64,000 nt of DNA from Synechococcus sp. (GTDB lineage Bacteria; Cyanobacteriota; Cyanobacteriia; Thermostichales; PCC-7336): the NCBI GenBank assembly GCA_051439425.1, contig JBFRWD010000153.1:1-64000 (forward strand). Reading direction: 5' to 3'. Shown here piece by piece: positions 1 through 64,000 of this stretch. The notes below the pieces were generated by a model that saw nothing but the letters and a program-made list of their open reading frames with translations, was not told the DNA's origin and ran no database searches. The translations under genes and the position numbers were made by a program. Each line of letters begins with the position of its first letter. Positions within the stretch are counted from its first letter, which is position 1.

Positions 1-43
1 ACATTGTTATTAATAAGGTGCTCTTCCGACAGTAGGTGGTGAC

Positions 44-1030
44 ATGGAAAGCACCGTTCAGCATCAAGACGCAGTCGGCCGGTTCCTAAAAACAATCGGA
101 CGGTACTCATTGCTGGCCCCTGATGAAGAGCTGCAGCTCGCCCATCAAGTTCAGCGTGCAATTGCGTTGGAAGAACGGCAGAAGCCTGGCAGCTCAAAGG
201 CTCAGTGGGCGGAGGATGCCGGCTTGGAGCTGGCAGAGCTAGAACGAGTGCTGCAGGAGGGGAAGGCAGCGAAAAAGCGAATGGTGGAATGCAATCTGCG
301 CTTGGTGGTCTCGATCGCCAAACGCTATCGCAATCGCGGTTTGCCATTTTTGGATCTGATCCAAGAAGGAACGATCGGTTTGACTCGCGCTGTTGAAAAG
401 TTTGACCCTACGCGCGGGTATAAATTTTCTACCTACGCGACGTGGTGGATTCGCCAGAGTGTTAACCGAGGCATTCAAAACAAGGGGCGGATGATTCGGT
501 TGCCCGCTCACATGTACGAGAAAGTGTCGAAGGTCAAGCGTAAGTATCGCGAGCTGTCGGCAACTTCCGGCCTCCGCCCCCCAGTCAACGATGTGTTCGA
601 TTCGCTTGAAATTGGAGATAACTATCGCGATCTAATCACCCGTCACATGTCGGAGATGCGTTCGCTGAACCTAGTGGTCGGTGATGAAGACGGTACCGAA
701 CTGCAGCACTTCATCCAAGATGAAGATAGCGATCCGGTAGACTACCTCAATCAAGTCGCTCACTGTGAAGAAGTTCACATGCTGGTGCAGCACTTAAGCG
801 ATCGCGAGAAAGACGTGATTGTTGCCCGATACGGGCTCGACGGCAGCAACGGCTTAACGCTACGGGAAATTGGCGAGCGGATTGGTCTCTCGCGAGAGCG
901 GGTTCGTCAGATTGAGCGCCGCGCCCTGCGCAAGCTGCGTCGCTTGCAAACTGAAATGTCTGCTATCAATCGTCAGGCTGTTCCCTCTGCTGGGAAGTAC
1001 TACAGTGTGCAAATGTCTGAGGATGACTAA
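44..1030 (+). CDS. RNA polymerase sigma-70 factor, RpoD/SigA-like (probably cyanobacterial group 2)
   Basis: Region 2 motifs NLRLVVSIAKRY, DLIQEGTIGL, EKFDPTRGYKFSTYATWWIRQ; region 4 HTH TLREIGERIGLSRERVRQIE; no region 1.1. Confidence 0.93.
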   Translation: MESTVQHQDAVGRFLKTIGRYSLLAPDEELQLAHQVQRAIALEERQKPGSSKAQWAEDAGLELAELERVLQEGKAAKKRMVECNLRLVVSIAKRYRNRGLPFLDLIQEGTIGLTRAVEKFDPTRGYKFSTYATWWIRQSVNRGIQNKGRMIRLPAHMYEKVSKVKRKYRELSATSGLRPPVNDVFDSLEIGDNYRDLITRHMSEMRSLNLVVGDEDGTELQHFIQDEDSDPVDYLNQVAHCEEVHMLVQHLSDREKDVIVARYGLDGSNGLTLREIGERIGLSRERVRQIERRALRKLRRLQTEMSAINRQAVPSAGKYYSVQMSEDD

Positions 1031-1102
1031 CTAGTCCCTGTTGCGATCGTGTGTCGCAAACCACGTCACAAGGGTTTTAGTGACCTAACGTCCATAAAAT
1101 TT

Positions 1103-1134
1103 AGCTGCGCTGGTGAAGTCACTGGCGCAGCTTT
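1103..1134 (+). terminator. Hairpin downstream of the sigma factor gene, possible terminator
   Basis: AGCTGCGC...GCGCAGCT inverted repeat followed by a short T run. Confidence 0.45.
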
Positions 1135-1251
1135 ACATTAGCTTCACAATATCCGTAGAAACACTGACAGTTTTTTAACGAGCTTCTGCCTAAACTACCA
1201 ACAGCGATATGAAGTTTTCATAAAGCGTGTTGAGCTGTTCTGGAGAAAGCT

Positions 1252-1800
1252 GTGACTGTCATTGGTGTTCCCCCTCGCCCTCGCTCTAAAACGGCAACTC
1301 AGGCAGTGCAGATCGAGCGTAAACCTCGCCACGTCGTTATAGTCACCGACAAGCGTGGCCGCCGTGCTATTTCTCTGGACGCAGCGCTTCTGAGTGTGGG
1401 CTGTGCCTCCGACAGTGCCATTGTGTTGGAATCCGACTCTGCAGCAAATTTGCACGCGCTGTTCGTACGGGTTCCAGACCCCTGCACCCCCGGTGGATAT
1501 CGCTACCGGATTGTGAGCGGGAACGATACCGGATTTGATGGTACCCCTCCCATTGTTGTTGATGGCACACAACGTGCTTCACACGACCTTCTATCGGGAG
1601 ATCGGATCTGGTTTGGCCATGACGCTAAGATGTCCTATCACGTGGCTGACCTCACAGACGCTGAGCTAGCCGCCCACGTGCGACCTTCCTCCTACCGCCG
1701 AATCAAATCGTCGCCAGCAACACCTACCTCGGCACGTCCAGCCGCTGCGCCCAAGGCCGCTTTCACCATGTCTGATTTGATGGCTAATTTTTCGCGATAG
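1252..1800 (+). CDS. FHA-domain-like protein (degenerate phosphothreonine-binding motifs)
   Basis: Layout resembles cyanobacterial FHA proteins (SVG..SD.AIVL...LHA, YRIVSG, HDLLSGDRIWFG). Confidence 0.7.
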   Translation: MTVIGVPPRPRSKTATQAVQIERKPRHVVIVTDKRGRRAISLDAALLSVGCASDSAIVLESDSAANLHALFVRVPDPCTPGGYRYRIVSGNDTGFDGTPPIVVDGTQRASHDLLSGDRIWFGHDAKMSYHVADLTDAELAAHVRPSSYRRIKSSPATPTSARPAAAPKAAFTMSDLMANFSR

Positions 1801-1920
1801 AGCGAAGCAATTTTGAGGTGATGACAAGTGGGTCGCTTGCTTTCGCGATCGACCCCCTCTTTCTTCTCAAATTGCCCTGCATCACCTAAGTCTTACTTCC
1901 AACCTACGAGTACTCTCCAT

Positions 1921-1955
1921 ATCCGCTGCAACTGAGATGCAGCGGATTTTTTTTT
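1921..1955 (+). terminator. Rho-independent terminator
   Basis: Perfect 10-bp stem ATCCGCTGCA/TGCAGCGGAT followed by a long T tract. Confidence 0.85.
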
Positions 1956-2075
1956 CGCCTGTCCAACCTGACTCTCCCAGCTTTTCTCTACTACAGGAAG
2001 AAGGGAGCTAGAGATTCTAGCCTGAGTCGTTTCATTGGACTACTAGACGGCCAGCTCAGCCCCGTCGAGCTGTCG

Positions 2076-4163
2076 TTACTCAACGATCTCCGTCGAGCTG
2101 ACGTTCTCCAGTGACGGAATCGTTTCCCCCGATTGCAGCGAGACAGAGGCCACATCCGCCGGAAACGCAATCGTAAACGTGCTGCCCACATTCGGTTGAC
2201 TGCTTAGTTCAACAGTTCCCCCCATCATTTCGACAAATTGCTTGGAAATAGCCAGTCCCAGCCCGGTTCCTCCGTACTTGCGGGTGGTGGAGTTATCAGC
2301 TTGGCTGAATGCCTCAAACACAATATCCATCTGAGCTTGGGTCATGCCAATACCGCTGTCGCTGACAGCACATTCGATCCATGGCGTTCCGTTGCGTATA
2401 ACCTGCCGAGTCGTCAGTGCGATCGTGCCCTCCTGAGTGAACTTGCAGGCGTTGCTCAGTAAGTTGAGCAGAATCTGCCGTAATTTTGTAACGTCTGCAT
2501 TGATTACTCCCACATCGGGTGCGGTGTTAATGACAAAAGTGTTGTTCTTTTTGGCTGCCAGGGGCTCAATGGTATGAGAGATCTCGACCAGCAACACAGA
2601 TAAGTTAAACCGCTCCAAGTACAACTCCATGCGGCCCGCTTCAATTTTTGAGAGATCCAAAACTCCGTTAATCAGCTCTAGTAGATGGTGACCCGAGGTG
2701 CGAATTTTCTCTAAATCCGGTACAAAGTCGAGTGGTTCGAGTTCCTCTGCTTCCTCAATCAGCATGTCGCTATAGCCCAAAATGGCATTCATCGGCGTGC
2801 GCAATTCGTGGCTCATATTGGCGAGAAACGCGCTTTTGGCTTCGTTGGCCTGCTCGGCTTGAATCCGAGCTTGTTGGGCCTCTTCTTGGCTAGCCTCTAA
2901 TTCACAAGTGCGTTCTTTGACGCGATCTTCCAAGCCAGTAACCAGCGTTTGCAGTTTGTCAGACATATGGTTAAAGGCCCGAGCCAGTAGACCGATTTCA
3001 TCGTCTGAGAGAACGGGAGCGCGGCTATTGAACTGACCGCGAGCCATCTCGTTGGCAGCCGTAGCGATCGCCAAAATAGGATCGATCAGTTTGCGACTAG
3101 CACCATACACCGCCACCAGCATGACGGCGATGGTGCCGAGCCCGATGGCCACAATATCAAGGGCCAACCGATGGGCCGGAGCGAAGGCTTCTGATTGGGT
3201 AATCTCGACCACCAACACGCTGTTGAGGTTGGGTAGCCATTGGTATACCCCCAAAACCTTATTGCCATCGTAGTTTCGAGTGAGTCCCGCCCTAGAATTT
3301 CGGAATAGAAATGCCGATTCTATTCCAGGGGATATGGGTTCTGCGGGAATGGTCATGCGCGGTTCGGACTCTTGCGGAGAGTGTTCGGTCTGTGTTGAGC
3401 CTACGGTTTGTGCCTGAACCTGCCCGCCTTCTGAAATCAGCCGAAATCGCCCGTTGTGACTTCCTACCAAGTAGGTTTCAACCGTATTCCAAGCATCCGT
3501 ATTCTGTCCGATCGCCCGATCGATATCCTCCAGATCGAGATCGATCGCCAGCGCCCCCATCGGTTGCCGCTCGGAATCGTAAATATACGTGGCGAAGGTA
3601 ATCGCAGCCCGATCGTTACTGAGATAAAAATTGGGGCGGACATTTCGAACCGTCCCTGGCGTAAAAAACGTTGTGGGTGGCCCCAATGCTCGGTACTGCC
3701 CTAATGAAGCAGGGTTGTTCGAGGAGAAGATGGTAAATCCGCCATTCGTGGTGATATTCAAGCTGGCAAGGTTTGGCTTAATTGCGGCGATATTGGCAAA
3801 GTGCTGTTTTAAGTCGGCGATCGCCTGCCGATCCGAGTCGTTCACCAACCTCTCTCGGTCAACGATCGAGCGGGCATCCGTGACAGCCATTAAGCCATCG
3901 CTATCTGTTAATACCGCGACAGCCTGTCGAACTTCCTGCAGTTGACTGAGCAGCAGGATGTCACTCTGTTGGTCGTTCACCCACTCACTTAGCTGCAGTT
4001 GTTTTAGCGATGCCTCCACCTGCAGCCGTTCTAGCGTGGAGCGAAAGATCGAGTCGCGGGCCCGCAACACCGACCATAGCGCCACGACCACCACCGTGAT
4101 CGTCGATAGTGCCGAGAAATATAGAACAAATTTTGTCAACAAACCAGCCCGCTTGAAGGCCAT
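2076..4163 (-). CDS. Membrane sensor histidine kinase (Cache-like sensor, HAMP, HisKA, HATPase)
   Basis: Two TM segments; [18 protein letters not shown]-box [17 protein letters not shown]-box [15 protein letters not shown] boxes DSGIG, GGTGLGL. Confidence 0.95.
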
Positions 4164-4267
4164 GTCAACCCCACGTCAAACTCATTTGCTGGCTGTCTCA
4201 ATTGCTGGGCAAAAAGGGCAGATCTAAGTCAGGCAGGAACACTGTAGGAGCGAGCATTTCCCAGCAC

Positions 4268-4957
4268 TCACTCCGCCACCAGTCCTAATTTCAAGGCTTT
4301 CACAATCGCCTGGGTACGACTTTTGACCTCAAGCTTCGAAAAAATTGCAGTCAAGTGGGCTTTAACGGTGGCGACGGTGACATACAGATGCTTGGCGATG
4401 GCCTCATTCGATTCCCCTTGCACTAACCAATGCAAAACCTCCCGCTCCCGCTCGGTTAAGTTCGTCTCTTGGCAGACCTGTAGCGAATGTCCTGCGTAAA
4501 AATTAAACATGCGGAAAAATCCCGTCATTACCTCGGGGGATAAGTAAATTTCTCCCCCCATCACGGTTGAAATGGCCTCGCACAGCTGACTTGCTAACCG
4601 ATGCTTGAAGACATATCCATTGGCCCCTGCTTGCATGGCTCGATAGACACGCTCGTCTTCATGGTGGGCCGATAGCACCAAAACTTTTCCGTTGTAGGCG
4701 CCTTTTTTCAACCCCAACAGGACATCGACGCCATCATCCGCAGCTAATTCCATATCCAATAACGTCAATGCTGGATGCTGTTCGAAGGCAAGCTTTAGGG
4801 CTTGGTTGGGTGACACAGCCTCACCCACCACTTGAATCTGTCCTAATTCCCTCGAACTGAATAGCTCCAGTAACGTACGTAACCCTTGCCGAAATAAGGG
4901 TTCGTCATCCACTAACAGTAAAGAAAGGGGTGGGGGCTGGAGCATGAGTGTTGGCAT
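4268..4957 (-). CDS. NarL/LuxR-family response regulator
   Basis: REC LLVDDEP...LLDMEL; LuxR HTH LTEREREVL...NEAIAKHLYVTVATVKAHL. Confidence 0.95.
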   Translation of the reverse strand: MPTLMLQPPPLSLLLVDDEPLFRQGLRTLLELFSSRELGQIQVVGEAVSPNQALKLAFEQHPALTLLDMELAADDGVDVLLGLKKGAYNGKVLVLSAHHEDERVYRAMQAGANGYVFKHRLASQLCEAISTVMGGEIYLSPEVMTGFFRMFNFYAGHSLQVCQETNLTEREREVLHWLVQGESNEAIAKHLYVTVATVKAHLTAIFSKLEVKSRTQAIVKALKLGLVAE

Positions 4958-4975
4958 TAAAAAACAAATAGAGGA

Positions 4976-6307
4976 CTAATGGATGACCGAGGGTTTATTA
5001 ATCGTGAAGCAAAACTGAGCCCCACCTTCAGACAACGATTGACACCCAATATCTCCACCGTGCTCCCGGATAAAGCCTCTGGCGATCGCCAATCCCAATC
5101 CATGTCCCCCAGGGCGGCGGGAATAGTGTGGCAAGAAAGCGGATTTGAGATCTTCAGAACTCAAGCCAGGGCCAAAATCGGTAATCTTGACGGATATGTT
5201 GTGGTGTAATTGCGTCCAATCGCAGGTAATGGCAGCACCATACGGGCTGAAGTGAATGGCATTATTCAGAAGATTTTCGAAGACCTGCTGAATCTGCGAG
5301 CGGTTGACCCATACTTGCTGAGTTTCATCCGGAACTGTTATGCACAATCGCTTGACTCTCCAATGGTGTTGCAGACCGGCGATCGCATCTAGCGCTATGG
5401 CACGCAAATCACAGAGAGTTCTTTCACTCTGAGTTTCCGGACTGGTCTGAAACAGTGACAAGCGTTTATCCATGTCTCGAATCGTTGCTTGAATCGCTTC
5501 GGCCTGTTTCCGTAAGTTCCCAGCTGGAAGCTGCAAAAGTAACGTATCGGCAAAGAGTTCGATTGCTGCTAGGGGATTGCGCAGTTGATGCTGAACTTTG
5601 CGCAATCGCTGTTCTACCTCTACAGCTTGTTCCTGAGAATGGGACCGAGCAGCCTCTAAATAATCACGTAAGAGATGAACCCGTTGATTGACTGATTTTT
5701 GCTGAGATGGGGTCAGCGGACATTCTGTTGCAATAAGTAAATGCTCGTCGCCATCAACGGCATGATTTAGGAAACAGGCATATACATATGCTTCAGTTCG
5801 CTGGCTGACACTCTGTCCGGAGTCAGGTTGAGAGCGATTGGCTGGCGACAATAAAACCAGGTTGGGGTGTAGTCTCGTACCGGATAGTTGCTCGCAACGA
5901 ACGGGAGATCGAACAGCGGCCATTAGCTGCTTAAATCCTTCAGCCCTGAATCCATCGGCCCATTGCCAGCGACCCCTTTGGGCATCGTAAAAAACAATTC
6001 TTACCCCCAAAGCTGCTAGCTGGTCGGATAGTTCTAAAGCCTGCCGATGGCAGACGCTCGATACATTTTCCGTTGGTGCACAAGGCGAATCTGAGCTGTA
6101 CGCAATCGTACTAGTTTTTTTAATTGCGATATTGTTAATTGCGATATTATTTTCAGCAACATTATTTACAGCAAAATTATCTACAGCAACATTGCGCCTG
6201 TCTCGTCGAGATACGACATTGGGATGATGTGAATATTCCTCATCACAAGTGGACTGTCCACCAAAAACAACAGCCTGACGTCGATCGTTCAAGAGAGACA
6301 CATCCAC
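4976..6307 (-). CDS. Cytoplasmic histidine kinase
   Basis: H-box HQLRNPLAAI, N-box QVFENLLNNAIHF, DFGPG, GHGLGLAI; start position uncertain. Confidence 0.88.
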   Translation of the reverse strand: MDVSLLNDRRQAVVFGGQSTCDEEYSHHPNVVSRRDRRNVAVDNFAVNNVAENNIAINNIAIKKTSTIAYSSDSPCAPTENVSSVCHRQALELSDQLAALGVRIVFYDAQRGRWQWADGFRAEGFKQLMAAVRSPVRCEQLSGTRLHPNLVLLSPANRSQPDSGQSVSQRTEAYVYACFLNHAVDGDEHLLIATECPLTPSQQKSVNQRVHLLRDYLEAARSHSQEQAVEVEQRLRKVQHQLRNPLAAIELFADTLLLQLPAGNLRKQAEAIQATIRDMDKRLSLFQTSPETQSERTLCDLRAIALDAIAGLQHHWRVKRLCITVPDETQQVWVNRSQIQQVFENLLNNAIHFSPYGAAITCDWTQLHHNISVKITDFGPGLSSEDLKSAFLPHYSRRPGGHGLGLAIARGFIREHGGDIGCQSLSEGGAQFCFTINKPSVIH

Positions 6308-7110
6308 GGTATTACTTACTCAAAACTGCTTTGCATGACTTGGAGACTGAAATTCTAAGACCATCCACCAGAGCTTTACTGAAGCAATACAGTCAGCACA
6401 CTGAAATCCTGTTCAACAAACGAAGCCTCTATAATTCATGCGGGAAACCAGAAAACAGCAAAATCACAATCAAAACCGAAAGATAGACCTCCTTGTTTGA
6501 ACTAAACTTTGGCGTTGGTAGCTGTTCGGGATCGATTAAAATGCCTTTATCTAAAAGGCTTTATATTTTCACAATAACTTGGGCCTTCAGTTTTGAATAT
6601 GTAGAAAAAACGATCGCCATTTCGTTTCTCAAAGCTCTTAATTGTATAGCGTAAAACACGCATGTCACCCGAGATTATTCCGAATGTATGGTGTAAAAAA
6701 ATCTCTGTCGATCGCAGCATATTTCGCCAGATCGGTTTGCTGACAAACTATCTTCATGAGGTCGGCCAGTTTAATCCCAAGCGTGATAGAACACGGGCAT
6801 TTTCAGGCGCGCCATTAATGTAGAGTCCTCTATCGATCTTGAACAGCAGCAGATGGGCTCCTCCATAAGTTACGGGACAGAGGCTGGCGGTATAGACTTT
6901 CGGCGAATAGGCAGACAACGAGCGAAATTTTAGGGTAGACAGCAATGCCACTCTGGTAGAGGTGTATCTGCCAAGAGATGTCCCGAAGGTGTGTCTTGGT
7001 ATCGGGCTGCTTGTCTGCCTGAGAAAGGTACCTTGGTCCGTGTCTCCAGACTCAGGCGATCGAGCGGAGGCTTTGGGGGGTACGGCTGGCTGATAACTAA
7101 GGAGCGTACA

Positions 7111-7341
7111 GTGCCAGCATCTAACTCCTGCGTGCAATCTCCCGTTGTCAATTCGGCATTTGGTATCGATTTGAACTCGCTGAGCGCCGAAGAGATTGCG
7201 GGGCTTGGGGAGACCGCAGAACGGATATTGAATGACCCGTTGTTGCTGCAGCAACTAACCGATCGCGTCTATCGGTTGCTACAGGACGATTTAGCTCGGC
7301 AGTCGGAACGAGGGCTTGGGAGGCGATCGCATGGCAGATGA
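7111..7341 (+). CDS. Small eCIS-associated hypothetical protein
   Basis: GTG at 7111 preceded by AAGGAG; overlaps the tube gene start; C-terminal helix LTDRVYRLLQDDLARQSERG. Confidence 0.6.
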   Translation: MPASNSCVQSPVVNSAFGIDLNSLSAEEIAGLGETAERILNDPLLLQQLTDRVYRLLQDDLARQSERGLGRRSHGR

Positions 7342-7867
7342 TAGTCCCCAACTCGATTACGTCACGACCAATCGGTTTTACGTTGAAATTGAAAACCGCA
7401 TCACTGCGTCCTTTTCGGAATGTAGTGGCGTCAGCTTTCAGGTGAAATGCGATAAGCACATGGAAGGTGGGGTCAACGACCAGCAGCGATTGATTTTGGG
7501 CCAGACAGAATTTTCGGACATCACCCTCAAACGGGGCATTACGGATGACTTGATATTTCTGGAGTGGATAGGAAAGTTGCTGGAGGTTCGCCGGGGCAAT
7601 ACTCGGCTGAAGGATCTGCGCCGCAACATCAATATTTTGTCCTTTAACCAAGCGGGGGAGACCATGCAGTGCTGGACGCTGATTGGGGCGGTTCCAGTTG
7701 GCTGGCAAGGCCCCAGCTATAGTGCGGATTCCAACAACGTCGCCGTCGAAGAACTCACCATCGCTTACGAAGGACTGAACGTCGCCACTGGCCAGAATCG
7801 TAACGGTAGCGGTGGTGCCCTTTATCTCGATCGCCGCGGTCCCTCTGGATACTTCTCCAGCAATTAA
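7331..7867 (+). CDS. Phage-tail tube protein (T4 gp19 / Afp1-Afp5-like) of an eCIS
   Basis: NRFYVEI, FSECSG, EGGVN, DITLKRG, W.L.GA.PV.W.GP, VAVEELTIAYE are typical gp19-like tube motifs. Confidence 0.92.
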   Translation: MADDSPQLDYVTTNRFYVEIENRITASFSECSGVSFQVKCDKHMEGGVNDQQRLILGQTEFSDITLKRGITDDLIFLEWIGKLLEVRRGNTRLKDLRRNINILSFNQAGETMQCWTLIGAVPVGWQGPSYSADSNNVAVEELTIAYEGLNVATGQNRNGSGGALYLDRRGPSGYFSSN

Positions 7868-7870
7868 GCA

Positions 7871-10800
7871 ATGTCCACCTCTCCCCCCTCCGATCCTCAC
7901 ACATCCCCCGATCCCCAGGAGTCCACCTCTCCCCCTCTCGGACTCCGAAAGCCTCTATTGCCGATGCCTCCACTCGGGCAGCGCAGCTCGTCTGCGGCCT
8001 TCCGCTTGGGTCGCCGCTCGATTACGGTTTTGGCTCCTTTGCAAGCCAACCACTGGAGGGCAGAACGGGGAGCGCGTACTGCTGTTCTGCAACCGCTATC
8101 CATCAACACTCTTCCCCGTGTCAATCGCAACAACGAACCGCTCTTCGCTGTTGGCAACACACCATCGGAATTGCGCGAGGATGAGAGTCCAAGCACTCCA
8201 CCAATACCAACCCCGAATGCTCCGACCGGTCTCCAGCATCAAGACCGAGAAACAATTGCCCCCGCTCAACACGTTGATGCTCCCCAAGCACAGACGAATC
8301 AAGGGCCTTCCTCACTACAGCTGAAATCACTCTCTCCGAGTTCATCTGACAACCCGAAAGGCCATCAGGAACGCCATTCAGCTAACACCGATACAAACAG
8401 TGGAGCTTCGGACGAAGACCGGCAGCAAACGCCAACAACTCAGGCAGTACCACAATCAGACAGACCCTTCCATACTCAACCAACAATAGAATCCCCCGCG
8501 CTGCCTACGAATTCCCTGCAGCGACACTCTGCAACAACTCCTTCGCCCTCAGCAGCTAATTCCCCCTTGCCAGACCAGCCCGCCCCTATTGCCACATCGG
8601 GCTCCTCCCAGCAATCATCCATTGAAGACAGCCCGCAACTTACCCACAGCGATCTTCACCCTGCGGCAGAAACAGTAGACTCCCAGATTCAAGAAAGTAG
8701 TGAGTTCTCTCCAACCCAAGCAGGGCAGTCATCCATCGCGAATCCTCCGCCAACGGGCGATCGCCACCAACTACCTCAACCGCCTTCAACTGTCCAACGC
8801 CAAGTCTCTTCAAAAGCTCCCCAATCTCCATCTCCACGCACTGACACCGGCACCGGCACCGGCACCGACACCAACACCGACAGCCTGTCTGCGTCCCAAT
8901 CATCGTCACAAGCGCACGGAGAGGTTCACCAGCGATCGCCCCTCCATCCCTCTGAATCTTCAGTTGTAGTACGTCAAACTGCCGCATCATCTCCAAACAA
9001 CGAATCTGCAGCACAGACCTCTTTCGAGAAATCTAGCGGGACATCGCAAGGGCAGAGCGGACAAGTGTCCTCCAGCGATCGCCCCACGCCTTCTAGCCAT
9101 CCCGACAACCCGTCTCCCAAAGCCCAGCCCAAGCCCCAATCAGTTCACCCAGAGCGCAGAACGACGCACCCTTCAGCATCAACTTTTTCAGGGGCGGATT
9201 CTTCAGGGTCAAACTCTTCCGAATCGGCGTCGGAACAATTAGCGTCTGAAGTTAGCAGCCAAAACTCTCCAACCCCAACGATTCACCCCGTTCAGCCTCA
9301 ATCTAGCGAGCGGTCTTCGGCACCTCCAGTTAGCACGTCCTCCTCTCCACAAATCTCCACGACCCAGGCATTCAAAAAAGAGGCCTACAAAGAATCAGGC
9401 CATTCATCATCACGAACGACCCCAACAAACTCGTCACCAACAACTGGAATACCTCCAACAAGCAGCAACATCACAGAAGGTGCGGCTCAACCATCGATCG
9501 CCAGCAATCCAATAACTCCAAATGCTGTAACTCCACCCGATCGAGCAATTCAGGCAAGGACAACAGCGGCTAGCAATGCAGACGAGATGCCTCCATCGCA
9601 GCACCCATCCCTTTCGAATGAGGCGGAACAGAGACGGCAGGAGCAACCGGAGATCGCAGCAAGTGCCAGCACTGAACTATCAAAGTCCCCAACTGAGCAA
9701 ACATCTGAAACCACAATCCAGCGGGGCGCAGATAAATCAACAGAGCAATCTGCAGTCGTCGAACACGAACTCCGTGGCGGCAGCCCAAATAGCCCGAACA
9801 TTCAACATCATCAGCCAGCTCCCGAGATCGGTTCAGCCAGTCCTAAACAGTTACAAGCGTCTTCAACAGATACGTCATCAACCAATGCTGAATCTCCAGC
9901 CAGCGATCGCCCAGAATCACCGATCGCCCAGCGAGCCCAATCTCCATCCACTCAACCAGCCGTTTCCAGTCAATCTTTTGCGAATACAGTTAGTTCTTCA
10001 AATTCATCCAGCACGCCCTCAAATTCGTCCAGTCCGGCACCATCCCCTTCCACTCCCAACATTCAAAAAGCGTCCAACCAGCCCTCTGCAAGCCAAGCGA
10101 AGGAAGCGACAACTACTTCTATTCGCTCATCTAAAGGCTTGAATTCTTCGGGCAATGCAACCAATCAGAAAGATGCTGCTACGCCAAGCGGTGAGTCTCA
10201 AACTCAGCATTCGTCATGCCAGTCTCCAGCCAGCCAACAGTCAATCCAAGCAAAGCCACAAGAGGCGGCAGAAAAAAATGCTCAAATACCGTCCTCTGAG
10301 GAGCTAAACAGAACATTCAATCCCCCATTTCAAGGCGCATCCAAGCAATCACCTGAACCTGAACCTGAGGGAGCTACAGATACTCCTATACCTTCATCCG
10401 CAGGTCTGATATCCTCGGATATTTCCTCCCAACGGGCCAATCAATCTACACCCATCGATGCACCCTTGGTGCGCCAGTCTTCCTCGCCCACTTCATCTCT
10501 CCCCAGCCAGACAGAATCCCCCAACTCTGACCCAGTCACCACGACCTCAGTGACGGCAGGCAGTCCCTTAAGTCACGAGGGATCGCCCAAAGCGCTATCA
10601 GAAGCCCCAAACCCGTCGGTTCGCGGAGTTCAGCGATCGCTCCAACAGCCACCAGACGCTCCAACAGAGGAATTGGCAACTCATTCTGCGCAGGTATCCG
10701 CAGACTGCCCCCTTTCAAGTGCGACCAAACAGCTGAGGGCTAACGATACCGAAATCGACACATCACCACCCCCAACATCCGACAACACACCGCTGCCAAG

Positions 10801-13800
10801 TCCATCCCAAATTTCGCCCAAGCCCATCCAAACGAGTGCAGCATTGCAGCCCACCGAAAGTGGCGCTGTACATCCAATCGGGTCAATCCCTCCCGAAAAA
10901 CAACCGGCTAGGCAACCAGCAACGAATACACCAAGCAATTCAGAGATAGCAGCCTCAGGAAATCGAGCAGCTACGTCCAGTTCTCAAACCCCTCCGTCTG
11001 AGCAAGCATCCGTTACAGAACATTCCTTGCCACAATCTGCGGAAGATAAAGATCGCTCAACTGCTGTCCCAAATAATGCTCAGAAACCGCCGTTGATTCA
11101 GCGCATACCGTCGTTGGTGACCACCGCCTTTAACGCCATCGGCACCCTAATTACCAGCTCTCTGTCCGAGCCACCACCAACCGAATCCACGCCGAGTCCA
11201 GCAGCAATCACTCAAGCAGATGAGATACAGCGATCGCCTGACACACCAGCAACATCCACCATCCAATCCCAATCAGCGGATGCCCCCTCTACCGACATAT
11301 CTACGCCTGTATCTGACCAATCATCTTCCGAGCAATCCCAAGCTCAGTCAAAAGCACTAACTCCAACTCTTGACCAAGCATCACAACGGACTGAAGTTGA
11401 GTCTCACAGCTCTGAGTCTGCTTCACCAGGATCGGCACGGCCAAGCGTAGCGACCCCACTGTCTTCTCCTAGCGATCCCATTCAGCGTTCGGAAGAACCT
11501 CTCAGTCTGGATTCAGAAGAACGGGACACTTCAGGTAGAACCAGTCAGCAATCGGCGGCCGAGAGTTCACAACTTCAAGCCGAAAGACATATACAGACCG
11601 AAAATATAGAGTCTCCAGATACCGGCAACCACTCATTGGTGGCCGCAGAAGCAACTGGCAAACAACATCCCCAACATCACACCACCCAACCAACAGTTCC
11701 TCAAACCAGGTCCATCCAGCAGTCTGCGATTGAGCCAAATGGTTCAGCTCCGCCAGTTTCTCACCTAGATTCCACTAACTCCGCCCCCCAAACCACCTCA
11801 ACAGAAATAACAACAGCAGCAGAGCATTTATCGACAAACTCAGAGGCCAACTCCGATCGCACACCATCAAACAGCCCAACAGATCGCTCACAATCTTCAT
11901 CCCAAACTGGTAAAGACGTTAGTCCAGACCAATTAGACAAATCTGCCCCCCTTCAAGCCACTTCTCCAGGAACAGCAAACCGTTCTATCAATTCCACCCC
12001 TTCTGCAATCCGCGACAACCAAAATAGCGACTTCGGTAATGCCACCGCCGCGAGTTCTCATTCTCAAGTTTCAGAAGATAGCAGCAGCGGTCGCATTCAA
12101 ACCCAGCCCCTTCATGCAGCACAACCAAACATTCATGAGGGCATTAAAGATACATCTGCATCTCCACTAGCTGCCGATTCGATAGCACAGCGATCGTCCG
12201 ATCTCCCCTCGCACCCACTCGACCAGAAACCCTCTCCCTTCTCTGCCTCAGACACGTCTCCCGATCGACCAATCTCGACTGAGTCATCCACCCACTTAGG
12301 CAGTACGTCCGAACTTCAAAACAGCTCGCAAGTTACAAAACAAAACCCCTTTCTTTCCCCCCAATCAACTAATCAACCTCATCAACCGAAACAATCGCCA
12401 AATCCAGGATTCTCCAGCGAGGCAACAACCGCGATCGCTGACGAGGTCACACAGCAGCAAACCGCACCAGAAGAACTTTCCTCACGATCGCAATCTGGGA
12501 CAAACGCACCAACCATCAACACTGCCCATCCACCTGCCCCGCCTCGAGAGGCAGCAGTCACTCATTCCAGCCCGGGGGATACAAATACAGCTAGTTCCCC
12601 TTCAATCCAGCCTAAAACCGATGCATTTAGTTCTGAAGATGGAGCAAGCAAAAACAATCCAGACTCAACCGGCAATCCTGCCCTCAGCCCTGTAGAACCG
12701 GTTTCCGAGACAGCAGGTTCCACGCCAAAACGCGTCAAGCCTCAAAACAGTGCCTCTTTTGAGATCACTCCACATCAGCTTGTAAGCACAGACAGCGACA
12801 CCGTTCAGCCCCCCCTCACATCGCAAATCAAGAGCGAACTACCTCCTCCCTCTACTCACTCGCTATCCGAGAAAAATACACCAGCCTTTCTGCAAGAAAC
12901 CAACAGCGACTCTGCCACTGGTAAGCCGGTCGTATCTGACCCGACGCAGAGCCTCTCTCAAGAGAGCGCGATCGCCCAAGCGCCAACTCAGCAACGAGCG
13001 ACGAGATCTTCGGATGCTCCTTTTTCCCTCAACAGCCCTGAACATCCAACAATTCAGTCCCAGCCAGCAGCCCAGAACCTCCACGCTGAAGATTCCCAAA
13101 CGGTACCAGCACCAATTGACCCCCCTTCAAGCAGCTCGGTAGAAGACTCAAGTACGACAACAGATAAGCCTGCTAGTCATCAGAGCGCATCACCATCCCC
13201 CGAGATCGCGCAGAGGACATCGCAGGTTAGCCCTCAAAGCCCGAGCGAGCGACCTCATCAAGAAAGCCAGTCCGTCTCCAAAACAGGTGCGATCCAACAA
13301 TCATCGGCCCAGCCCAGCCAAACCACCTCTCTGCCCGCAACTGACCAAACTGAAACCACCCAAGCGATTGAAGCTAGACCGCAGCAATCTCCGATTCCTA
13401 ACCCGACTATCCAACACCGGTCTATTCACCCCAACCATGAAAGTGCTAAGCCCAGCGAGTTAGATACCGACCATCAATCCTCTGAAAATTATCAACCCTC
13501 TGGAAACCAAGATGAGGACCAACATTCACCCTTCCCCCAACTGCCTCGCATTCTCAAACCCATCACCATTCTCAAACCGCTCGCTACCCCTAGTTCCCCT
13601 TCACCCTCAAGTCCCCCCGAATCCGTTACGCAAGCCCAGCCTGCAGAGGGCAATCTCCCATCCGATCCCCCCATCTCTTCTGTTACTCAAAACACTCCCA
13701 ATATTCCACCCTCAACCAACAGTTCGTCCACCAACACCACCAATTCACAATCCCCCAGTCCGTCTGGCCCCAAAACGAGCAAACGGGAAATACCTCTCCC

Positions 13801-14107
13801 AGAACAATGGTCTGGCCTTGCAGAACTCCTATCCGAGACATCGGTATCCGTAACGCCTCCAACTCCTACCACCAGCCATTCCCCGCCATCAACTCGCAAT
13901 GCTTCGCCCCCAACAATTCAGCCTCAATGGGATGAAACCTTATCCGTAGACTCTGCCGACAGTGCATCTCCAGACACAACCGAGCCCGAGCAACTGAATG
14001 CCTATTTGGATACTCTGGCTCGCGAGGTCTATAACCTGTTGCGATTGAAGCTAGAGCGCGATCGCGAACGAAACGGCAATTCCTACACCGGTCGTCTGCC
14101 CTGGTAG
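7871..14107 (+). CDS. Giant Ser/Pro/Thr/Gln-rich disordered eCIS-associated protein (2078 aa)
   Basis: 6.2-kb open frame starting 3 nt after the tube gene stop; low complexity; C-terminal helix LDTLAREVYNLLRLKLERDRERNG. Confidence 0.8.
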   Translation: MSTSPPSDPHTSPDPQESTSPPLGLRKPLLPMPPLGQRSSSAAFRLGRRSITVLAPLQANHWRAERGARTAVLQPLSINTLPRVNRNNEPLFAVGNTPSELREDESPSTPPIPTPNAPTGLQHQDRETIAPAQHVDAPQAQTNQGPSSLQLKSLSPSSSDNPKGHQERHSANTDTNSGASDEDRQQTPTTQAVPQSDRPFHTQPTIESPALPTNSLQRHSATTPSPSAANSPLPDQPAPIATSGSSQQSSIEDSPQLTHSDLHPAAETVDSQIQESSEFSPTQAGQSSIANPPPTGDRHQLPQPPSTVQRQVSSKAPQSPSPRTDTGTGTGTDTNTDSLSASQSSSQAHGEVHQRSPLHPSESSVVVRQTAASSPNNESAAQTSFEKSSGTSQGQSGQVSSSDRPTPSSHPDNPSPKAQPKPQSVHPERRTTHPSASTFSGADSSGSNSSESASEQLASEVSSQNSPTPTIHPVQPQSSERSSAPPVSTSSSPQISTTQAFKKEAYKESGHSSSRTTPTNSSPTTGIPPTSSNITEGAAQPSIASNPITPNAVTPPDRAIQARTTAASNADEMPPSQHPSLSNEAEQRRQEQPEIAASASTELSKSPTEQTSETTIQRGADKSTEQSAVVEHELRGGSPNSPNIQHHQPAPEIGSASPKQLQASSTDTSSTNAESPASDRPESPIAQRAQSPSTQPAVSSQSFANTVSSSNSSSTPSNSSSPAPSPSTPNIQKASNQPSASQAKEATTTSIRSSKGLNSSGNATNQKDAATPSGESQTQHSSCQSPASQQSIQAKPQEAAEKNAQIPSSEELNRTFNPPFQGASKQSPEPEPEGATDTPIPSSAGLISSDISSQRANQSTPIDAPLVRQSSSPTSSLPSQTESPNSDPVTTTSVTAGSPLSHEGSPKALSEAPNPSVRGVQRSLQQPPDAPTEELATHSAQVSADCPLSSATKQLRANDTEIDTSPPPTSDNTPLPSPSQISPKPIQTSAALQPTESGAVHPIGSIPPEKQPARQPATNTPSNSEIAASGNRAATSSSQTPPSEQASVTEHSLPQSAEDKDRSTAVPNNAQKPPLIQRIPSLVTTAFNAIGTLITSSLSEPPPTESTPSPAAITQADEIQRSPDTPATSTIQSQSADAPSTDISTPVSDQSSSEQSQAQSKALTPTLDQASQRTEVESHSSESASPGSARPSVATPLSSPSDPIQRSEEPLSLDSEERDTSGRTSQQSAAESSQLQAERHIQTENIESPDTGNHSLVAAEATGKQHPQHHTTQPTVPQTRSIQQSAIEPNGSAPPVSHLDSTNSAPQTTSTEITTAAEHLSTNSEANSDRTPSNSPTDRSQSSSQTGKDVSPDQLDKSAPLQATSPGTANRSINSTPSAIRDNQNSDFGNATAASSHSQVSEDSSSGRIQTQPLHAAQPNIHEGIKDTSASPLAADSIAQRSSDLPSHPLDQKPSPFSASDTSPDRPISTESSTHLGSTSELQNSSQVTKQNPFLSPQSTNQPHQPKQSPNPGFSSEATTAIADEVTQQQTAPEELSSRSQSGTNAPTINTAHPPAPPREAAVTHSSPGDTNTASSPSIQPKTDAFSSEDGASKNNPDSTGNPALSPVEPVSETAGSTPKRVKPQNSASFEITPHQLVSTDSDTVQPPLTSQIKSELPPPSTHSLSEKNTPAFLQETNSDSATGKPVVSDPTQSLSQESAIAQAPTQQRATRSSDAPFSLNSPEHPTIQSQPAAQNLHAEDSQTVPAPIDPPSSSSVEDSSTTTDKPASHQSASPSPEIAQRTSQVSPQSPSERPHQESQSVSKTGAIQQSSAQPSQTTSLPATDQTETTQAIEARPQQSPIPNPTIQHRSIHPNHESAKPSELDTDHQSSENYQPSGNQDEDQHSPFPQLPRILKPITILKPLATPSSPSPSSPPESVTQAQPAEGNLPSDPPISSVTQNTPNIPPSTNSSSTNTTNSQSPSPSGPKTSKREIPLPEQWSGLAELLSETSVSVTPPTPTTSHSPPSTRNASPPTIQPQWDETLSVDSADSASPDTTEPEQLNAYLDTLAREVYNLLRLKLERDRERNGNSYTGRLPW

Positions 14108-14197
14108 CTCAGACATATAACTCAGCCAGATAACTCAGTCAGCTAGCTGAACTATCCCGCACCCTTACTTCACTTCAGTCATCGCGAGGCCGACACC

Positions 14198-14707
14198 ATG
14201 CCCGAATATCCAGTCAAAGCAGAATTGGTGGCCAAAGATGGCGGCACTACCGTCACCTTTATGTTTAACCCCACCGAACTCAGCTTCAGCCGCAGTATGC
14301 AAACCAACGCCTCCAGCGGTGCCCGCACCGATAAAGGCATTCCAAAAATTAGCTTTGGCTACTTCAATCCCTATAGTCTCAGCATCAGCAACATCCTGTT
14401 CGACACCTACGAATCAGGGGAAGATGTCATGGACAAGTACATAGATAAACTGCGCGAAGCATTGGAGTTCGCCAAAAACACCGATCGCCCCCCCATCTAC
14501 TTATTCTCGTGGGGCAATAAAGAATATCTGCGTTGCTTCGTCAAAAGCTTGAGCTACAAACTGACCATGTTTCTACCGGATGGCACTCCAGTGCGGGCCG
14601 TCGCCGATCTGTCTCTCGAAGAATTAGACGAATGGGACCCACCCCCTTCTGTTGGCACTCCTAGCCCCAGCAGCAGTCAGCGGCAATCGGAATCATCCCG
14701 CCGATAA
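14198..14707 (+). CDS. CIS tube initiator/hub protein (Afp7-like, no LysM)
   Basis: FMFNPTEL, LFDTYE, RPP..LF.WG, LTMFLPDGTPVRA.ADL motifs. Confidence 0.85.
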   Translation: MPEYPVKAELVAKDGGTTVTFMFNPTELSFSRSMQTNASSGARTDKGIPKISFGYFNPYSLSISNILFDTYESGEDVMDKYIDKLREALEFAKNTDRPPIYLFSWGNKEYLRCFVKSLSYKLTMFLPDGTPVRAVADLSLEELDEWDPPPSVGTPSPSSSQRQSESSRR

Positions 14708-14724
14708 TTGCAGACACGAAATTG

Positions 14725-15222
14725 TTAGCCGCCTATTAAGACAGTCGTCAATCCGTTTGTGATTTTGTTGGGTGGTCCTACTGCTTCAACAATGGTGTTT
14801 CCGACAAAACAAGCGGGCAACCCATTGATCAACACCGTTTTGCTTCCATTAACCACCACCCCCGGCCCGTGGGGTGGAATGGGCAGAGGTTGAGAACATA
14901 CATGAATATCGGCTCCTGCAGCGGTGGAAGAAATCAGTGTCCCCATCGCTACGGCAGAGGCAGCCTTTGTGGCTTCTTCGGCAGCCTTGGCTGCAGCCTT
15001 TGAAGCGGGTTCGGGAGCTGCCGCCGTTGCTTTCTCTGCCACCTGAATAGCCGTGTCGGATGTTTTCTTGGCGGATTTTAGCGAGCTAGCGACGGCCACC
15101 GGTACACCTCGCCAAGCGGGAAGATTACCGATTAAGACATTAAAGCTGCCCGGACCGGGACTGAGAGTTGGAGGTAAGGGGTGCTGGACAAAATCCCCTA
15201 CTCTGGCGGCTGGTTTACCCAT
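14725..15222 (-). CDS. PAAR-domain spike-tip protein with Ala/Lys-rich insertion
   Basis: GKPAARVGD, GSFNVLIGNLPAWRG, HVC...PHGPG, GSKTVLINGLPA. Confidence 0.9.
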   Translation of the reverse strand: MGKPAARVGDFVQHPLPPTLSPGPGSFNVLIGNLPAWRGVPVAVASSLKSAKKTSDTAIQVAEKATAAAPEPASKAAAKAAEEATKAASAVAMGTLISSTAAGADIHVCSQPLPIPPHGPGVVVNGSKTVLINGLPACFVGNTIVEAVGPPNKITNGLTTVLIGG

Positions 15223-15262
15223 TGTTTAACCTCTTGAGACGTTAGCTAGTCGGTGACTTGAG

Positions 15263-17074
15263 TTAGTTGAGTTTGATTAGCGAACCTTTGACCGTGACGA
15301 TACCGGAGGCAGAAATTTCAATGCCGCTGGCTTTGATAGAAATTTTGTTGCTACCCACCTTGAGATTAATGCTGGTACCGGCCTTGATATCGATCGCATT
15401 CGAGCTGCCATTGAGCACCACTGAATTACTACCTTGGCCGGTCTTAATTTCAATTTTTTTCCCTTGGTCGTCCATCTTCAACACGTGGCCGCCCTTAGTT
15501 TTCACTTCAATGGATTTATCTGAATCGTTGAGATACAGTTTGTGACCGCCCGCCGTATCTACATACGTTCCCTTTTTGGAGCCACCCTTATCTTCTTCCA
15601 CAAATTGCAATTCATGACCGGTACGCGTCTTGACCGTACGCAAGCGAACTTTGCCATCGGCCACAGAATCCGTCACTTTTTCCGGAGGCGCATCTTTGCC
15701 GTTCCACAGTCCGCCTAGCACAAACGGCCGGTGAATATCTCCGTGTTCGAACCCCACCAATACTTCGTCATCCACTTCCGGCAAGCAATCAAACCCGCGA
15801 TTTTTGCCAGCCCCGATCGCCACTACTCTCGCCCAATTGCTTTCGTGATCCTCCGTCAACGTCGGAAACTTGACCCGCACGCGCCCCCACTTTTTCGGAT
15901 CGTTATTGTTCGTTACCTTTCCTACCAAAAAGGTTTGCCCTGGTTGCAAGCGGGTAGACGGAGATAAAACAGACAGCAGATCGCCATTGCGCAACCCTCG
16001 CGCCTCAAACTCGGTGCTGTAGACGCGATCGCCCAATACATGCCGAGTTTCGGTGATGTAATACTGCCCACTGTACTTGCCCATATTCTTGAGCTTGACC
16101 ACCTTGCCCGGACGAATCTCGGGGTTGCCCTCCCCCTTTGCTTCGGCCCGAATAAACTCCCCCCCCAATTCATCCGCAAGAGCCTGGGCCATCGTGTCGG
16201 CTTCTTTTTGGGTGAATGTGGGGCGATCGACCACGATGGTGGTGGGTTTCGAAGGCTTGCTGTCAAAGGCCGTACTGGTTGTTTTGCCCTCTCCTAACTC
16301 GGTACTCGTCAGTACGGATGGTGCGGATTTTTTGGCCACAATGGCGGTTTTTTTCTCGACATCCCAGCCCCTCACCTCCACACCGCTCACTTGTTCGGCA
16401 CTGGTTGCCCTGACGCGGCAGGTGTGCACATCTTGCAACCACTCCAACTCGATCGTGGTGCCTTTGCTGGGCTTGCGAAAGTTAAGCTTGCCATCTTGAA
16501 CAAACAGCTCGAACCCAATACGGGCCGCGCGTTCCCGCAAGAACTCCATATTGGTCTGATTTTCTTGAAATACATACTTGTGCGCAGAGCCACTGCTATC
16601 GGCCTTACCCACCTGAATCCCTATTTCGCCGACAACTTTCCGGACAATATCGGTGTCGCTCATATCCTGAAACGAGCGGTTGTAGCGACCTCGGTGTAAG
16701 CGATGGGATAGGTCGTAGCCGCGCACAATTACCGGGGCCTGACCTTGACTATTGAATTGGGCTTCAACCGCGGTAATTTCTCCGTCAAACACTGTGCCCT
16801 GGGCCGCGTCCGAGAACTCGGCATCGTCGGTAGTACTGGAGACAAAGCCAATTTTGATTTTGTTGCCGATGGAAAAGTCTTTGTCGTAGCGCCAAACTTT
16901 GTCGGTATCCCCTCGCCCTTCAAAATAATCGTTGCGCATTACTAAGGTAAATGCGTTGGGCAGGTGCAAGCTTTCTTCCACCTCAATTTGCAGGATGTCA
17001 TCAATGAGTTTGTCAGTAGCCTTCTTGCCGTCAATCTCTAACAGCGGCTTGGCAATGTAAGTGGTTGCAGCCAT
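15263..17074 (-). CDS. vgrG: VgrG/Afp8-like spike protein
   Basis: gp27-like N-terminus (QENQTNMEFL.ERA.RIG); gp5 OB fold NDPKKWGRVRVKFP, WARV, LPEVDDEVLVGFEHGD.RPFVLGGLWN; C-terminal beta-helix repeats. Confidence 0.93.
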   Translation of the reverse strand: MAATTYIAKPLLEIDGKKATDKLIDDILQIEVEESLHLPNAFTLVMRNDYFEGRGDTDKVWRYDKDFSIGNKIKIGFVSSTTDDAEFSDAAQGTVFDGEITAVEAQFNSQGQAPVIVRGYDLSHRLHRGRYNRSFQDMSDTDIVRKVVGEIGIQVGKADSSGSAHKYVFQENQTNMEFLRERAARIGFELFVQDGKLNFRKPSKGTTIELEWLQDVHTCRVRATSAEQVSGVEVRGWDVEKKTAIVAKKSAPSVLTSTELGEGKTTSTAFDSKPSKPTTIVVDRPTFTQKEADTMAQALADELGGEFIRAEAKGEGNPEIRPGKVVKLKNMGKYSGQYYITETRHVLGDRVYSTEFEARGLRNGDLLSVLSPSTRLQPGQTFLVGKVTNNNDPKKWGRVRVKFPTLTEDHESNWARVVAIGAGKNRGFDCLPEVDDEVLVGFEHGDIHRPFVLGGLWNGKDAPPEKVTDSVADGKVRLRTVKTRTGHELQFVEEDKGGSKKGTYVDTAGGHKLYLNDSDKSIEVKTKGGHVLKMDDQGKKIEIKTGQGSNSVVLNGSSNAIDIKAGTSINLKVGSNKISIKASGIEISASGIVTVKGSLIKLN

Positions 17075-17458
17075 GGCGAATGACGATACCGAATCTCGCT
17101 TGAACGGTATCCCACATCTCTTGTTGAGACCATTGTCTAAACGTGGAGATGCTTGCTGGGGACGGAGCGCTTCAGATTTCGGCTTGTTGCTAGGCCTTCC
17201 CTCAATAAGCTAACTAGCTTACAGATAGAGGTGAGGCTAGGCTTCTCGAAATGCAGTCAACAGATCAAGTCCACACAGATACCAGTTCACACAGATGAAA
17301 GTCCAAACGAATACAACTGCAGCGATCTGCGCAACCATTAAAGGCTAGAGGGTGCGAAAGCCCTTTCCCCAAGCAAGACTAGAGCTTCACATTCAAATTG
17401 CACAACACGCAAAGCCCCTTTGTTGACTAGCAAAAACCGTTAGTATTTCCAACCATTT

Positions 17459-18481
17459 ATGAAAACGTTTGTAAAAACAGGTCGGATATTATTTCTTGAA
17501 TTCTCTGGCCCCAGACCGCAGCTCTTAACCTCACTGTTCGGCCAGATGGGGTTTATCAAGCTTGGAGAACGCCTCGACAAACCGATATCGGTGTACGGCC
17601 AAGGGGACATTCGTTTCATTTGCAACCCAAGCAATGGAGGAAATGCAGAACGATTCCGCCAGGTGCATGGCAGAGGGGTTTCCGCCATCGCCTTCACAGT
17701 AGACAACTCCTGGGAAGCATTCGTAGCTGCGATAAAGCTTGGTGCCAGCCCAGCCGAAGTGACCGATTACGATATTCCAGCCATTCGCGGTGTCGGCAAC
17801 TCGTTAATTTACCTGGTTGACGCAGATCGCGCACAGCGCCTGTTTGCCTCGTTCAATTGTCAGATGACGCCCTGTGCAGAGTCGGTTGGTCTCCACGATA
17901 TCGATCACATTACCCACAATCTTAGGGTGGGCGGAATCAACCGATGGCGATTGTTTTACGAAACCGTGTTTGGATTTAGCAGCGTCAGAAGCTTCAACAT
18001 TACCGGTCAACTGACCGGCCTGGTCAGCGAAGTTGTTGCTAGCCCCAATGGCAACATCACCATTCCCCTCAACGAGTCTAAGGACGACAAGTCTCAGATC
18101 GCAGAATTTATCAACGACTACAACGGGGAAGGCGTGCAGCATGTGGCCCTACTGAGCCGGGATATTTATCAGTCGGTCAACAGGCTGCAGAATAACGGCA
18201 TCGCCTTTCAAGACACTCCGGATACCTATTACGAGAGGGTTGACGAGCGCATTCCCAATCATGGGGAAGATGTGTCTCGATTGCGCCAGTTCCGCATCTT
18301 GATCGACTCCGAGCCCGAATACGGTGAAGGGACTCTGCTGCAGATCTTCACAAAAGAAAGCATCGGTCCAATCTTTTTTGAATGCATCCAGCGCAAGGGA
18401 AACAGGGGATTCGGCAACGGCAACTTCCAAGCCCTGTTCGAATCGATCGAGCGAGACCAGCAATGTCGTGGGGTCATCTGA
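17459..18481 (+). CDS. hppD: 4-hydroxyphenylpyruvate dioxygenase
   Basis: Fe ligands in IDHITHN, GEGVQHVAL and IFFECIQRKG..GFG.GNFQALFESIE. Confidence 0.93.
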   Translation: MKTFVKTGRILFLEFSGPRPQLLTSLFGQMGFIKLGERLDKPISVYGQGDIRFICNPSNGGNAERFRQVHGRGVSAIAFTVDNSWEAFVAAIKLGASPAEVTDYDIPAIRGVGNSLIYLVDADRAQRLFASFNCQMTPCAESVGLHDIDHITHNLRVGGINRWRLFYETVFGFSSVRSFNITGQLTGLVSEVVASPNGNITIPLNESKDDKSQIAEFINDYNGEGVQHVALLSRDIYQSVNRLQNNGIAFQDTPDTYYERVDERIPNHGEDVSRLRQFRILIDSEPEYGEGTLLQIFTKESIGPIFFECIQRKGNRGFGNGNFQALFESIERDQQCRGVI

Positions 18482-18546
18482 ATTGAGCACAGAAGGCGAT
18501 CGCCAACAGCTAGAGCCAACTCAATCCTCCCGTCCCAACATTGGCA

Positions 18547-28296: not shown

Positions 28297-31200
28297 ATGT
28301 CAATTCAATCAGAACAATATCTAACCGACTCTATTTATAATGGTGAATCATTGAGTTTTGGTGAAATTAGTATAGCCAATTCTCAATTCCATCAAGGAAA
28401 TTACCATGGAGGAGCGGGAAGTCTTAGCAATGTAAATAGTCTACTCGATCGCGCTTCTAATGAAGTTATAGATAGCCTTCCAAATATATATGATTCTACA
28501 ATATATCTAGATGCCGACAAATCGGGTGACTCCAAAATATATACGTTTACCGAGCAGAAAGGGAAAACGTTTGAAAGTAGCTTCCACGTTAGAAGTCGTT
28601 TGACAGCAGGCGAGCTCACTACTGTTCAATCTCTGGACGGCGATGCAAATGAATCACCGACTTCTGCCGCAGCCATTATTGCTCCCAATCCGTTTTCAGA
28701 TGTCGACAATTTTGACTCTCGCTTGAATGGTAGCGTTCGCAATCAAGGCAATTGGCAGACCAATCAGCCAGGCTCTACTGATGGGGCGATCGTTACATCT
28801 ACTCCCCCTAATGAATTCTCGGGCAAGGCTTTGATGAACGATCCCAACGGAATTCAGTTCAGAGGAAATGCCTATAACCCCCTTGGCAGCTCCGCGATCG
28901 CCAACAATACCATCGGGACATTCTTTATTCAGATATATAACGATAGTCTGATTGGCTCGAATCTCAGCATTGGTCTTTCCGATGTTTCTGCGCCAGGTCT
29001 AGGATCTGACAATACGGGAACCCCTGTCTCCTTTGGAGACTATGAAATCCAAGTTACGTTTGCAAACGGAGAGTTGCGTGTACGCGATGGCAATCGTACC
29101 CGCAAGGTTAGCAATATAACTCTGCGAGACGATACACTCTATAACTTTTGGATGGTTGCGGATACCGGATCCGACACCTATAACGTCTATGTCCAAGGGG
29201 GAAATATCTCCAACCAAACTCAGTTAGCAGTCAATGGAAAAACTGACTTTGGATTCCGAAATGGTAGTGCCAGCTCCGATCTAACGACTTACTTACAGCT
29301 TAACGGTACGGCCAATCCGCCAACCGCAAAAAGCTATATTGACTCGCTGGCGATCGACCCCAACAATGACAATTTAGCAAATCCAGCCCCCAGCTTTTCA
29401 GCAGTCGAAACGTTTGAGGCGATTAGTGCTGGAAGTATTAATGGAAGACGGGGCTGGTCGACTTCCTCCAATAGCGCATCTGTTGTTTCGGATCCGGTAT
29501 CTAGCAATAACAAGGTTCTGCGGGTTACAGGGTCAAATGTCTATGCTCGAAAATCTACTCCGAACATCGGTGACGGGACTGACGGAACGCTGTTCTTCCG
29601 GCTGCGCCGTAGCGGTAGTTTAAACTCCAGTGCCGGTTTATCCGATCGCCCGCAGGCCACAACATGGTCCGATTTTGAAAACCAAATTGGATTCCAGAAT
29701 TCAAGTCAGCTCAAGATCCGAGATGGTGGCGCGTTTGATGTGACTGGAACCATTGCTCCCAATCTTTGGCATGGCGTTTGGCTGGTGACGGATAACGCTA
29801 CAGACACTTACGAAGTTTATGCCAGAGGCGGTAGCTTCAATACGGTAACTCAGCTAGTATCCGGTTCTCAAACCACTTTTAACTATCGAAATGGAACCAA
29901 TGGCGCGCTAAGCGATTTTCTTGTGCGCACTGGGTCAAATAACGGCGGCACGCTCCTAATCGACGATATTTATTTGGATAGCAGCGGCACCAATCTCAGC
30001 CTACCGGGATCGAATGGGATTGAATTTTCCCAGACCAATACAGCTCCTTTAAGCGATCCGATTCCCGAAACGATCGAACCGTCGGGCTTGTCCGTCACTT
30101 TAAACGAAATTGCCCAAATACCCGCCAGCCAGACGAATAAGCCGCTGGCTAGAATCAATTATTTGACCCATGCGAACGATAACAGCGATCGCCTCTTTGT
30201 TAATGATTTAAATGACAAGCTTTATGTCATCAATAACGGAACCGTTTCAACCTATCTCAATGTGAAAGCTCGGTTCCCAGACTTTGTCGATTCACCTAGA
30301 TTGGGCACGGGGTTTGGGTTCTTTGCATTTGCTCCTGACTTCGCCCAAAGTGGAAAGTTCTATACGGTTCATACAGAAGCAGGCAATGCGCTGTCAAAAC
30401 AGACAGATTACTCTCCAAAAACATCGACCTCAGTACATGGCATTATCACCGAATGGACGGCTCGCAATCCCGCAGCCAATACCTTTTCTGGAACCAAGCG
30501 GGAATTATTGCGGGTGGGGTTCGAAACTTTCCTACATGGTTTTCAGCAGATAGGATTTAACCCAACAGCTACACCTGGTTCACCAGACTACGGTTTGCTG
30601 TACCTTGCGGTGGGAGATGGCGAGCAAAATCCACTATTCTCCAATGGACCGCAGGATCTAAGCGTTCCTCATGGCAAAATTCTGCGTATCGATCCCGACG
30701 GCTCAAACAGCCCGAATAGAAAGTACGGTATTCCCAATAACAACCCGTTTGTCTCGCAAAATTCAGCCTTAGATGAAATCTGGGCTTACGGTTTGCGGAA
30801 TCCCCATAGATTTAGTTGGGATTCAGAAGGCAGCAACCAAATGTTTATCGGCAATATTGGGGAAAAGAATATAGAGTCTATCTACCCAGGTATTGCTGGA
30901 GCGAATTATGGATGGAATATTCGTGAGGGGGCATTTAGATTTGAGAAAGATGACCCAAATAATGTCTTTTCTCTACCTGCTAATGACGATCAATTTGGTA
31001 TTACCTATCCGGTCGCTCAGTGGGATCACGATGAAGGTCTGGCCGTAGTGGGAGGATTTGTCTATCGGGGGGATCACATCCCCCAACTCTCTGGAAAATA
31101 CATTTTTGGCGATATCGTTCGTGGGCGAATCTTTTATGCTGATGTAGACGATATGGTTTCGGGGTCACCTCCAGCACCGATTGAGGAGCTCCTTCTAAAG

Positions 31201-31400
31201 GATGTTGCCGGTAATCAGCAAACATTGTTAGACCTAGTCAATAGCAGGCGCGTAGATCTGAGATTCGGTATCGACGCAGATAACGGTATCTACATTCTTT
31301 CTAAACAAACAGGGCAAATTTGGAAGCTTGAGGATAATTCTGGTGGTCCGCTTCCTGGAGCAGGAGATGTGTTGCTCTTCAGTCTCAAGAATAGGGCAAC
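28297..31400 (+). pseudogene. 5' part of a large PQQ-dependent/glucose-sorbosone dehydrogenase-like beta-propeller protein, interrupted by a transposon
   Basis: GSDH motifs GLLYLAVGDG, GKILRIDP, EIWAYGLRNPHRFSWD, NYGW..REG, GGFVYRG..P.L.GKYIFGD; the frame continues at 35987 once the insertion is removed. Confidence 0.85.
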
Positions 31401-31625
31401 TGTTGAATCTCATTAAATTGTGCCCCTGAAAGTCCTGAAAAAGCGTACCGGTCATTAGGCAATGAAAATCCCCTTATTTTGAGACGGGGATTTTCGGTCA
31501 TTTCTGCTGGAAGCCGAGGTTTCACACTATGAGTTCTTGACTGTCTGTCCTGTAGTGGGTTGATGAGAGTGCCCCCCCCCCTACTCTCAGTAGAGAAAGC
31601 CAAGAGGAGCATAAATAATCGGCAC
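31401..31625 (+). repeat. Left long terminal inverted repeat
   Basis: Aligns by eye with the reverse complement of 35761-35986, including blocks CGGTCATTTCT.CTGGAAGCCGAGGTTT and TGATGAGAGTG. Confidence 0.85.
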
Positions 31626-31790
31626 TTATCTATAGTGGATAAAAACGGATATAGAGCATCCTTACGAAGGATATTGCAGACGATTTTTCGGGGTGCATCC
31701 CGAAAAATCGTACCGGCCTATAGGGTGTGGCGAAAACCCCTTCTGTCCGTCTGAATCGGAGTGAGGTTCCGTCGAGGACAGGCCGGGAGT

Positions 31791-33107
31791 ATGCGACCAC
31801 GAGGTCAACGGACGAATTTGTCTGAACGATTAGACATCGGTGAACGTGCTGCCAACGGTCAAAGCGATCGCCAGATCGCGGCAGAACTGGGCTGCTCTAG
31901 ATGGACAGTCCGAAAGTGGAGACGTAGGTTCCAGGTTCATGGACGGGAAGGACTTAGCAGGACACAAGGACGTCCAGTCACTGGCATTCTCAGTACCTTC
32001 CCAAGTGACTTGGCTGATGCCATCATCGAAATCCGTCAGGCCCATCCCGGCTGGGGAGCTGATTCCATTTTGCTGGAGCTTCATCTCGTACAAGGCTGGT
32101 CTAAATCCCAACTTCCCCATCGCTCGCGAGTGGCAGCATTTCTCCACCAGAAAGGACTCACTCGTCGCTATGAGTCTGGTGGCCTGCCTGAACCCAAACG
32201 GCAAACGGCGACTAAAGCTCATCAGGAATGGGAAATGGATGCTCAAGGGGCAACCCATGTGGAGGGAGTCGGCTCCGTTAGTCTGATTACCATTACCGAT
32301 GTGTACAGTCGGGTCAAAGTGGAAAGTTATCCCAGCCTCCAAAGCTGTAACCCCAGCACCGAAGACTATCAACTGGCCCTGCGTCGGGCTTTCATGAGTT
32401 TTGGACTTCCCCAACGGATAACCCTCGACCACGGCACCGTCTTCTACGACAACACCACTCCATCTCCTTGGCCGACTCGATTGCACATGTGGCTGCTGGC
32501 TTTGGGAGTAGACGTCTGTTTCACTCGCAAACGACGACCCACTGACCACGCCATCATTGAACGCACTCATCAAACCATGACCCAACAGGCCCTGAGTGGG
32601 CAAAGCTGGCCGAGTTCAGAAGCCTTGTGGGAAGGACTAGATTGTCGCCGCGAGGCTCTCAACCACCACTTACCCGTGCGGACGTTGGACAGACGTTCTC
32701 CTCTACAAGCATTTCCGGAAGCCAGCCATTCCCAGCGCTATTACAGCCCCGAGCGAGAGCCAGAGCTGCTTAACCCCCATCGCCTGTATGACTATCTGGC
32801 TGGTGGCCGCTGGTTTCGGCGCACCAACGGCAATGGCAACGTCCGGATTGGTGGATACAGCTACTATCTCAACTACCAACTGGACCGGAAGGAAGTCGAA
32901 CTGAGCTTCGATCCCAAAACGGTAGAATTCATTTGTCTAGTTGAGGGAGAATCAATTGCCCGCAGAGTCCGAGCCAAAGGGCTCAGTGTCACTAATTTGT
33001 TGGGGGAGATGGAGCAGTTTCTACGTCTGCCCAGCTATCAACTATCTCTGCCTTTTAGCCAGCAGGATTGGCGCAGTCTTCACTATGTTCAGTGCCAGGC
33101 GGCTTGA
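31791..33107 (+). CDS. DDE transposase (HTH + rve integrase core, IS481/Mu-like)
   Basis: HTH SDRQIAAELGCSRWTVRKWRRRF; HPGWG; catalytic triad WEMD / ITLDHG / IIERTH; alternative GTG start at 31761. Confidence 0.88.
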   Translation: MRPRGQRTNLSERLDIGERAANGQSDRQIAAELGCSRWTVRKWRRRFQVHGREGLSRTQGRPVTGILSTFPSDLADAIIEIRQAHPGWGADSILLELHLVQGWSKSQLPHRSRVAAFLHQKGLTRRYESGGLPEPKRQTATKAHQEWEMDAQGATHVEGVGSVSLITITDVYSRVKVESYPSLQSCNPSTEDYQLALRRAFMSFGLPQRITLDHGTVFYDNTTPSPWPTRLHMWLLALGVDVCFTRKRRPTDHAIIERTHQTMTQQALSGQSWPSSEALWEGLDCRREALNHHLPVRTLDRRSPLQAFPEASHSQRYYSPEREPELLNPHRLYDYLAGGRWFRRTNGNGNVRIGGYSYYLNYQLDRKEVELSFDPKTVEFICLVEGESIARRVRAKGLSVTNLLGEMEQFLRLPSYQLSLPFSQQDWRSLHYVQCQAA

Positions 33108-33168
33108 GGAAGACGTCCATCTTGCTAACCCAATAGAATGCTCTGCACTCAGTTCCGTGCAGGGGACT

Positions 33169-33386
33169 AGACCTCTTGCAAAAAGTTTCGTGATAGGTTG
33201 TTGGGCTTGTCTACGCCTTGAGCGAAAGGGCTTGCTTGCAGGGAACTGGATGCGACATACAGCAGGGAAACCCAACGAGTAGTGTTCTCCTGACAATGAA
33301 CTGCGAATCAGCCAAGCAATTGCGTCCCCAAGAGTTTAAGCGGCTTTGGGGTTCTTCGCCCAACCTTCAAACACATTGTCAAGGCT
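33169..33386 (+). mobile_element. IS5-family (IS702/ISL2-like) left-end remnant
   Basis: AGACCTCTTGCAAAA end and decayed transposase start MNCESAKQLRPQEFKRLWG. Confidence 0.6.
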
Positions 33387-33418
33387 ATTTCCAATGGCTG
33401 CAATTTTCACTGAACCAC

Positions 33419-33937
33419 CTATACGTCTTCGTTTACAGCAACATCCAGCTTAATTTCATCGGATTCCATGGCTTTCTTTAACTCGTTAACCAAGTCGATA
33501 CTTAGGGGATAATTGATGAGGTCACCGCCAAGTTCATATAAAATTTCCTTGACTGCTGGAGCGGACTCCAAATCTGTGATCATTACCAGCATGGAATGAC
33601 TGGGCTGGAGGGATTCTGCCATGCTCTTGAGCTTGTCATCAGGAAAGCCTGTATCGACAAATTTATCCGCCAGGAGCACGCCAGTAACAGCACCTGCTAC
33701 AGGAGTCGTTAACACACCCAGCGGAGCGCCAATCAGTACAGCAGCAGCACCTCGCTTCAAAGAATCCCCTAGATTTCGACCGTAAATTTCCTTGAATTTG
33801 ATTTTATTGTTCTCATCTTTAGTAAGGAGTGCGACATCGCCTCGCTTAAGTTTGTCTTGCTTCACCCGCTTAAAAGCATTTTTTGCTCCGTCCAGGGTGT
33901 TAAAGTCCGCGATCATCAATTGCATGGATACAGTCAT
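33419..33937 (-). CDS. DUF1269-like membrane-associated protein (transposon cargo)
   Basis: DVALLTKDE..KIK, Gly/Ala-rich hydrophobic segment, DTGFPDD.LK...ESLQPSHS.LV. Confidence 0.7.
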   Translation of the reverse strand: MTVSMQLMIADFNTLDGAKNAFKRVKQDKLKRGDVALLTKDENNKIKFKEIYGRNLGDSLKRGAAAVLIGAPLGVLTTPVAGAVTGVLLADKFVDTGFPDDKLKSMAESLQPSHSMLVMITDLESAPAVKEILYELGGDLINYPLSIDLVNELKKAMESDEIKLDVAVNEDV

Positions 33938-34184
33938 GTGTTGCTCCTTCTATCAAGTTGAGAGAATGTCTTGAGTTATGAAAAATCCTGTGGTGATGCC
34001 ACGGCTAACTATGCGTTATCTGGTCGGGTAGGCAGGATTATTTGGTATGGTCCAGCTACCCTTAATCAAGATAATAAAGAGATTAGACCCTGGCTGCCTG
34101 ACGCATCTATATCTAACACTTGATATCTCGTAGAGTACGGTCAATCAGCTGTCTGATGCAGAGCAGGAGTATCGGTCTCTGGAG

Positions 34185-34240
34185 AGAGTTTAAGCAGCTT
34201 TGGGGTTCTTCGCCCAACCTTCAAACAGATGGTCAAGGCT
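34185..34240 (+). repeat. Second copy of a 56-bp IS5-derived segment (first copy 33331-33386)
   Basis: AGAGTTTAAGC.GCTTTGGGGTTCTTCGCCCAACCTTCAAACA.AT.GTCAAGGCT present twice in direct orientation. Confidence 0.85.
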
Positions 34241-34577
34241 TTCCCCGAATGAGCGAGGAGTCTATTGGATCTCCCGAGTTCCCGACTCTGCCTTAATGAC
34301 GTGCCACGGTCTCAGACCCCGGTGGACCCTCGGGGGCCATGGCGATAGGCTCCTCCTGTGTAGCCTTCCGCTCTTCCTAAGGCGTCGGCATCCACGGTTG
34401 TTATTCATACGGGGCTCAATCCCTTCACGCTTGCGCATTGCGGCCCATCATTTCCCTGTGTACGCTTCACTGACGACGTTACCGACGCCAGCGCAACACT
34501 CGGTATCCGTGCCTTGCCAGGGCTTACGGAGATAGGACTTTCACCTAACAGACAGAGCCGAGCGAAGCTCGGCACAC
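34241..34577 (-). ncRNA. 5' fragment (domain I) of a group II intron, truncated
   Basis: Minus strand begins GTGTGCCG (GUGYG consensus), followed by domain-I-like motifs AGGTGAAAGTCCT, GGTAAC...TGAAGCGTACACAG, GATTGAGCCCCG, GCGGAAGGC, GGAACTCGGGAGA; no RT ORF or domain V. Confidence 0.75.
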
Positions 34578-34660
34578 AGGAAGTGGAATATTTCGTGAGA
34601 ATTATCAGGAAGTTCTGGCTTGTAGCGAAAAATATTACCGTGGCTCATGAAGAAGGACCA

Positions 34661-35644
34661 ATGACAAAAAAGCGGCGTTTTCTTAGCTCAGATTTTTTGA
34701 AGGGATTAGGAATTCTTGCGGTAGTTACGGCCATAAGTTCTTTTCCCATAACAGCACATGCCAATGAGCGACGGGCAGTGAATGGTTGTATCGGACAAGT
34801 TGAGACTGTGGGCGGTCCTGATGCCCAGGATGGTATTGAAGTTCTCAGCTCCGAATTTTCTGAAGCAGGCACGCTCGTAAAGCTTCGAGATTCCGGTGGA
34901 ACTGTTTGGAGGTGTATAGGCTACTCAGATGGTAGCGTTGGAGACTTGGCTGTTCAGATTGAACCAGATGACCCTGTTGCATACCTGCAAGACCTTATCG
35001 GAGTCCGAGGTCGCGATGGTGAGCGGCAGCTACAACACCGTGGATACGTCAATACAGGCGGTGATGTCAGAGACAATAGTGTCCTCACCTATTGGGAAAA
35101 TGAAGCTTCTGGAGAATGCATCGAAGTTGTCACCCGAAATGGAGACTATCGCAGAATCTCTGCCTCTGATACTTCTAACTGTGCTAACGCTGAGCATGGT
35201 TCAGATGTCGCTGTAACGCATGCTCCCACTCGACAGGAACAATTCAACACCGTTTGTGGTGTGCTTGTCGGTTCTGACCGATATCAATATACTTGCGACC
35301 TAACGAACTACTATCACGGTACATCTCTGGTGAAGTCGGAATTGATTTATCCAGACAACGAGTTGACCCTCCTGTGGAGACAAGGAGGGAATGTCACCAT
35401 CCAATTCCCTGGATTAGTCGATCAGACAGGAACTTATTCTATCTACGAAGGAGAGACGGATATTTTCTTTGAGGATAAAACCTACTATTACTACTCAGAC
35501 CCAGAGTTCGCCGCTTCTGAGCTTCGTCACTTAGGCTCTTCTTCAAGTACAGCAACGTCCCACCGTACAACAGAAGAGGTCGACCCTACAGAAGAAGCCG
35601 TTGGTAATATCATCCAGGGTATTGGCGAGTTACTCTCCAATTAG
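34661..35644 (+). CDS. Secreted Cys-containing hypothetical protein (transposon cargo)
   Basis: Signal peptide MTKKRRF...ITAHA; three modules each with a Cys pair; AGAAGGA RBS. Confidence 0.75.
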   Translation: MTKKRRFLSSDFLKGLGILAVVTAISSFPITAHANERRAVNGCIGQVETVGGPDAQDGIEVLSSEFSEAGTLVKLRDSGGTVWRCIGYSDGSVGDLAVQIEPDDPVAYLQDLIGVRGRDGERQLQHRGYVNTGGDVRDNSVLTYWENEASGECIEVVTRNGDYRRISASDTSNCANAEHGSDVAVTHAPTRQEQFNTVCGVLVGSDRYQYTCDLTNYYHGTSLVKSELIYPDNELTLLWRQGGNVTIQFPGLVDQTGTYSIYEGETDIFFEDKTYYYYSDPEFAASELRHLGSSSSTATSHRTTEEVDPTEEAVGNIIQGIGELLSN

Positions 35645-35760
35645 TCATCAACTCAAATAAGTTGAAGATGTCAATAGTGGGCTCACTAGTTTAGGCTGGG
35701 CTATCTGTCGCTCAGCTTAACTCTTCCACGTTTAGGATCTACTGGTGAAATTGGACTTAT

Positions 35761-35986
35761 TGCCAGTTAGTTATAGTCCTCCTGGCTTGCTCCATGAGAG
35801 CAGGGTGGTTGGAGACACTCTCATCACCTCTCCACAGAACAGGTAATCGAGATTTCATAGGGCTAAACCTCGGCTTCCAGTAGAAATGACCGAGAATCCC
35901 CTTACCTTGAAAGGAGGATTCTTGTTGCCTCGAAACCGGCACGATTTTTCAAGACTTTGAGGGGTACGGTTTATCGAGATTCAACA
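35761..35986 (-). repeat. Right long terminal inverted repeat
   Basis: Reverse complement reads TGTTGAATCTCGATAAACCGTACCCCTCAAAGTCTTGAAAAATCGTGCCGG..., matching the left end. Confidence 0.85.
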
Positions 35987-36721
35987 GCAACGTTATCTGG
36001 ACTGAATGTGGCGGATGAGGATATTATTCGTTACGAAAATAATTCTTTCGAACGTTTTTTCGATGGTTCTGATGTGGGTCTTTCGGGTGTCGAGATTTCT
36101 GCTTTTGATGCCATTAATAGTAATGAAATCCTATTATCCTTCGATAAACCAATCAATTTACCAGGTCTAGGCAGGGTCGATGATTCCGATGTGGTGAAAT
36201 TCATCGGTTCGTCCCTAGGCAACAGGACTAGTGGGAGGTTTGAGTTTTATCTGGATGGCAGCGATGTCGGGTTGGGCAAAGATGGGGAAGATATTGATGC
36301 TTTGGCATTGCAGTCAGATGGCACATTACTGCTCTCGACCATTGGTAATGCGTACCTCCCAGGCATAAGACAGGCTGCGGATGAAGATGTTATTAAGTTC
36401 ACCCCAAATTCTCTGGGGCGAAATTCTCGAGGACGCTGGAGCCGATATTTCGATGGTAGTGATGTTGGCCTGGCAAACAATGGCGGAGAAGATATTGACG
36501 CTCTTACCCTCGATACGGGCGATCGCATTGTGCTCTCGACTCAGGGTAATTTCTCAGTGAGAAGTTTATCTGGTAAGGATGAAGATGCATTTTCGTTTAG
36601 AGCATCGTCTACAGGGTCGAATACATCTGGTTCTTTTGGACCTGGATTGATCTTTGACGGTAGTCAATTTAGTTTGGGGAATAACGATATTTCTGGTCTA
36701 GATCGGAAGATTGAGATGTAG
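35987..36721 (+). pseudogene. 3' part of the interrupted dehydrogenase-like gene (FDGSDVGL repeat domain)
   Basis: In frame with 28297-31400 across the TSD; repeats DED(I/V)..F...(F/L)DGSDVGL...EDIDAL. Confidence 0.8.
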
Positions 36722-36859
36722 CGATCCACAATAAAGGAAAGTGTAGAGCTGGGATCGCAAATCAAGGGATAGCTTGTGAGTAAGCACTTTTCTTATATCC
36801 TCAGCTCTCACGCTGCCAAGAACGCTGCTTCTAATTGTTGGACCCTCTGCCGAAATTGA

Positions 36860-37356
36860 GCCCGTTGTTCGAATCGGCACACGTATTCTGTCATTCTCCT
36901 CCGATGCCTCAAAAATTAATTCATTTCATCAAAGACCTCACAAAAACATTTGGCTGGTTTGAATGCCCCAAGTCCCAGCATTGGATACTATCTGGCCTTG
37001 ACATGACGATGACCCGGCTCGACAGGATTGCCTTGACAGCCACACCTCTCGTTCTTAACAGTGTTTCCCAACACACCAGAAATTGCTCTTGGGTATGGCT
37101 TCAAGGCAGATATTTCAGCTATGTTCATCCCTGGCTTAGATTCCCTTGTCCTAATTGAAATGGCGAGCACTATACGATCGCAGTTGCAACAGAGGAAGAC
37201 TGGGTAGTCAAGGTTGGTCGTGCGTTTCAAACGAGTGGTGTCGCCAGACAAGCAATGGGGACAGTTCATTCAGTTAGAGATTCACATGCAAGGTATTGAT
37301 TGCTCAGCTTATCAGGCTGATTGCTCCTGCCTGAGATCCCAGATCTAACAAAATCC
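36860..37356 (-). mobile_element. Decayed IS6-family element
   Basis: Zn-ribbon start MNCPHCLSGDTTRLKRTTNLDYPVFLCCNCDR at 37269; possible IR GGATTTTGTTAGATCT upstream; frame disrupted, limits approximate. Confidence 0.55.
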
Positions 37357-37571
37357 TATTGGCAGGGATCTACCCGTAGGCTTACCGAATGAACACCAAA
37401 CCGACCTTCATCCCTAGATGAAGATTAAGCCTAAAGATCGAGGCAAGCCCTGATACCTAGTGTTCTGCCAACATAAATGTGAGGAGCCGTAAATCGACCA
37501 AAGGCTTACTGCAGCCTCTGTAGCGATTAGACGATATCCCTCAATAAGCCTGGCAATTTATTAGGACAGCA

Positions 37572-38843
37572 ATGCTTATGGGTATGGCGACCGGTCGTAA
37601 GACAGAGATCACGATCTTGGGAGTACCTGCAGATTGGGGTAGATGGCTCTTGATTCCGTTGGGGATGATTATCTTGCTCTGCTTGGGAAGTGTCTATTCC
37701 TGGAGTATTTTTAGAACCCCCTTGGAAAACGAGTTGGGCATTAGTGCCGCGGAAAGTCTGTTGCCATATACGTTCATACTGGTTTTCTATGCTGCACTAA
37801 TGCCAGTTGCAGGCTATTACATTCCTCGGATTGGTCCCCGCATCACGACAGCGATCGGAGGAATTACTGTTGGCTTAGGCTATATCCTTTCAAGTTTTGC
37901 CACCGATGTTGGAATGCTTGTCTTCACCTATGGGGTGATTGCAGGGGCTGGGGTTGGCATTGCCTATGGTGTCCCCATGGTTGTTGTTTCCCGTTGGTTT
38001 CCCGATCGGAAAGGATTGGCAGTGGGGTTGACAATTATTGGCTTTGGACTTTCACCTCTGATTACTGCACCTCTGGCGAACTACCTGATTGGTGTCTACT
38101 CAGTGCTGCCTACCTTACGCATTCTCGGTATTGTTTTTAGCTCTATTATTTTGGCCATTGCCCTAACAATGAAGTTACCACCTCGGGATTGGCTTCCCCA
38201 GCAAAACTGTGACAAGTCTACATCGATCTCGGTCCCAACCTACCCTCGATATTTATTCAAGAGTCGATCGTTCTACGGGCTGTGGATTTCCTATGCGATC
38301 GGCACTCTAGTGGGATTGAGCGCAATTGGTATTTCCAGTCCGGTCGGGGAGGAAATTATCGATATCAGCCCAACTGTAGCAGCTAGCAGTGTCTCGTTAT
38401 TTGCCGTGTTTAATGGTGTGAGCCGTCCCATATTCGGTTGGTTAAGCGATCGCTACAAGCCTCATCATGTCGCAACTTTTTCCTATATCCTGATCTTAAT
38501 TGCTTGTGTATTCATGGTGAACGCACGAGCTGGACAGGTCACCATCTACCTCATTTCATTTTGCCTATTTTGGTTCTGTCTTGGTGGTTGGTTGGCTATG
38601 GCTCCAACCGTCACCTTATGCTTTTTTAACCCCGATCGGTATGCCCAAAACTACGGCATTGTCTTTACCGCTTATGGAGTGGGTGCTTTGATCGGCACCT
38701 TAGTTACGGGCCGAATTCGAGATTTATTTGGCACATACAACTACGTGTTTTATCTGATGGCAATTTTGGCGACAATTGGCATTATTATAGCCCGCGTACT
38801 ACTTAGGCGAGATGAATTGGTAGTAAACTCCGTTCCGGATTAG
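37572..38843 (+). CDS. MFS transporter, oxalate/formate antiporter (OFA) family
   Basis: 12 TM pattern; LGSVYSWSIF, RWFPDRKGLAVG, GWLSDR, NYGIVFTAYGVG. Confidence 0.9.
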   Translation: MLMGMATGRKTEITILGVPADWGRWLLIPLGMIILLCLGSVYSWSIFRTPLENELGISAAESLLPYTFILVFYAALMPVAGYYIPRIGPRITTAIGGITVGLGYILSSFATDVGMLVFTYGVIAGAGVGIAYGVPMVVVSRWFPDRKGLAVGLTIIGFGLSPLITAPLANYLIGVYSVLPTLRILGIVFSSIILAIALTMKLPPRDWLPQQNCDKSTSISVPTYPRYLFKSRSFYGLWISYAIGTLVGLSAIGISSPVGEEIIDISPTVAASSVSLFAVFNGVSRPIFGWLSDRYKPHHVATFSYILILIACVFMVNARAGQVTIYLISFCLFWFCLGGWLAMAPTVTLCFFNPDRYAQNYGIVFTAYGVGALIGTLVTGRIRDLFGTYNYVFYLMAILATIGIIIARVLLRRDELVVNSVPD

Positions 38844-39118
38844 AACATGGACACAGAATAGATTTGCAATCATTTTCAGTTCGTTATTCATCAAAGTCCA
38901 TTGCGGGATAAATATTTACGGCCTCAAGAGATATTACGCGGAGGTTATATTTTTGCAATATAGTGTTCGGATATAAAGAGTAAATCAGACTCAGAGTGTC
39001 AGTTCAAGAGAGAAAACTATTCTAATGAGAAGCGATCGTTTATTGAGCGTTTTATGACACGAATCAGGTATGTATATGATTGCTGGAAGACTCCTGTAGT
39101 CGGCAATGGAACTGAAAG

Positions 39119-39489
39119 ATGCAGGGAGCATTTAAACGACTGTTTGTCTATGGAACACGTATGCCAGGAAGGGCAAACCATAGTGTCTTAGAAGCCGTGC
39201 CTGGCATTTGGGAGACTGCACTATTGAAAGGAATATTGGATGAAGGATGGGGAGCTGAATTGGATTGCGCTGGAATTGTACCCTCCGAAGACAGAGAAGA
39301 CGTTGAGGGCTATGCTTTATCTTCAGATCGCTGGAATATTGGACAATGCTTGATGAATTTGAATGTGACGGTTATGAACGAGTACCAGTAATCGTTACGA
39401 TTGAAAGTGGAGAATACATTGAAGCTTACATTTGCGCCCTCAATATTGGTGACTCGCGAGCACATGCAAGCCGAACTGGTCTGAAGTGA
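39119..39489 (+). pseudogene. Frameshifted gamma-glutamylcyclotransferase (AIG2-like)
   Basis: LFVYGT.MPG..NH..L start; after about 39330 a different frame continues LEYWTMLDEFECDGYERV...EAYI. Confidence 0.75.
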
Positions 39490-39537
39490 AAGGAGCGATG
39501 AGCTTTGAATTTTGAATTTACGCGATCTCTGTGAACT

Positions 39538-40134
39538 ATGTGCAATGTTGGTCTGATTGATTGTGGGAGCAAAAAGATTCAAAGGCTAGCCGCGATCGTG
39601 GAAGAAAACAACTGCCAAATTTGCTCCATTCCCTTGGCAGAAGCGAATGAATACGACTTCACTAAACTTGACGGGATAGTAATATCTGGCGGTCCGCACC
39701 TCTTTACAGATCGGAAAACTTACACGGTGCTCATTCAGCAATTTGAGTTTCTAGATTCTTTGCAACTTCCAACACTCGGGATTTGCCTCGGACATCAGGC
39801 ATTAGCGATACGACATGGAAGTTCCGCATTTCTCGGCGCTGAGCGCAGAGGAACTGAAGCGATCGAGGTAGTATCCGAGCATGAGTTATTTTACGAGCTG
39901 CCAGCCCATTTTTCCGTCACAGAAGATCACTGCGAAGGCATTACCCTTCCGCCGAACTTTCAACTATTGGCTTCATCCGCACACTATAAGGTAGAGGCGA
40001 TGGCTTCAAGTGTCTATCCACACTTCGGAGTTCAGTTTCACCCAGAGGTCTCTGGAGAGGTTGGCGAGATTGTCATACATAATTTTTGCAATTTAATTGA
40101 GGGGGCCGATCGGAATACTGAAAGGAAGTTTTAG
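39538..40134 (+). CDS. Class I glutamine amidotransferase (GMP-synthase-like GATase)
   Basis: IVISGGP, LGICLGHQ (nucleophile Cys), GVQFHPE. Confidence 0.92.
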   Translation: MCNVGLIDCGSKKIQRLAAIVEENNCQICSIPLAEANEYDFTKLDGIVISGGPHLFTDRKTYTVLIQQFEFLDSLQLPTLGICLGHQALAIRHGSSAFLGAERRGTEAIEVVSEHELFYELPAHFSVTEDHCEGITLPPNFQLLASSAHYKVEAMASSVYPHFGVQFHPEVSGEVGEIVIHNFCNLIEGADRNTERKF

Positions 40135-40226
40135 AAAAAGAAGGCTAACTATATTTAATGCTAATTCAGTGAGCAATAAATAAGCTTTGTTCTCAAAGCA
40201 AAAAAGCAAAGTTTAGGAAGAAAAAC

Positions 40227-40619
40227 ATGAAGTTTGGATACACCATAATTTATGTTCCATCCGTTGTAGATGCATTGGACTTTTACAAGGATGCATTTGG
40301 CTTTGAGACTCGCTTCTTACATGAGTCTGGTCAATATGGTGAATTGAATACTGGTGAAACAGTTCTTGCTTTCGCCTCTCATGCAATGGGTGAAATGAAT
40401 CTTGATGGAGATTATCAGAAAGCCGATCTCAACTCGATACCCTTTGGGGTTGAGCTAGCATTTGTTACTGAGGATGTAACAAATGCATATTTCAAAGCAG
40501 TCTCTGCTGGTGCAGTGGGTATCAAAGAACCCACAACAAAATCGTGGGGACAGGTGGTTGCATATGTTCGATCGCTAGACGGATCGTTGATTGAACTCTG
40601 CTCCCCAATCAGCAGCTAA
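40227..40619 (+). CDS. VOC/glyoxalase family protein
   Basis: YTIIYV..V..AL.FY..AFG, ELAF...DV, WGQ.VAYV...DG.LIELC. Confidence 0.9.
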   Translation: MKFGYTIIYVPSVVDALDFYKDAFGFETRFLHESGQYGELNTGETVLAFASHAMGEMNLDGDYQKADLNSIPFGVELAFVTEDVTNAYFKAVSAGAVGIKEPTTKSWGQVVAYVRSLDGSLIELCSPISS

Positions 40620-40703
40620 CAAAACCTATGCAATCTGAACTTGGGGAGTTGCCCGGCTATGATACGTAGACCATTGACAGCAGGTGAAAGGCAGCGTTAG
40701 CTG
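40613..40703 (+). other. Degenerate attC-like site
   Basis: CAGCTAAC (contains the VOC stop codon) ... GCAGGTGAAAGGCAGC-GTTAGCTG; the outer 8 bp are perfectly inverted. Confidence 0.55.
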
Positions 40704-40734
40704 GTTTCCGCTCGCTCGCCATAGGAGGAATTTA

Positions 40735-41745
40735 GTGACGATAAATCGAATACTACTCGTCTTATTTACACTGGGTTTCTTTCTAACCCTCAGTGCTGCG
40801 GCGAATGCTCAGACTGTTGACTTACTGCCGTCCTGGAACGATGGAACGGCCAAGCAGTCCATCGTCGAATTCGTGGAAAAAGTGACGAATGCCGAGTCCC
40901 CTGACTTCGTGCCGCCTGCTGAGCGCATCGCTGTGTTCGACAATGACGGCACACTGTGGGCTGAACAGCCAATGTATTTCCAACTGCTCTTCGCGCTCGA
41001 CCGAGTCAAGGCGCTCGCACCACAGCATCCTGAATGGAACGAACAGGAGCCCTTCGCATCACTGCTCAAGGGCGACGTAGCAGGTGCTCTTGCAGGTGGC
41101 GAACTCGCGATACTCGAGATCGTCATGGGTACCCATGCCGACATGACCACTGCGGAGTTTGAGACGATTGTTAGGGAATGGATTGCCACCGCAAAACATC
41201 CCACGACCAAGCGTCCCTATACAGAAATGGTCTATCAGCCGATGCTCGAGTTGCTCGCTTATCTTCGCACGAACGACTTTAAGACCTTCATCGTGTCTGC
41301 CGGTGGCATCGAGTTTATGCGCCCTTGGTCCGAGGAAGTTTATGGCATCCCGCCCGAGCAGGTGATTGGCAGCAGCATCAAGGTGAAGTTCGAGCTGCGC
41401 GACGGCGAGCCGGTTCTAGTTCGCCTGCCCGAACTCAGCTTCTTTGATGAGAAGGAAGGTAAACCGGTTGCCATCCACCAGCAAATTGGCCGACGCCCTA
41501 TTGCAGCGTTTGGCAACTCTGACGGCGACCTTCAGATGCTCCAGTGGACCACTGCCGGTCAGGGACCACGATTCGCACTCTATGTCCAACACACCGATGC
41601 CGATCGCGAGTGGGGCTACGACCGCGAATCAACCGTTGGTCGTCTGGACAAGGGGTTGGATGAGGCGCGGGATAAAGGTTGGACAGTTGTAAATATGAAG
41701 CAGGACTGGAAGGTTGTTTACCCGCATGAGCAAACACAGCACTAA
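40735..41745 (+). CDS. Secreted HAD-family hydrolase (acid phosphatase-like)
   Basis: AGGAGG RBS and GTG start; signal peptide; motif I FDNDGTLW, IVSAGG, K, FGNSDGD. Confidence 0.9.
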   Translation: MTINRILLVLFTLGFFLTLSAAANAQTVDLLPSWNDGTAKQSIVEFVEKVTNAESPDFVPPAERIAVFDNDGTLWAEQPMYFQLLFALDRVKALAPQHPEWNEQEPFASLLKGDVAGALAGGELAILEIVMGTHADMTTAEFETIVREWIATAKHPTTKRPYTEMVYQPMLELLAYLRTNDFKTFIVSAGGIEFMRPWSEEVYGIPPEQVIGSSIKVKFELRDGEPVLVRLPELSFFDEKEGKPVAIHQQIGRRPIAAFGNSDGDLQMLQWTTAGQGPRFALYVQHTDADREWGYDRESTVGRLDKGLDEARDKGWTVVNMKQDWKVVYPHEQTQH

Positions 41746-41775
41746 TAGGTGACGTAGCGAATGCACTTCCCCTCT

Positions 41776-42105
41776 CTATCCTGAAAACCCTAACACCTGC
41801 CACAACACGAATGCTCCCATCCCACCCCCAATCGTGAACAGCAAATTCTTGCGCCATAAGCCGATGGAGAGTGCTGCTATTGCTCCGATTAGACGAGGAT
41901 TGCCAAATCCTATCGATAAGCGATCGCCGTCCACAAACACTGCCGGTACAACAATTGCCATTAATACCGCTGGGGGGAGGTAATTGAGCGATCGCAGCAA
42001 GCGGGACGGAAGCTGAACACGATGGCTGATGCCCAAAATCCCGTACCGAATCAGAAAGGTAACGCAAGCCATACCGGCAATTAGGTTTAGTTCGTCCGAT
42101 GTCAT
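41776..42105 (-). CDS. azlD: AzlD-family branched-chain amino acid exporter small subunit
   Basis: GM..VTFLIRY, L.YLPPAVL.AIV.P, LLFTIGGG; overlaps the azlC stop. Confidence 0.85.
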   Translation of the reverse strand: MTSDELNLIAGMACVTFLIRYGILGISHRVQLPSRLLRSLNYLPPAVLMAIVVPAVFVDGDRLSIGFGNPRLIGAIAALSIGLWRKNLLFTIGGGMGAFVLWQVLGFSG

Positions 42106-42857
42106 TGTGTTGACTTGTGCCGTTCAGAAGTTACGAGGGGAGTCATTCGAGATTCAACGATTAAGCCAGCCGCTATCCCCATCAGTGCAGCCACCATTAA
42201 CCCAAGCTGGTGGGGGAGCGATCGCGCTAGAAGAGCAGTCCCACCCGACACTATTGCCGTAACCACCATCGGGCAAGTACTTAGGTACGGAATCGTCATA
42301 CCGATAAAGGTCGCCACCATCGCGAAGTCCAAGCCCCAATTAGCGGCATTCGGAATTCGATGCCCCAGCGTAAGCCCGAGTAGCGTACACAATTGCCAAC
42401 TGCAATACATTGCCAGGGAAGACCCGAGTTGATGCCAGTGTTTGTAGGGGGAGCGATCGGTCTGTTGATAGCGCTGAATTGCCACCATAAACGTTTCATC
42501 CGTCAGCCAGAATCCCAGTGCCAGTCGCCACCATTGATGTCTTGATTGCAAATAGGAAATCAAGCCAGCGGAGTACAGCAAGTGACGCAAGTTGACGAAG
42601 AACGTTGTCATGACAACAATGGCCCATGGCGTTCCTACCCCCAAAAGCCCCAGCGCAATGAACTGCGATGCGCCAGCAAACACGAATGCCGACATCGCCA
42701 TAGCGCCAGCAAAAGTCAAACCACTCGACTCAGCCAGAGTGCCAAAAATGATTCCAAATGGAATTGCTCCCACAATCAACGGCAGGGTTTGTCGAGCCCC
42801 CAAGCCAAACTCCACCCAAGCGGATGGGAGCTGTTCAATATCGCTCATTTTGTCCAT
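42102..42857 (-). CDS. azlC: AzlC-family permease
   Basis: PFGIIFG, FVFAGASQF, VNLRHLLYS, LTDETF, GLDFA. Confidence 0.92.
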   Translation of the reverse strand: MDKMSDIEQLPSAWVEFGLGARQTLPLIVGAIPFGIIFGTLAESSGLTFAGAMAMSAFVFAGASQFIALGLLGVGTPWAIVVMTTFFVNLRHLLYSAGLISYLQSRHQWWRLALGFWLTDETFMVAIQRYQQTDRSPYKHWHQLGSSLAMYCSWQLCTLLGLTLGHRIPNAANWGLDFAMVATFIGMTIPYLSTCPMVVTAIVSGGTALLARSLPHQLGLMVAALMGIAAGLIVESRMTPLVTSERHKSTQ

Positions 42858-43488
42858 CCGCAAGCTTCACAACGGCGAGCAATTCATACGGATAGTTACT
42901 GACAAAACTGACTTTGAGCTGGCACACACAGCAATACATCGAAGTTTCTTGCGTGTGGAATGGTAGAGAACTCGAGTCCAAGCACACCTGCTATCCGAAT
43001 TCTTTCGCTAGCGTAGCCTTTCTACTTCAGCTCAACAATCCGCCGTACAGAAAACCATCTATAACAATCGGCAATCCGCTGTAGAGACTTCCCTGACCAC
43101 TTTTCCTTGAAAATTAAGTATTTTCGTTCCCTGCCCCTTCAGACCGGACAGCGGATTGCTAACAGTATCGATGTCTAGTATTCCGTTATCCACACATGCT
43201 CGACACTGCTACCAGGCAACAGCATTCCAACTGTTACCAGACTAAATATCCCCCTTCCAAAGAGAAAGACTGTGGATTAAGGAGTTATTTTTTATACTTC
43301 AATCTGTCACTTGTTGACACCAGATTAATGCTGGGATATAAACCGTCCATGCTTTTACTGAACTTTCTTGCCGCTCTTACGGAATTGGCTGTATGGTTCG
43401 GTAAATTCTCCGTATAAACACTTGCGATTTTGCAGGCCTAGGCGGCTGGTATGTGTTTAGCTTCGTCCCCCCTCACCTGTGCTGGCCG

Positions 43489-44430
43489 ATGTCCCACTTG
43501 TCTCTTTACCCCTCCGATATTGTTGAAGACATCTTTCCCGAAGGGGGTGAGGTCGAAGAAATTTCATTCGAAGAAGCATTTAGCGACCCTATTGCAATGC
43601 CTTCGACTCCAGTGATTTCCGATGCGGTACAGCCAATAGTTGTGGAGGTAGCGGACGAGCCCTCTGCCACAGACGACTCTTTGCCGCATTCTTCTCAGGA
43701 GCGCTACAGTCATCAGACATCTTCATCGGATGCTGTGGACGATCGCAATTCCCCTCAAGACTTTCAGATGTGGGGGCAAGTCTCGTTCAAGTTTGCTGAA
43801 ATGTTAGCAAAATGGCGCCGAGAAGAGCTGTGGCGTCAAGTTGCCCCAAGCTGGGAAGCGTTTGTGCTTCAGCATGTCAAACTGCCGCAGACTTTTGTCA
43901 ACGAGCTGTGCGAGATTGCCGAGCGAACAGAAGAATGCTCTGAAAGCGAGTCATCTGTTGGGGGAGTTGGGGAGCTAGAACCGTTTATTCCTTGCTCGGT
44001 GCATACGGCTGCCCAACGCATTCGTCAGTACCTGCAAACTCGCCCCGATTATTCCGAACTCTCGCCCAGCCACAAGCACAGCCTAGATGCCAGCGACTAC
44101 GTCGAATTCGAGCTGGGAGACTTTCGCGTTTACATCTGGTTCGAGTACATCATGCCCTTGGATAACCAGCCTCACCATTTCACCCGCCCCTGGATTAGCA
44201 ATATTGACTTCCAGCTTTGTGGGGAGGGTTATGGAGAAGGGCTGTACTCGTGGCTGAATATTTCCCATACAGATATTCAGCTCAGACAAAATGCATCTGC
44301 ATCCACGCTGGCCGCTTGGAGAAGTTGGGCAGAAGCGTTACAGCAGGAGCTAATCCGAAGTTTTATACCGTTCGGAATGGCTGTTGCGATCGACCAATCT
44401 CACTCTGGTTCTGGCTACCGCGCTAGTTAG
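43489..44430 (+). CDS. Hypothetical protein
   Basis: Long ORF with acidic N-terminus and aromatic-rich C-terminal domain; no family recognised. Confidence 0.6.
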   Translation: MSHLSLYPSDIVEDIFPEGGEVEEISFEEAFSDPIAMPSTPVISDAVQPIVVEVADEPSATDDSLPHSSQERYSHQTSSSDAVDDRNSPQDFQMWGQVSFKFAEMLAKWRREELWRQVAPSWEAFVLQHVKLPQTFVNELCEIAERTEECSESESSVGGVGELEPFIPCSVHTAAQRIRQYLQTRPDYSELSPSHKHSLDASDYVEFELGDFRVYIWFEYIMPLDNQPHHFTRPWISNIDFQLCGEGYGEGLYSWLNISHTDIQLRQNASASTLAAWRSWAEALQQELIRSFIPFGMAVAIDQSHSGSGYRAS

Positions 44431-44486
44431 CCAATCCAGTCGATTCGTCTTCCTTAAACTAGGACTTGAGACGGTACTAACCCCAT

Positions 44487-45341
44487 CTAATTCTGAGCGA
44501 TTGTGATGGCAGATCCCACTTCTCCCCCCACCTGATCGGCAAAATTTCGTGCCCCTTCAGGCGTAGCAAAAACTGCGATTTGCACCATTTTGCGGCCATT
44601 CAGCACCTGACTCTCGTTGAAGGCATCGCGGCAGTGCATGAGGCGTACTTCCTCGATGCGATCTTCGGGAATAAATACCGGATACCAGCGATCGAAGTCT
44701 GTGCTGTAGGGAGAACCACAGCTGTTACGAACGCGGGGAGGTGGGGCGGAAGCGGTGCGCAAGTCTGGAGGAGCAACGTCTCGCCCCAAGCAAATGGCCT
44801 CTAGGCCGTAGGTAGCGTAGCCTGGCAGTCGCTCTACATAATAGGCTTCCCGTTCTAGATCGTGGGTATAAGTATTGTGGTAGCCGTCCGCAACTGCAGC
44901 AAATCGCTCGCGGGCATATTCCGGAATTGCAAGTCCCACCGCGGCAACATCTCCGCCCATGCGTCCGGAGGCGCAATCTTGCACGACGTGGAATGCTTCG
45001 TGGCGGAGTACTTCCAGCGTCAGCTCTTCCTCCAACGACAACCCCAGTTGAGTGATGGCCACAACACCCGATTGGGGATGATAGAACCCACCCACATTGC
45101 CGTAATCATCGTCAGTGAAATAGACCTCAATTCCTGCCTCGATCAAGGTGGCAACAATTTCGTTGATTTCCTCGCGTTCTTCCCTTGTGTAAGAATCGCG
45201 CTGGATGGGATTCATGCGTTCGTAGAAGATGCTGGCATCGCTTGCAGACCTGAGGCGATACATACCGGCTTGAGCAGTTGATGCAAAGGCAATCGCCCCT
45301 ACCGACAGAAATGCTCCCCATTTCAAAACTCGTCCGAGCAT
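44487..45341 (-). CDS. Secreted protein with zincin-like HExxH motif
   Basis: Signal peptide; GGFY, VLRHEAFHVVQDC, downstream EREAY. Confidence 0.7.
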   Translation of the reverse strand: MLGRVLKWGAFLSVGAIAFASTAQAGMYRLRSASDASIFYERMNPIQRDSYTREEREEINEIVATLIEAGIEVYFTDDDYGNVGGFYHPQSGVVAITQLGLSLEEELTLEVLRHEAFHVVQDCASGRMGGDVAAVGLAIPEYARERFAAVADGYHNTYTHDLEREAYYVERLPGYATYGLEAICLGRDVAPPDLRTASAPPPRVRNSCGSPYSTDFDRWYPVFIPEDRIEEVRLMHCRDAFNESQVLNGRKMVQIAVFATPEGARNFADQVGGEVGSAITIAQN

Positions 45342-45499
45342 TTACTGTCTCCTGCAACTTCGAACGGCCTTAACTTACCCAGGCCGGCCCTCTTGCATAT
45401 GTGCGAAGACCTGCGCAAATACCGATATTTGGCCCACAATTTCGGTAAATTATGCGATTCAATCGGCACGAATACGCAAGTAGATGGGAGGCACGGTCG

Positions 45500-46381
45500 A
45501 TGTTGGCAGTGGTTACATGCTCGGATTATCCAAATCTAACGGGAGATGATACACCACTGGTAGTGTCTGAACTGCAAGATTGCGGGGTAAATACGGAAGC
45601 TGTGGTGTGGGATGCTAGCAATGTTGATTGGCATAGCTTTTCCGCTGTGATAGTGCGATCGGCGTGGGACTATTCCTATCGACACTTAGAGTTTCTGACA
45701 TGGATCGATCGCATTCACTCCACAACTCAGGTGTGGAACCCGCCTGAGATTATGAAGTGGAATAGCCATAAGCGCTATCTTCTGGATTTGCAGGCAAAGG
45801 GAGTGCCCATTCTGCCAACCGAGTGGCTTCCGCTGGGCCGCTCTGCTGACCTAGTTCGGATACTGGAGCAACGGAAGTGGGATACGGTTGTCATCAAACC
45901 GGCGGTGAGTGCAAATGCCCGCCGCACGATTGTGGTGAATCGCGAGCAAGTCCATACGGGGCAGGCCCATCTCGAACGGTGGCTGCCGGAACGGGACATG
46001 ATGGTGCAGGCATTCGAGCCCTCGATTGTGGAGAAGGGAGAACGATCGCTGATATTTATTGCCGACGAGTTCACCCATGCAGTCGTTAAACAACCGGCTG
46101 CTGGCGATTATCGAATTCAGGAGTCTTATGGAGGAACAGCAAGGCTAACAACTCCAACTCCTGCCGAGCTAAAGATTGCCAGAACCGTGTTGGATGCAAT
46201 TGGGCAGCCGCTGCTGTATGCACGGATAGATTTGATTGGCCAGAGCGATCGCGTAGCTGCGATTGAAGTGGAGTTGGTGGAACCGTCCCTTTACTTACAG
46301 TACGTTCCGGAATTGATTCCTGAAGTGGTAGCCAAAATGGTTGCATTTTTGCAAGCGAGGGGAATTGATTTGCACAGTTGA
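45500..46381 (+). CDS. ATP-grasp ligase (RimK/glutathione-synthetase-like)
   Basis: RSAWDY, WNSHKRYL, VIKPAVS, MVQ.F, DYRIQ..YGG, YARID, EVELVEP; GGAGG RBS. Confidence 0.85.
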   Translation: MLAVVTCSDYPNLTGDDTPLVVSELQDCGVNTEAVVWDASNVDWHSFSAVIVRSAWDYSYRHLEFLTWIDRIHSTTQVWNPPEIMKWNSHKRYLLDLQAKGVPILPTEWLPLGRSADLVRILEQRKWDTVVIKPAVSANARRTIVVNREQVHTGQAHLERWLPERDMMVQAFEPSIVEKGERSLIFIADEFTHAVVKQPAAGDYRIQESYGGTARLTTPTPAELKIARTVLDAIGQPLLYARIDLIGQSDRVAAIEVELVEPSLYLQYVPELIPEVVAKMVAFLQARGIDLHS

Positions 46382-46442
46382 GACTTTGCCGTACCGAGCG
46401 GACGGATTCTTCCCTCGCTGAAATGCTTGGCCATGTGATGGG

Positions 46443-47717
46443 TTAGGAGCCCAATGCCACGATATTGGCCGAACAGTCCGAGTCCGATCTCGATACCTTC
46501 TGGCGGGCGGCGATGTAGTCGGCTAAGTAGCGAGCATCCTGTGCAACCCCTGACATGCGACCGGAGCCCCAAGTATAAAGCCAGGGCAAGCCGATAAAGT
46601 AGAGCCCCTCTTGGCTGGTGACACCGCGATCGTGAACTGGATAGCCATCGCCGTTGAATACCGGCACGTCAATCCAGCGGAAGTTGGCATGGAATCCTGT
46701 TGACCAGATGACAGCAGAAATGTTGGCCGCATCGCAATCAAGACTATCAAGCTCGGGAGGGGCAGCGATCGCTCCTTCAGGGGACTCTAGGGGGGCATCG
46801 ATTTGATTGTCGGTAATATAACTGTCGATGGTGGCCTTGATACTATTTGCTACGGCATCCGCGCCATCTAAGTTTGTCTGTAGGTCGCGGTTGAAATAAA
46901 TAGTCGAGTTATCGATCCGCCGCAGGCGCCCGGCCAAGGTCATACCGTCGATTGCTAGTTTGCGCAGGTTAATCTCTCGGCCACCGTCCCGCCCAGTGAG
47001 GTAGTGGTTGGTCTTTTTACGAACTTTCTCGGGGTTGTCGTACGAATCAATCGGAGTATCGTAGTAGCCCATCCGATCGAGCCAATCCACCACGTCTTTG
47101 CCGCGATACATGCGTGGAGAACGTGGCGCACTACCGATGCTGAGATAAACCTCGCGACCGGCAAAATGCAAGTCTTCGGCAATTTGGCAGCCGGATTGAC
47201 CGGAACCGACGACTAAAACAGCGCCATCCGGCAATTGGTCGGGATTTTTGTAGGTGGACGAATGAATTTGGGTGATGCGATCGGGGAGGCGTTCGGCAAT
47301 ACGTGGAATATTGGGGGTGTGATAGCCTCCGGTGGCCACAATGACAGAGTCGGCAGTGTACTCTCCAATTGAAGTACTAACGCAATACTGTTTTCCCGAC
47401 CGCTTGACGTTGATGACTTCCACCCCTTCTTGAACCGGGGCATCGAATGAGGCTGAGTAGTCCTCAATAAATTTCACGATGTCTGGCTTGACCATAAATC
47501 CGTCAGGATCGGTGCCGTTGTAGTGGAATCCAGGCAGTTGGCATTGCCAGTTGGGAGTAACCAAACAAAAGGAATCCCACCGCTGCGATCGCCAAGAGTG
47601 AGCAATTTTATGCTTCTCGAAAATAATGCTGTCGATACCGCGATCTTTTAAGCAGTAGGCAATAGATAATCCGGCCTGACCGCCACCAATAATGATGCTG
47701 GGAACGTGAGTGCTCAT
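46443..47717 (-). CDS. nitH: MSMEG_0569-family flavin-dependent oxidoreductase (Nit1C NitH)
   Basis: GGGQAG, RWDSFCLVTPNWQC.LPG, VGSGQSGCQIAEDL, NHYLTGRDGG. Confidence 0.9.
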   Translation of the reverse strand: MSTHVPSIIIGGGQAGLSIAYCLKDRGIDSIIFEKHKIAHSWRSQRWDSFCLVTPNWQCQLPGFHYNGTDPDGFMVKPDIVKFIEDYSASFDAPVQEGVEVINVKRSGKQYCVSTSIGEYTADSVIVATGGYHTPNIPRIAERLPDRITQIHSSTYKNPDQLPDGAVLVVGSGQSGCQIAEDLHFAGREVYLSIGSAPRSPRMYRGKDVVDWLDRMGYYDTPIDSYDNPEKVRKKTNHYLTGRDGGREINLRKLAIDGMTLAGRLRRIDNSTIYFNRDLQTNLDGADAVANSIKATIDSYITDNQIDAPLESPEGAIAAPPELDSLDCDAANISAVIWSTGFHANFRWIDVPVFNGDGYPVHDRGVTSQEGLYFIGLPWLYTWGSGRMSGVAQDARYLADYIAARQKVSRSDSDCSANIVALGS

Positions 47718-47813
47718 GACGTCTGGAGGTTATGGTGAACGAAATACCTGTTGAGTTTCAAGGCATCACCAATCCTCATACGGACTGTTGCCTCAACTCA
47801 TCTCGATATGCGC

Positions 47814-47855
47814 ACCATAAAGTTTGAATTTTGGACAACCTGTATCAGTGATTAC
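47814..47855 (-). promoter_or_regulatory. NtcA-activated (class II) promoter for nitH
   Basis: Minus strand GTA-atcactga-TAC, exactly 22 nt, then TATGGT (TAN3T). Confidence 0.75.
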
Positions 47856-48206
47856 GAAATGGCGAAGTCCGATCGTTTCACTAGGAGGAGCATGCTCCAC
47901 GGTGTGGCTGGCGATTGCCTATCTCCAGCCACTATTGATTTGAATAGGACTGCGTGTACGTTGTGTCCCAAACACAATCAATCGTGACGCTCGAGCGAAC
48001 GCTACTTCTACTTTTTTTTCGGAACCCGAGCCGTCTTGCCTCTCAGCGTCGGAGCGATATGCCATAACCCGATTTCATCGCCGATCCGTAGGTGACAAGA
48101 GTAACTATTTTTACCCAAAAGGGAAGATTGAATTAAGTACGATTTTCACCACTCCACTTCGAACTTGAAACCTTCCTTCCCAGCCAGCAATCCTAAATTC
48201 TTCGAC

Positions 48207-50681
48207 ATGCGATCGCTGGCTTTTCGATTGACAACAGCCATCGTGGGGCTGTTGGTGGTTTCCAATGCTGGAATCACGATTTTGGCCATCAATCGTAAGC
48301 GGCATGCATTTGAGGAAGACTTGCAAGTCCAAGCAGAAATCTTGATTGAGGCGTTGGTGTTTGATGCGTCTGAGGGTCTGCAGGGTGATGACATGACTCA
48401 CCTGGACGATATGATCCGCTCCGTTGCTCGCGAATCATCCCCGGTACTAGGGGGACGTATTTTTAATGCCGATGGTTTGGCGGTCTACGACAGCTACGAT
48501 GCCATCAAGCGTGACATGGGGCCCGATCCATTTGCACTAGAACTTCTAGCCAGCAACGAGATGCTCTTTGAGTGGGGACGCGATCGCGTGATGGCGGGTC
48601 GAAGAATGATGGGGGTAAACGACCCCTTCGTCATCACTCTCGAGCTCTCCACCGAAGATATGAAAGCCAGGAGATCCAAAGCATTGTGGCAAGGATTTCA
48701 AGCCGCCAGCGTGTCAATTGCGGCTGGAACGCTCTTAGCATTAGTAATTGCACGAAGTATTTCCCTGCCATTGCAAGCGATGGTACAGGCAACCTCAAAA
48801 ATTGCCGCAGGAGATTTGCAGCAACGGTTACAGGAGCAGGGGATAACCGAATTAGCCGCGTTGTCCAGAGGATTTAATCAGATGACGAAGCAGTTGCATG
48901 TCAACTTGCTTCGCAAAGGGGCCATCCTACACTACGCTCTCGATCCCATCATTACCCTGGATGAAAATGGGAAGATTGAAGAGTTTAATGACGCGTCAGA
49001 ACGGGTGTTTGGCCATCAGCGTAGTTTTGTTTTTGGCCGAGACTTTACCGAACTGATTGTGGCCGAATCCTGGCGGCAGTCGTTTAAAACAGCGCTCGAT
49101 GGATGGTCGGTGGGTGAGTCCTCAGAGCTGTTCGAACGGTGGGCCGAAATTCGGGCGATGCGCAGTGATGGCCAAGAGTTTCCCGCAGATTTCTCCGTCA
49201 GTTGCGGGGCCGTGGAAGGCGTCAAGTTGTTCACTGTCATGGTGCGGGACGTCACCGAACGAAAGCGTATGGAGGAACAGTTACGCCTCGAAGCTCGGCA
49301 CGATCCTCTGACTGGGTTGTCAAACCGCAGTGACTTTAATCGATGCTTAGACCAGGCATTTCAGCACTTTAAACAGGATGCCGATGCTGCGTTTGCAGTG
49401 TTGTTCTTGGATTTCGATCGCTTCAAATTCATCAACGATAGCCTGGGACATAAGATTGGAGATCTTCTTTTAACTAACATTGCTCGTCGCTTGCAAGCTT
49501 GTGTGCGCCCCGGCGATCTGATCGCGCGTCTGGGGGGAGATGAATTCACTGTTTTGCTCGAAAACGTCAACGATGCCGAATTCGCCGAGCACACAGCCAA
49601 GCGGATTTTGCAGCGGCTGAGTTCCCCCTTTCAACTGGAAGGCCATCAAGTTTCGATCACCGCTAGCATTGGCATCGTGCTGAGTAGTACACATCACGAT
49701 GCGGCTGACGAGATTCTCCGTGATGCCGACGCCACCATGTACTCAGCCAAAGCGGCTGGGAAAAACCAATATTTGCTGTTCGATAAGGCAATAGGGGAGA
49801 AAGCTAAGTATCGCTGGCAAATCGAACAAGATTTACGGCAGGCACTGCCCCGTCAGGAATTCCAACTCAATTACCAGCCCATTATTGAGAGTCAGACCAA
49901 AACGTTGATTGGATTTGAAGTCCTCTTGCGTTGGGCTCATTCCCAGTTGGGATGGATTCCCCCCAACGAGTTTATTCCGATTGCAGAAGAGAGCGGCACC
50001 ATTGGCCCAATTGGAATGTGGGTATTACAGACCAGTTGTCAGCAGATGGTGGAGTGGCAGCAATACTATCAGCCCTCAGAACCTCTGGCCCTAAGCGTCA
50101 ACCTATCCTTCAAACAAATGCTGCAGTCCGATTTGGTCAAGCAGATTGAGCGAGTTCTACTGAAGACTGGGTTTGCTGCGGAGCAATTGAAGCTTGAAAT
50201 CACAGAAACTATCTTCATGGAAAATTTCGAGATGGCGCTTGCCCATTGCTCGGCGTTGAGGAGATTAGGCGTTCAGATTTATATCGATGATTTTGGCACG
50301 GGCTACTCTTCCCTTAGCTACTTGAATAAGCTGCCGATTGATGCCCTTAAAATCGATCGCTCGTTCATCAGCGATCCCCAAGTAGACGTCAATAGCTGGA
50401 GAATCGTGCAGACCATTTTGGCTTTGGCCAGGGAAATGGGATTGGATGCGATTGCCGAGGGGGTAGAAAATGCTGAGCAAATGGAGCAGTTGACCCAGTT
50501 GGGGTGCAATTATCTACAAGGATATTTTGTCGCCAAGCCTTTGAGCGTTGGGGACGCAGAAGCTCTGGTCGAAGCGGGAAGTCTCGCTCCCCATAGCGAT
50601 GCGATTTTGCCTGTCAGCCCGATGAGTCACATCTCTCTTGACGACTCATCTCCGCAGACGAGTCTGCAGCATCGAAGCTGA
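48207..50681 (+). CDS. Membrane diguanylate cyclase/phosphodiesterase (HAMP-PAS-GGDEF-EAL)
   Basis: HDPLTGLSNR, RLGGDEF, YQPI, EVLLRW, DDFGTGYSSL, LKIDRSF, AEGVE. Confidence 0.95.
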   Translation: MRSLAFRLTTAIVGLLVVSNAGITILAINRKRHAFEEDLQVQAEILIEALVFDASEGLQGDDMTHLDDMIRSVARESSPVLGGRIFNADGLAVYDSYDAIKRDMGPDPFALELLASNEMLFEWGRDRVMAGRRMMGVNDPFVITLELSTEDMKARRSKALWQGFQAASVSIAAGTLLALVIARSISLPLQAMVQATSKIAAGDLQQRLQEQGITELAALSRGFNQMTKQLHVNLLRKGAILHYALDPIITLDENGKIEEFNDASERVFGHQRSFVFGRDFTELIVAESWRQSFKTALDGWSVGESSELFERWAEIRAMRSDGQEFPADFSVSCGAVEGVKLFTVMVRDVTERKRMEEQLRLEARHDPLTGLSNRSDFNRCLDQAFQHFKQDADAAFAVLFLDFDRFKFINDSLGHKIGDLLLTNIARRLQACVRPGDLIARLGGDEFTVLLENVNDAEFAEHTAKRILQRLSSPFQLEGHQVSITASIGIVLSSTHHDAADEILRDADATMYSAKAAGKNQYLLFDKAIGEKAKYRWQIEQDLRQALPRQEFQLNYQPIIESQTKTLIGFEVLLRWAHSQLGWIPPNEFIPIAEESGTIGPIGMWVLQTSCQQMVEWQQYYQPSEPLALSVNLSFKQMLQSDLVKQIERVLLKTGFAAEQLKLEITETIFMENFEMALAHCSALRRLGVQIYIDDFGTGYSSLSYLNKLPIDALKIDRSFISDPQVDVNSWRIVQTILALAREMGLDAIAEGVENAEQMEQLTQLGCNYLQGYFVAKPLSVGDAEALVEAGSLAPHSDAILPVSPMSHISLDDSSPQTSLQHRS

Positions 50682-50864
50682 AAAAAAGCCGATTATGTGG
50701 CCAAGACTACAAAGCGATTGTGCTAACTAAGACTGAATCTAAGTAGTGGTAAGCCGTCGATCGGGCAGCCTGATGACTCACCCTTGTAAGTGTTGGTTCG
50801 ATTGCTTGCCAGCGCCTTGCTTCGCAGGCATTTTTCTGCATGGCGTTAAGACTTTAGGAATGAA

Positions 50865-52274
50865 ATGCCCAAGTTGCTTGACTCCGCCCGTTTACTGTTC
50901 GAGTTACAGCGCAGCCATTGCATCACCCAATCCCTGGCCGGACTGACCGTTCCAGAAGAGATTGCCAAGCGGGTTACGAATGGAGCGATCGAGCAATTTG
51001 GCTGTGCGTTTGCTCGCATCTGGCTGGTAGAGAGCGATCGCACGGTCCTCCGCCTGGTAGCGTCTTCAGGTTTGTATACACATATTGACGGTAGCTTTGC
51101 CCGTGTCCCGATGGGGGCCTACAAAGTAGGCAAGATCGCCCAAAATTGCGTATCGTTTCTCAGCAATAATTTGCCAGAGGAAACCTGGGTCAAAGATCGT
51201 GATTGGGCGCTCGCCAATCAGATTCAGGGGTTCGCGGGTTATCCATTGGTGGCGGATGGCCAAGCGATTGGAGTATTGGCGATTTTTAGCCATCAACCCC
51301 TAGCTGCCGAATTTCTAGAAGTCTTGCAGGGGCTGTGTTCGACTGTGACGGTTGCTCTGCAAACGGCGTTGCAATACCAGAAAGACAAACAAGCACTGCA
51401 TAGCAATGGAGTAGTTGGGAGTGGGCAGATGCTATCCGATCGATTAGCTAGCGTGCTGGAAAATACTCACCTGACGATGGTAGGTACAGAACAGGTTCTA
51501 CGCGTTTCCCAAACGTTTTTATTCCTGCATCTAGGGGAGATACTCAACCAACTTAGTTGCAATTACTGTCGTCTCACCTATGGTCAGAATGATGTCACGT
51601 TGGAGGCAATTGTTGGGATAAATGATGAGGCGACTCCACCCGTGGAAGCGATGTTCGAGTCAGTTCTTGTCAGTACCCACGCTCTGGGGGGGACGTTGAA
51701 CTTGCAGCGCAGTCGCGAACAGGCAGTCATGCAAGTGTCGTTTCGATTGCCAGTGAGACCTCCCGTGAAGGACGGCAATCTGTCGGTTTATATTGTTTGT
51801 AGCCATCATCTGATGCAACTGGCGTTCACTCAGTTGGCTTACACAACGGGACTCTCGGTTGTGCCCTATCGAGAATCAGGCGGATTGGTACTGACAGATG
51901 ATGCTAGCGAAATCACTAGCGGCGATCGCGTGCTGTGGGTGCGTCAAGGACTCCAGCCACCTCCAGCCGATGTCATGGCTTGCTTGGATGTGTCGTTAAC
52001 TCCGATGCAGTTTCGGGAGGCAATTGAAGCAGTGCAGAGGGGAGAGAGCTGGGGGCTCGATCTTGACAGTGCAGAACCACCGTTAGATATCTCAAGCCGC
52101 GAGCAAGAAATTGCGGGGCTTTTGGCCATGGGGATGCGCGATCGCGATATCGCGCAAGAGCTACATATCAGCGAAAGTACTGTGAAATTTCACATGAATA
52201 AGGTGATGACAAAGTTGAACTCCCGCACCCGCTACCAAGCCTTATATCAGTTGACATCGAAAGGGTGGCTGTAG
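50865..52274 (+). CDS. GAF + LuxR-HTH transcriptional regulator preceding the Nit1C operon
   Basis: GAF (ARIWL...LVASSG, FAGYPL...IGVLAIF); C-terminal SSREQEI...DRDIAQELHISESTVKFH. Confidence 0.88.
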   Translation: MPKLLDSARLLFELQRSHCITQSLAGLTVPEEIAKRVTNGAIEQFGCAFARIWLVESDRTVLRLVASSGLYTHIDGSFARVPMGAYKVGKIAQNCVSFLSNNLPEETWVKDRDWALANQIQGFAGYPLVADGQAIGVLAIFSHQPLAAEFLEVLQGLCSTVTVALQTALQYQKDKQALHSNGVVGSGQMLSDRLASVLENTHLTMVGTEQVLRVSQTFLFLHLGEILNQLSCNYCRLTYGQNDVTLEAIVGINDEATPPVEAMFESVLVSTHALGGTLNLQRSREQAVMQVSFRLPVRPPVKDGNLSVYIVCSHHLMQLAFTQLAYTTGLSVVPYRESGGLVLTDDASEITSGDRVLWVRQGLQPPPADVMACLDVSLTPMQFREAIEAVQRGESWGLDLDSAEPPLDISSREQEIAGLLAMGMRDRDIAQELHISESTVKFHMNKVMTKLNSRTRYQALYQLTSKGWL

Positions 52275-52420
52275 ATGGGAATTAAGGGGCATAAAACCCT
52301 CTTTAAATGTTAGAGGCTTCTGACGCAAACTATCGAAATAGATAGGTGCACTTGCCTCCCACTAACATTGGGCGAACAACCAGCCAAATGGATTGCCGAA
52401 ATCTCTAGTCATCAGAGTTA

Positions 52421-52463
52421 TGTAGCTGGAGTTACAAACTAGCAGATTTGGAGTTCGTACACT
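52421..52463 (+). promoter_or_regulatory. NtcA-activated (class II) promoter of the Nit1C operon
   Basis: tGTA-gctggagt-TACa, exactly 22 nt, then TACACT (TAN3T). Confidence 0.85.
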
Positions 52464-52552
52464 ACGGCCATTCATGCAGAACGCAGTTGTCTTGGCCGAT
52501 TCGATGTCGCTAGAGCCATGACTAATTGCCTTGCGAAATGAGGAATTTTGTT

Positions 52553-53035
52553 ATGCCCGAAGTCTCTTTTCCCGCCTACAAAGCTGGCGATTTTTTGGTG
52601 GACTATGAAGAGAAAGTTTTTCCCGATGTCAAAGCGGACCCAGGTGAAAAAGCTCTAGTCACCTTCCATACGGTGGCATTTGAAGGCTCTATTGGGCTGG
52701 TGAACCTATTACAAGCCACTCGCTTGATCCGTAAGGGATTCGAAACCTCTGTCCTGCTGTATGGGCCTGGTGTGACGCTAGGGGTACAGCGAGGATTTCC
52801 CAAGTTGGGAGATGGCGCATTCCCCGGACATTTAGCCATGAACGATCAGTTGGTCAAGATCATGGAAGAAGGTGGAAAAGTCTACGCCTGTCGCTTCGCT
52901 CTACAGGCCCTATACGGTCATGGAGAACCGTCTTTGATTCCGGGCATCACCCCGATTAATCCACTCGATGTTCTGGATATTGTGTTGATGCATCGTAAGG
53001 ATGGGGCATTTATTTTAGATACCTGGACGATGTAA
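52553..53035 (+). CDS. nitB: MSMEG_0572/Sll0783-family nitrogen starvation protein (NitB)
   Basis: [39 protein letters not shown]. Confidence 0.93.
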
Positions 53036-53156
53036 TCCTTACGGCCTTTCCAGACTACTTTCTTTAGTCATTACCAGTTGTTGAGGCGATCGCCACTATT
53101 CGCCGATCGCCTGCAACGGTTCAACTATTGTGTGTTGTAGTCTCGGGCATTTTGTT

Positions 53157-54224
53157 ATGACAAACTATCCGACAATTCGTGCCGCAGCGGCCCAAATCAG
53201 CCCGGTGTTATTTAGCCGGGATGGTACTACCGCCAAGGTGCTAAATGCAATCGGCGATGCAGCCAAACAAGGAGCGCAGCTTATCGTCTTTCCCGAGACA
53301 TTTGTGCCCTACTATCCTTACTTCTCCTTTATTCAACCTCCGGTGTTAATGGGGACAGAACACATGCGGTTGTACGAGCAGGCTGTGACAGTACCCGGCC
53401 CAGTGGTAGATGCAGTCTCTCAAGCGGCAAAAGCCTACGACATGGTGGTGCTGCTGGGTGTAAACGAACGGGATGGGGGCTCTCTTTACAACACTCAATT
53501 GTTGTTTGATGCGGATGGCTCGTTACTGTTAAAGCGGCGCAAAATCACGCCCACCTACCATGAGCGCATGGTGTGGGGGCAGGGGGATGGTGCTGGCCTC
53601 ACAGTCCAGAAGACTGCGATTGGAAAGGTGGGCGCTCTGGCTTGCTGGGAGCATTACAACCCTCTGGCTCGCTATGCCCTCATGACCCAGGGGGAAGAGA
53701 TTCACTGTGCCCAATTTCCTGGCTCGATGGTGGGGAATATCTTTGCCGAGCAAATGGAAGTAACCATTCGGCACCATGCTCTGGAATCAGGGTGTTTCGT
53801 CGTCAATGCCACGGGGTGGCTGACCTCCGAGCAAATTGCCCAGATTACGGACGACCCCAATCTGCAGCGGGTGCTGACGGGGGGATGTCACACCGCCATT
53901 GTCAGTCCGGAAGGGAAACATTTGTGCGAGCCGATTCGGGAGGGGGAGGGATTGGCGATCGCCGATTTGGATTTCTCCCTGATCACTAAACGCAAGCGCA
54001 TGATGGACTCCGTCGGTCACTATGCCCGCCCCGAGTTGCTGAAGTTATGGATGAATTCTGAACCGCAGCCCCCGGTAGCTGGCGGTGAGGGGAGCTCGTC
54101 TGTCACGATCGCACAGCCTAATAGCGGTTTATCAGAATCCACTTCAGTTACCCCTCTCAATACCACCTCAAATGGCGCGTCAGGAGACAGTCCGATGGGT
54201 TCTCTCACGCTTCAGCAATCGTGA
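53157..54224 (+). CDS. nitC: Nit6803-family nitrilase (NitC)
   Basis: Catalytic E-K-C in [33 protein letters not shown]. Confidence 0.95.
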
Positions 54225-54343
54225 AAGCGCTATGCATGGGCTCGGACATAACTTATTCGAGTTCATGTGAGAGTTGAAGCCGTTTTCGCCTTCTCAATCT
54301 GACAGCGATTGACTGCACACAGCTAACGAATTCTGCAAAGTCG

Positions 54344-55471
54344 ATGGATAAGCAACGACTGATTACCGAACTACAAGTGAATGGTCTAAATCTCTATCCA
54401 GAAGAGGTGGGGGCTTCTGGGCGGAAAGGAGGGGCAGGGCCATCCGACCACAAAGCGTTGATCGTGGATGGAACTCCAATTATGGTGCCGGTGTTTACCA
54501 CCAGTGCATCTAGCTCGCCATATAGTTCCAGTGCCTCTCTTCAGGGGGATACAGAATCGGCACCAACGGCAACAGTGAGTCGAGCTGGGGAAACGATCGC
54601 CTCGGTCGAACTCCCTCAGCAACCCCAGTTTTACGACTTGATGACTAGCGACGGGATTCCCTATCGCAAGATTGCCTTACTTCACGGTCGAGACGTGCTG
54701 GCTACCACCGTTCTGCAAACCTGCATTCGCTACGGCGATCGCGATACCGCCTGCCAATTTTGTGCCATTGGTGAATCGCTAGCTGCAGGACAAACCATTG
54801 CTCGCAAAACTCCCGAACAACTGGCGGAAGTGGCAGAAGCCGCCGTTCGGTTGGATGGGGTCAAGCATATGGTGATGACCACCGGAACGCCACCGGGGAG
54901 CGATCGCGGTGCAGCCTACCTAACCGAATGTGCCCGCGCCATCAAAGCCAAAGTGGATCTGCCGATTCAGGCCCAATGCGAGCCCCCGGATGATTTTGGC
55001 TGGTTCGAGCGAATGAAAACAGCTGGCATCGACAGCTTAGGGATGCACCTTGAAGCCGTCACTCCAGAAGTGCGGGCGCGCATCATGCCCGGAAAGGCCG
55101 AGGTCCCCATGGATGTCTACATGCAGGCGTTTGAGTCTGCCGTCAACGTCTTTGGGCGAGGGCAAGTCAGCACTTACATTTTGGCGGGCCTGGGGGACAG
55201 CCTTGAGGCATTAGTTGAGACCAGCGAGCGCCTTATTGCCCTGGGGGTCTACCCCTTCGTCGTTCCCTTCGTCCCCATCACTGGCACACCACTCGCCAAC
55301 CATCCTGCCCCCGACAGCGACTTTATGTTTGCGGTCTATCAGCGCATTGGCAAATTACTGCAGTCTGCAGAGATGCTGTCCAGTGAAGCAAAGGCCGGGT
55401 GTGCCAAATGTGGAGCCTGCTCCGCGCTCTCAGTGTTTGAGTCTCAGCCAAAGGATTCGCAAGTGATTTAA
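54344..55471 (+). CDS. nitD: MSMEG_0568-family radical SAM protein (NitD)
   Basis: GGAGPSDHKA, QTCIRY.....CQFCAIG, C-terminal GCAKCGACS. Confidence 0.93.
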   Translation: MDKQRLITELQVNGLNLYPEEVGASGRKGGAGPSDHKALIVDGTPIMVPVFTTSASSSPYSSSASLQGDTESAPTATVSRAGETIASVELPQQPQFYDLMTSDGIPYRKIALLHGRDVLATTVLQTCIRYGDRDTACQFCAIGESLAAGQTIARKTPEQLAEVAEAAVRLDGVKHMVMTTGTPPGSDRGAAYLTECARAIKAKVDLPIQAQCEPPDDFGWFERMKTAGIDSLGMHLEAVTPEVRARIMPGKAEVPMDVYMQAFESAVNVFGRGQVSTYILAGLGDSLEALVETSERLIALGVYPFVVPFVPITGTPLANHPAPDSDFMFAVYQRIGKLLQSAEMLSSEAKAGCAKCGACSALSVFESQPKDSQVI

Positions 55472-55475
55472 GTTT

Positions 55476-55570
55476 GGTCTTTTGTCATTTGTCCTTGGTC
55501 ATTTGTCCTTGGTCACTCGCAGTCGGTCTTTACCAATGACTTCTTCACCAATGACTGGTGACCCATGACC
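55476..55570. repeat. STRR-like heptamer tandem repeats
   Basis: TTGTCAT/TTGTCCT/TGGTCAT units followed by complementary CAATGAC-like units. Confidence 0.7.
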
Positions 55571-55615
55571 CCTCAACCCTTCTCAAATAGCTAAAACCTT
55601 TCCCCGTCTCCCCCT

Positions 55616-56134
55616 ATGAGCCTCCCAACCTACCAATACTCACTAGCCAAAACCACGAACCACCTGCGAGAATATTTTGACTTACGCAAAGCAATTTTCT
55701 GTGACGAGCAAGAAATCTTTGCCCATTCCGATATCGATCGCACAGATGAAATCGCTCATCCAATTGTGGCGTTGGAGCGAGATTGGGTGGCGGGCGATCG
55801 CGTGATTGGTATCGTGCGCATTTACGAAGCAGAGCCTCACCTGTGGTACGGGGGACGGCTGGGTGTGCATGCTCTGTATCGCAGTCGCGGTCGCGTGGGT
55901 AAAGGGTTAATTCAAAAAGCAGTGACTACAGCTAATGAATGGGGATGCGATCGCTTCTTAGCCACCGTGCAGTTACAAAACGTTCGCTTCTTCCGTCGCC
56001 TGCATTGGAACTCGCTGGAGGAGATGACGCTGTTTGGCCAGAAACACCATCTTATGGAAGCAGATTTGGAGTTTTATCCACCGAATGGAGAGCCTAGGGT
56101 GGCAGTGCCGCAGGTGTTGAGCGGGGTTGCTTGA
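55616..56134 (+). CDS. nitE: MSMEG_0567/Sll0786-family N-acetyltransferase (NitE)
   Basis: LR..IFC.EQ.IF, W.GGRLGV, FLATVQ.QNV.FF..LHW. Confidence 0.9.
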   Translation: MSLPTYQYSLAKTTNHLREYFDLRKAIFCDEQEIFAHSDIDRTDEIAHPIVALERDWVAGDRVIGIVRIYEAEPHLWYGGRLGVHALYRSRGRVGKGLIQKAVTTANEWGCDRFLATVQLQNVRFFRRLHWNSLEEMTLFGQKHHLMEADLEFYPPNGEPRVAVPQVLSGVA

Positions 56135-56145
56135 TGGCAGGTGTG

Positions 56146-56260
56146 TGTCCTTTGTCCTTCGTCCTTTGTCATTAGTCAGTGGCCACAAGCCTCTCTACCA
56201 ACCAATGACTAATGACCAGTGACCAGTGACCAGTGACCAATGACTAACCACCAATCCCCG
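56146..56260. repeat. STRR-like heptamer tandem repeats
   Basis: TGTCCTT units then (CCAGTGA/CCAATGA)n and CCAATCCCC. Confidence 0.75.
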
Positions 56261-57235
56261 ACCCCCCTCAGCCTCTCCCCCTTGCTTTCCCTCACCCATA
56301 CCGTTCGCCATTCTGTCGGTATTCGCCAAAAGCAAGACATTCAACAAGCTGCCAAATATCTGGGACGCTCCTGCCACAACATCGCCATTGGAGACGATTG
56401 CGCGGCGATCGCCGATGGCAACTCGCATCTCCTGCTGGCTGCCGAGGGCATGCTGCCGCAGTTTGTTACCGACGAACCATGGTTTGCCGGGTGGTGTGGA
56501 GTGATGGTGAATGTGAGCGACATCTATGCGATGGGCGGCAGGCCAATCGCTGTTGTGGACACCATTTGGGGTCGAAATTCGGAATCAATTGCTGAAGTGT
56601 GGGAGGGGATGCAAGCTGCATCACTGGCATATTCTGTGCCGATTGTTGGTGGGCATACCAATTGTCACAGTCCAAGCGATGGATTGTCGGTGGCGATATT
56701 AGGGCGGGCGACTCGGTTACTCTCTGGGTTTGCGGCTCAACCGGGGGATTGCTTGATGGTGGCGGTGACCTTGCAAGGGCAGCGATTTAAGCATTATCCG
56801 TTCTGGAATGGAGCAACGGATGCGAACCCGGAGCACTTGCGGCGGCAGTTGGAGATATTGCCGGAGTTAGCGGAATCGGGGTTGTGCTCGGCGGGCAAGG
56901 ACATCAGTATGGGAGGAATTCTGGGGACAGCGCTGATGTTGCTGGAAGCCTCGCAGGTGGGGGCAGAAATTTGCGTACCGAATATTCCACGTCCGCAGGG
57001 GGTGGAGTTTGAGGACTGGGTGCAATGGTTTCCCAGCTTTGGCTTTTTGTTGAGCGCTCCCCTTCAAAATTACGAGGCAGTAGCGGAGAGATTCGAGCGA
57101 CAGGGAGTGCATTGTGCGGCAGTGGGTCGGGTAACGGCCGATCGCCAAGTACATCTGAAATGGGGAGACGAGTCGGCGCTGTTGTGGGATTTTGAGCGGG
57201 AAGCGCTGACGGGATTTTCGCAGGGGGGTAGCTGA
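56240..57235 (+). CDS. nitF: Sll0787-family AIR-synthase-like protein (NitF)
   Basis: GDDCAAI, VMVNVSDIYAMGGRP, VGGHTN, KDISMGG; start uncertain. Confidence 0.9.
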   Translation: MTNHQSPTPLSLSPLLSLTHTVRHSVGIRQKQDIQQAAKYLGRSCHNIAIGDDCAAIADGNSHLLLAAEGMLPQFVTDEPWFAGWCGVMVNVSDIYAMGGRPIAVVDTIWGRNSESIAEVWEGMQAASLAYSVPIVGGHTNCHSPSDGLSVAILGRATRLLSGFAAQPGDCLMVAVTLQGQRFKHYPFWNGATDANPEHLRRQLEILPELAESGLCSAGKDISMGGILGTALMLLEASQVGAEICVPNIPRPQGVEFEDWVQWFPSFGFLLSAPLQNYEAVAERFERQGVHCAAVGRVTADRQVHLKWGDESALLWDFEREALTGFSQGGS

Positions 57236-58464
57236 TGACACGCTTACGGATTGCGTTATTGACCTATTCCACTCAACCGCGTGGCGGTGTGGTACACGCT
57301 ATGGAGCTAGCGGAAGCTCTGGACAGACTGGGGCATGATGTTTGCTTATTTGCCCTCGATAAAGGCAATGGTTTTTTCCGTACCATGAGCTGCAAAGCCA
57401 TCGGCGTACCGGCAGCTCCCGCTCCCACCGATATTGGGACGCTAGTGAAGCTGCGCATTCAGGAATACGTTGATTACTTTGTCGACAGCTATTTTGTTAA
57501 TGGTGAGAGCCCATTCGACATTTATCACGCCCAAGACTGCATCAGCGCCAATGCCCTCGTCCAACTGCGCGATCGCCAGCTCATCCCCCACGTGCTACGC
57601 ACCGTGCATCACGTTGACGAGTTCAATAGTCCCTATTTACAGCAATGTCAGGAGCGATCGCTCTTAAATGTCGATCGCTGTTTTACTGTCAGCCACCATT
57701 GGCAACAGCAACTGGCCGAACAGTATTCGATAACGGCATCTCCAGTGGCTAACGGAGTCAATCTCAGCCGATTTTCCCCACATCTCAGCGGTAACGAACC
57801 GCAATTGAAATCCCGCTTGGGTATGACATCTTTTCCGCTCTTTCTTACCGTCGGAGGCATTGAACCGCGTAAAAATTCCATCCGATTACTGCAGGCTTTT
57901 GCGCTGGTGTTGCAACGTTATCCCAATGCTCAGTTGGCGATCGCAGGAGGGACGACGCTGTTTGATTACGAACCCTATCGAGAGCAGTTTTTTGAGGAGG
58001 TGAAACGGCTAGAGATCGATGTAGGCCGGTCGCTGCTGCTGCCAGGGCCGATCGCCGATGTCGATATGGCCGATTTGTATCGCTGTGCGGATGCGTTTGT
58101 GTTTCCGTCTTTGAAAGAAGGGTGGGGGCTGGTAGCGCTGGAGGCGATGGCGTCAGGGGTTCCGGTGATGGCATCCGACCGCCCTCCGTTTACGGAATTT
58201 CTCGATGCCACTAACGCTGTGTTGGTGGATGCGGAGTCCGCGGAGGCGATCGCCGCGGGGATGTGCAGAATTCTCGAACGTGGTGTGAGAGATTTGCTGG
58301 TACGGGCGGGACCAGGAGTGGCACAGGAATTCAGTTGGGAGCGATCGGCGCTGTTACATATTCAGCAATACCAACAGTTTTTATCGTTAGGCGATCGCAG
58401 CCAGTCGGAACGTTCAGTGTCCGAACCGTCCGTTAACGTGCCAATTATCAATAGAGCTGTTTGA
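57235..58464 (+). CDS. MSMEG_0565-family GT4 glycosyltransferase
   Basis: PRGGVVH, HAQDCIS, VGGIEPRKN, FPSLKEGWGLVALEAMASG. Confidence 0.92.
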   Translation: MTRLRIALLTYSTQPRGGVVHAMELAEALDRLGHDVCLFALDKGNGFFRTMSCKAIGVPAAPAPTDIGTLVKLRIQEYVDYFVDSYFVNGESPFDIYHAQDCISANALVQLRDRQLIPHVLRTVHHVDEFNSPYLQQCQERSLLNVDRCFTVSHHWQQQLAEQYSITASPVANGVNLSRFSPHLSGNEPQLKSRLGMTSFPLFLTVGGIEPRKNSIRLLQAFALVLQRYPNAQLAIAGGTTLFDYEPYREQFFEEVKRLEIDVGRSLLLPGPIADVDMADLYRCADAFVFPSLKEGWGLVALEAMASGVPVMASDRPPFTEFLDATNAVLVDAESAEAIAAGMCRILERGVRDLLVRAGPGVAQEFSWERSALLHIQQYQQFLSLGDRSQSERSVSEPSVNVPIINRAV

Positions 58465-58476
58465 GGGAGATTGACA

Positions 58477-58761
58477 ATGCCAGAGATGCATTTTCGGGTG
58501 GAATGGCCCGATGGTAAACAGGCGAATTACTATTCGCCGTCGTTGGTGATCGAAGACTATTTTGAGGAGGGAGGGGAATATCCAGTCAGGGAGTTTGTGG
58601 AAAAGGCGCGGGAATCGCTGAATATTGCCAGCGATCGCGTTAAAGCCAAATATGGATTTGCTTGCGGGCGGGCAAGGGGATCGATACAGCAAATCGAACA
58701 GGTTGCAGCTTCTTATGGCGACGTTAGCCAAGAGGTTCGGGTGATTCAGTTTACGAAGTAA
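58477..58761 (+). CDS. nitG: MSMEG_0570-family protein (NitG)
   Basis: MPEMHF.V.WPDG....YSPSLV, ASDRV.AKYGFAC. Confidence 0.92.
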   Translation: MPEMHFRVEWPDGKQANYYSPSLVIEDYFEEGGEYPVREFVEKARESLNIASDRVKAKYGFACGRARGSIQQIEQVAASYGDVSQEVRVIQFTK

Positions 58762-58838
58762 GTTTCGGCACCCATTTTACTGCGTACTCTCGAATGAGAT
58801 TGAGAGATGCCATCCCCAACAGCGAGTCTGGCTAGTGC

Positions 58839-64000: not shown

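Follow-up and report, generated by a model that had tools for sequence, protein, structure and literature searches.

The 64,000-nucleotide stretch of Synechococcus sp. DNA analysed here (the window), which belongs to contig C153 of the 182-contig draft genome G000, very probably carries the central hub of a single eCIS of the Streptomyces-CIS-like lineage. In this system the ancestral operon would have been dispersed over the genome and the VgrG-PAAR block inverted, while the pieces were maintained.

The hub genes in the window

What does the window encode? The genes of the module and the junction between them are as follows:

7111-7341, + strand: small76, 76 aa, first gene of the module; GTG start, with AAGGAG 6 nt upstream
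7331-7867, + strand: gp19-family tube paralogue, 178 aa; PF06841, E=2.5e-35
7871-14107, + strand: giant ORF, 2078 aa; no Pfam family at E<=0.01
14198-14707, + strand: CIS_tube protein (putative tube initiator, Cis7/Afp7 type), 169 aa; PF19266, E=1.1e-21
14708-14724, no strand: 17-bp spacer between the convergent stop codons; inversion breakpoint
14725-15222, - strand: PAAR protein of the spike tip, with an internal insert rich in A and K; PF05488, E=9.4e-12, residues 116-165
15263-17074, - strand: VgrG-like spike (Cis8/Afp8); PF04717, E=1.7e-28, and PF05954, E=3.4e-8

These coordinates confirm the arrangement described in an earlier note on this DNA, in which tube, giant and tube-initiator genes on the plus strand converge on PAAR and VgrG on the minus strand, the stops lying 17 bp apart. 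The interval of that note begins at 7111, the start of small76, which overlaps the gp19-family tube paralogue by 11 nt. Promoter and terminator scans gave no excess over shuffles (5 versus 7.0 and 15 versus 12.0), and the module comes with no effector gene.

The closest solved chain to VgrG, matching over its full length, is that of the Streptomyces CIS (9gtr_q, E=3.7e-55), with All3320 of the Anabaena tCIS next (6.3e-36). VgrG is the sole Phage_base_V match in the genome, where PAAR, the CIS_tube protein and the giant are likewise single-copy; PAAR is 88% identical to a protein of G006, a genome of the same genus. The CIS_tube protein contains the CIS_tube beta-barrel domain (PF19266) and matches the solved chains 9gtp_P (1.2e-7), 8kea_P, a 'tube initiator' (5e-7), and 7aeb_M (1.2e-6). 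Its solved homologues are 'LysM domain-containing' proteins of 227-282 aa, as against 169 aa here, and a Pfam scan found CIS_tube as the only family at E<=0.01, with no sign of the C-terminal LysM domain by which Cis7-type initiators contact the wedges. While the plus-strand tube of the earlier note does belong to the gp19 family, it appears not to be the main tube. Its best solved match is 9rce_I (4.8e-12), ahead of a 140-aa tail-protein chain in the Streptomyces CIS baseplate entry 9gtp (1.2e-11), All3324 (3.5e-10), Afp5 (4.3e-10) and Pvc5, and in relatives it lies directly 5' of initiator and spike, separate from the sheath-linked tube genes. We read it as a paralogue forming a tube-initiator layer of the Cis5/Afp5/Cis1b type. 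As judged from these homologies, the module is a baseplate hub of two putative tube-initiator layers, a spike and a spike tip.

The CIS of Streptomyces coelicolor (CIS-Sc; PDB 9GTP/9GTR) thus provides the closest solved spike and the closest solved initiator, its Cis5-like match being second to 9rce_I. According to the descriptions in PMC12237407 and PMC10066040, its hub likewise consists of a tube-paralogue layer and Cis7 on a VgrG trimer, and these sources likewise report neither an Afp14-type tape-measure gene nor a fibre gene. However, Streptomyces Cis7 carries the LysM domain that the Cis7-like initiator of G000 lacks, and the CIS-Sc genes form one cluster, whereas those of G000 are spread over three to four loci.

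Probable dispersal of the operon and inversion of the spike genes

The earlier note had listed sheath, gp25, baseplate J and AAA ATPase genes as missing from the 64 kb. This was borne out by a Pfam scan of 42 ORFs (the listed ORFs of at least 150 aa not plainly embedded in longer ones), which found no sheath, gp25, Baseplate_J, Pvc16 or Afp15-type AAA+ gene in the window, and by six-frame family searches of the whole genome. The latter, which the note had proposed, located the sheath, baseplate and Pvc16_N genes on C33/C71, C97 and C71/C150, respectively. Sheath genes occur on C33 and C71 only, C33 carrying a sheath with three tube genes; the gp19 genes number five, on C33, C71 and C153, and the main tube genes adjoin the sheath on contigs other than C153. 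Both gp25 and Baseplate_J are confined to C97, which also encodes Tail_P2_I and a kinase-like protein of 743 aa, and Pvc16_N is confined to C71 and C150, each time paired with an AAA+ ATPase. As C71 holds a second sheath/tube/Pvc16/AAA+ set that lacks both spike and wedge genes, two sheath sets could be served by the one hub in the window.

In the 182-contig assembly of G000, C150 perhaps adjoins C33, the two being neighbours in G004, a closed genome of the same genus. There, the same scattered, intact set is found at 1.78, 2.02, 2.57 and 4.15-4.16 Mb, spread over 2.4 Mb. Genome-wide, G000 encodes what characterizes an eCIS, namely sheath and gp19 tubes, VgrG, PAAR and initiator, gp25 and Baseplate_J, and Pvc16_N with AAA+, the last two being said to set eCIS apart from phage tails as terminator and ATPase (PMC10020575). 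It does not encode them in one operon, with VgrG on C153 and Baseplate_J on C97; in G004 the two are 0.79 Mb apart. The dbeCIS/eCIStem criterion, as given in PMC8213781, places core genes within 12 kb, and Afp8 and Afp11 are together in 98.7% of the operons described there.

In one locus from a cyanobacterial MAG (L039), the whole set of orthologues of the G000 pieces forms one co-oriented operon; its Pvc16 and AAA+ pair is matched by that of C150 at 1.6e-103 and 1e-214. We picture an ancestral operon in which sheath, tubes, a 139-aa protein, the kinase-like protein, small76, Cis5, the giant and Cis7 would have been followed by VgrG, PAAR, gp25, J, P2-I, Pvc16 and AAA+. Within the genus, this operon would have been broken up into sheath and tubes (now C33), the kinase-like protein with gp25/J/P2-I (C97) and Pvc16/AAA+ (C150), leaving in the window a hub of Cis5/Cis1b-like layer, Cis7-like initiator, VgrG spike and PAAR tip, together with small76 and the giant. 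Among related cyanobacterial loci, 16 extend 5.8 kb or more past VgrG; gp25/J are absent from the DNA fetched there (5.9-8.2 kb) in 10 of them and inverted in one, while they adjoin VgrG in all nine non-cyanobacterial relatives that extend past it.

Two interpretations had been offered in the earlier note, and that of a split locus completed elsewhere has held up: sheath and tube genes, wedge genes, and terminator and AAA+ genes lie on other contigs and are orthologous to the flanks of the module in contiguous relatives. The other saw in the window an auxiliary, swappable set, a spare initiator and spike that could be plugged into a CIS encoded elsewhere, for which the orphan vgrG islands of T6SS provide a parallel. 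G004 and G006 each have a further, compact CIS that includes a separate VgrG, the second set on C71 is without spike or wedge, and the contexts flanking the module differ between G000 and G006, all of which would suit such a part. However, the VgrG, PAAR and Cis7 genes of the window are the only copies in G000, and therefore essential parts rather than spares. Moreover, the module genes are orthologous to in-operon genes of contiguous relatives, the VgrG and initiator trees are congruent, and no effector gene accompanies the module. We therefore consider this interpretation very unlikely, and that of a dispersed single system stands.

Could the dispersed pieces be the decaying remnant of an operon whose particles are no longer made? 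The fragmentation itself, the missing LysM domain of the initiator and a search for RNA runs that returned none covering 13900-17100 would fit a relic, a case which the earlier note had tied to the absence of any sheath together with decay. Yet sheath genes are present on C33 and C71, the genome holds the full parts list, every ORF is intact, with the giant frame open in G000, G004, G006 and the strain of run X2, and the same set is kept intact in G004. Compared with G006, dN/dS is 0.014-0.051, synonymous sites being saturated (0.015 for the tube initiator, 0.051 for VgrG), which shows the genes to be in use, by all appearances under purifying selection. We see only a remote chance for a relic. 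Given that the pieces are under such selection, a particle is presumably assembled from the products of three to four loci.

The synteny comparison proposed in the earlier note resolves the convergent layout as well. Of 32 related loci, 31 have VgrG co-oriented behind the tube initiator, and L039 is one complete operon; the window therefore contains a VgrG-PAAR block that was inverted inside a broken-up operon. This local inversion, by which the block was turned in place to give the convergent junction, is found only in this species group. The 17-bp spacer contains no terminator-like hairpin, and no inverted repeats flank the inverted block. A misjoin in a metagenome-assembled contig, conceivable in a 182-contig draft, has practically no probability, since the junction recurs in G006 (contig C96) and in a single contig from a run of another study (X2, record 14, 3822 nt) which spans 11982-15794 and covers the end of the giant, the tube initiator, the junction, PAAR and the end of VgrG; it is not an assembly artefact.

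The giant protein and small76

The frame of the giant is not open by chance, as the probability of meeting no stop in 2078 codons, calculated from its own base composition, is 8e-31. It is open over 6.2 kb in G000, G004, G006 and X2, and the indels of the X2 strain are multiples of 3 or compensated. The encoded protein is acidic (net charge -84), rich in S, P, T, A and Q, and disordered; it has no TM segment (maximum 19-aa hydropathy 1.11) and is not built of tandem repeats, four tiny arrays being all that was found. Compared with G004 and G006, conservation is restricted to about 50 N-terminal residues, with PLG motifs, and 45 C-terminal residues, with a helix that forms the only P/G-free stretch of at least 28 aa (longest 29 aa). 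The middle has no DNA similarity to G006 and evolves near neutrally. No Pfam family was found for the giant, for its last 149 aa or for small76, and a Pfam scan of 52 members of the giant family gave a single match, a GHL10 (glycosyl-hydrolase-like) domain in P0082.

The profile of the giant C-terminus (A2) finds 841 clusters. Its motif occurs in every cyanobacterial locus with sequence 5' of Cis7 (21 of 21), including eight that had no part in profile building (all eight at E<=3.4e-14), and a long ORF of 195-2086 aa, stop to stop, lies between Cis5 and Cis7 in each of the 13 cyanobacterial loci with both flanks. In non-cyanobacterial loci the position of the gene is shifted: in six of them it is carried by ORFs of 605-809 aa that are rich in A, P, G and S and lie next to Cis5. 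Four of these loci are titled Chloroflexi/Chloroflexia or Anaerolineaceae, one Limnocylindrales and one only 'bacterium'. Alignment of the small76 family (A5) with A2 by hhalign (probability 92.4%, E=5e-7) indicates that the C-terminal helix of small76 is homologous to that of the giant; small76 homologues lie directly 5' of a Cis5-like gene in 13 related loci. Against PDB sequences, both profiles gave chance-level helical matches only and no CIS chain. As a lead, the last 99 aa of the giant retrieved only unnamed small proteins from the ESM Atlas, with scores of 0.90-0.91 and recognition slightly below the threshold. Overall, the giant appears to be a conserved, unannotated and disordered protein, huge and fast-evolving, with only its termini conserved.

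This pattern, conservation of the termini only and a helix common to small76, suggests docking over an enzymatic function. It is a plausible reading, which we hold with moderate confidence, that the C-terminal helix docks the giant in the spike/initiator hub and that the chain lies in the tube lumen as a tape-measure analogue, as ejected filler or cargo, or as both, with small76 using the same docking site. That it is instead an ordinary mucin-like protein, secreted or at the surface, or acts purely as an effector, riding in the operon with no structural role, would agree with its S/P/T-rich low-complexity composition, its near-neutral middle and the glycosyl-hydrolase-like domain of P0082, as effectors can have. 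However, its first residues show no hydrophobic, signal-like stretch by eye, there is no TM segment, the gene keeps its place between or beside initiator genes in the cyanobacterial loci and, shifted, outside them, and what is conserved includes the helix common to small76; we consider such a passenger unlikely. We also weighed the 743-aa kinase-like protein of C97 as a tape measure in place of the giant and discarded it, since the ESM-Atlas clusters closest to it (score 0.99) contain PBP_like_2; those further away (0.84-0.88) are fusions of a Ser/Thr-kinase with PBP_like_2.

Comparison with known systems and implications

Which known components does the giant resemble? In the Streptomyces davawensis CIS, the tape-measure-related effector Tme is described as a protein of more than 2000 aa, about 70% predicted disordered, encoded by the largest ORF of the cluster immediately 5' of the tube-initiator and spike genes, and as binding to and co-purifying with spike and initiator (PMC11126660). 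The giant is like Tme as described there in position, size class and disorder. However, Tme has a DUF4157 (eCIS_core) domain, TM helices, coiled coils and a C-terminal endonuclease (PMC11126660), whereas the giant is without Pfam domain, TM segment or enzymatic domain, and its conserved element is the C-terminal helix.

The slot between Cis5 and Cis7, here taken by the giant, is that of the Cis6/Alg6/Afp6 spike-cavity plug, described as a protein of about 50 aa with a strand-loop-helix layout (PMC8894135, PMC8894136; 7b5h_AL, 7aef_t). Like Cis6 in these descriptions, the giant has conserved ends, a flexible joining segment and a terminal helix, and small76 is of similar size, but the linker comprises about 1900 residues in the giant as against about 10 in Alg6. 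A true Cis6, the 55-aa protein of the compact system in G004 (verified by a match of 4.7e-12 to 7b5h_AL), has no similarity to A2 or A5 (hhalign probability 0.15% and 0.36%). The thylakoid-anchored CIS of Anabaena (tCIS; PDB 7B5H), also cyanobacterial and with a Cis5/Cis6/Cis7/Cis8/Cis10 hub, belongs to a different lineage, with one contiguous 15-ORF cluster and a Cis6 of 50 aa (PMC8894136).

Afp14/Alg14 of lineage-I eCIS is described as a long tube-lumen protein whose C-terminal end is expected at the baseplate and which differs greatly in length from one relative to the next (Rybakova 2015, as cited in PMC6899500; preprint 10.64898/2026.05.27.728243). Its middle is alpha-helical, whereas the giant, without a Pfam match and interrupted by a P or G at intervals of 29 residues at most, is not helical like known tape measures. 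Afp14 homologues are reported to be generally absent from lineage II (PMC6899500), and CIS-Sc particles are described as uniform at 268 nm though no tape-measure gene is known (PMC12237407). At the 0.229 nm per residue given in the preprint 10.64898/2026.05.27.728243, the giant as a ruler would specify a particle of about 476 nm, which is unusually long.

A more far-reaching scenario, which we put forward as doubtful, is that the giant and small76 are the missing length-setting or lumen components of an eCIS lineage without Afp6 and Afp14. The helix would dock in the hub, and the acidic, disordered chain, whose sequence could drift as long as its frame and great length were preserved, would fill the tube as an entropic ruler, an ejected filler or both, while small76 would compete for the same site and set the number of long chains per particle. 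Separately from this, cyanobacteria would routinely build such machines from dispersed genes, and cluster-based censuses would undercount them. The literature searched yielded no account of split cyanobacterial eCIS loci, which supplementary tables of dbeCIS/eCIStem could list, or of a disordered giant protein between initiator genes.

The giant family, with its 841 clusters beside initiator and spike genes, offers a concrete candidate for the tape-measure role or the lumen content of CIS-Sc. G000 itself holds a complete, selectively maintained eCIS parts list in dispersed form, while eCIS catalogues, as described in PMC6899500 and PMC8213781, define loci by gene proximity. With parts dispersed and gp25/J absent from the DNA fetched behind VgrG in 10 of 16 related cyanobacterial loci, systems of cyanobacteria may escape such catalogues or be classed as partial.

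A hub sub-assembly with a convergent junction

What does the module encode? Six genes lie in its interval, and only 17 bp separate the convergent stops:

7111-7341, + strand: small76, a 76-aa ORF with AAGGAG ahead of its GTG start
7331-7867, + strand: Cis5-like gp19-family tube paralogue, 178 aa (PF06841, E=2.5e-35)
7871-14107, + strand: the giant, 2078 aa, starting 3 nt past the stop of the tube paralogue
14198-14707, + strand: Cis7, the CIS_tube protein (tube initiator), 169 aa (PF19266, E=1.1e-21)
14725-15222, - strand: PAAR, the module's spike-tip gene
15263-17074, - strand: VgrG (PF04717, E=1.7e-28; PF05954, E=3.4e-8)

The ORFs of small76 and the tube paralogue overlap by 11 nt. A Pfam scan found no further CIS gene among 42 ORFs of the window, and the convergent junction is real, being also present in the same-genus genome G006 and crossed by a single contig from another study's run, X2, which covers 11982-15794; the earlier note had described just such a convergent module devoid of other CIS genes, and this observation holds. 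No hairpin was found in the spacer between the convergent stops, and no inverted repeats at the flanks of the VgrG-PAAR block. Within PAAR, an A/K/S-rich insert of ~60 aa (roughly residues 45-105) separates an N-terminal PAAR motif from the C-terminal PAAR domain. Directly after the stop codon of the giant starts a 13-nt tandem repeat of 2.7 copies (14108-14142), which is one unit shorter in the X2 strain.

Among solved structures, VgrG best matches the spike of the Streptomyces coelicolor CIS, CIS-Sc (9gtr_q, 3.7e-55), followed by All3320 of the Anabaena thylakoid-anchored tCIS (6.3e-36). Cis7 matches 9gtp_P, 8kea_P and 7aeb_M, while for the Cis5-like protein the matches are Afp5, Pvc5, All3324 and, in 9gtp, a baseplate chain of 140 aa. 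The tube-to-spike transition of CIS-Sc is described as two layers, Cis1b and Cis7 (PMC12237407); for tCIS and AlgoCIS, Cis5 and Cis7 are given as the layers, and the spike cavity is plugged by a Cis6 trimer (PMC8894136, PMC8894135). As the window genes match these transition layers, the window encodes the hub sub-assembly. Thus, of the "tube and spike components" named previously, the spike stands, but the supposed tube is a hub layer. With 169 aa and no LysM domain, the window's Cis7 differs from the initiators of the solved homologs, which have 227-282 aa and carry LysM.

Left of the module are genes for a GerE-type response regulator and a pair of histidine kinases; right of it is a hydroxyphenylpyruvate dioxygenase gene. 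The genes adjoining the left end are divergent from it:

4268-6307, - strand: histidine kinase and response regulator with GerE (LuxR-type) output domain

GerE regulators are reported to adjoin 25.8% of eCIS loci (PMC8213781). In the closed same-genus genome G004 this adjacency is not kept, and G006 has no DNA similarity to the window upstream of 7245. Mobile elements lie ~15 kb to the right of the module: a group II intron D1-D4 match (RF02005, 135.8 bits; 34307-34541, - strand) and, near it, an rve-type integrase with HTH domains (31761-33107, + strand). A 238-aa protein with a TIR_2 domain at its C-terminal end (24187-24903, + strand; E=7.7e-15) is possibly a defence or signalling gene. A row of nitrilase (CN_hydrolase), radical SAM, GNAT, AIR-synthase-related and GT4 glycosyltransferase genes (53130-58464, + strand) may resemble the conserved "Nit1C" nitrilase cluster.

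Dispersal of an ancestral operon

The source genome, G000, is assembled in 182 contigs (4.8 Mb, 96% complete), of which the window is contig C153. Six-frame family searches, together with phmmer searches using the window proteins, located the missing parts on C33, C97 and C150, bearing out the suggestion of a split locus completed elsewhere:

C33: sheath, three gp19 tubes and a 139-aa protein, followed by RelA_SpoT and eCIS_core proteins
C33 downstream of the sheath/tube block, L003:10191-15643, - strand: RelA_SpoT-domain protein (347 aa), unknowns of 182 and 546 aa, eCIS_core protein (448 aa)
C97: 743-aa kinase-like/PBP_like_2 protein, gp25, Baseplate_J, Tail_P2_I, 499-aa protein
C150, at the contig end: Pvc16_N and AAA+ ATPase
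C71, L004:402-10228, - strand: a second, more divergent set of sheath, tube, T4_baseplate-family (PF12322) protein, 362-aa unknown, Pvc16_N, AAA+/WHD ATPase and eCIS_core protein

C153 alone carries VgrG and PAAR, and no other contig has the giant or the CIS_tube protein. The genes at L003:10191-15643 are candidates for the cargo or effectors of the window's system. For the C71 set, no spike or wedge genes of its own were found in G000, which has one VgrG, one gp25 and one Baseplate_J only; the set may use the window's hub too, or it may be a sheath-tube device of another kind. The C33 sheath has a close match (1.5e-68) in a 112-aa fragment at the edge of contig C88 (C88:2-337, - strand), which could be another copy of it, a variant from a different strain or a remnant of the assembly process.

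G004, a single contig of 5,066,637 bp, shows a comparable dispersal:

1.779-1.781 Mb: VgrG orthologue, standing alone
2.017-2.024 Mb: small76, Cis5, a 1761-aa giant and Cis7, then glycosyltransferase and SHMT
2.563-2.568 Mb: gp25, Baseplate_J, Tail_P2_I, homologue of the 499-aa protein
4.152-4.156 Mb: Pvc16/AAA+, divergent from the neighboring sheath block
4.159-4.163 Mb: sheath, three tubes, 139-aa genes
2.653-2.657 Mb (L084:8244-11505): hub of a compact CIS, in the order Cis5-like, 55-aa Cis6, LysM-bearing Cis7, VgrG

By analogy, C150 and C33 may be neighbors in G000 as well, in which case the system would occupy three loci, not four. No PAAR gene was found within 10 kb of the orthologous VgrG of G004 with the query used. 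The compact CIS, a separate system with its own VgrG, occurs in G004 and G006 and is absent from G000; in G004 its textbook hub order provides an internal contrast to the window's system.

For comparison with relatives, 32 loci from one-per-species genomes (22 cyanobacterial, 10 non-cyanobacterial) were retrieved with an alignment of the CIS_tube protein, and their ORFs were annotated by phmmer, seeded with G000 proteins. One of them, L039 from a cyanobacterial MAG, holds the complete set as one co-oriented operon, in the order sheath, tubes, 139-aa protein, kinase-like protein, small76, Cis5-like, a 1692-aa ORF, Cis7, VgrG, gp25, Baseplate_J, Tail_P2_I, Pvc16, AAA+. The Pvc16 (1.6e-103) and AAA+ (1e-214) of L039 correspond to those of C150, their match to the C71 pair being far weaker. 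Of the 32 loci, 31 have VgrG adjacent to the initiator and co-stranded with it, the sole exception being the G006 contig. Together with the L039 operon, this identifies the window as the middle of such an operon, cut from its context; on C97 of G000, the kinase-like gene now stands directly beside gp25. The VgrG-PAAR block is inverted in place.

At least 5.8 kb downstream of VgrG is available in 16 of the 22 cyanobacterial loci, where phmmer with G000 seeds, reaching at most 8.2 kb past VgrG, detected gp25/Baseplate_J co-stranded in five and inverted in one (L048), and did not find them in ten; in L035, a 2075-aa eCIS_core gene occupies this range. Outside the cyanobacteria, gp25/Baseplate_J follow VgrG in 9/10 loci, the tenth of which stops at VgrG. 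The convergent layout is an inversion specific to this lineage, in an operon that is often broken up in cyanobacteria. L048, a Chlorogloea sp. contig (9330-19130), encodes a 195-aa "mini" giant with the helix motif twice; here the operon was rearranged independently, its gp25/Baseplate_J/Tail_P2_I block being inverted downstream of VgrG.

Could the module instead be a decaying relic, or an auxiliary unit that is swapped between systems, as had been considered? Decay is at odds with the dN/dS values between G000 and G006, which are low (Cis5-like, 0.014; Cis7, 0.015; VgrG, 0.051) despite saturated synonymous sites. Against swapping speak the single-copy hub genes of G000 and the agreement of the VgrG and Cis7 trees, both of which group G000 with G006, then G004, with L030/L031/L033 as sister, indicating vertical inheritance of the original spike. 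The hub genes are thus single-copy, under selection and orthologous to in-operon genes.

The giant and its C-terminal helix family

The giant is rich in S (19%), P (13%), T (10%), A and Q (9% each), with a net charge of -84 and no transmembrane segment. Neither a Pfam family nor a tandem-repeat construction was found in it, and its only P/G-free stretch of at least 28 aa is a 29-residue C-terminal helix. The Cis7 proteins of G000 and G006 are 96% identical, but good alignment of their giants is restricted to ~50 residues at the N-terminus and ~45 at the C-terminus; the middle is ~20% identical when alignment is forced and has no blastn similarity. Lengths nevertheless stay similar (2078, 1974 and 1761 aa). 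In the X2 strain, which is ~3-7% divergent, the indels listed for the giant gene, leaving out two further ones, are -24, +15, +12, -3, -3 and +3 and two close compensating pairs, -1/+1 and +2/+1; being multiples of three or compensated, they preserve the open frame as the sequence drifts. In 13/13 cyanobacterial loci with both flanks, a long ORF separates Cis5 and Cis7, spanning 972-2086 aa from stop to stop in 12 and 195 aa in one.

A profile of the giant's last 55 aa, A2 (consensus L-E-x-L-A-x-E-x-Y-x-L-L-x-Q-R-L-E-I-E-R-E-R-x-G), matches the ORF before Cis7 in all 21 cyanobacterial loci having upstream sequence, including, at E<=3.4e-14, all eight that lay outside profile building. Weaker matches (1.4e-5 to 6.4e-3) occur just upstream of Cis5 in four non-cyanobacterial loci (Chloroflexota-type, "bacterium" by title, Limnocylindrales, Verrucomicrobiia), in A/P/G/S-rich ORFs of 605-809 aa or, in the Verrucomicrobiia locus L053, a 68-aa ORF. 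The small76 family, A5, shares the helix (hhalign against A2, 92.4%, E=5e-7). Among 1.84 billion representatives, A2 matches 841 clusters at E<=1e-3, of which 331 reach E<=1e-10. In most of the best 150 of the 841, the match lies at the C-terminus or a few residues off, in proteins of 70 to 3170 aa; 107 of these 150 are M-initial (median length 724 aa), and 66 of the 107 carry a PLG motif within the first 150 aa. Pfam found nothing in 49 of 52 members; two matches look spurious, and the third is a glycosyl-hydrolase-like GHL10 domain (E=9.2e-15) in P0082, an 1874-aa protein assigned by name to Anthocerotibacter panamensis, which hints that some members deliver an enzyme. Of 20 members looked up, for which the only organisms named are cyanobacteria, four are nameless and two have functional names ("ELKS/Rab6-interacting/CAST family protein" and "family 10 glycosylhydrolase"); the remaining named ones are "hypothetical" or "uncharacterized".

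What might the giant be? The Cis6 of the compact system in G004, a 55-aa ORF, matches Asl3322 (7b5h_AL, 4.7e-12) and Algo6 (7aef_t, 8.7e-7), but A2 and A5 show no resemblance to it (probability 0.15% and 0.36%). A place in the Cis6 family is thus not borne out, the likeness being limited to position and layout. Known eCIS tape measures are described as having a helical middle (preprint 10.64898/2026.05.27.728243), which is impossible for the giant. Its closest precedent is Tme of S. davawensis, reported as a ~70% disordered protein of >2000 aa that binds spike and tube initiator and whose gene, the largest ORF, lies directly ahead of the baseplate genes; unlike the giant, Tme also has DUF4157, transmembrane helices and a nuclease (PMC11126660). 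In lineage II, Afp6 and Afp14 are described as absent or divergent (PMC6899500), and CIS-Sc particles as having a uniform length of 268 nm without a tape-measure gene (PMC12237407).

As the Cis6 helix and the C-termini of tape measures do, the giant would dock in the spike/initiator hub, using its C-terminal helix, with its acidic disordered chain lying within the tube lumen, which has been described as negatively charged. There the chain could set or buffer tube length, or be ejected as filler, and small76 would occupy the same docking site. Three copies, with a volume of ~829 nm3, would fill 66 nm of a 4-nm lumen when fully packed and ~165 nm at 40% packing, and if the giant served as a ruler, it would span a calculated ~476 nm at 0.229 nm per residue, so that a place in the lumen is geometrically allowed. 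We give this arrangement an even chance of being correct. The more interesting content of the window is an uncharacterised family of disordered proteins defined by their C-terminal helix.

Follow-up and report, generated by a model that had tools for sequence, protein, structure and literature searches.

Within the window, the whole 64,000-nucleotide stretch of Synechococcus sp. DNA analysed here, we identified a 4,586-bp insertion (31401-35986) that is bounded by TGT...ACA and flanked by an exact 5-bp duplication, GCAAC, at 31396-31400 on the left and 35987-35991 on the right. The left boundary reads GCAAC|TGTTGAATCTC at 31396-31411 and the right boundary GAGATTCAACA|GCAAC at 35976-35991. The insertion splits a host gene in frame, as deletion of 31401-35991 leaves 3,834 nt comprising 1,277 codons and one terminal stop. 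The N-terminal part of this gene, taken from the ORF list, has 1,034 codons and a GSDH-type domain (28297-31400, plus strand; Pfam GSDH, 1.2e-25) while the C-terminal part of 243 codons (35992-36721, plus strand) was delimited by own-genome matches and by comparison of the junction with paralogues. This C-terminal module forms the end of many large proteins in the same genome, with nine own-genome matches lying mostly within long open frames (737-1,560 aa). Two paralogues of the host gene on contig C72 are uninterrupted across the homologous junction, where ...LLFSLKKNQT passes directly into INGL...; in the window, the corresponding junction falls between ...LLFSLKNRA, at the end of the left piece, and TLSGL..., with which the right piece opens. 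Among the contigs listed, one Logan contig of run X2, from a related organism, presents the empty site, joining 31395 to 35987 and skipping 4,591 bases, with five letters that fit either side, 39 letters on its short side and 11 differences in 596 aligned flank letters. The duplication, the empty site and the read-through paralogues jointly show that the insertion and its limits are real. The ends, the exact duplication and the 1277-aa ancestral protein proposed in the first-pass annotation are thereby confirmed.

The element contains three ORFs, namely a transposase ORF (31761-33107), an ORF with a DUF1269 domain on the minus strand (33419-33937) and a 376-aa ORF (34514-35644). No ATPase family was found in these three ORFs in scans of Pfam and NCBIfam and only one of them encodes a transposase, in keeping with the earlier description of one mobile unit with a single HTH-rve DDE transposase and no ATPase helper. 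The transposase ORF is open from 31761 (448 aa) and, based on Pfam, NCBIfam and an alignment of 14 family members, encodes 438 aa from a conserved start (31791-33107, plus strand). Pfam identifies HTH_23, HTH_28 and rve domains, and the catalytic residues D160, D223 and E267 are invariant in the 14 aligned members; the residue at E267+7 is T here and variable among members, with an invariant Q at +9. Downstream, an IS core 3′ tail with a hairpin at 33143-33162 (33108-33162, plus strand) was delimited from the sequence and from an X1 contig that joins 33162 to 35938; in this simple-IS relative the tail is directly joined to the terminal 49 bp.

Among NCBIfam models the transposase scored 132.8 bits for IS481, 57.5 for IS3, 53.8 for IS21 and 28.5 for the IS1202 type. 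The IS481 model NF033577 (E 1.6e-38, profile positions 2-284) is the top IS model, although its score falls below the 224-bit cut-off, and the nearest annotated plasmid matches are of the IS481 family at 23-29 % identity. Membership of IS1202 was rejected since NF033594 gave 28.5 bits against a cut-off of 250 bits, while ISAjo2 (pAF-401), the positive control, gave 492.5; the two transposases align pairwise at 22 % over 182 aa (E 0.009). The transposase does not stand alone, the search for homologues having returned 993 at E ≤ 0.001 among 7,999 scored candidates. Judged by these similarities, the protein is a member of a large, little-described clade of ~440-aa transposases related to IS481. 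Its only paralogue in this genome, on contig C64, is 56 % identical and belongs to a simple 1.5-kb IS with different end sequences.

The passenger region encodes a 172-aa DUF1269 protein (33419-33937, minus strand; Pfam PF06897, 3.9e-08), whose gene is single-copy in this genome by tblastn, and a 328-aa predicted secreted protein with a signal-peptide-like N-terminus (34658-35644, plus strand). No Pfam or NCBIfam family was assigned to the 376-aa ORF; the 328-aa protein has 122 homologues at E ≤ 0.001, and 116 of the 120 listed are unnamed or 'hypothetical' proteins of 198-228 aa. The DUF1269 segment is flanked by direct repeats of 56 nt (33331-33386 and 34185-34240) that are 95 % identical, and X1 and X4 contigs, among those listed, skip 854 bp between 33344 and 34199. 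A group II intron-like unit (33168-34577, minus strand) was delimited using Rfam, the sequence and contig loose ends at 33168 and 34573. It carries GTGTG at 34577-34573, which satisfies the 5′ GUGYG, and a match to RF02005 (D1-D4) at 34541-34307 that spans positions 1-225 of 225 (135.8 bits, E 1.5e-39). There was no match to D5/D6 in Rfam at E ≤ 1 over 31000-36400 or at E ≤ 10 over 33120-33420, and the unit holds no reverse-transcriptase ORF, DUF1269 being the sole ORF on that strand. The "unrelated cargo" of the first-pass annotation thus holds as regards the presence of passenger DNA, but a stretch of it represents the 5′ part of a group II intron, a class of element that is mobile on its own. 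Both this intron-like part and the 854-bp DUF1269 segment, which is missing from some X1 and X4 contigs, could have arrived later than the insertion.

Contigs of run X1, among those listed, cover the interior of the element in six pieces, with breaks at 31656-31667, 32388-32473, 32862-33013, 33373-33899 and 34227-34409, and in the source-like run the interior is broken into several contigs, with alternative continuations at 31656. Given this fragmentation and these continuations, it is the genome assembly that supports the order of the internal parts. Close relatives in simple form are represented by the X1 joint from 33162 to 35938, an X2 joint from 33108 to the reverse of 31450 and an X3 joint from 31754 to the reverse of 35935, as well as by metagenome loci L024 and L025, where elements of ~1.7 kb encode proteins with 71 % identity to the transposase.

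The two ends form inverted arms that are 76 % complementary over 177 nt without gaps (31400-31576 against 35811-35987), and with gaps their alignment extends to about column 228 at a mean column identity of 81 % and, less strongly, to about 260. Alignments place the left arm at 31401-31656 (plus strand), where a terminal TGT and two ~24-bp transposase-site-like repeats (to ~31452) are followed by a conserved subterminal region containing a hairpin (31464-31495) and by a copy of a palindromic ATAA-N7-TTAT site (31612-31636, plus strand; regex match). The same site flanks insertions of relatives in L026, L028 and an X2 contig. After 31656 the window diverges from X1-X3 contigs, among those listed, and from a related arm in genome G157. 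The right arm (35727-35986, minus strand; alignments) mirrors the left one in inverted orientation; 11 extra bases break up the palindromic site that it carries (~35735-35775).

A 19-mer motif, AGTCTYGNAAAANCGTRCC, has four matches with ≤ 3 mismatches in 64 kb (31431, 31696, 35938 and 35963) against 0.44 expected. These include left repeat 2 (31431-31449, plus strand; one mismatch), the best preserved of the left end's candidate sites for transposase binding, right repeat 2 (35938-35956, minus strand; no mismatches) and right repeat 1 (35963-35981, minus strand; two mismatches). The shorter AAANCGTRCC occurs four times in 64 kb, always in the end regions of the element, with three occurrences in the outer ~50 bp and one ~305 bp inward from the left terminus. 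With two motif copies in the right arm, two or three in the left and no arrays, the long inverted repeats are not an array of binding sites; the family-typical portion is only the outer ~52 bp of each end and the remainder a conserved arm of ~260 bp. The first-pass annotation's ~225 bp of likeness between the ends is well founded (~225-260 bp), but its "unusually long ends" do not extend to the clade motif, which is found only in the outer ~52 bp. The fourth motif match (31696-31714) lies in the right half of a 16+16-bp palindrome (31680-31716, plus strand; palindrome I3, 94 % complementary), an inner repeat-2-like site ~75 nt from the transposase ATG, the family-typical distance. In the left ends of L024 and L025 it is repeat 2 that aligns with this inner site (31696-31716), at equal distance from the ATG, and in that alignment no repeat 1 precedes it. 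The transposase core would thus appear to have lost its own outermost left repeat.

A solo copy of the arm is present elsewhere in this genome (C94:64431), and an arm in G157, from another cyanobacterial family, is 76 % identical over 256 nt and adjoins a PIN toxin module. The left arm is 72 % identical to the right arm, 75 % to the G157 arm and 65 % to the C94 copy. Since the flanking gene differs from that of the empty-site organism by just 11 of 596 letters, arms with 72 % identity must have diverged long before the insertion, and on these sequence comparisons the arm is shown to be a recurrent module older than the present insertion. Neither arm has an inverted terminus inside it, and in the empty-site contig all 4,591 bp are missing in a single step; the ends are not independent MITEs, in agreement with the single element described in the first-pass annotation.

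Relatives were sought in 80 metagenome loci, 54 of which gave terminus pairs, representing 46 distinct delimited elements. Thirty-three of these are simple elements of ~1.5 kb (1,461-1,681 bp) with the transposase gene alone between repeats, while 13 carry passengers (2,237-6,245 bp), among which Pfam identified pentapeptide, GNAT, APH, Vgb-lyase and kinase genes. With these 13 of 46 relatives, passenger carriage is common in the clade, and cargo-carrying relatives of IS481 and IS1202 have already been described in the available portions of PMC6794481 and bioRxiv 10.1101/2022.12.17.520857, respectively. The relatives' ends contain two ~24-bp repeats, and seven of the 33 simple relatives and eight of the 13 with cargo have duplications of 4-5 bp. 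At unique flanks, position -7 is A in 72 of 84, and A[TC]AA followed by 5 or 6 nt occurs in 51 of 84 as against 0-1 at other offsets. As this ATAA-like half-site often stands on both sides, insertion takes place inside the spacer, and the flanking sequences show a preference of the clade for the spacer of ATAA-N7-TTAT palindromes. The site in the window, ATAG-G-GCAAC-G-TTAT, fits the target pattern of the relatives.

We consider it likely, with a probability of roughly 75 %, that the element is a passenger-carrying IS (transporter-IS type) of the large IS481-like clade and entered the host gene as a single unit of 4.6 kb; we regard it as a variant within a little-described group related to IS481 and as no new kind of element. 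Its single HTH-rve DDE transposase would bind the pair of ~24-bp direct repeats that each end has in its outer ~52 bp, cut at the TGT/ACA termini and join these to the target through cuts staggered by 5 bp, with the 7-bp spacer of an ATAA-N7-TTAT palindrome as the favoured site. We infer repeat binding, chemistry and current activity alike; by analogy with IS481, IS3 and IS1202 relatives, transposition is probably copy-out-paste-in via a circle. Each long end would consist of the 52-bp bipartite repeat of the family followed by a conserved accessory arm of ~200 bp, and the transposase core, its own outermost left repeat lost, would now lie between two arms together with the passengers. Counting against this explanation are the degenerate left repeat 1 (> 3 mismatches to the 19-mer motif), the 23 of 30 judgeable simple relatives with no matching duplication, the lack of a second full copy of the exact 4.6-kb unit in this genome, the fragmented contig coverage of the interior and the possibly later entry of the intron-like part and the DUF1269 segment.

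The simple forms of close relatives (the X1 and X2 joints, L024 and L025) would also be expected had a ~1.8-kb simple IS inserted here and acquired passengers and the long right arm later, the 4.6-kb unit never having transposed whole. Such growth in place draws further support from the group II intron, itself mobile, at the start of the passenger block and from the polymorphism of the 854-bp DUF1269 segment among contigs. We nevertheless regard it as unlikely, because the subterminal 175 bp of the right arm, which lie outside the passengers and beside the terminal repeat, are just 72 % identical to the left arm and the flanks ~98 % identical to the empty-site organism, so that the two-armed structure predates the insertion. 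The same arm is moreover found in other genomes, and no evident mechanism would bring a 1.4-kb ORF segment together with an arm into the stretch that separates the tail hairpin from the terminal repeat.

Movement in trans of a carrier bounded by two MITE-like arms, with the enclosed core a trapped and perhaps inactive passenger, seems quite improbable: the enclosed transposase is full length, has all residues invariant across the 14 members and is the only close source found in the genome, the C64 copy being 56 % identical with other ends. Consistent with such a carrier are the solo arm at C94, the missing left terminal repeat of the core, a ~298-bp MITE with family ends in the sister genome G001 and the arms of G157 without any transposase match, but both G157 and G001 are drafts, a kind of assembly that often leaves repeats out. 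We attach very little weight to a Tn7-, Tn5053-, Tn552- or Mu-like element with complex ends and helper genes elsewhere or lost. In its favour, the ends are TGT...ACA, the duplication is 5 bp long, the transposase is of rve type and each end has more than one site-like repeat; the best models, however, are IS481, IS3 and IS21 and not TnsB or MuA types, and the 33 distinct simple relatives carry the transposase gene alone. A compound (composite) transposon was rejected on the basis of the single transposase gene and the lack of any transposase remnant in the right arm.

A broader reading, which we put forward as speculative and rather doubtful, would make the 260-bp arms the portable ends of a cyanobacterial modular carrier system. 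If so, an arm would combine the two binding repeats of the transposase with a conserved structured stretch and an intact target palindrome built like a Xer (dif/xrs) site. Inverted pairs of such sites would bracket exchangeable modules, here the transposase and passengers and in G157 the PIN toxin module; arms would exchange cargo by site-specific recombination, and whatever came to stand between them would then be moved by the transposase. A system of this kind would resemble the pdif modules of Acinetobacter plasmids, here coupled to a DDE transposon.

Tn7, Mu, Tn552 and Tn5053 likewise terminate in TGT, duplicate 5 bp of target and have long functional ends that hold several transposase sites. 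The element described here differs in having its repeat motif only in the outer ~52 bp, no site arrays and no AAA+ helper ATPase in the three scanned ORFs, and Tn7-like, Tn5053-like and Mu-like assignments were rejected on the latter two grounds. The transporter IS (tIS) of ISfinder/TnCentral combine an IS-like organisation with passenger genes and, in the available text of bioRxiv 10.1101/2021.05.26.445724, are restricted to the IS1595 and IS66 families. One transposase, inverted repeats, a direct repeat and passengers are shared with tIS here and in the 13 passenger-carrying relatives, although an IS481-like transposase is combined here with ends that far exceed the usual IR in length. The ISAba32 subgroup of IS1202 (ISAjo2, ISKpn21), as characterised in part of bioRxiv 10.1101/2022.12.17.520857, comprises elements of 1.3-2 kb with 400-500-aa transposases; these end in TGT, have repeats of 5-6 bp, at times carry passenger genes and are associated with Xer-site-like sequences. 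Size class, transposase length, ends, short repeats and occasional passengers are thus similar; however, ISAjo2 has Q at E+7 (ER..TLQ) in place of T, and ISAba32-type elements lie 5-6 bp beside a whole site, with their left end alone, whereas this clade inserts within the spacer between half-sites.

The likeness to IS481 comprises a single HTH and rve DDE transposase, inverted repeats that begin with TGT and a short duplication, the TGTTGA ends and 5-bp repeat falling within the range of IS481 direct repeats (2-15 bp, mostly 6 per ISfinder, in the available part of PMC10045372). It extends to cargo members such as TnRErm46 (ISRe46) of Rhodococcus equi, in which one transposase moves passengers, described in the accessible portion of PMC6794481 as a 6.9-kb unit with seven ORFs, an IR beginning TGTTGC and a 6-bp repeat. 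The present clade differs from IS481 in its ~440-aa transposase with an extra conserved C-terminal region of ~130 aa, the absence here of K/R at E+7, duplications of 4-5 bp where 6 bp are the majority in ISfinder, and a palindromic target in place of NCTAGN; the element itself is further set apart by its 260-bp arms.

The insertion at 31401-35986 (4,586 bp) had been described in the first-pass annotation as splitting its host gene in frame. We found both claimed junctions to be exact (GCAAC|TGTTGAATCTC at 31396-31411 and GAGATTCAACA|GCAAC at 35976-35991), and removal of 31401-35991 yielded the predicted frame of 3,834 nt, in which the only stop follows 1,277 codons. A repeat finder returned inverted arms of 177 nt (31400-31576 / 35811-35987, ungapped, 76 % complementary), and the proposed ~225 bp of alignable ends was borne out by gapped alignment, in which the ends stay together at 81 % column identity as far as about column 228 and, though weakly, up to about 260. 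Two paralogues of the host gene on contig C72 of the same genome are uninterrupted at the homologous point, reading ...LLFSLKKNQT followed by INGL..., and are matched by the left piece ending in ...LLFSLKNRA and the right piece starting with TLSGL.... The lesson for annotation is that the 254-aa ORF at 35957 represents only part of a gene. An orthologue of the interrupted gene was found in none of six genomes of the same family, and the empty site was taken from public reads instead. The search for empty sites proposed in the earlier annotation succeeded in one assembled contig of X2, a run that belongs to another study; the contig joins 31395 to 35987 and skips 4,591 bases, with 5 letters fitting either side and 39 letters past the joint; its flanks show 11 differences in 596 letters against the window. 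A circle junction (35986 to 31401) was absent from the joints in the read contigs, in which rare forms are invisible. The element is known from one copy and its internal order from one assembly. The C-terminal 242-aa piece of the host gene (~35993-36718), containing repeated GxDxDAL-like units, is a module ending at least nine large proteins of the genome; its nine matches, including copies on C72, C140, C132 and C33, lie mostly within long open frames (737-1,560 aa), and no Pfam family was found for this ~240-aa module.

The transposase ORF (31761-33107) contains HTH_23/HTH_28 and rve domains, and alignment with 13 relatives places its conserved start at 31791 (438 aa), with D160, D223 and E267 invariant and no K/R at E+7. 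Its top NCBIfam model was IS481 at 132.8 bits, under the cut-off of 224, followed by IS3 (57.5), IS21 (53.8) and ISNCY_2 (28.5 bits). ISNCY_2 is an IS1202-type model, on which ISAjo2 from pAF-401 scores 492.5 bits. ISAjo2, placed in the ISAba32 subgroup in a section of bioRxiv 10.1101/2022.12.17.520857, shares only 22 % identity over 182 aa with the transposase studied here. The nearest annotated matches on plasmids belonged to the IS481 family (23-29 % identity), and no ISNCY element was among the 60 matches listed of 491 records at E ≤ 1. The model scores, the low identity to ISAjo2 and the IS481-type plasmid matches together place these ~440-aa transposases on a branch of their own, close to IS481 and IS1202. 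A protein database search scored 7,999 candidates, of which 993 were homologues at E ≤ 0.001; the 120 listed are mostly 438-442 aa long and on short contigs, the closest (P0001, 89 % identity) on one of 2,441 bp, and a cluster look-up for relatives gave uninformative names. This documents a large IS481-like clade that scores above the cut-off in no NCBIfam IS model, and similar elements will be wrongly annotated as mere "integrase core domain" genes.

The HIP1 sequence GCGATCGC, a marker of cyanobacteria, occurs 4,092 times in the genome against 81 expected, identifying the host as a cyanobacterium by this criterion. Its one paralogue of the element is a simple IS of 1,518 bp (C64:36188-37705, locus L005) with a 56 % identical transposase, 26-bp repeats starting TGTTGAG and unmatched 5-bp flanks (GCTTC / GCTAG). 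Transposase matches were absent from 60 relatives at E ≤ 1e-60 and present in 2 of 400 other genomes of a class-level sample at E ≤ 1e-80. Among the cyanobacteria sampled the clade is therefore rare, which is why its anatomy was drawn from metagenome contigs. Scanning genome contigs with the single transposase protein gave one unrelated 40 % partial match; the alignment-based scan of metagenome contigs confirmed 506 stretches, the best 80 of which were retained.

Two termini could be paired in 54 of these 80 loci, the other 26 being mostly truncated by contig ends, and removal of flank duplicates left 46 elements; L094, L097, L098 and L100 (1,948-bp pair without TGT termini) were left out of the count. 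Simple elements of 1,461-1,681 bp account for 33 of the 46, and 13 carry extra DNA (2,237-6,245 bp), making single-transposase cargo carriage common in the clade. Each end contains two ~24-bp direct repeats (TGTYGAGTCTCG.AAA.TCGTACC, twice). Inverted matches detected by BLAST span 17-158 bp overall and 18-111 bp where they bound delimited elements, up to ~18 bp of the latter extending outside the terminus. Flanks matched over 4-5 bp in 8 of the 13 cargo-bearing and 7 of the 33 simple elements (3 not judgeable). The matching duplication is absent in 23 of 30 judgeable simple relatives, yet half-sites are present on both flanks (loci L025-L103), which suggests exchange between copies or sites after insertion. 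Passengers with Pfam families comprise pentapeptide repeats (2), GNAT, APH, a Vgb-lyase family member, a protein kinase-WD40 protein and Imm5-like, bestrophin-like, 8xMP and DUF6585 proteins; no Pfam family was found in 3 of the 13. Soil metagenome loci L056, L062, L043, L052 and L083 carry single passengers of APH, Vgb-lyase, GNAT and pentapeptide-repeat families, which include drug-modifying or drug-protecting proteins. One transposase of this clade often carries a lone passenger gene, those of the soil relatives including members of families known for drug modification.

In the element itself, the stretch between 33162 and 35938 (2,775 bp) comprises, in this order, an intron-like unit with a DUF1269 segment within it, a gene for a 328-aa protein and the right arm. 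The group II intron-like unit (33168-34577, minus strand, GTGTG at 34577) matches domains D1-D4 in Rfam (135.8 bits, E 1.5e-39); neither an Rfam match to domain V/VI nor a reverse transcriptase was found within it. Its 854-bp DUF1269 segment, with the gene on the minus strand, is flanked by 56-nt direct repeats and is absent from contigs of runs X1 and X4. The 328-aa protein has a signal-like N-terminus and 122 homologues, mostly unnamed proteins of 200-215 aa. Part of what the annotation called "unrelated cargo" is an intron remnant. Single-transposase cargo carriage has also been published for IS481 and IS1202 relatives: the part of PMC6794481 concerned describes TnRErm46 as a cargo-carrying IS481 element, and passenger-carrying IS1202 relatives appear in sections of bioRxiv 10.1101/2022.12.17.520857. 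A passage of the TnCentral text reserves the term tIS for IS1595 and IS66 (bioRxiv 10.1101/2021.05.26.445724). Overall the annotation's observations were confirmed, whereas its interpretation was right in part only.

The left (31401-31656) and right (35727-35986) arms could be arrays of transposase binding sites or, as the annotation had named as its refuter, independent MITEs. AAANCGTRCC occurs four times in the 64-kb window, always at the end regions of the element, and the 19-nt motif with ≤ 3 mismatches lies at 31431 (+), 31696 (+), 35938 (-) and 35963 (-), against 0.44 occurrences expected. These counts rule out arrays and identify the outer ~52 bp of each end as the bipartite repeat of the family; in the other 175-210 bp there is no site array. 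The reading of each arm as a separate MITE was ruled out by the repeat analysis together with the empty-site contig, so that this refuting condition does not hold.

Relatives without the extra arm stretch include L024 and L025 (71 % identity, ~1.7 kb) and a contig of run X1 that joins 33162 straight to 35938. A contig of X2 likewise joins the stop-codon region (33108) to an inverted 50-bp end, and one of X3 joins an inverted end to 31754. In an alignment with the left ends of L024 and L025, the inner site at 31696-31716 corresponds to repeat 2 and lies, as there, ~75 nt from the ATG behind a related leader, and no repeat 1 precedes it. The transposase core (~31657-33162), flanked by the arms, has therefore lost its own terminal repeat. 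A palindrome at 31680-31711, some 80 nt ahead of the ATG, is a possible operator. The hairpin at 31464-31495 is kept in three arm copies with both-sided changes at two pairs and by eye is not clearly kept in the related arm of G157 (a genome from a different cyanobacterial family), making its conservation weak. The arms had no Rfam match, and promoter and terminator matches were no commoner than in shuffles.

A third arm copy (~250 bp) stands alone at C94:64431 (-) of the same genome, adjoining ordinary genes, and solo short ends with both 24-bp repeats occur at C96:7810 (+) and C140:22909 (-); neither a partner nor a transposase was found near any of the three. The G157 copy, the fourth, is 76 % identical over 256 nt in a draft genome without a match to the clade transposase, and in run X2 the right arm is matched over 180 nt. 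Pairwise identities (left-right 72 %, left-G157 75 %, left-C94 65 %, right-G157 71 %) place the left and right arms no closer to each other than to the G157 arm, and since arm divergence far exceeds that between the flanks and the empty-site organism, the two-armed structure is older than the insertion. Each arm ends in a ~50-bp copy of a site (TAAATAA-N7-TTATCTATAGTGGAT...) with the family's target architecture. The site is conserved, intergenic and multi-copy in three cyanobacterial genomes, lying free of arms at C146:1086, C178:6673, C83:3727 and C4:36863 of the same genome and recurring at C5:1-53, C58:1697 and C45:13460 of the sister species G001 (twice at contig ends) and on C115, C710 and C627 of G157; at five loci the ~60-bp palindromic site gave no Rfam family. 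Relatives have inserted in its spacer in L026, L028 and one X2 contig. The sister species, without a match to the clade transposase, carries a ~298-bp MITE whose 50-bp ends are of the family type and whose interior is unrelated (L121 3369-3666, contig C45). In the element the two arm sites bracket transposase and passengers, and in G157 (L120 3681-4781, contig C513) a PIN-domain gene and a small partner ORF of 91 aa lie between the arm site and another copy, in inverted orientation, 830 bp off, with a PrlF/YhaV-type pair beyond. The likeness to Xer-site-bounded modules is noted as the basis of the boldest reading only, which we regard as rather unlikely. We rate the arms as inherited accessory DNA with which simple relatives dispense. 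The element belongs, as a transporter-IS-like member, to a large IS481-like clade and is unusual through its conserved 260-bp arms bearing the clade's own target palindrome; for IS481 and IS1202 relatives no long conserved arm with a target copy emerged from literature searches that did not extend to ISfinder, TnCentral or the IS1202 preprint's supplement.

For an element whose limits, duplication, repeat architecture, target preference and intact catalytic residues are observed directly, the HTH region would bind the 24-bp repeats, cleavage would occur at TGT/ACA and joining to the target would involve a 5-bp stagger. By analogy with IS481 and ISKpn21 circles the pathway is probably copy-out-paste-in; a passage of PMC6794481 terms IS481 transposition 'copy-paste', and ISKpn21 circles are described with 5 bp between ends in a section of bioRxiv 10.1101/2022.12.17.520857.

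Among 84 unique 30-nt flanks (loci L024-L103), 72 have A at -7, and 51 carry A[TC]AA at exactly 5 or 6 nt from the terminus; offsets of 3, 4, 7 and 8 give 0-1. Insertions of the clade thus fall within ATAA-N7-TTAT palindromes, between the half-sites in the 7-bp spacer, the pre-insertion site with intact duplication reading ATAA-N-[5 bp]-N-TTAT with palindromic arms that are often longer (e.g. ..TCGCATAA). The window's own site conforms, with ATAG-G-GCAAC-G-TTAT (31380-31400 / 35987-36011). The clade is notable for this marked preference for palindromic, Xer-site-like targets. Xer sites, as outlined in part of bioRxiv 10.1101/2022.12.17.520857, have 11-bp arms and a 6-8-bp centre, an architecture that the clade's target appears to share. 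The elements of the clade sit within the centre of the site, whereas those treated in the same part of that preprint lie beside the whole site.
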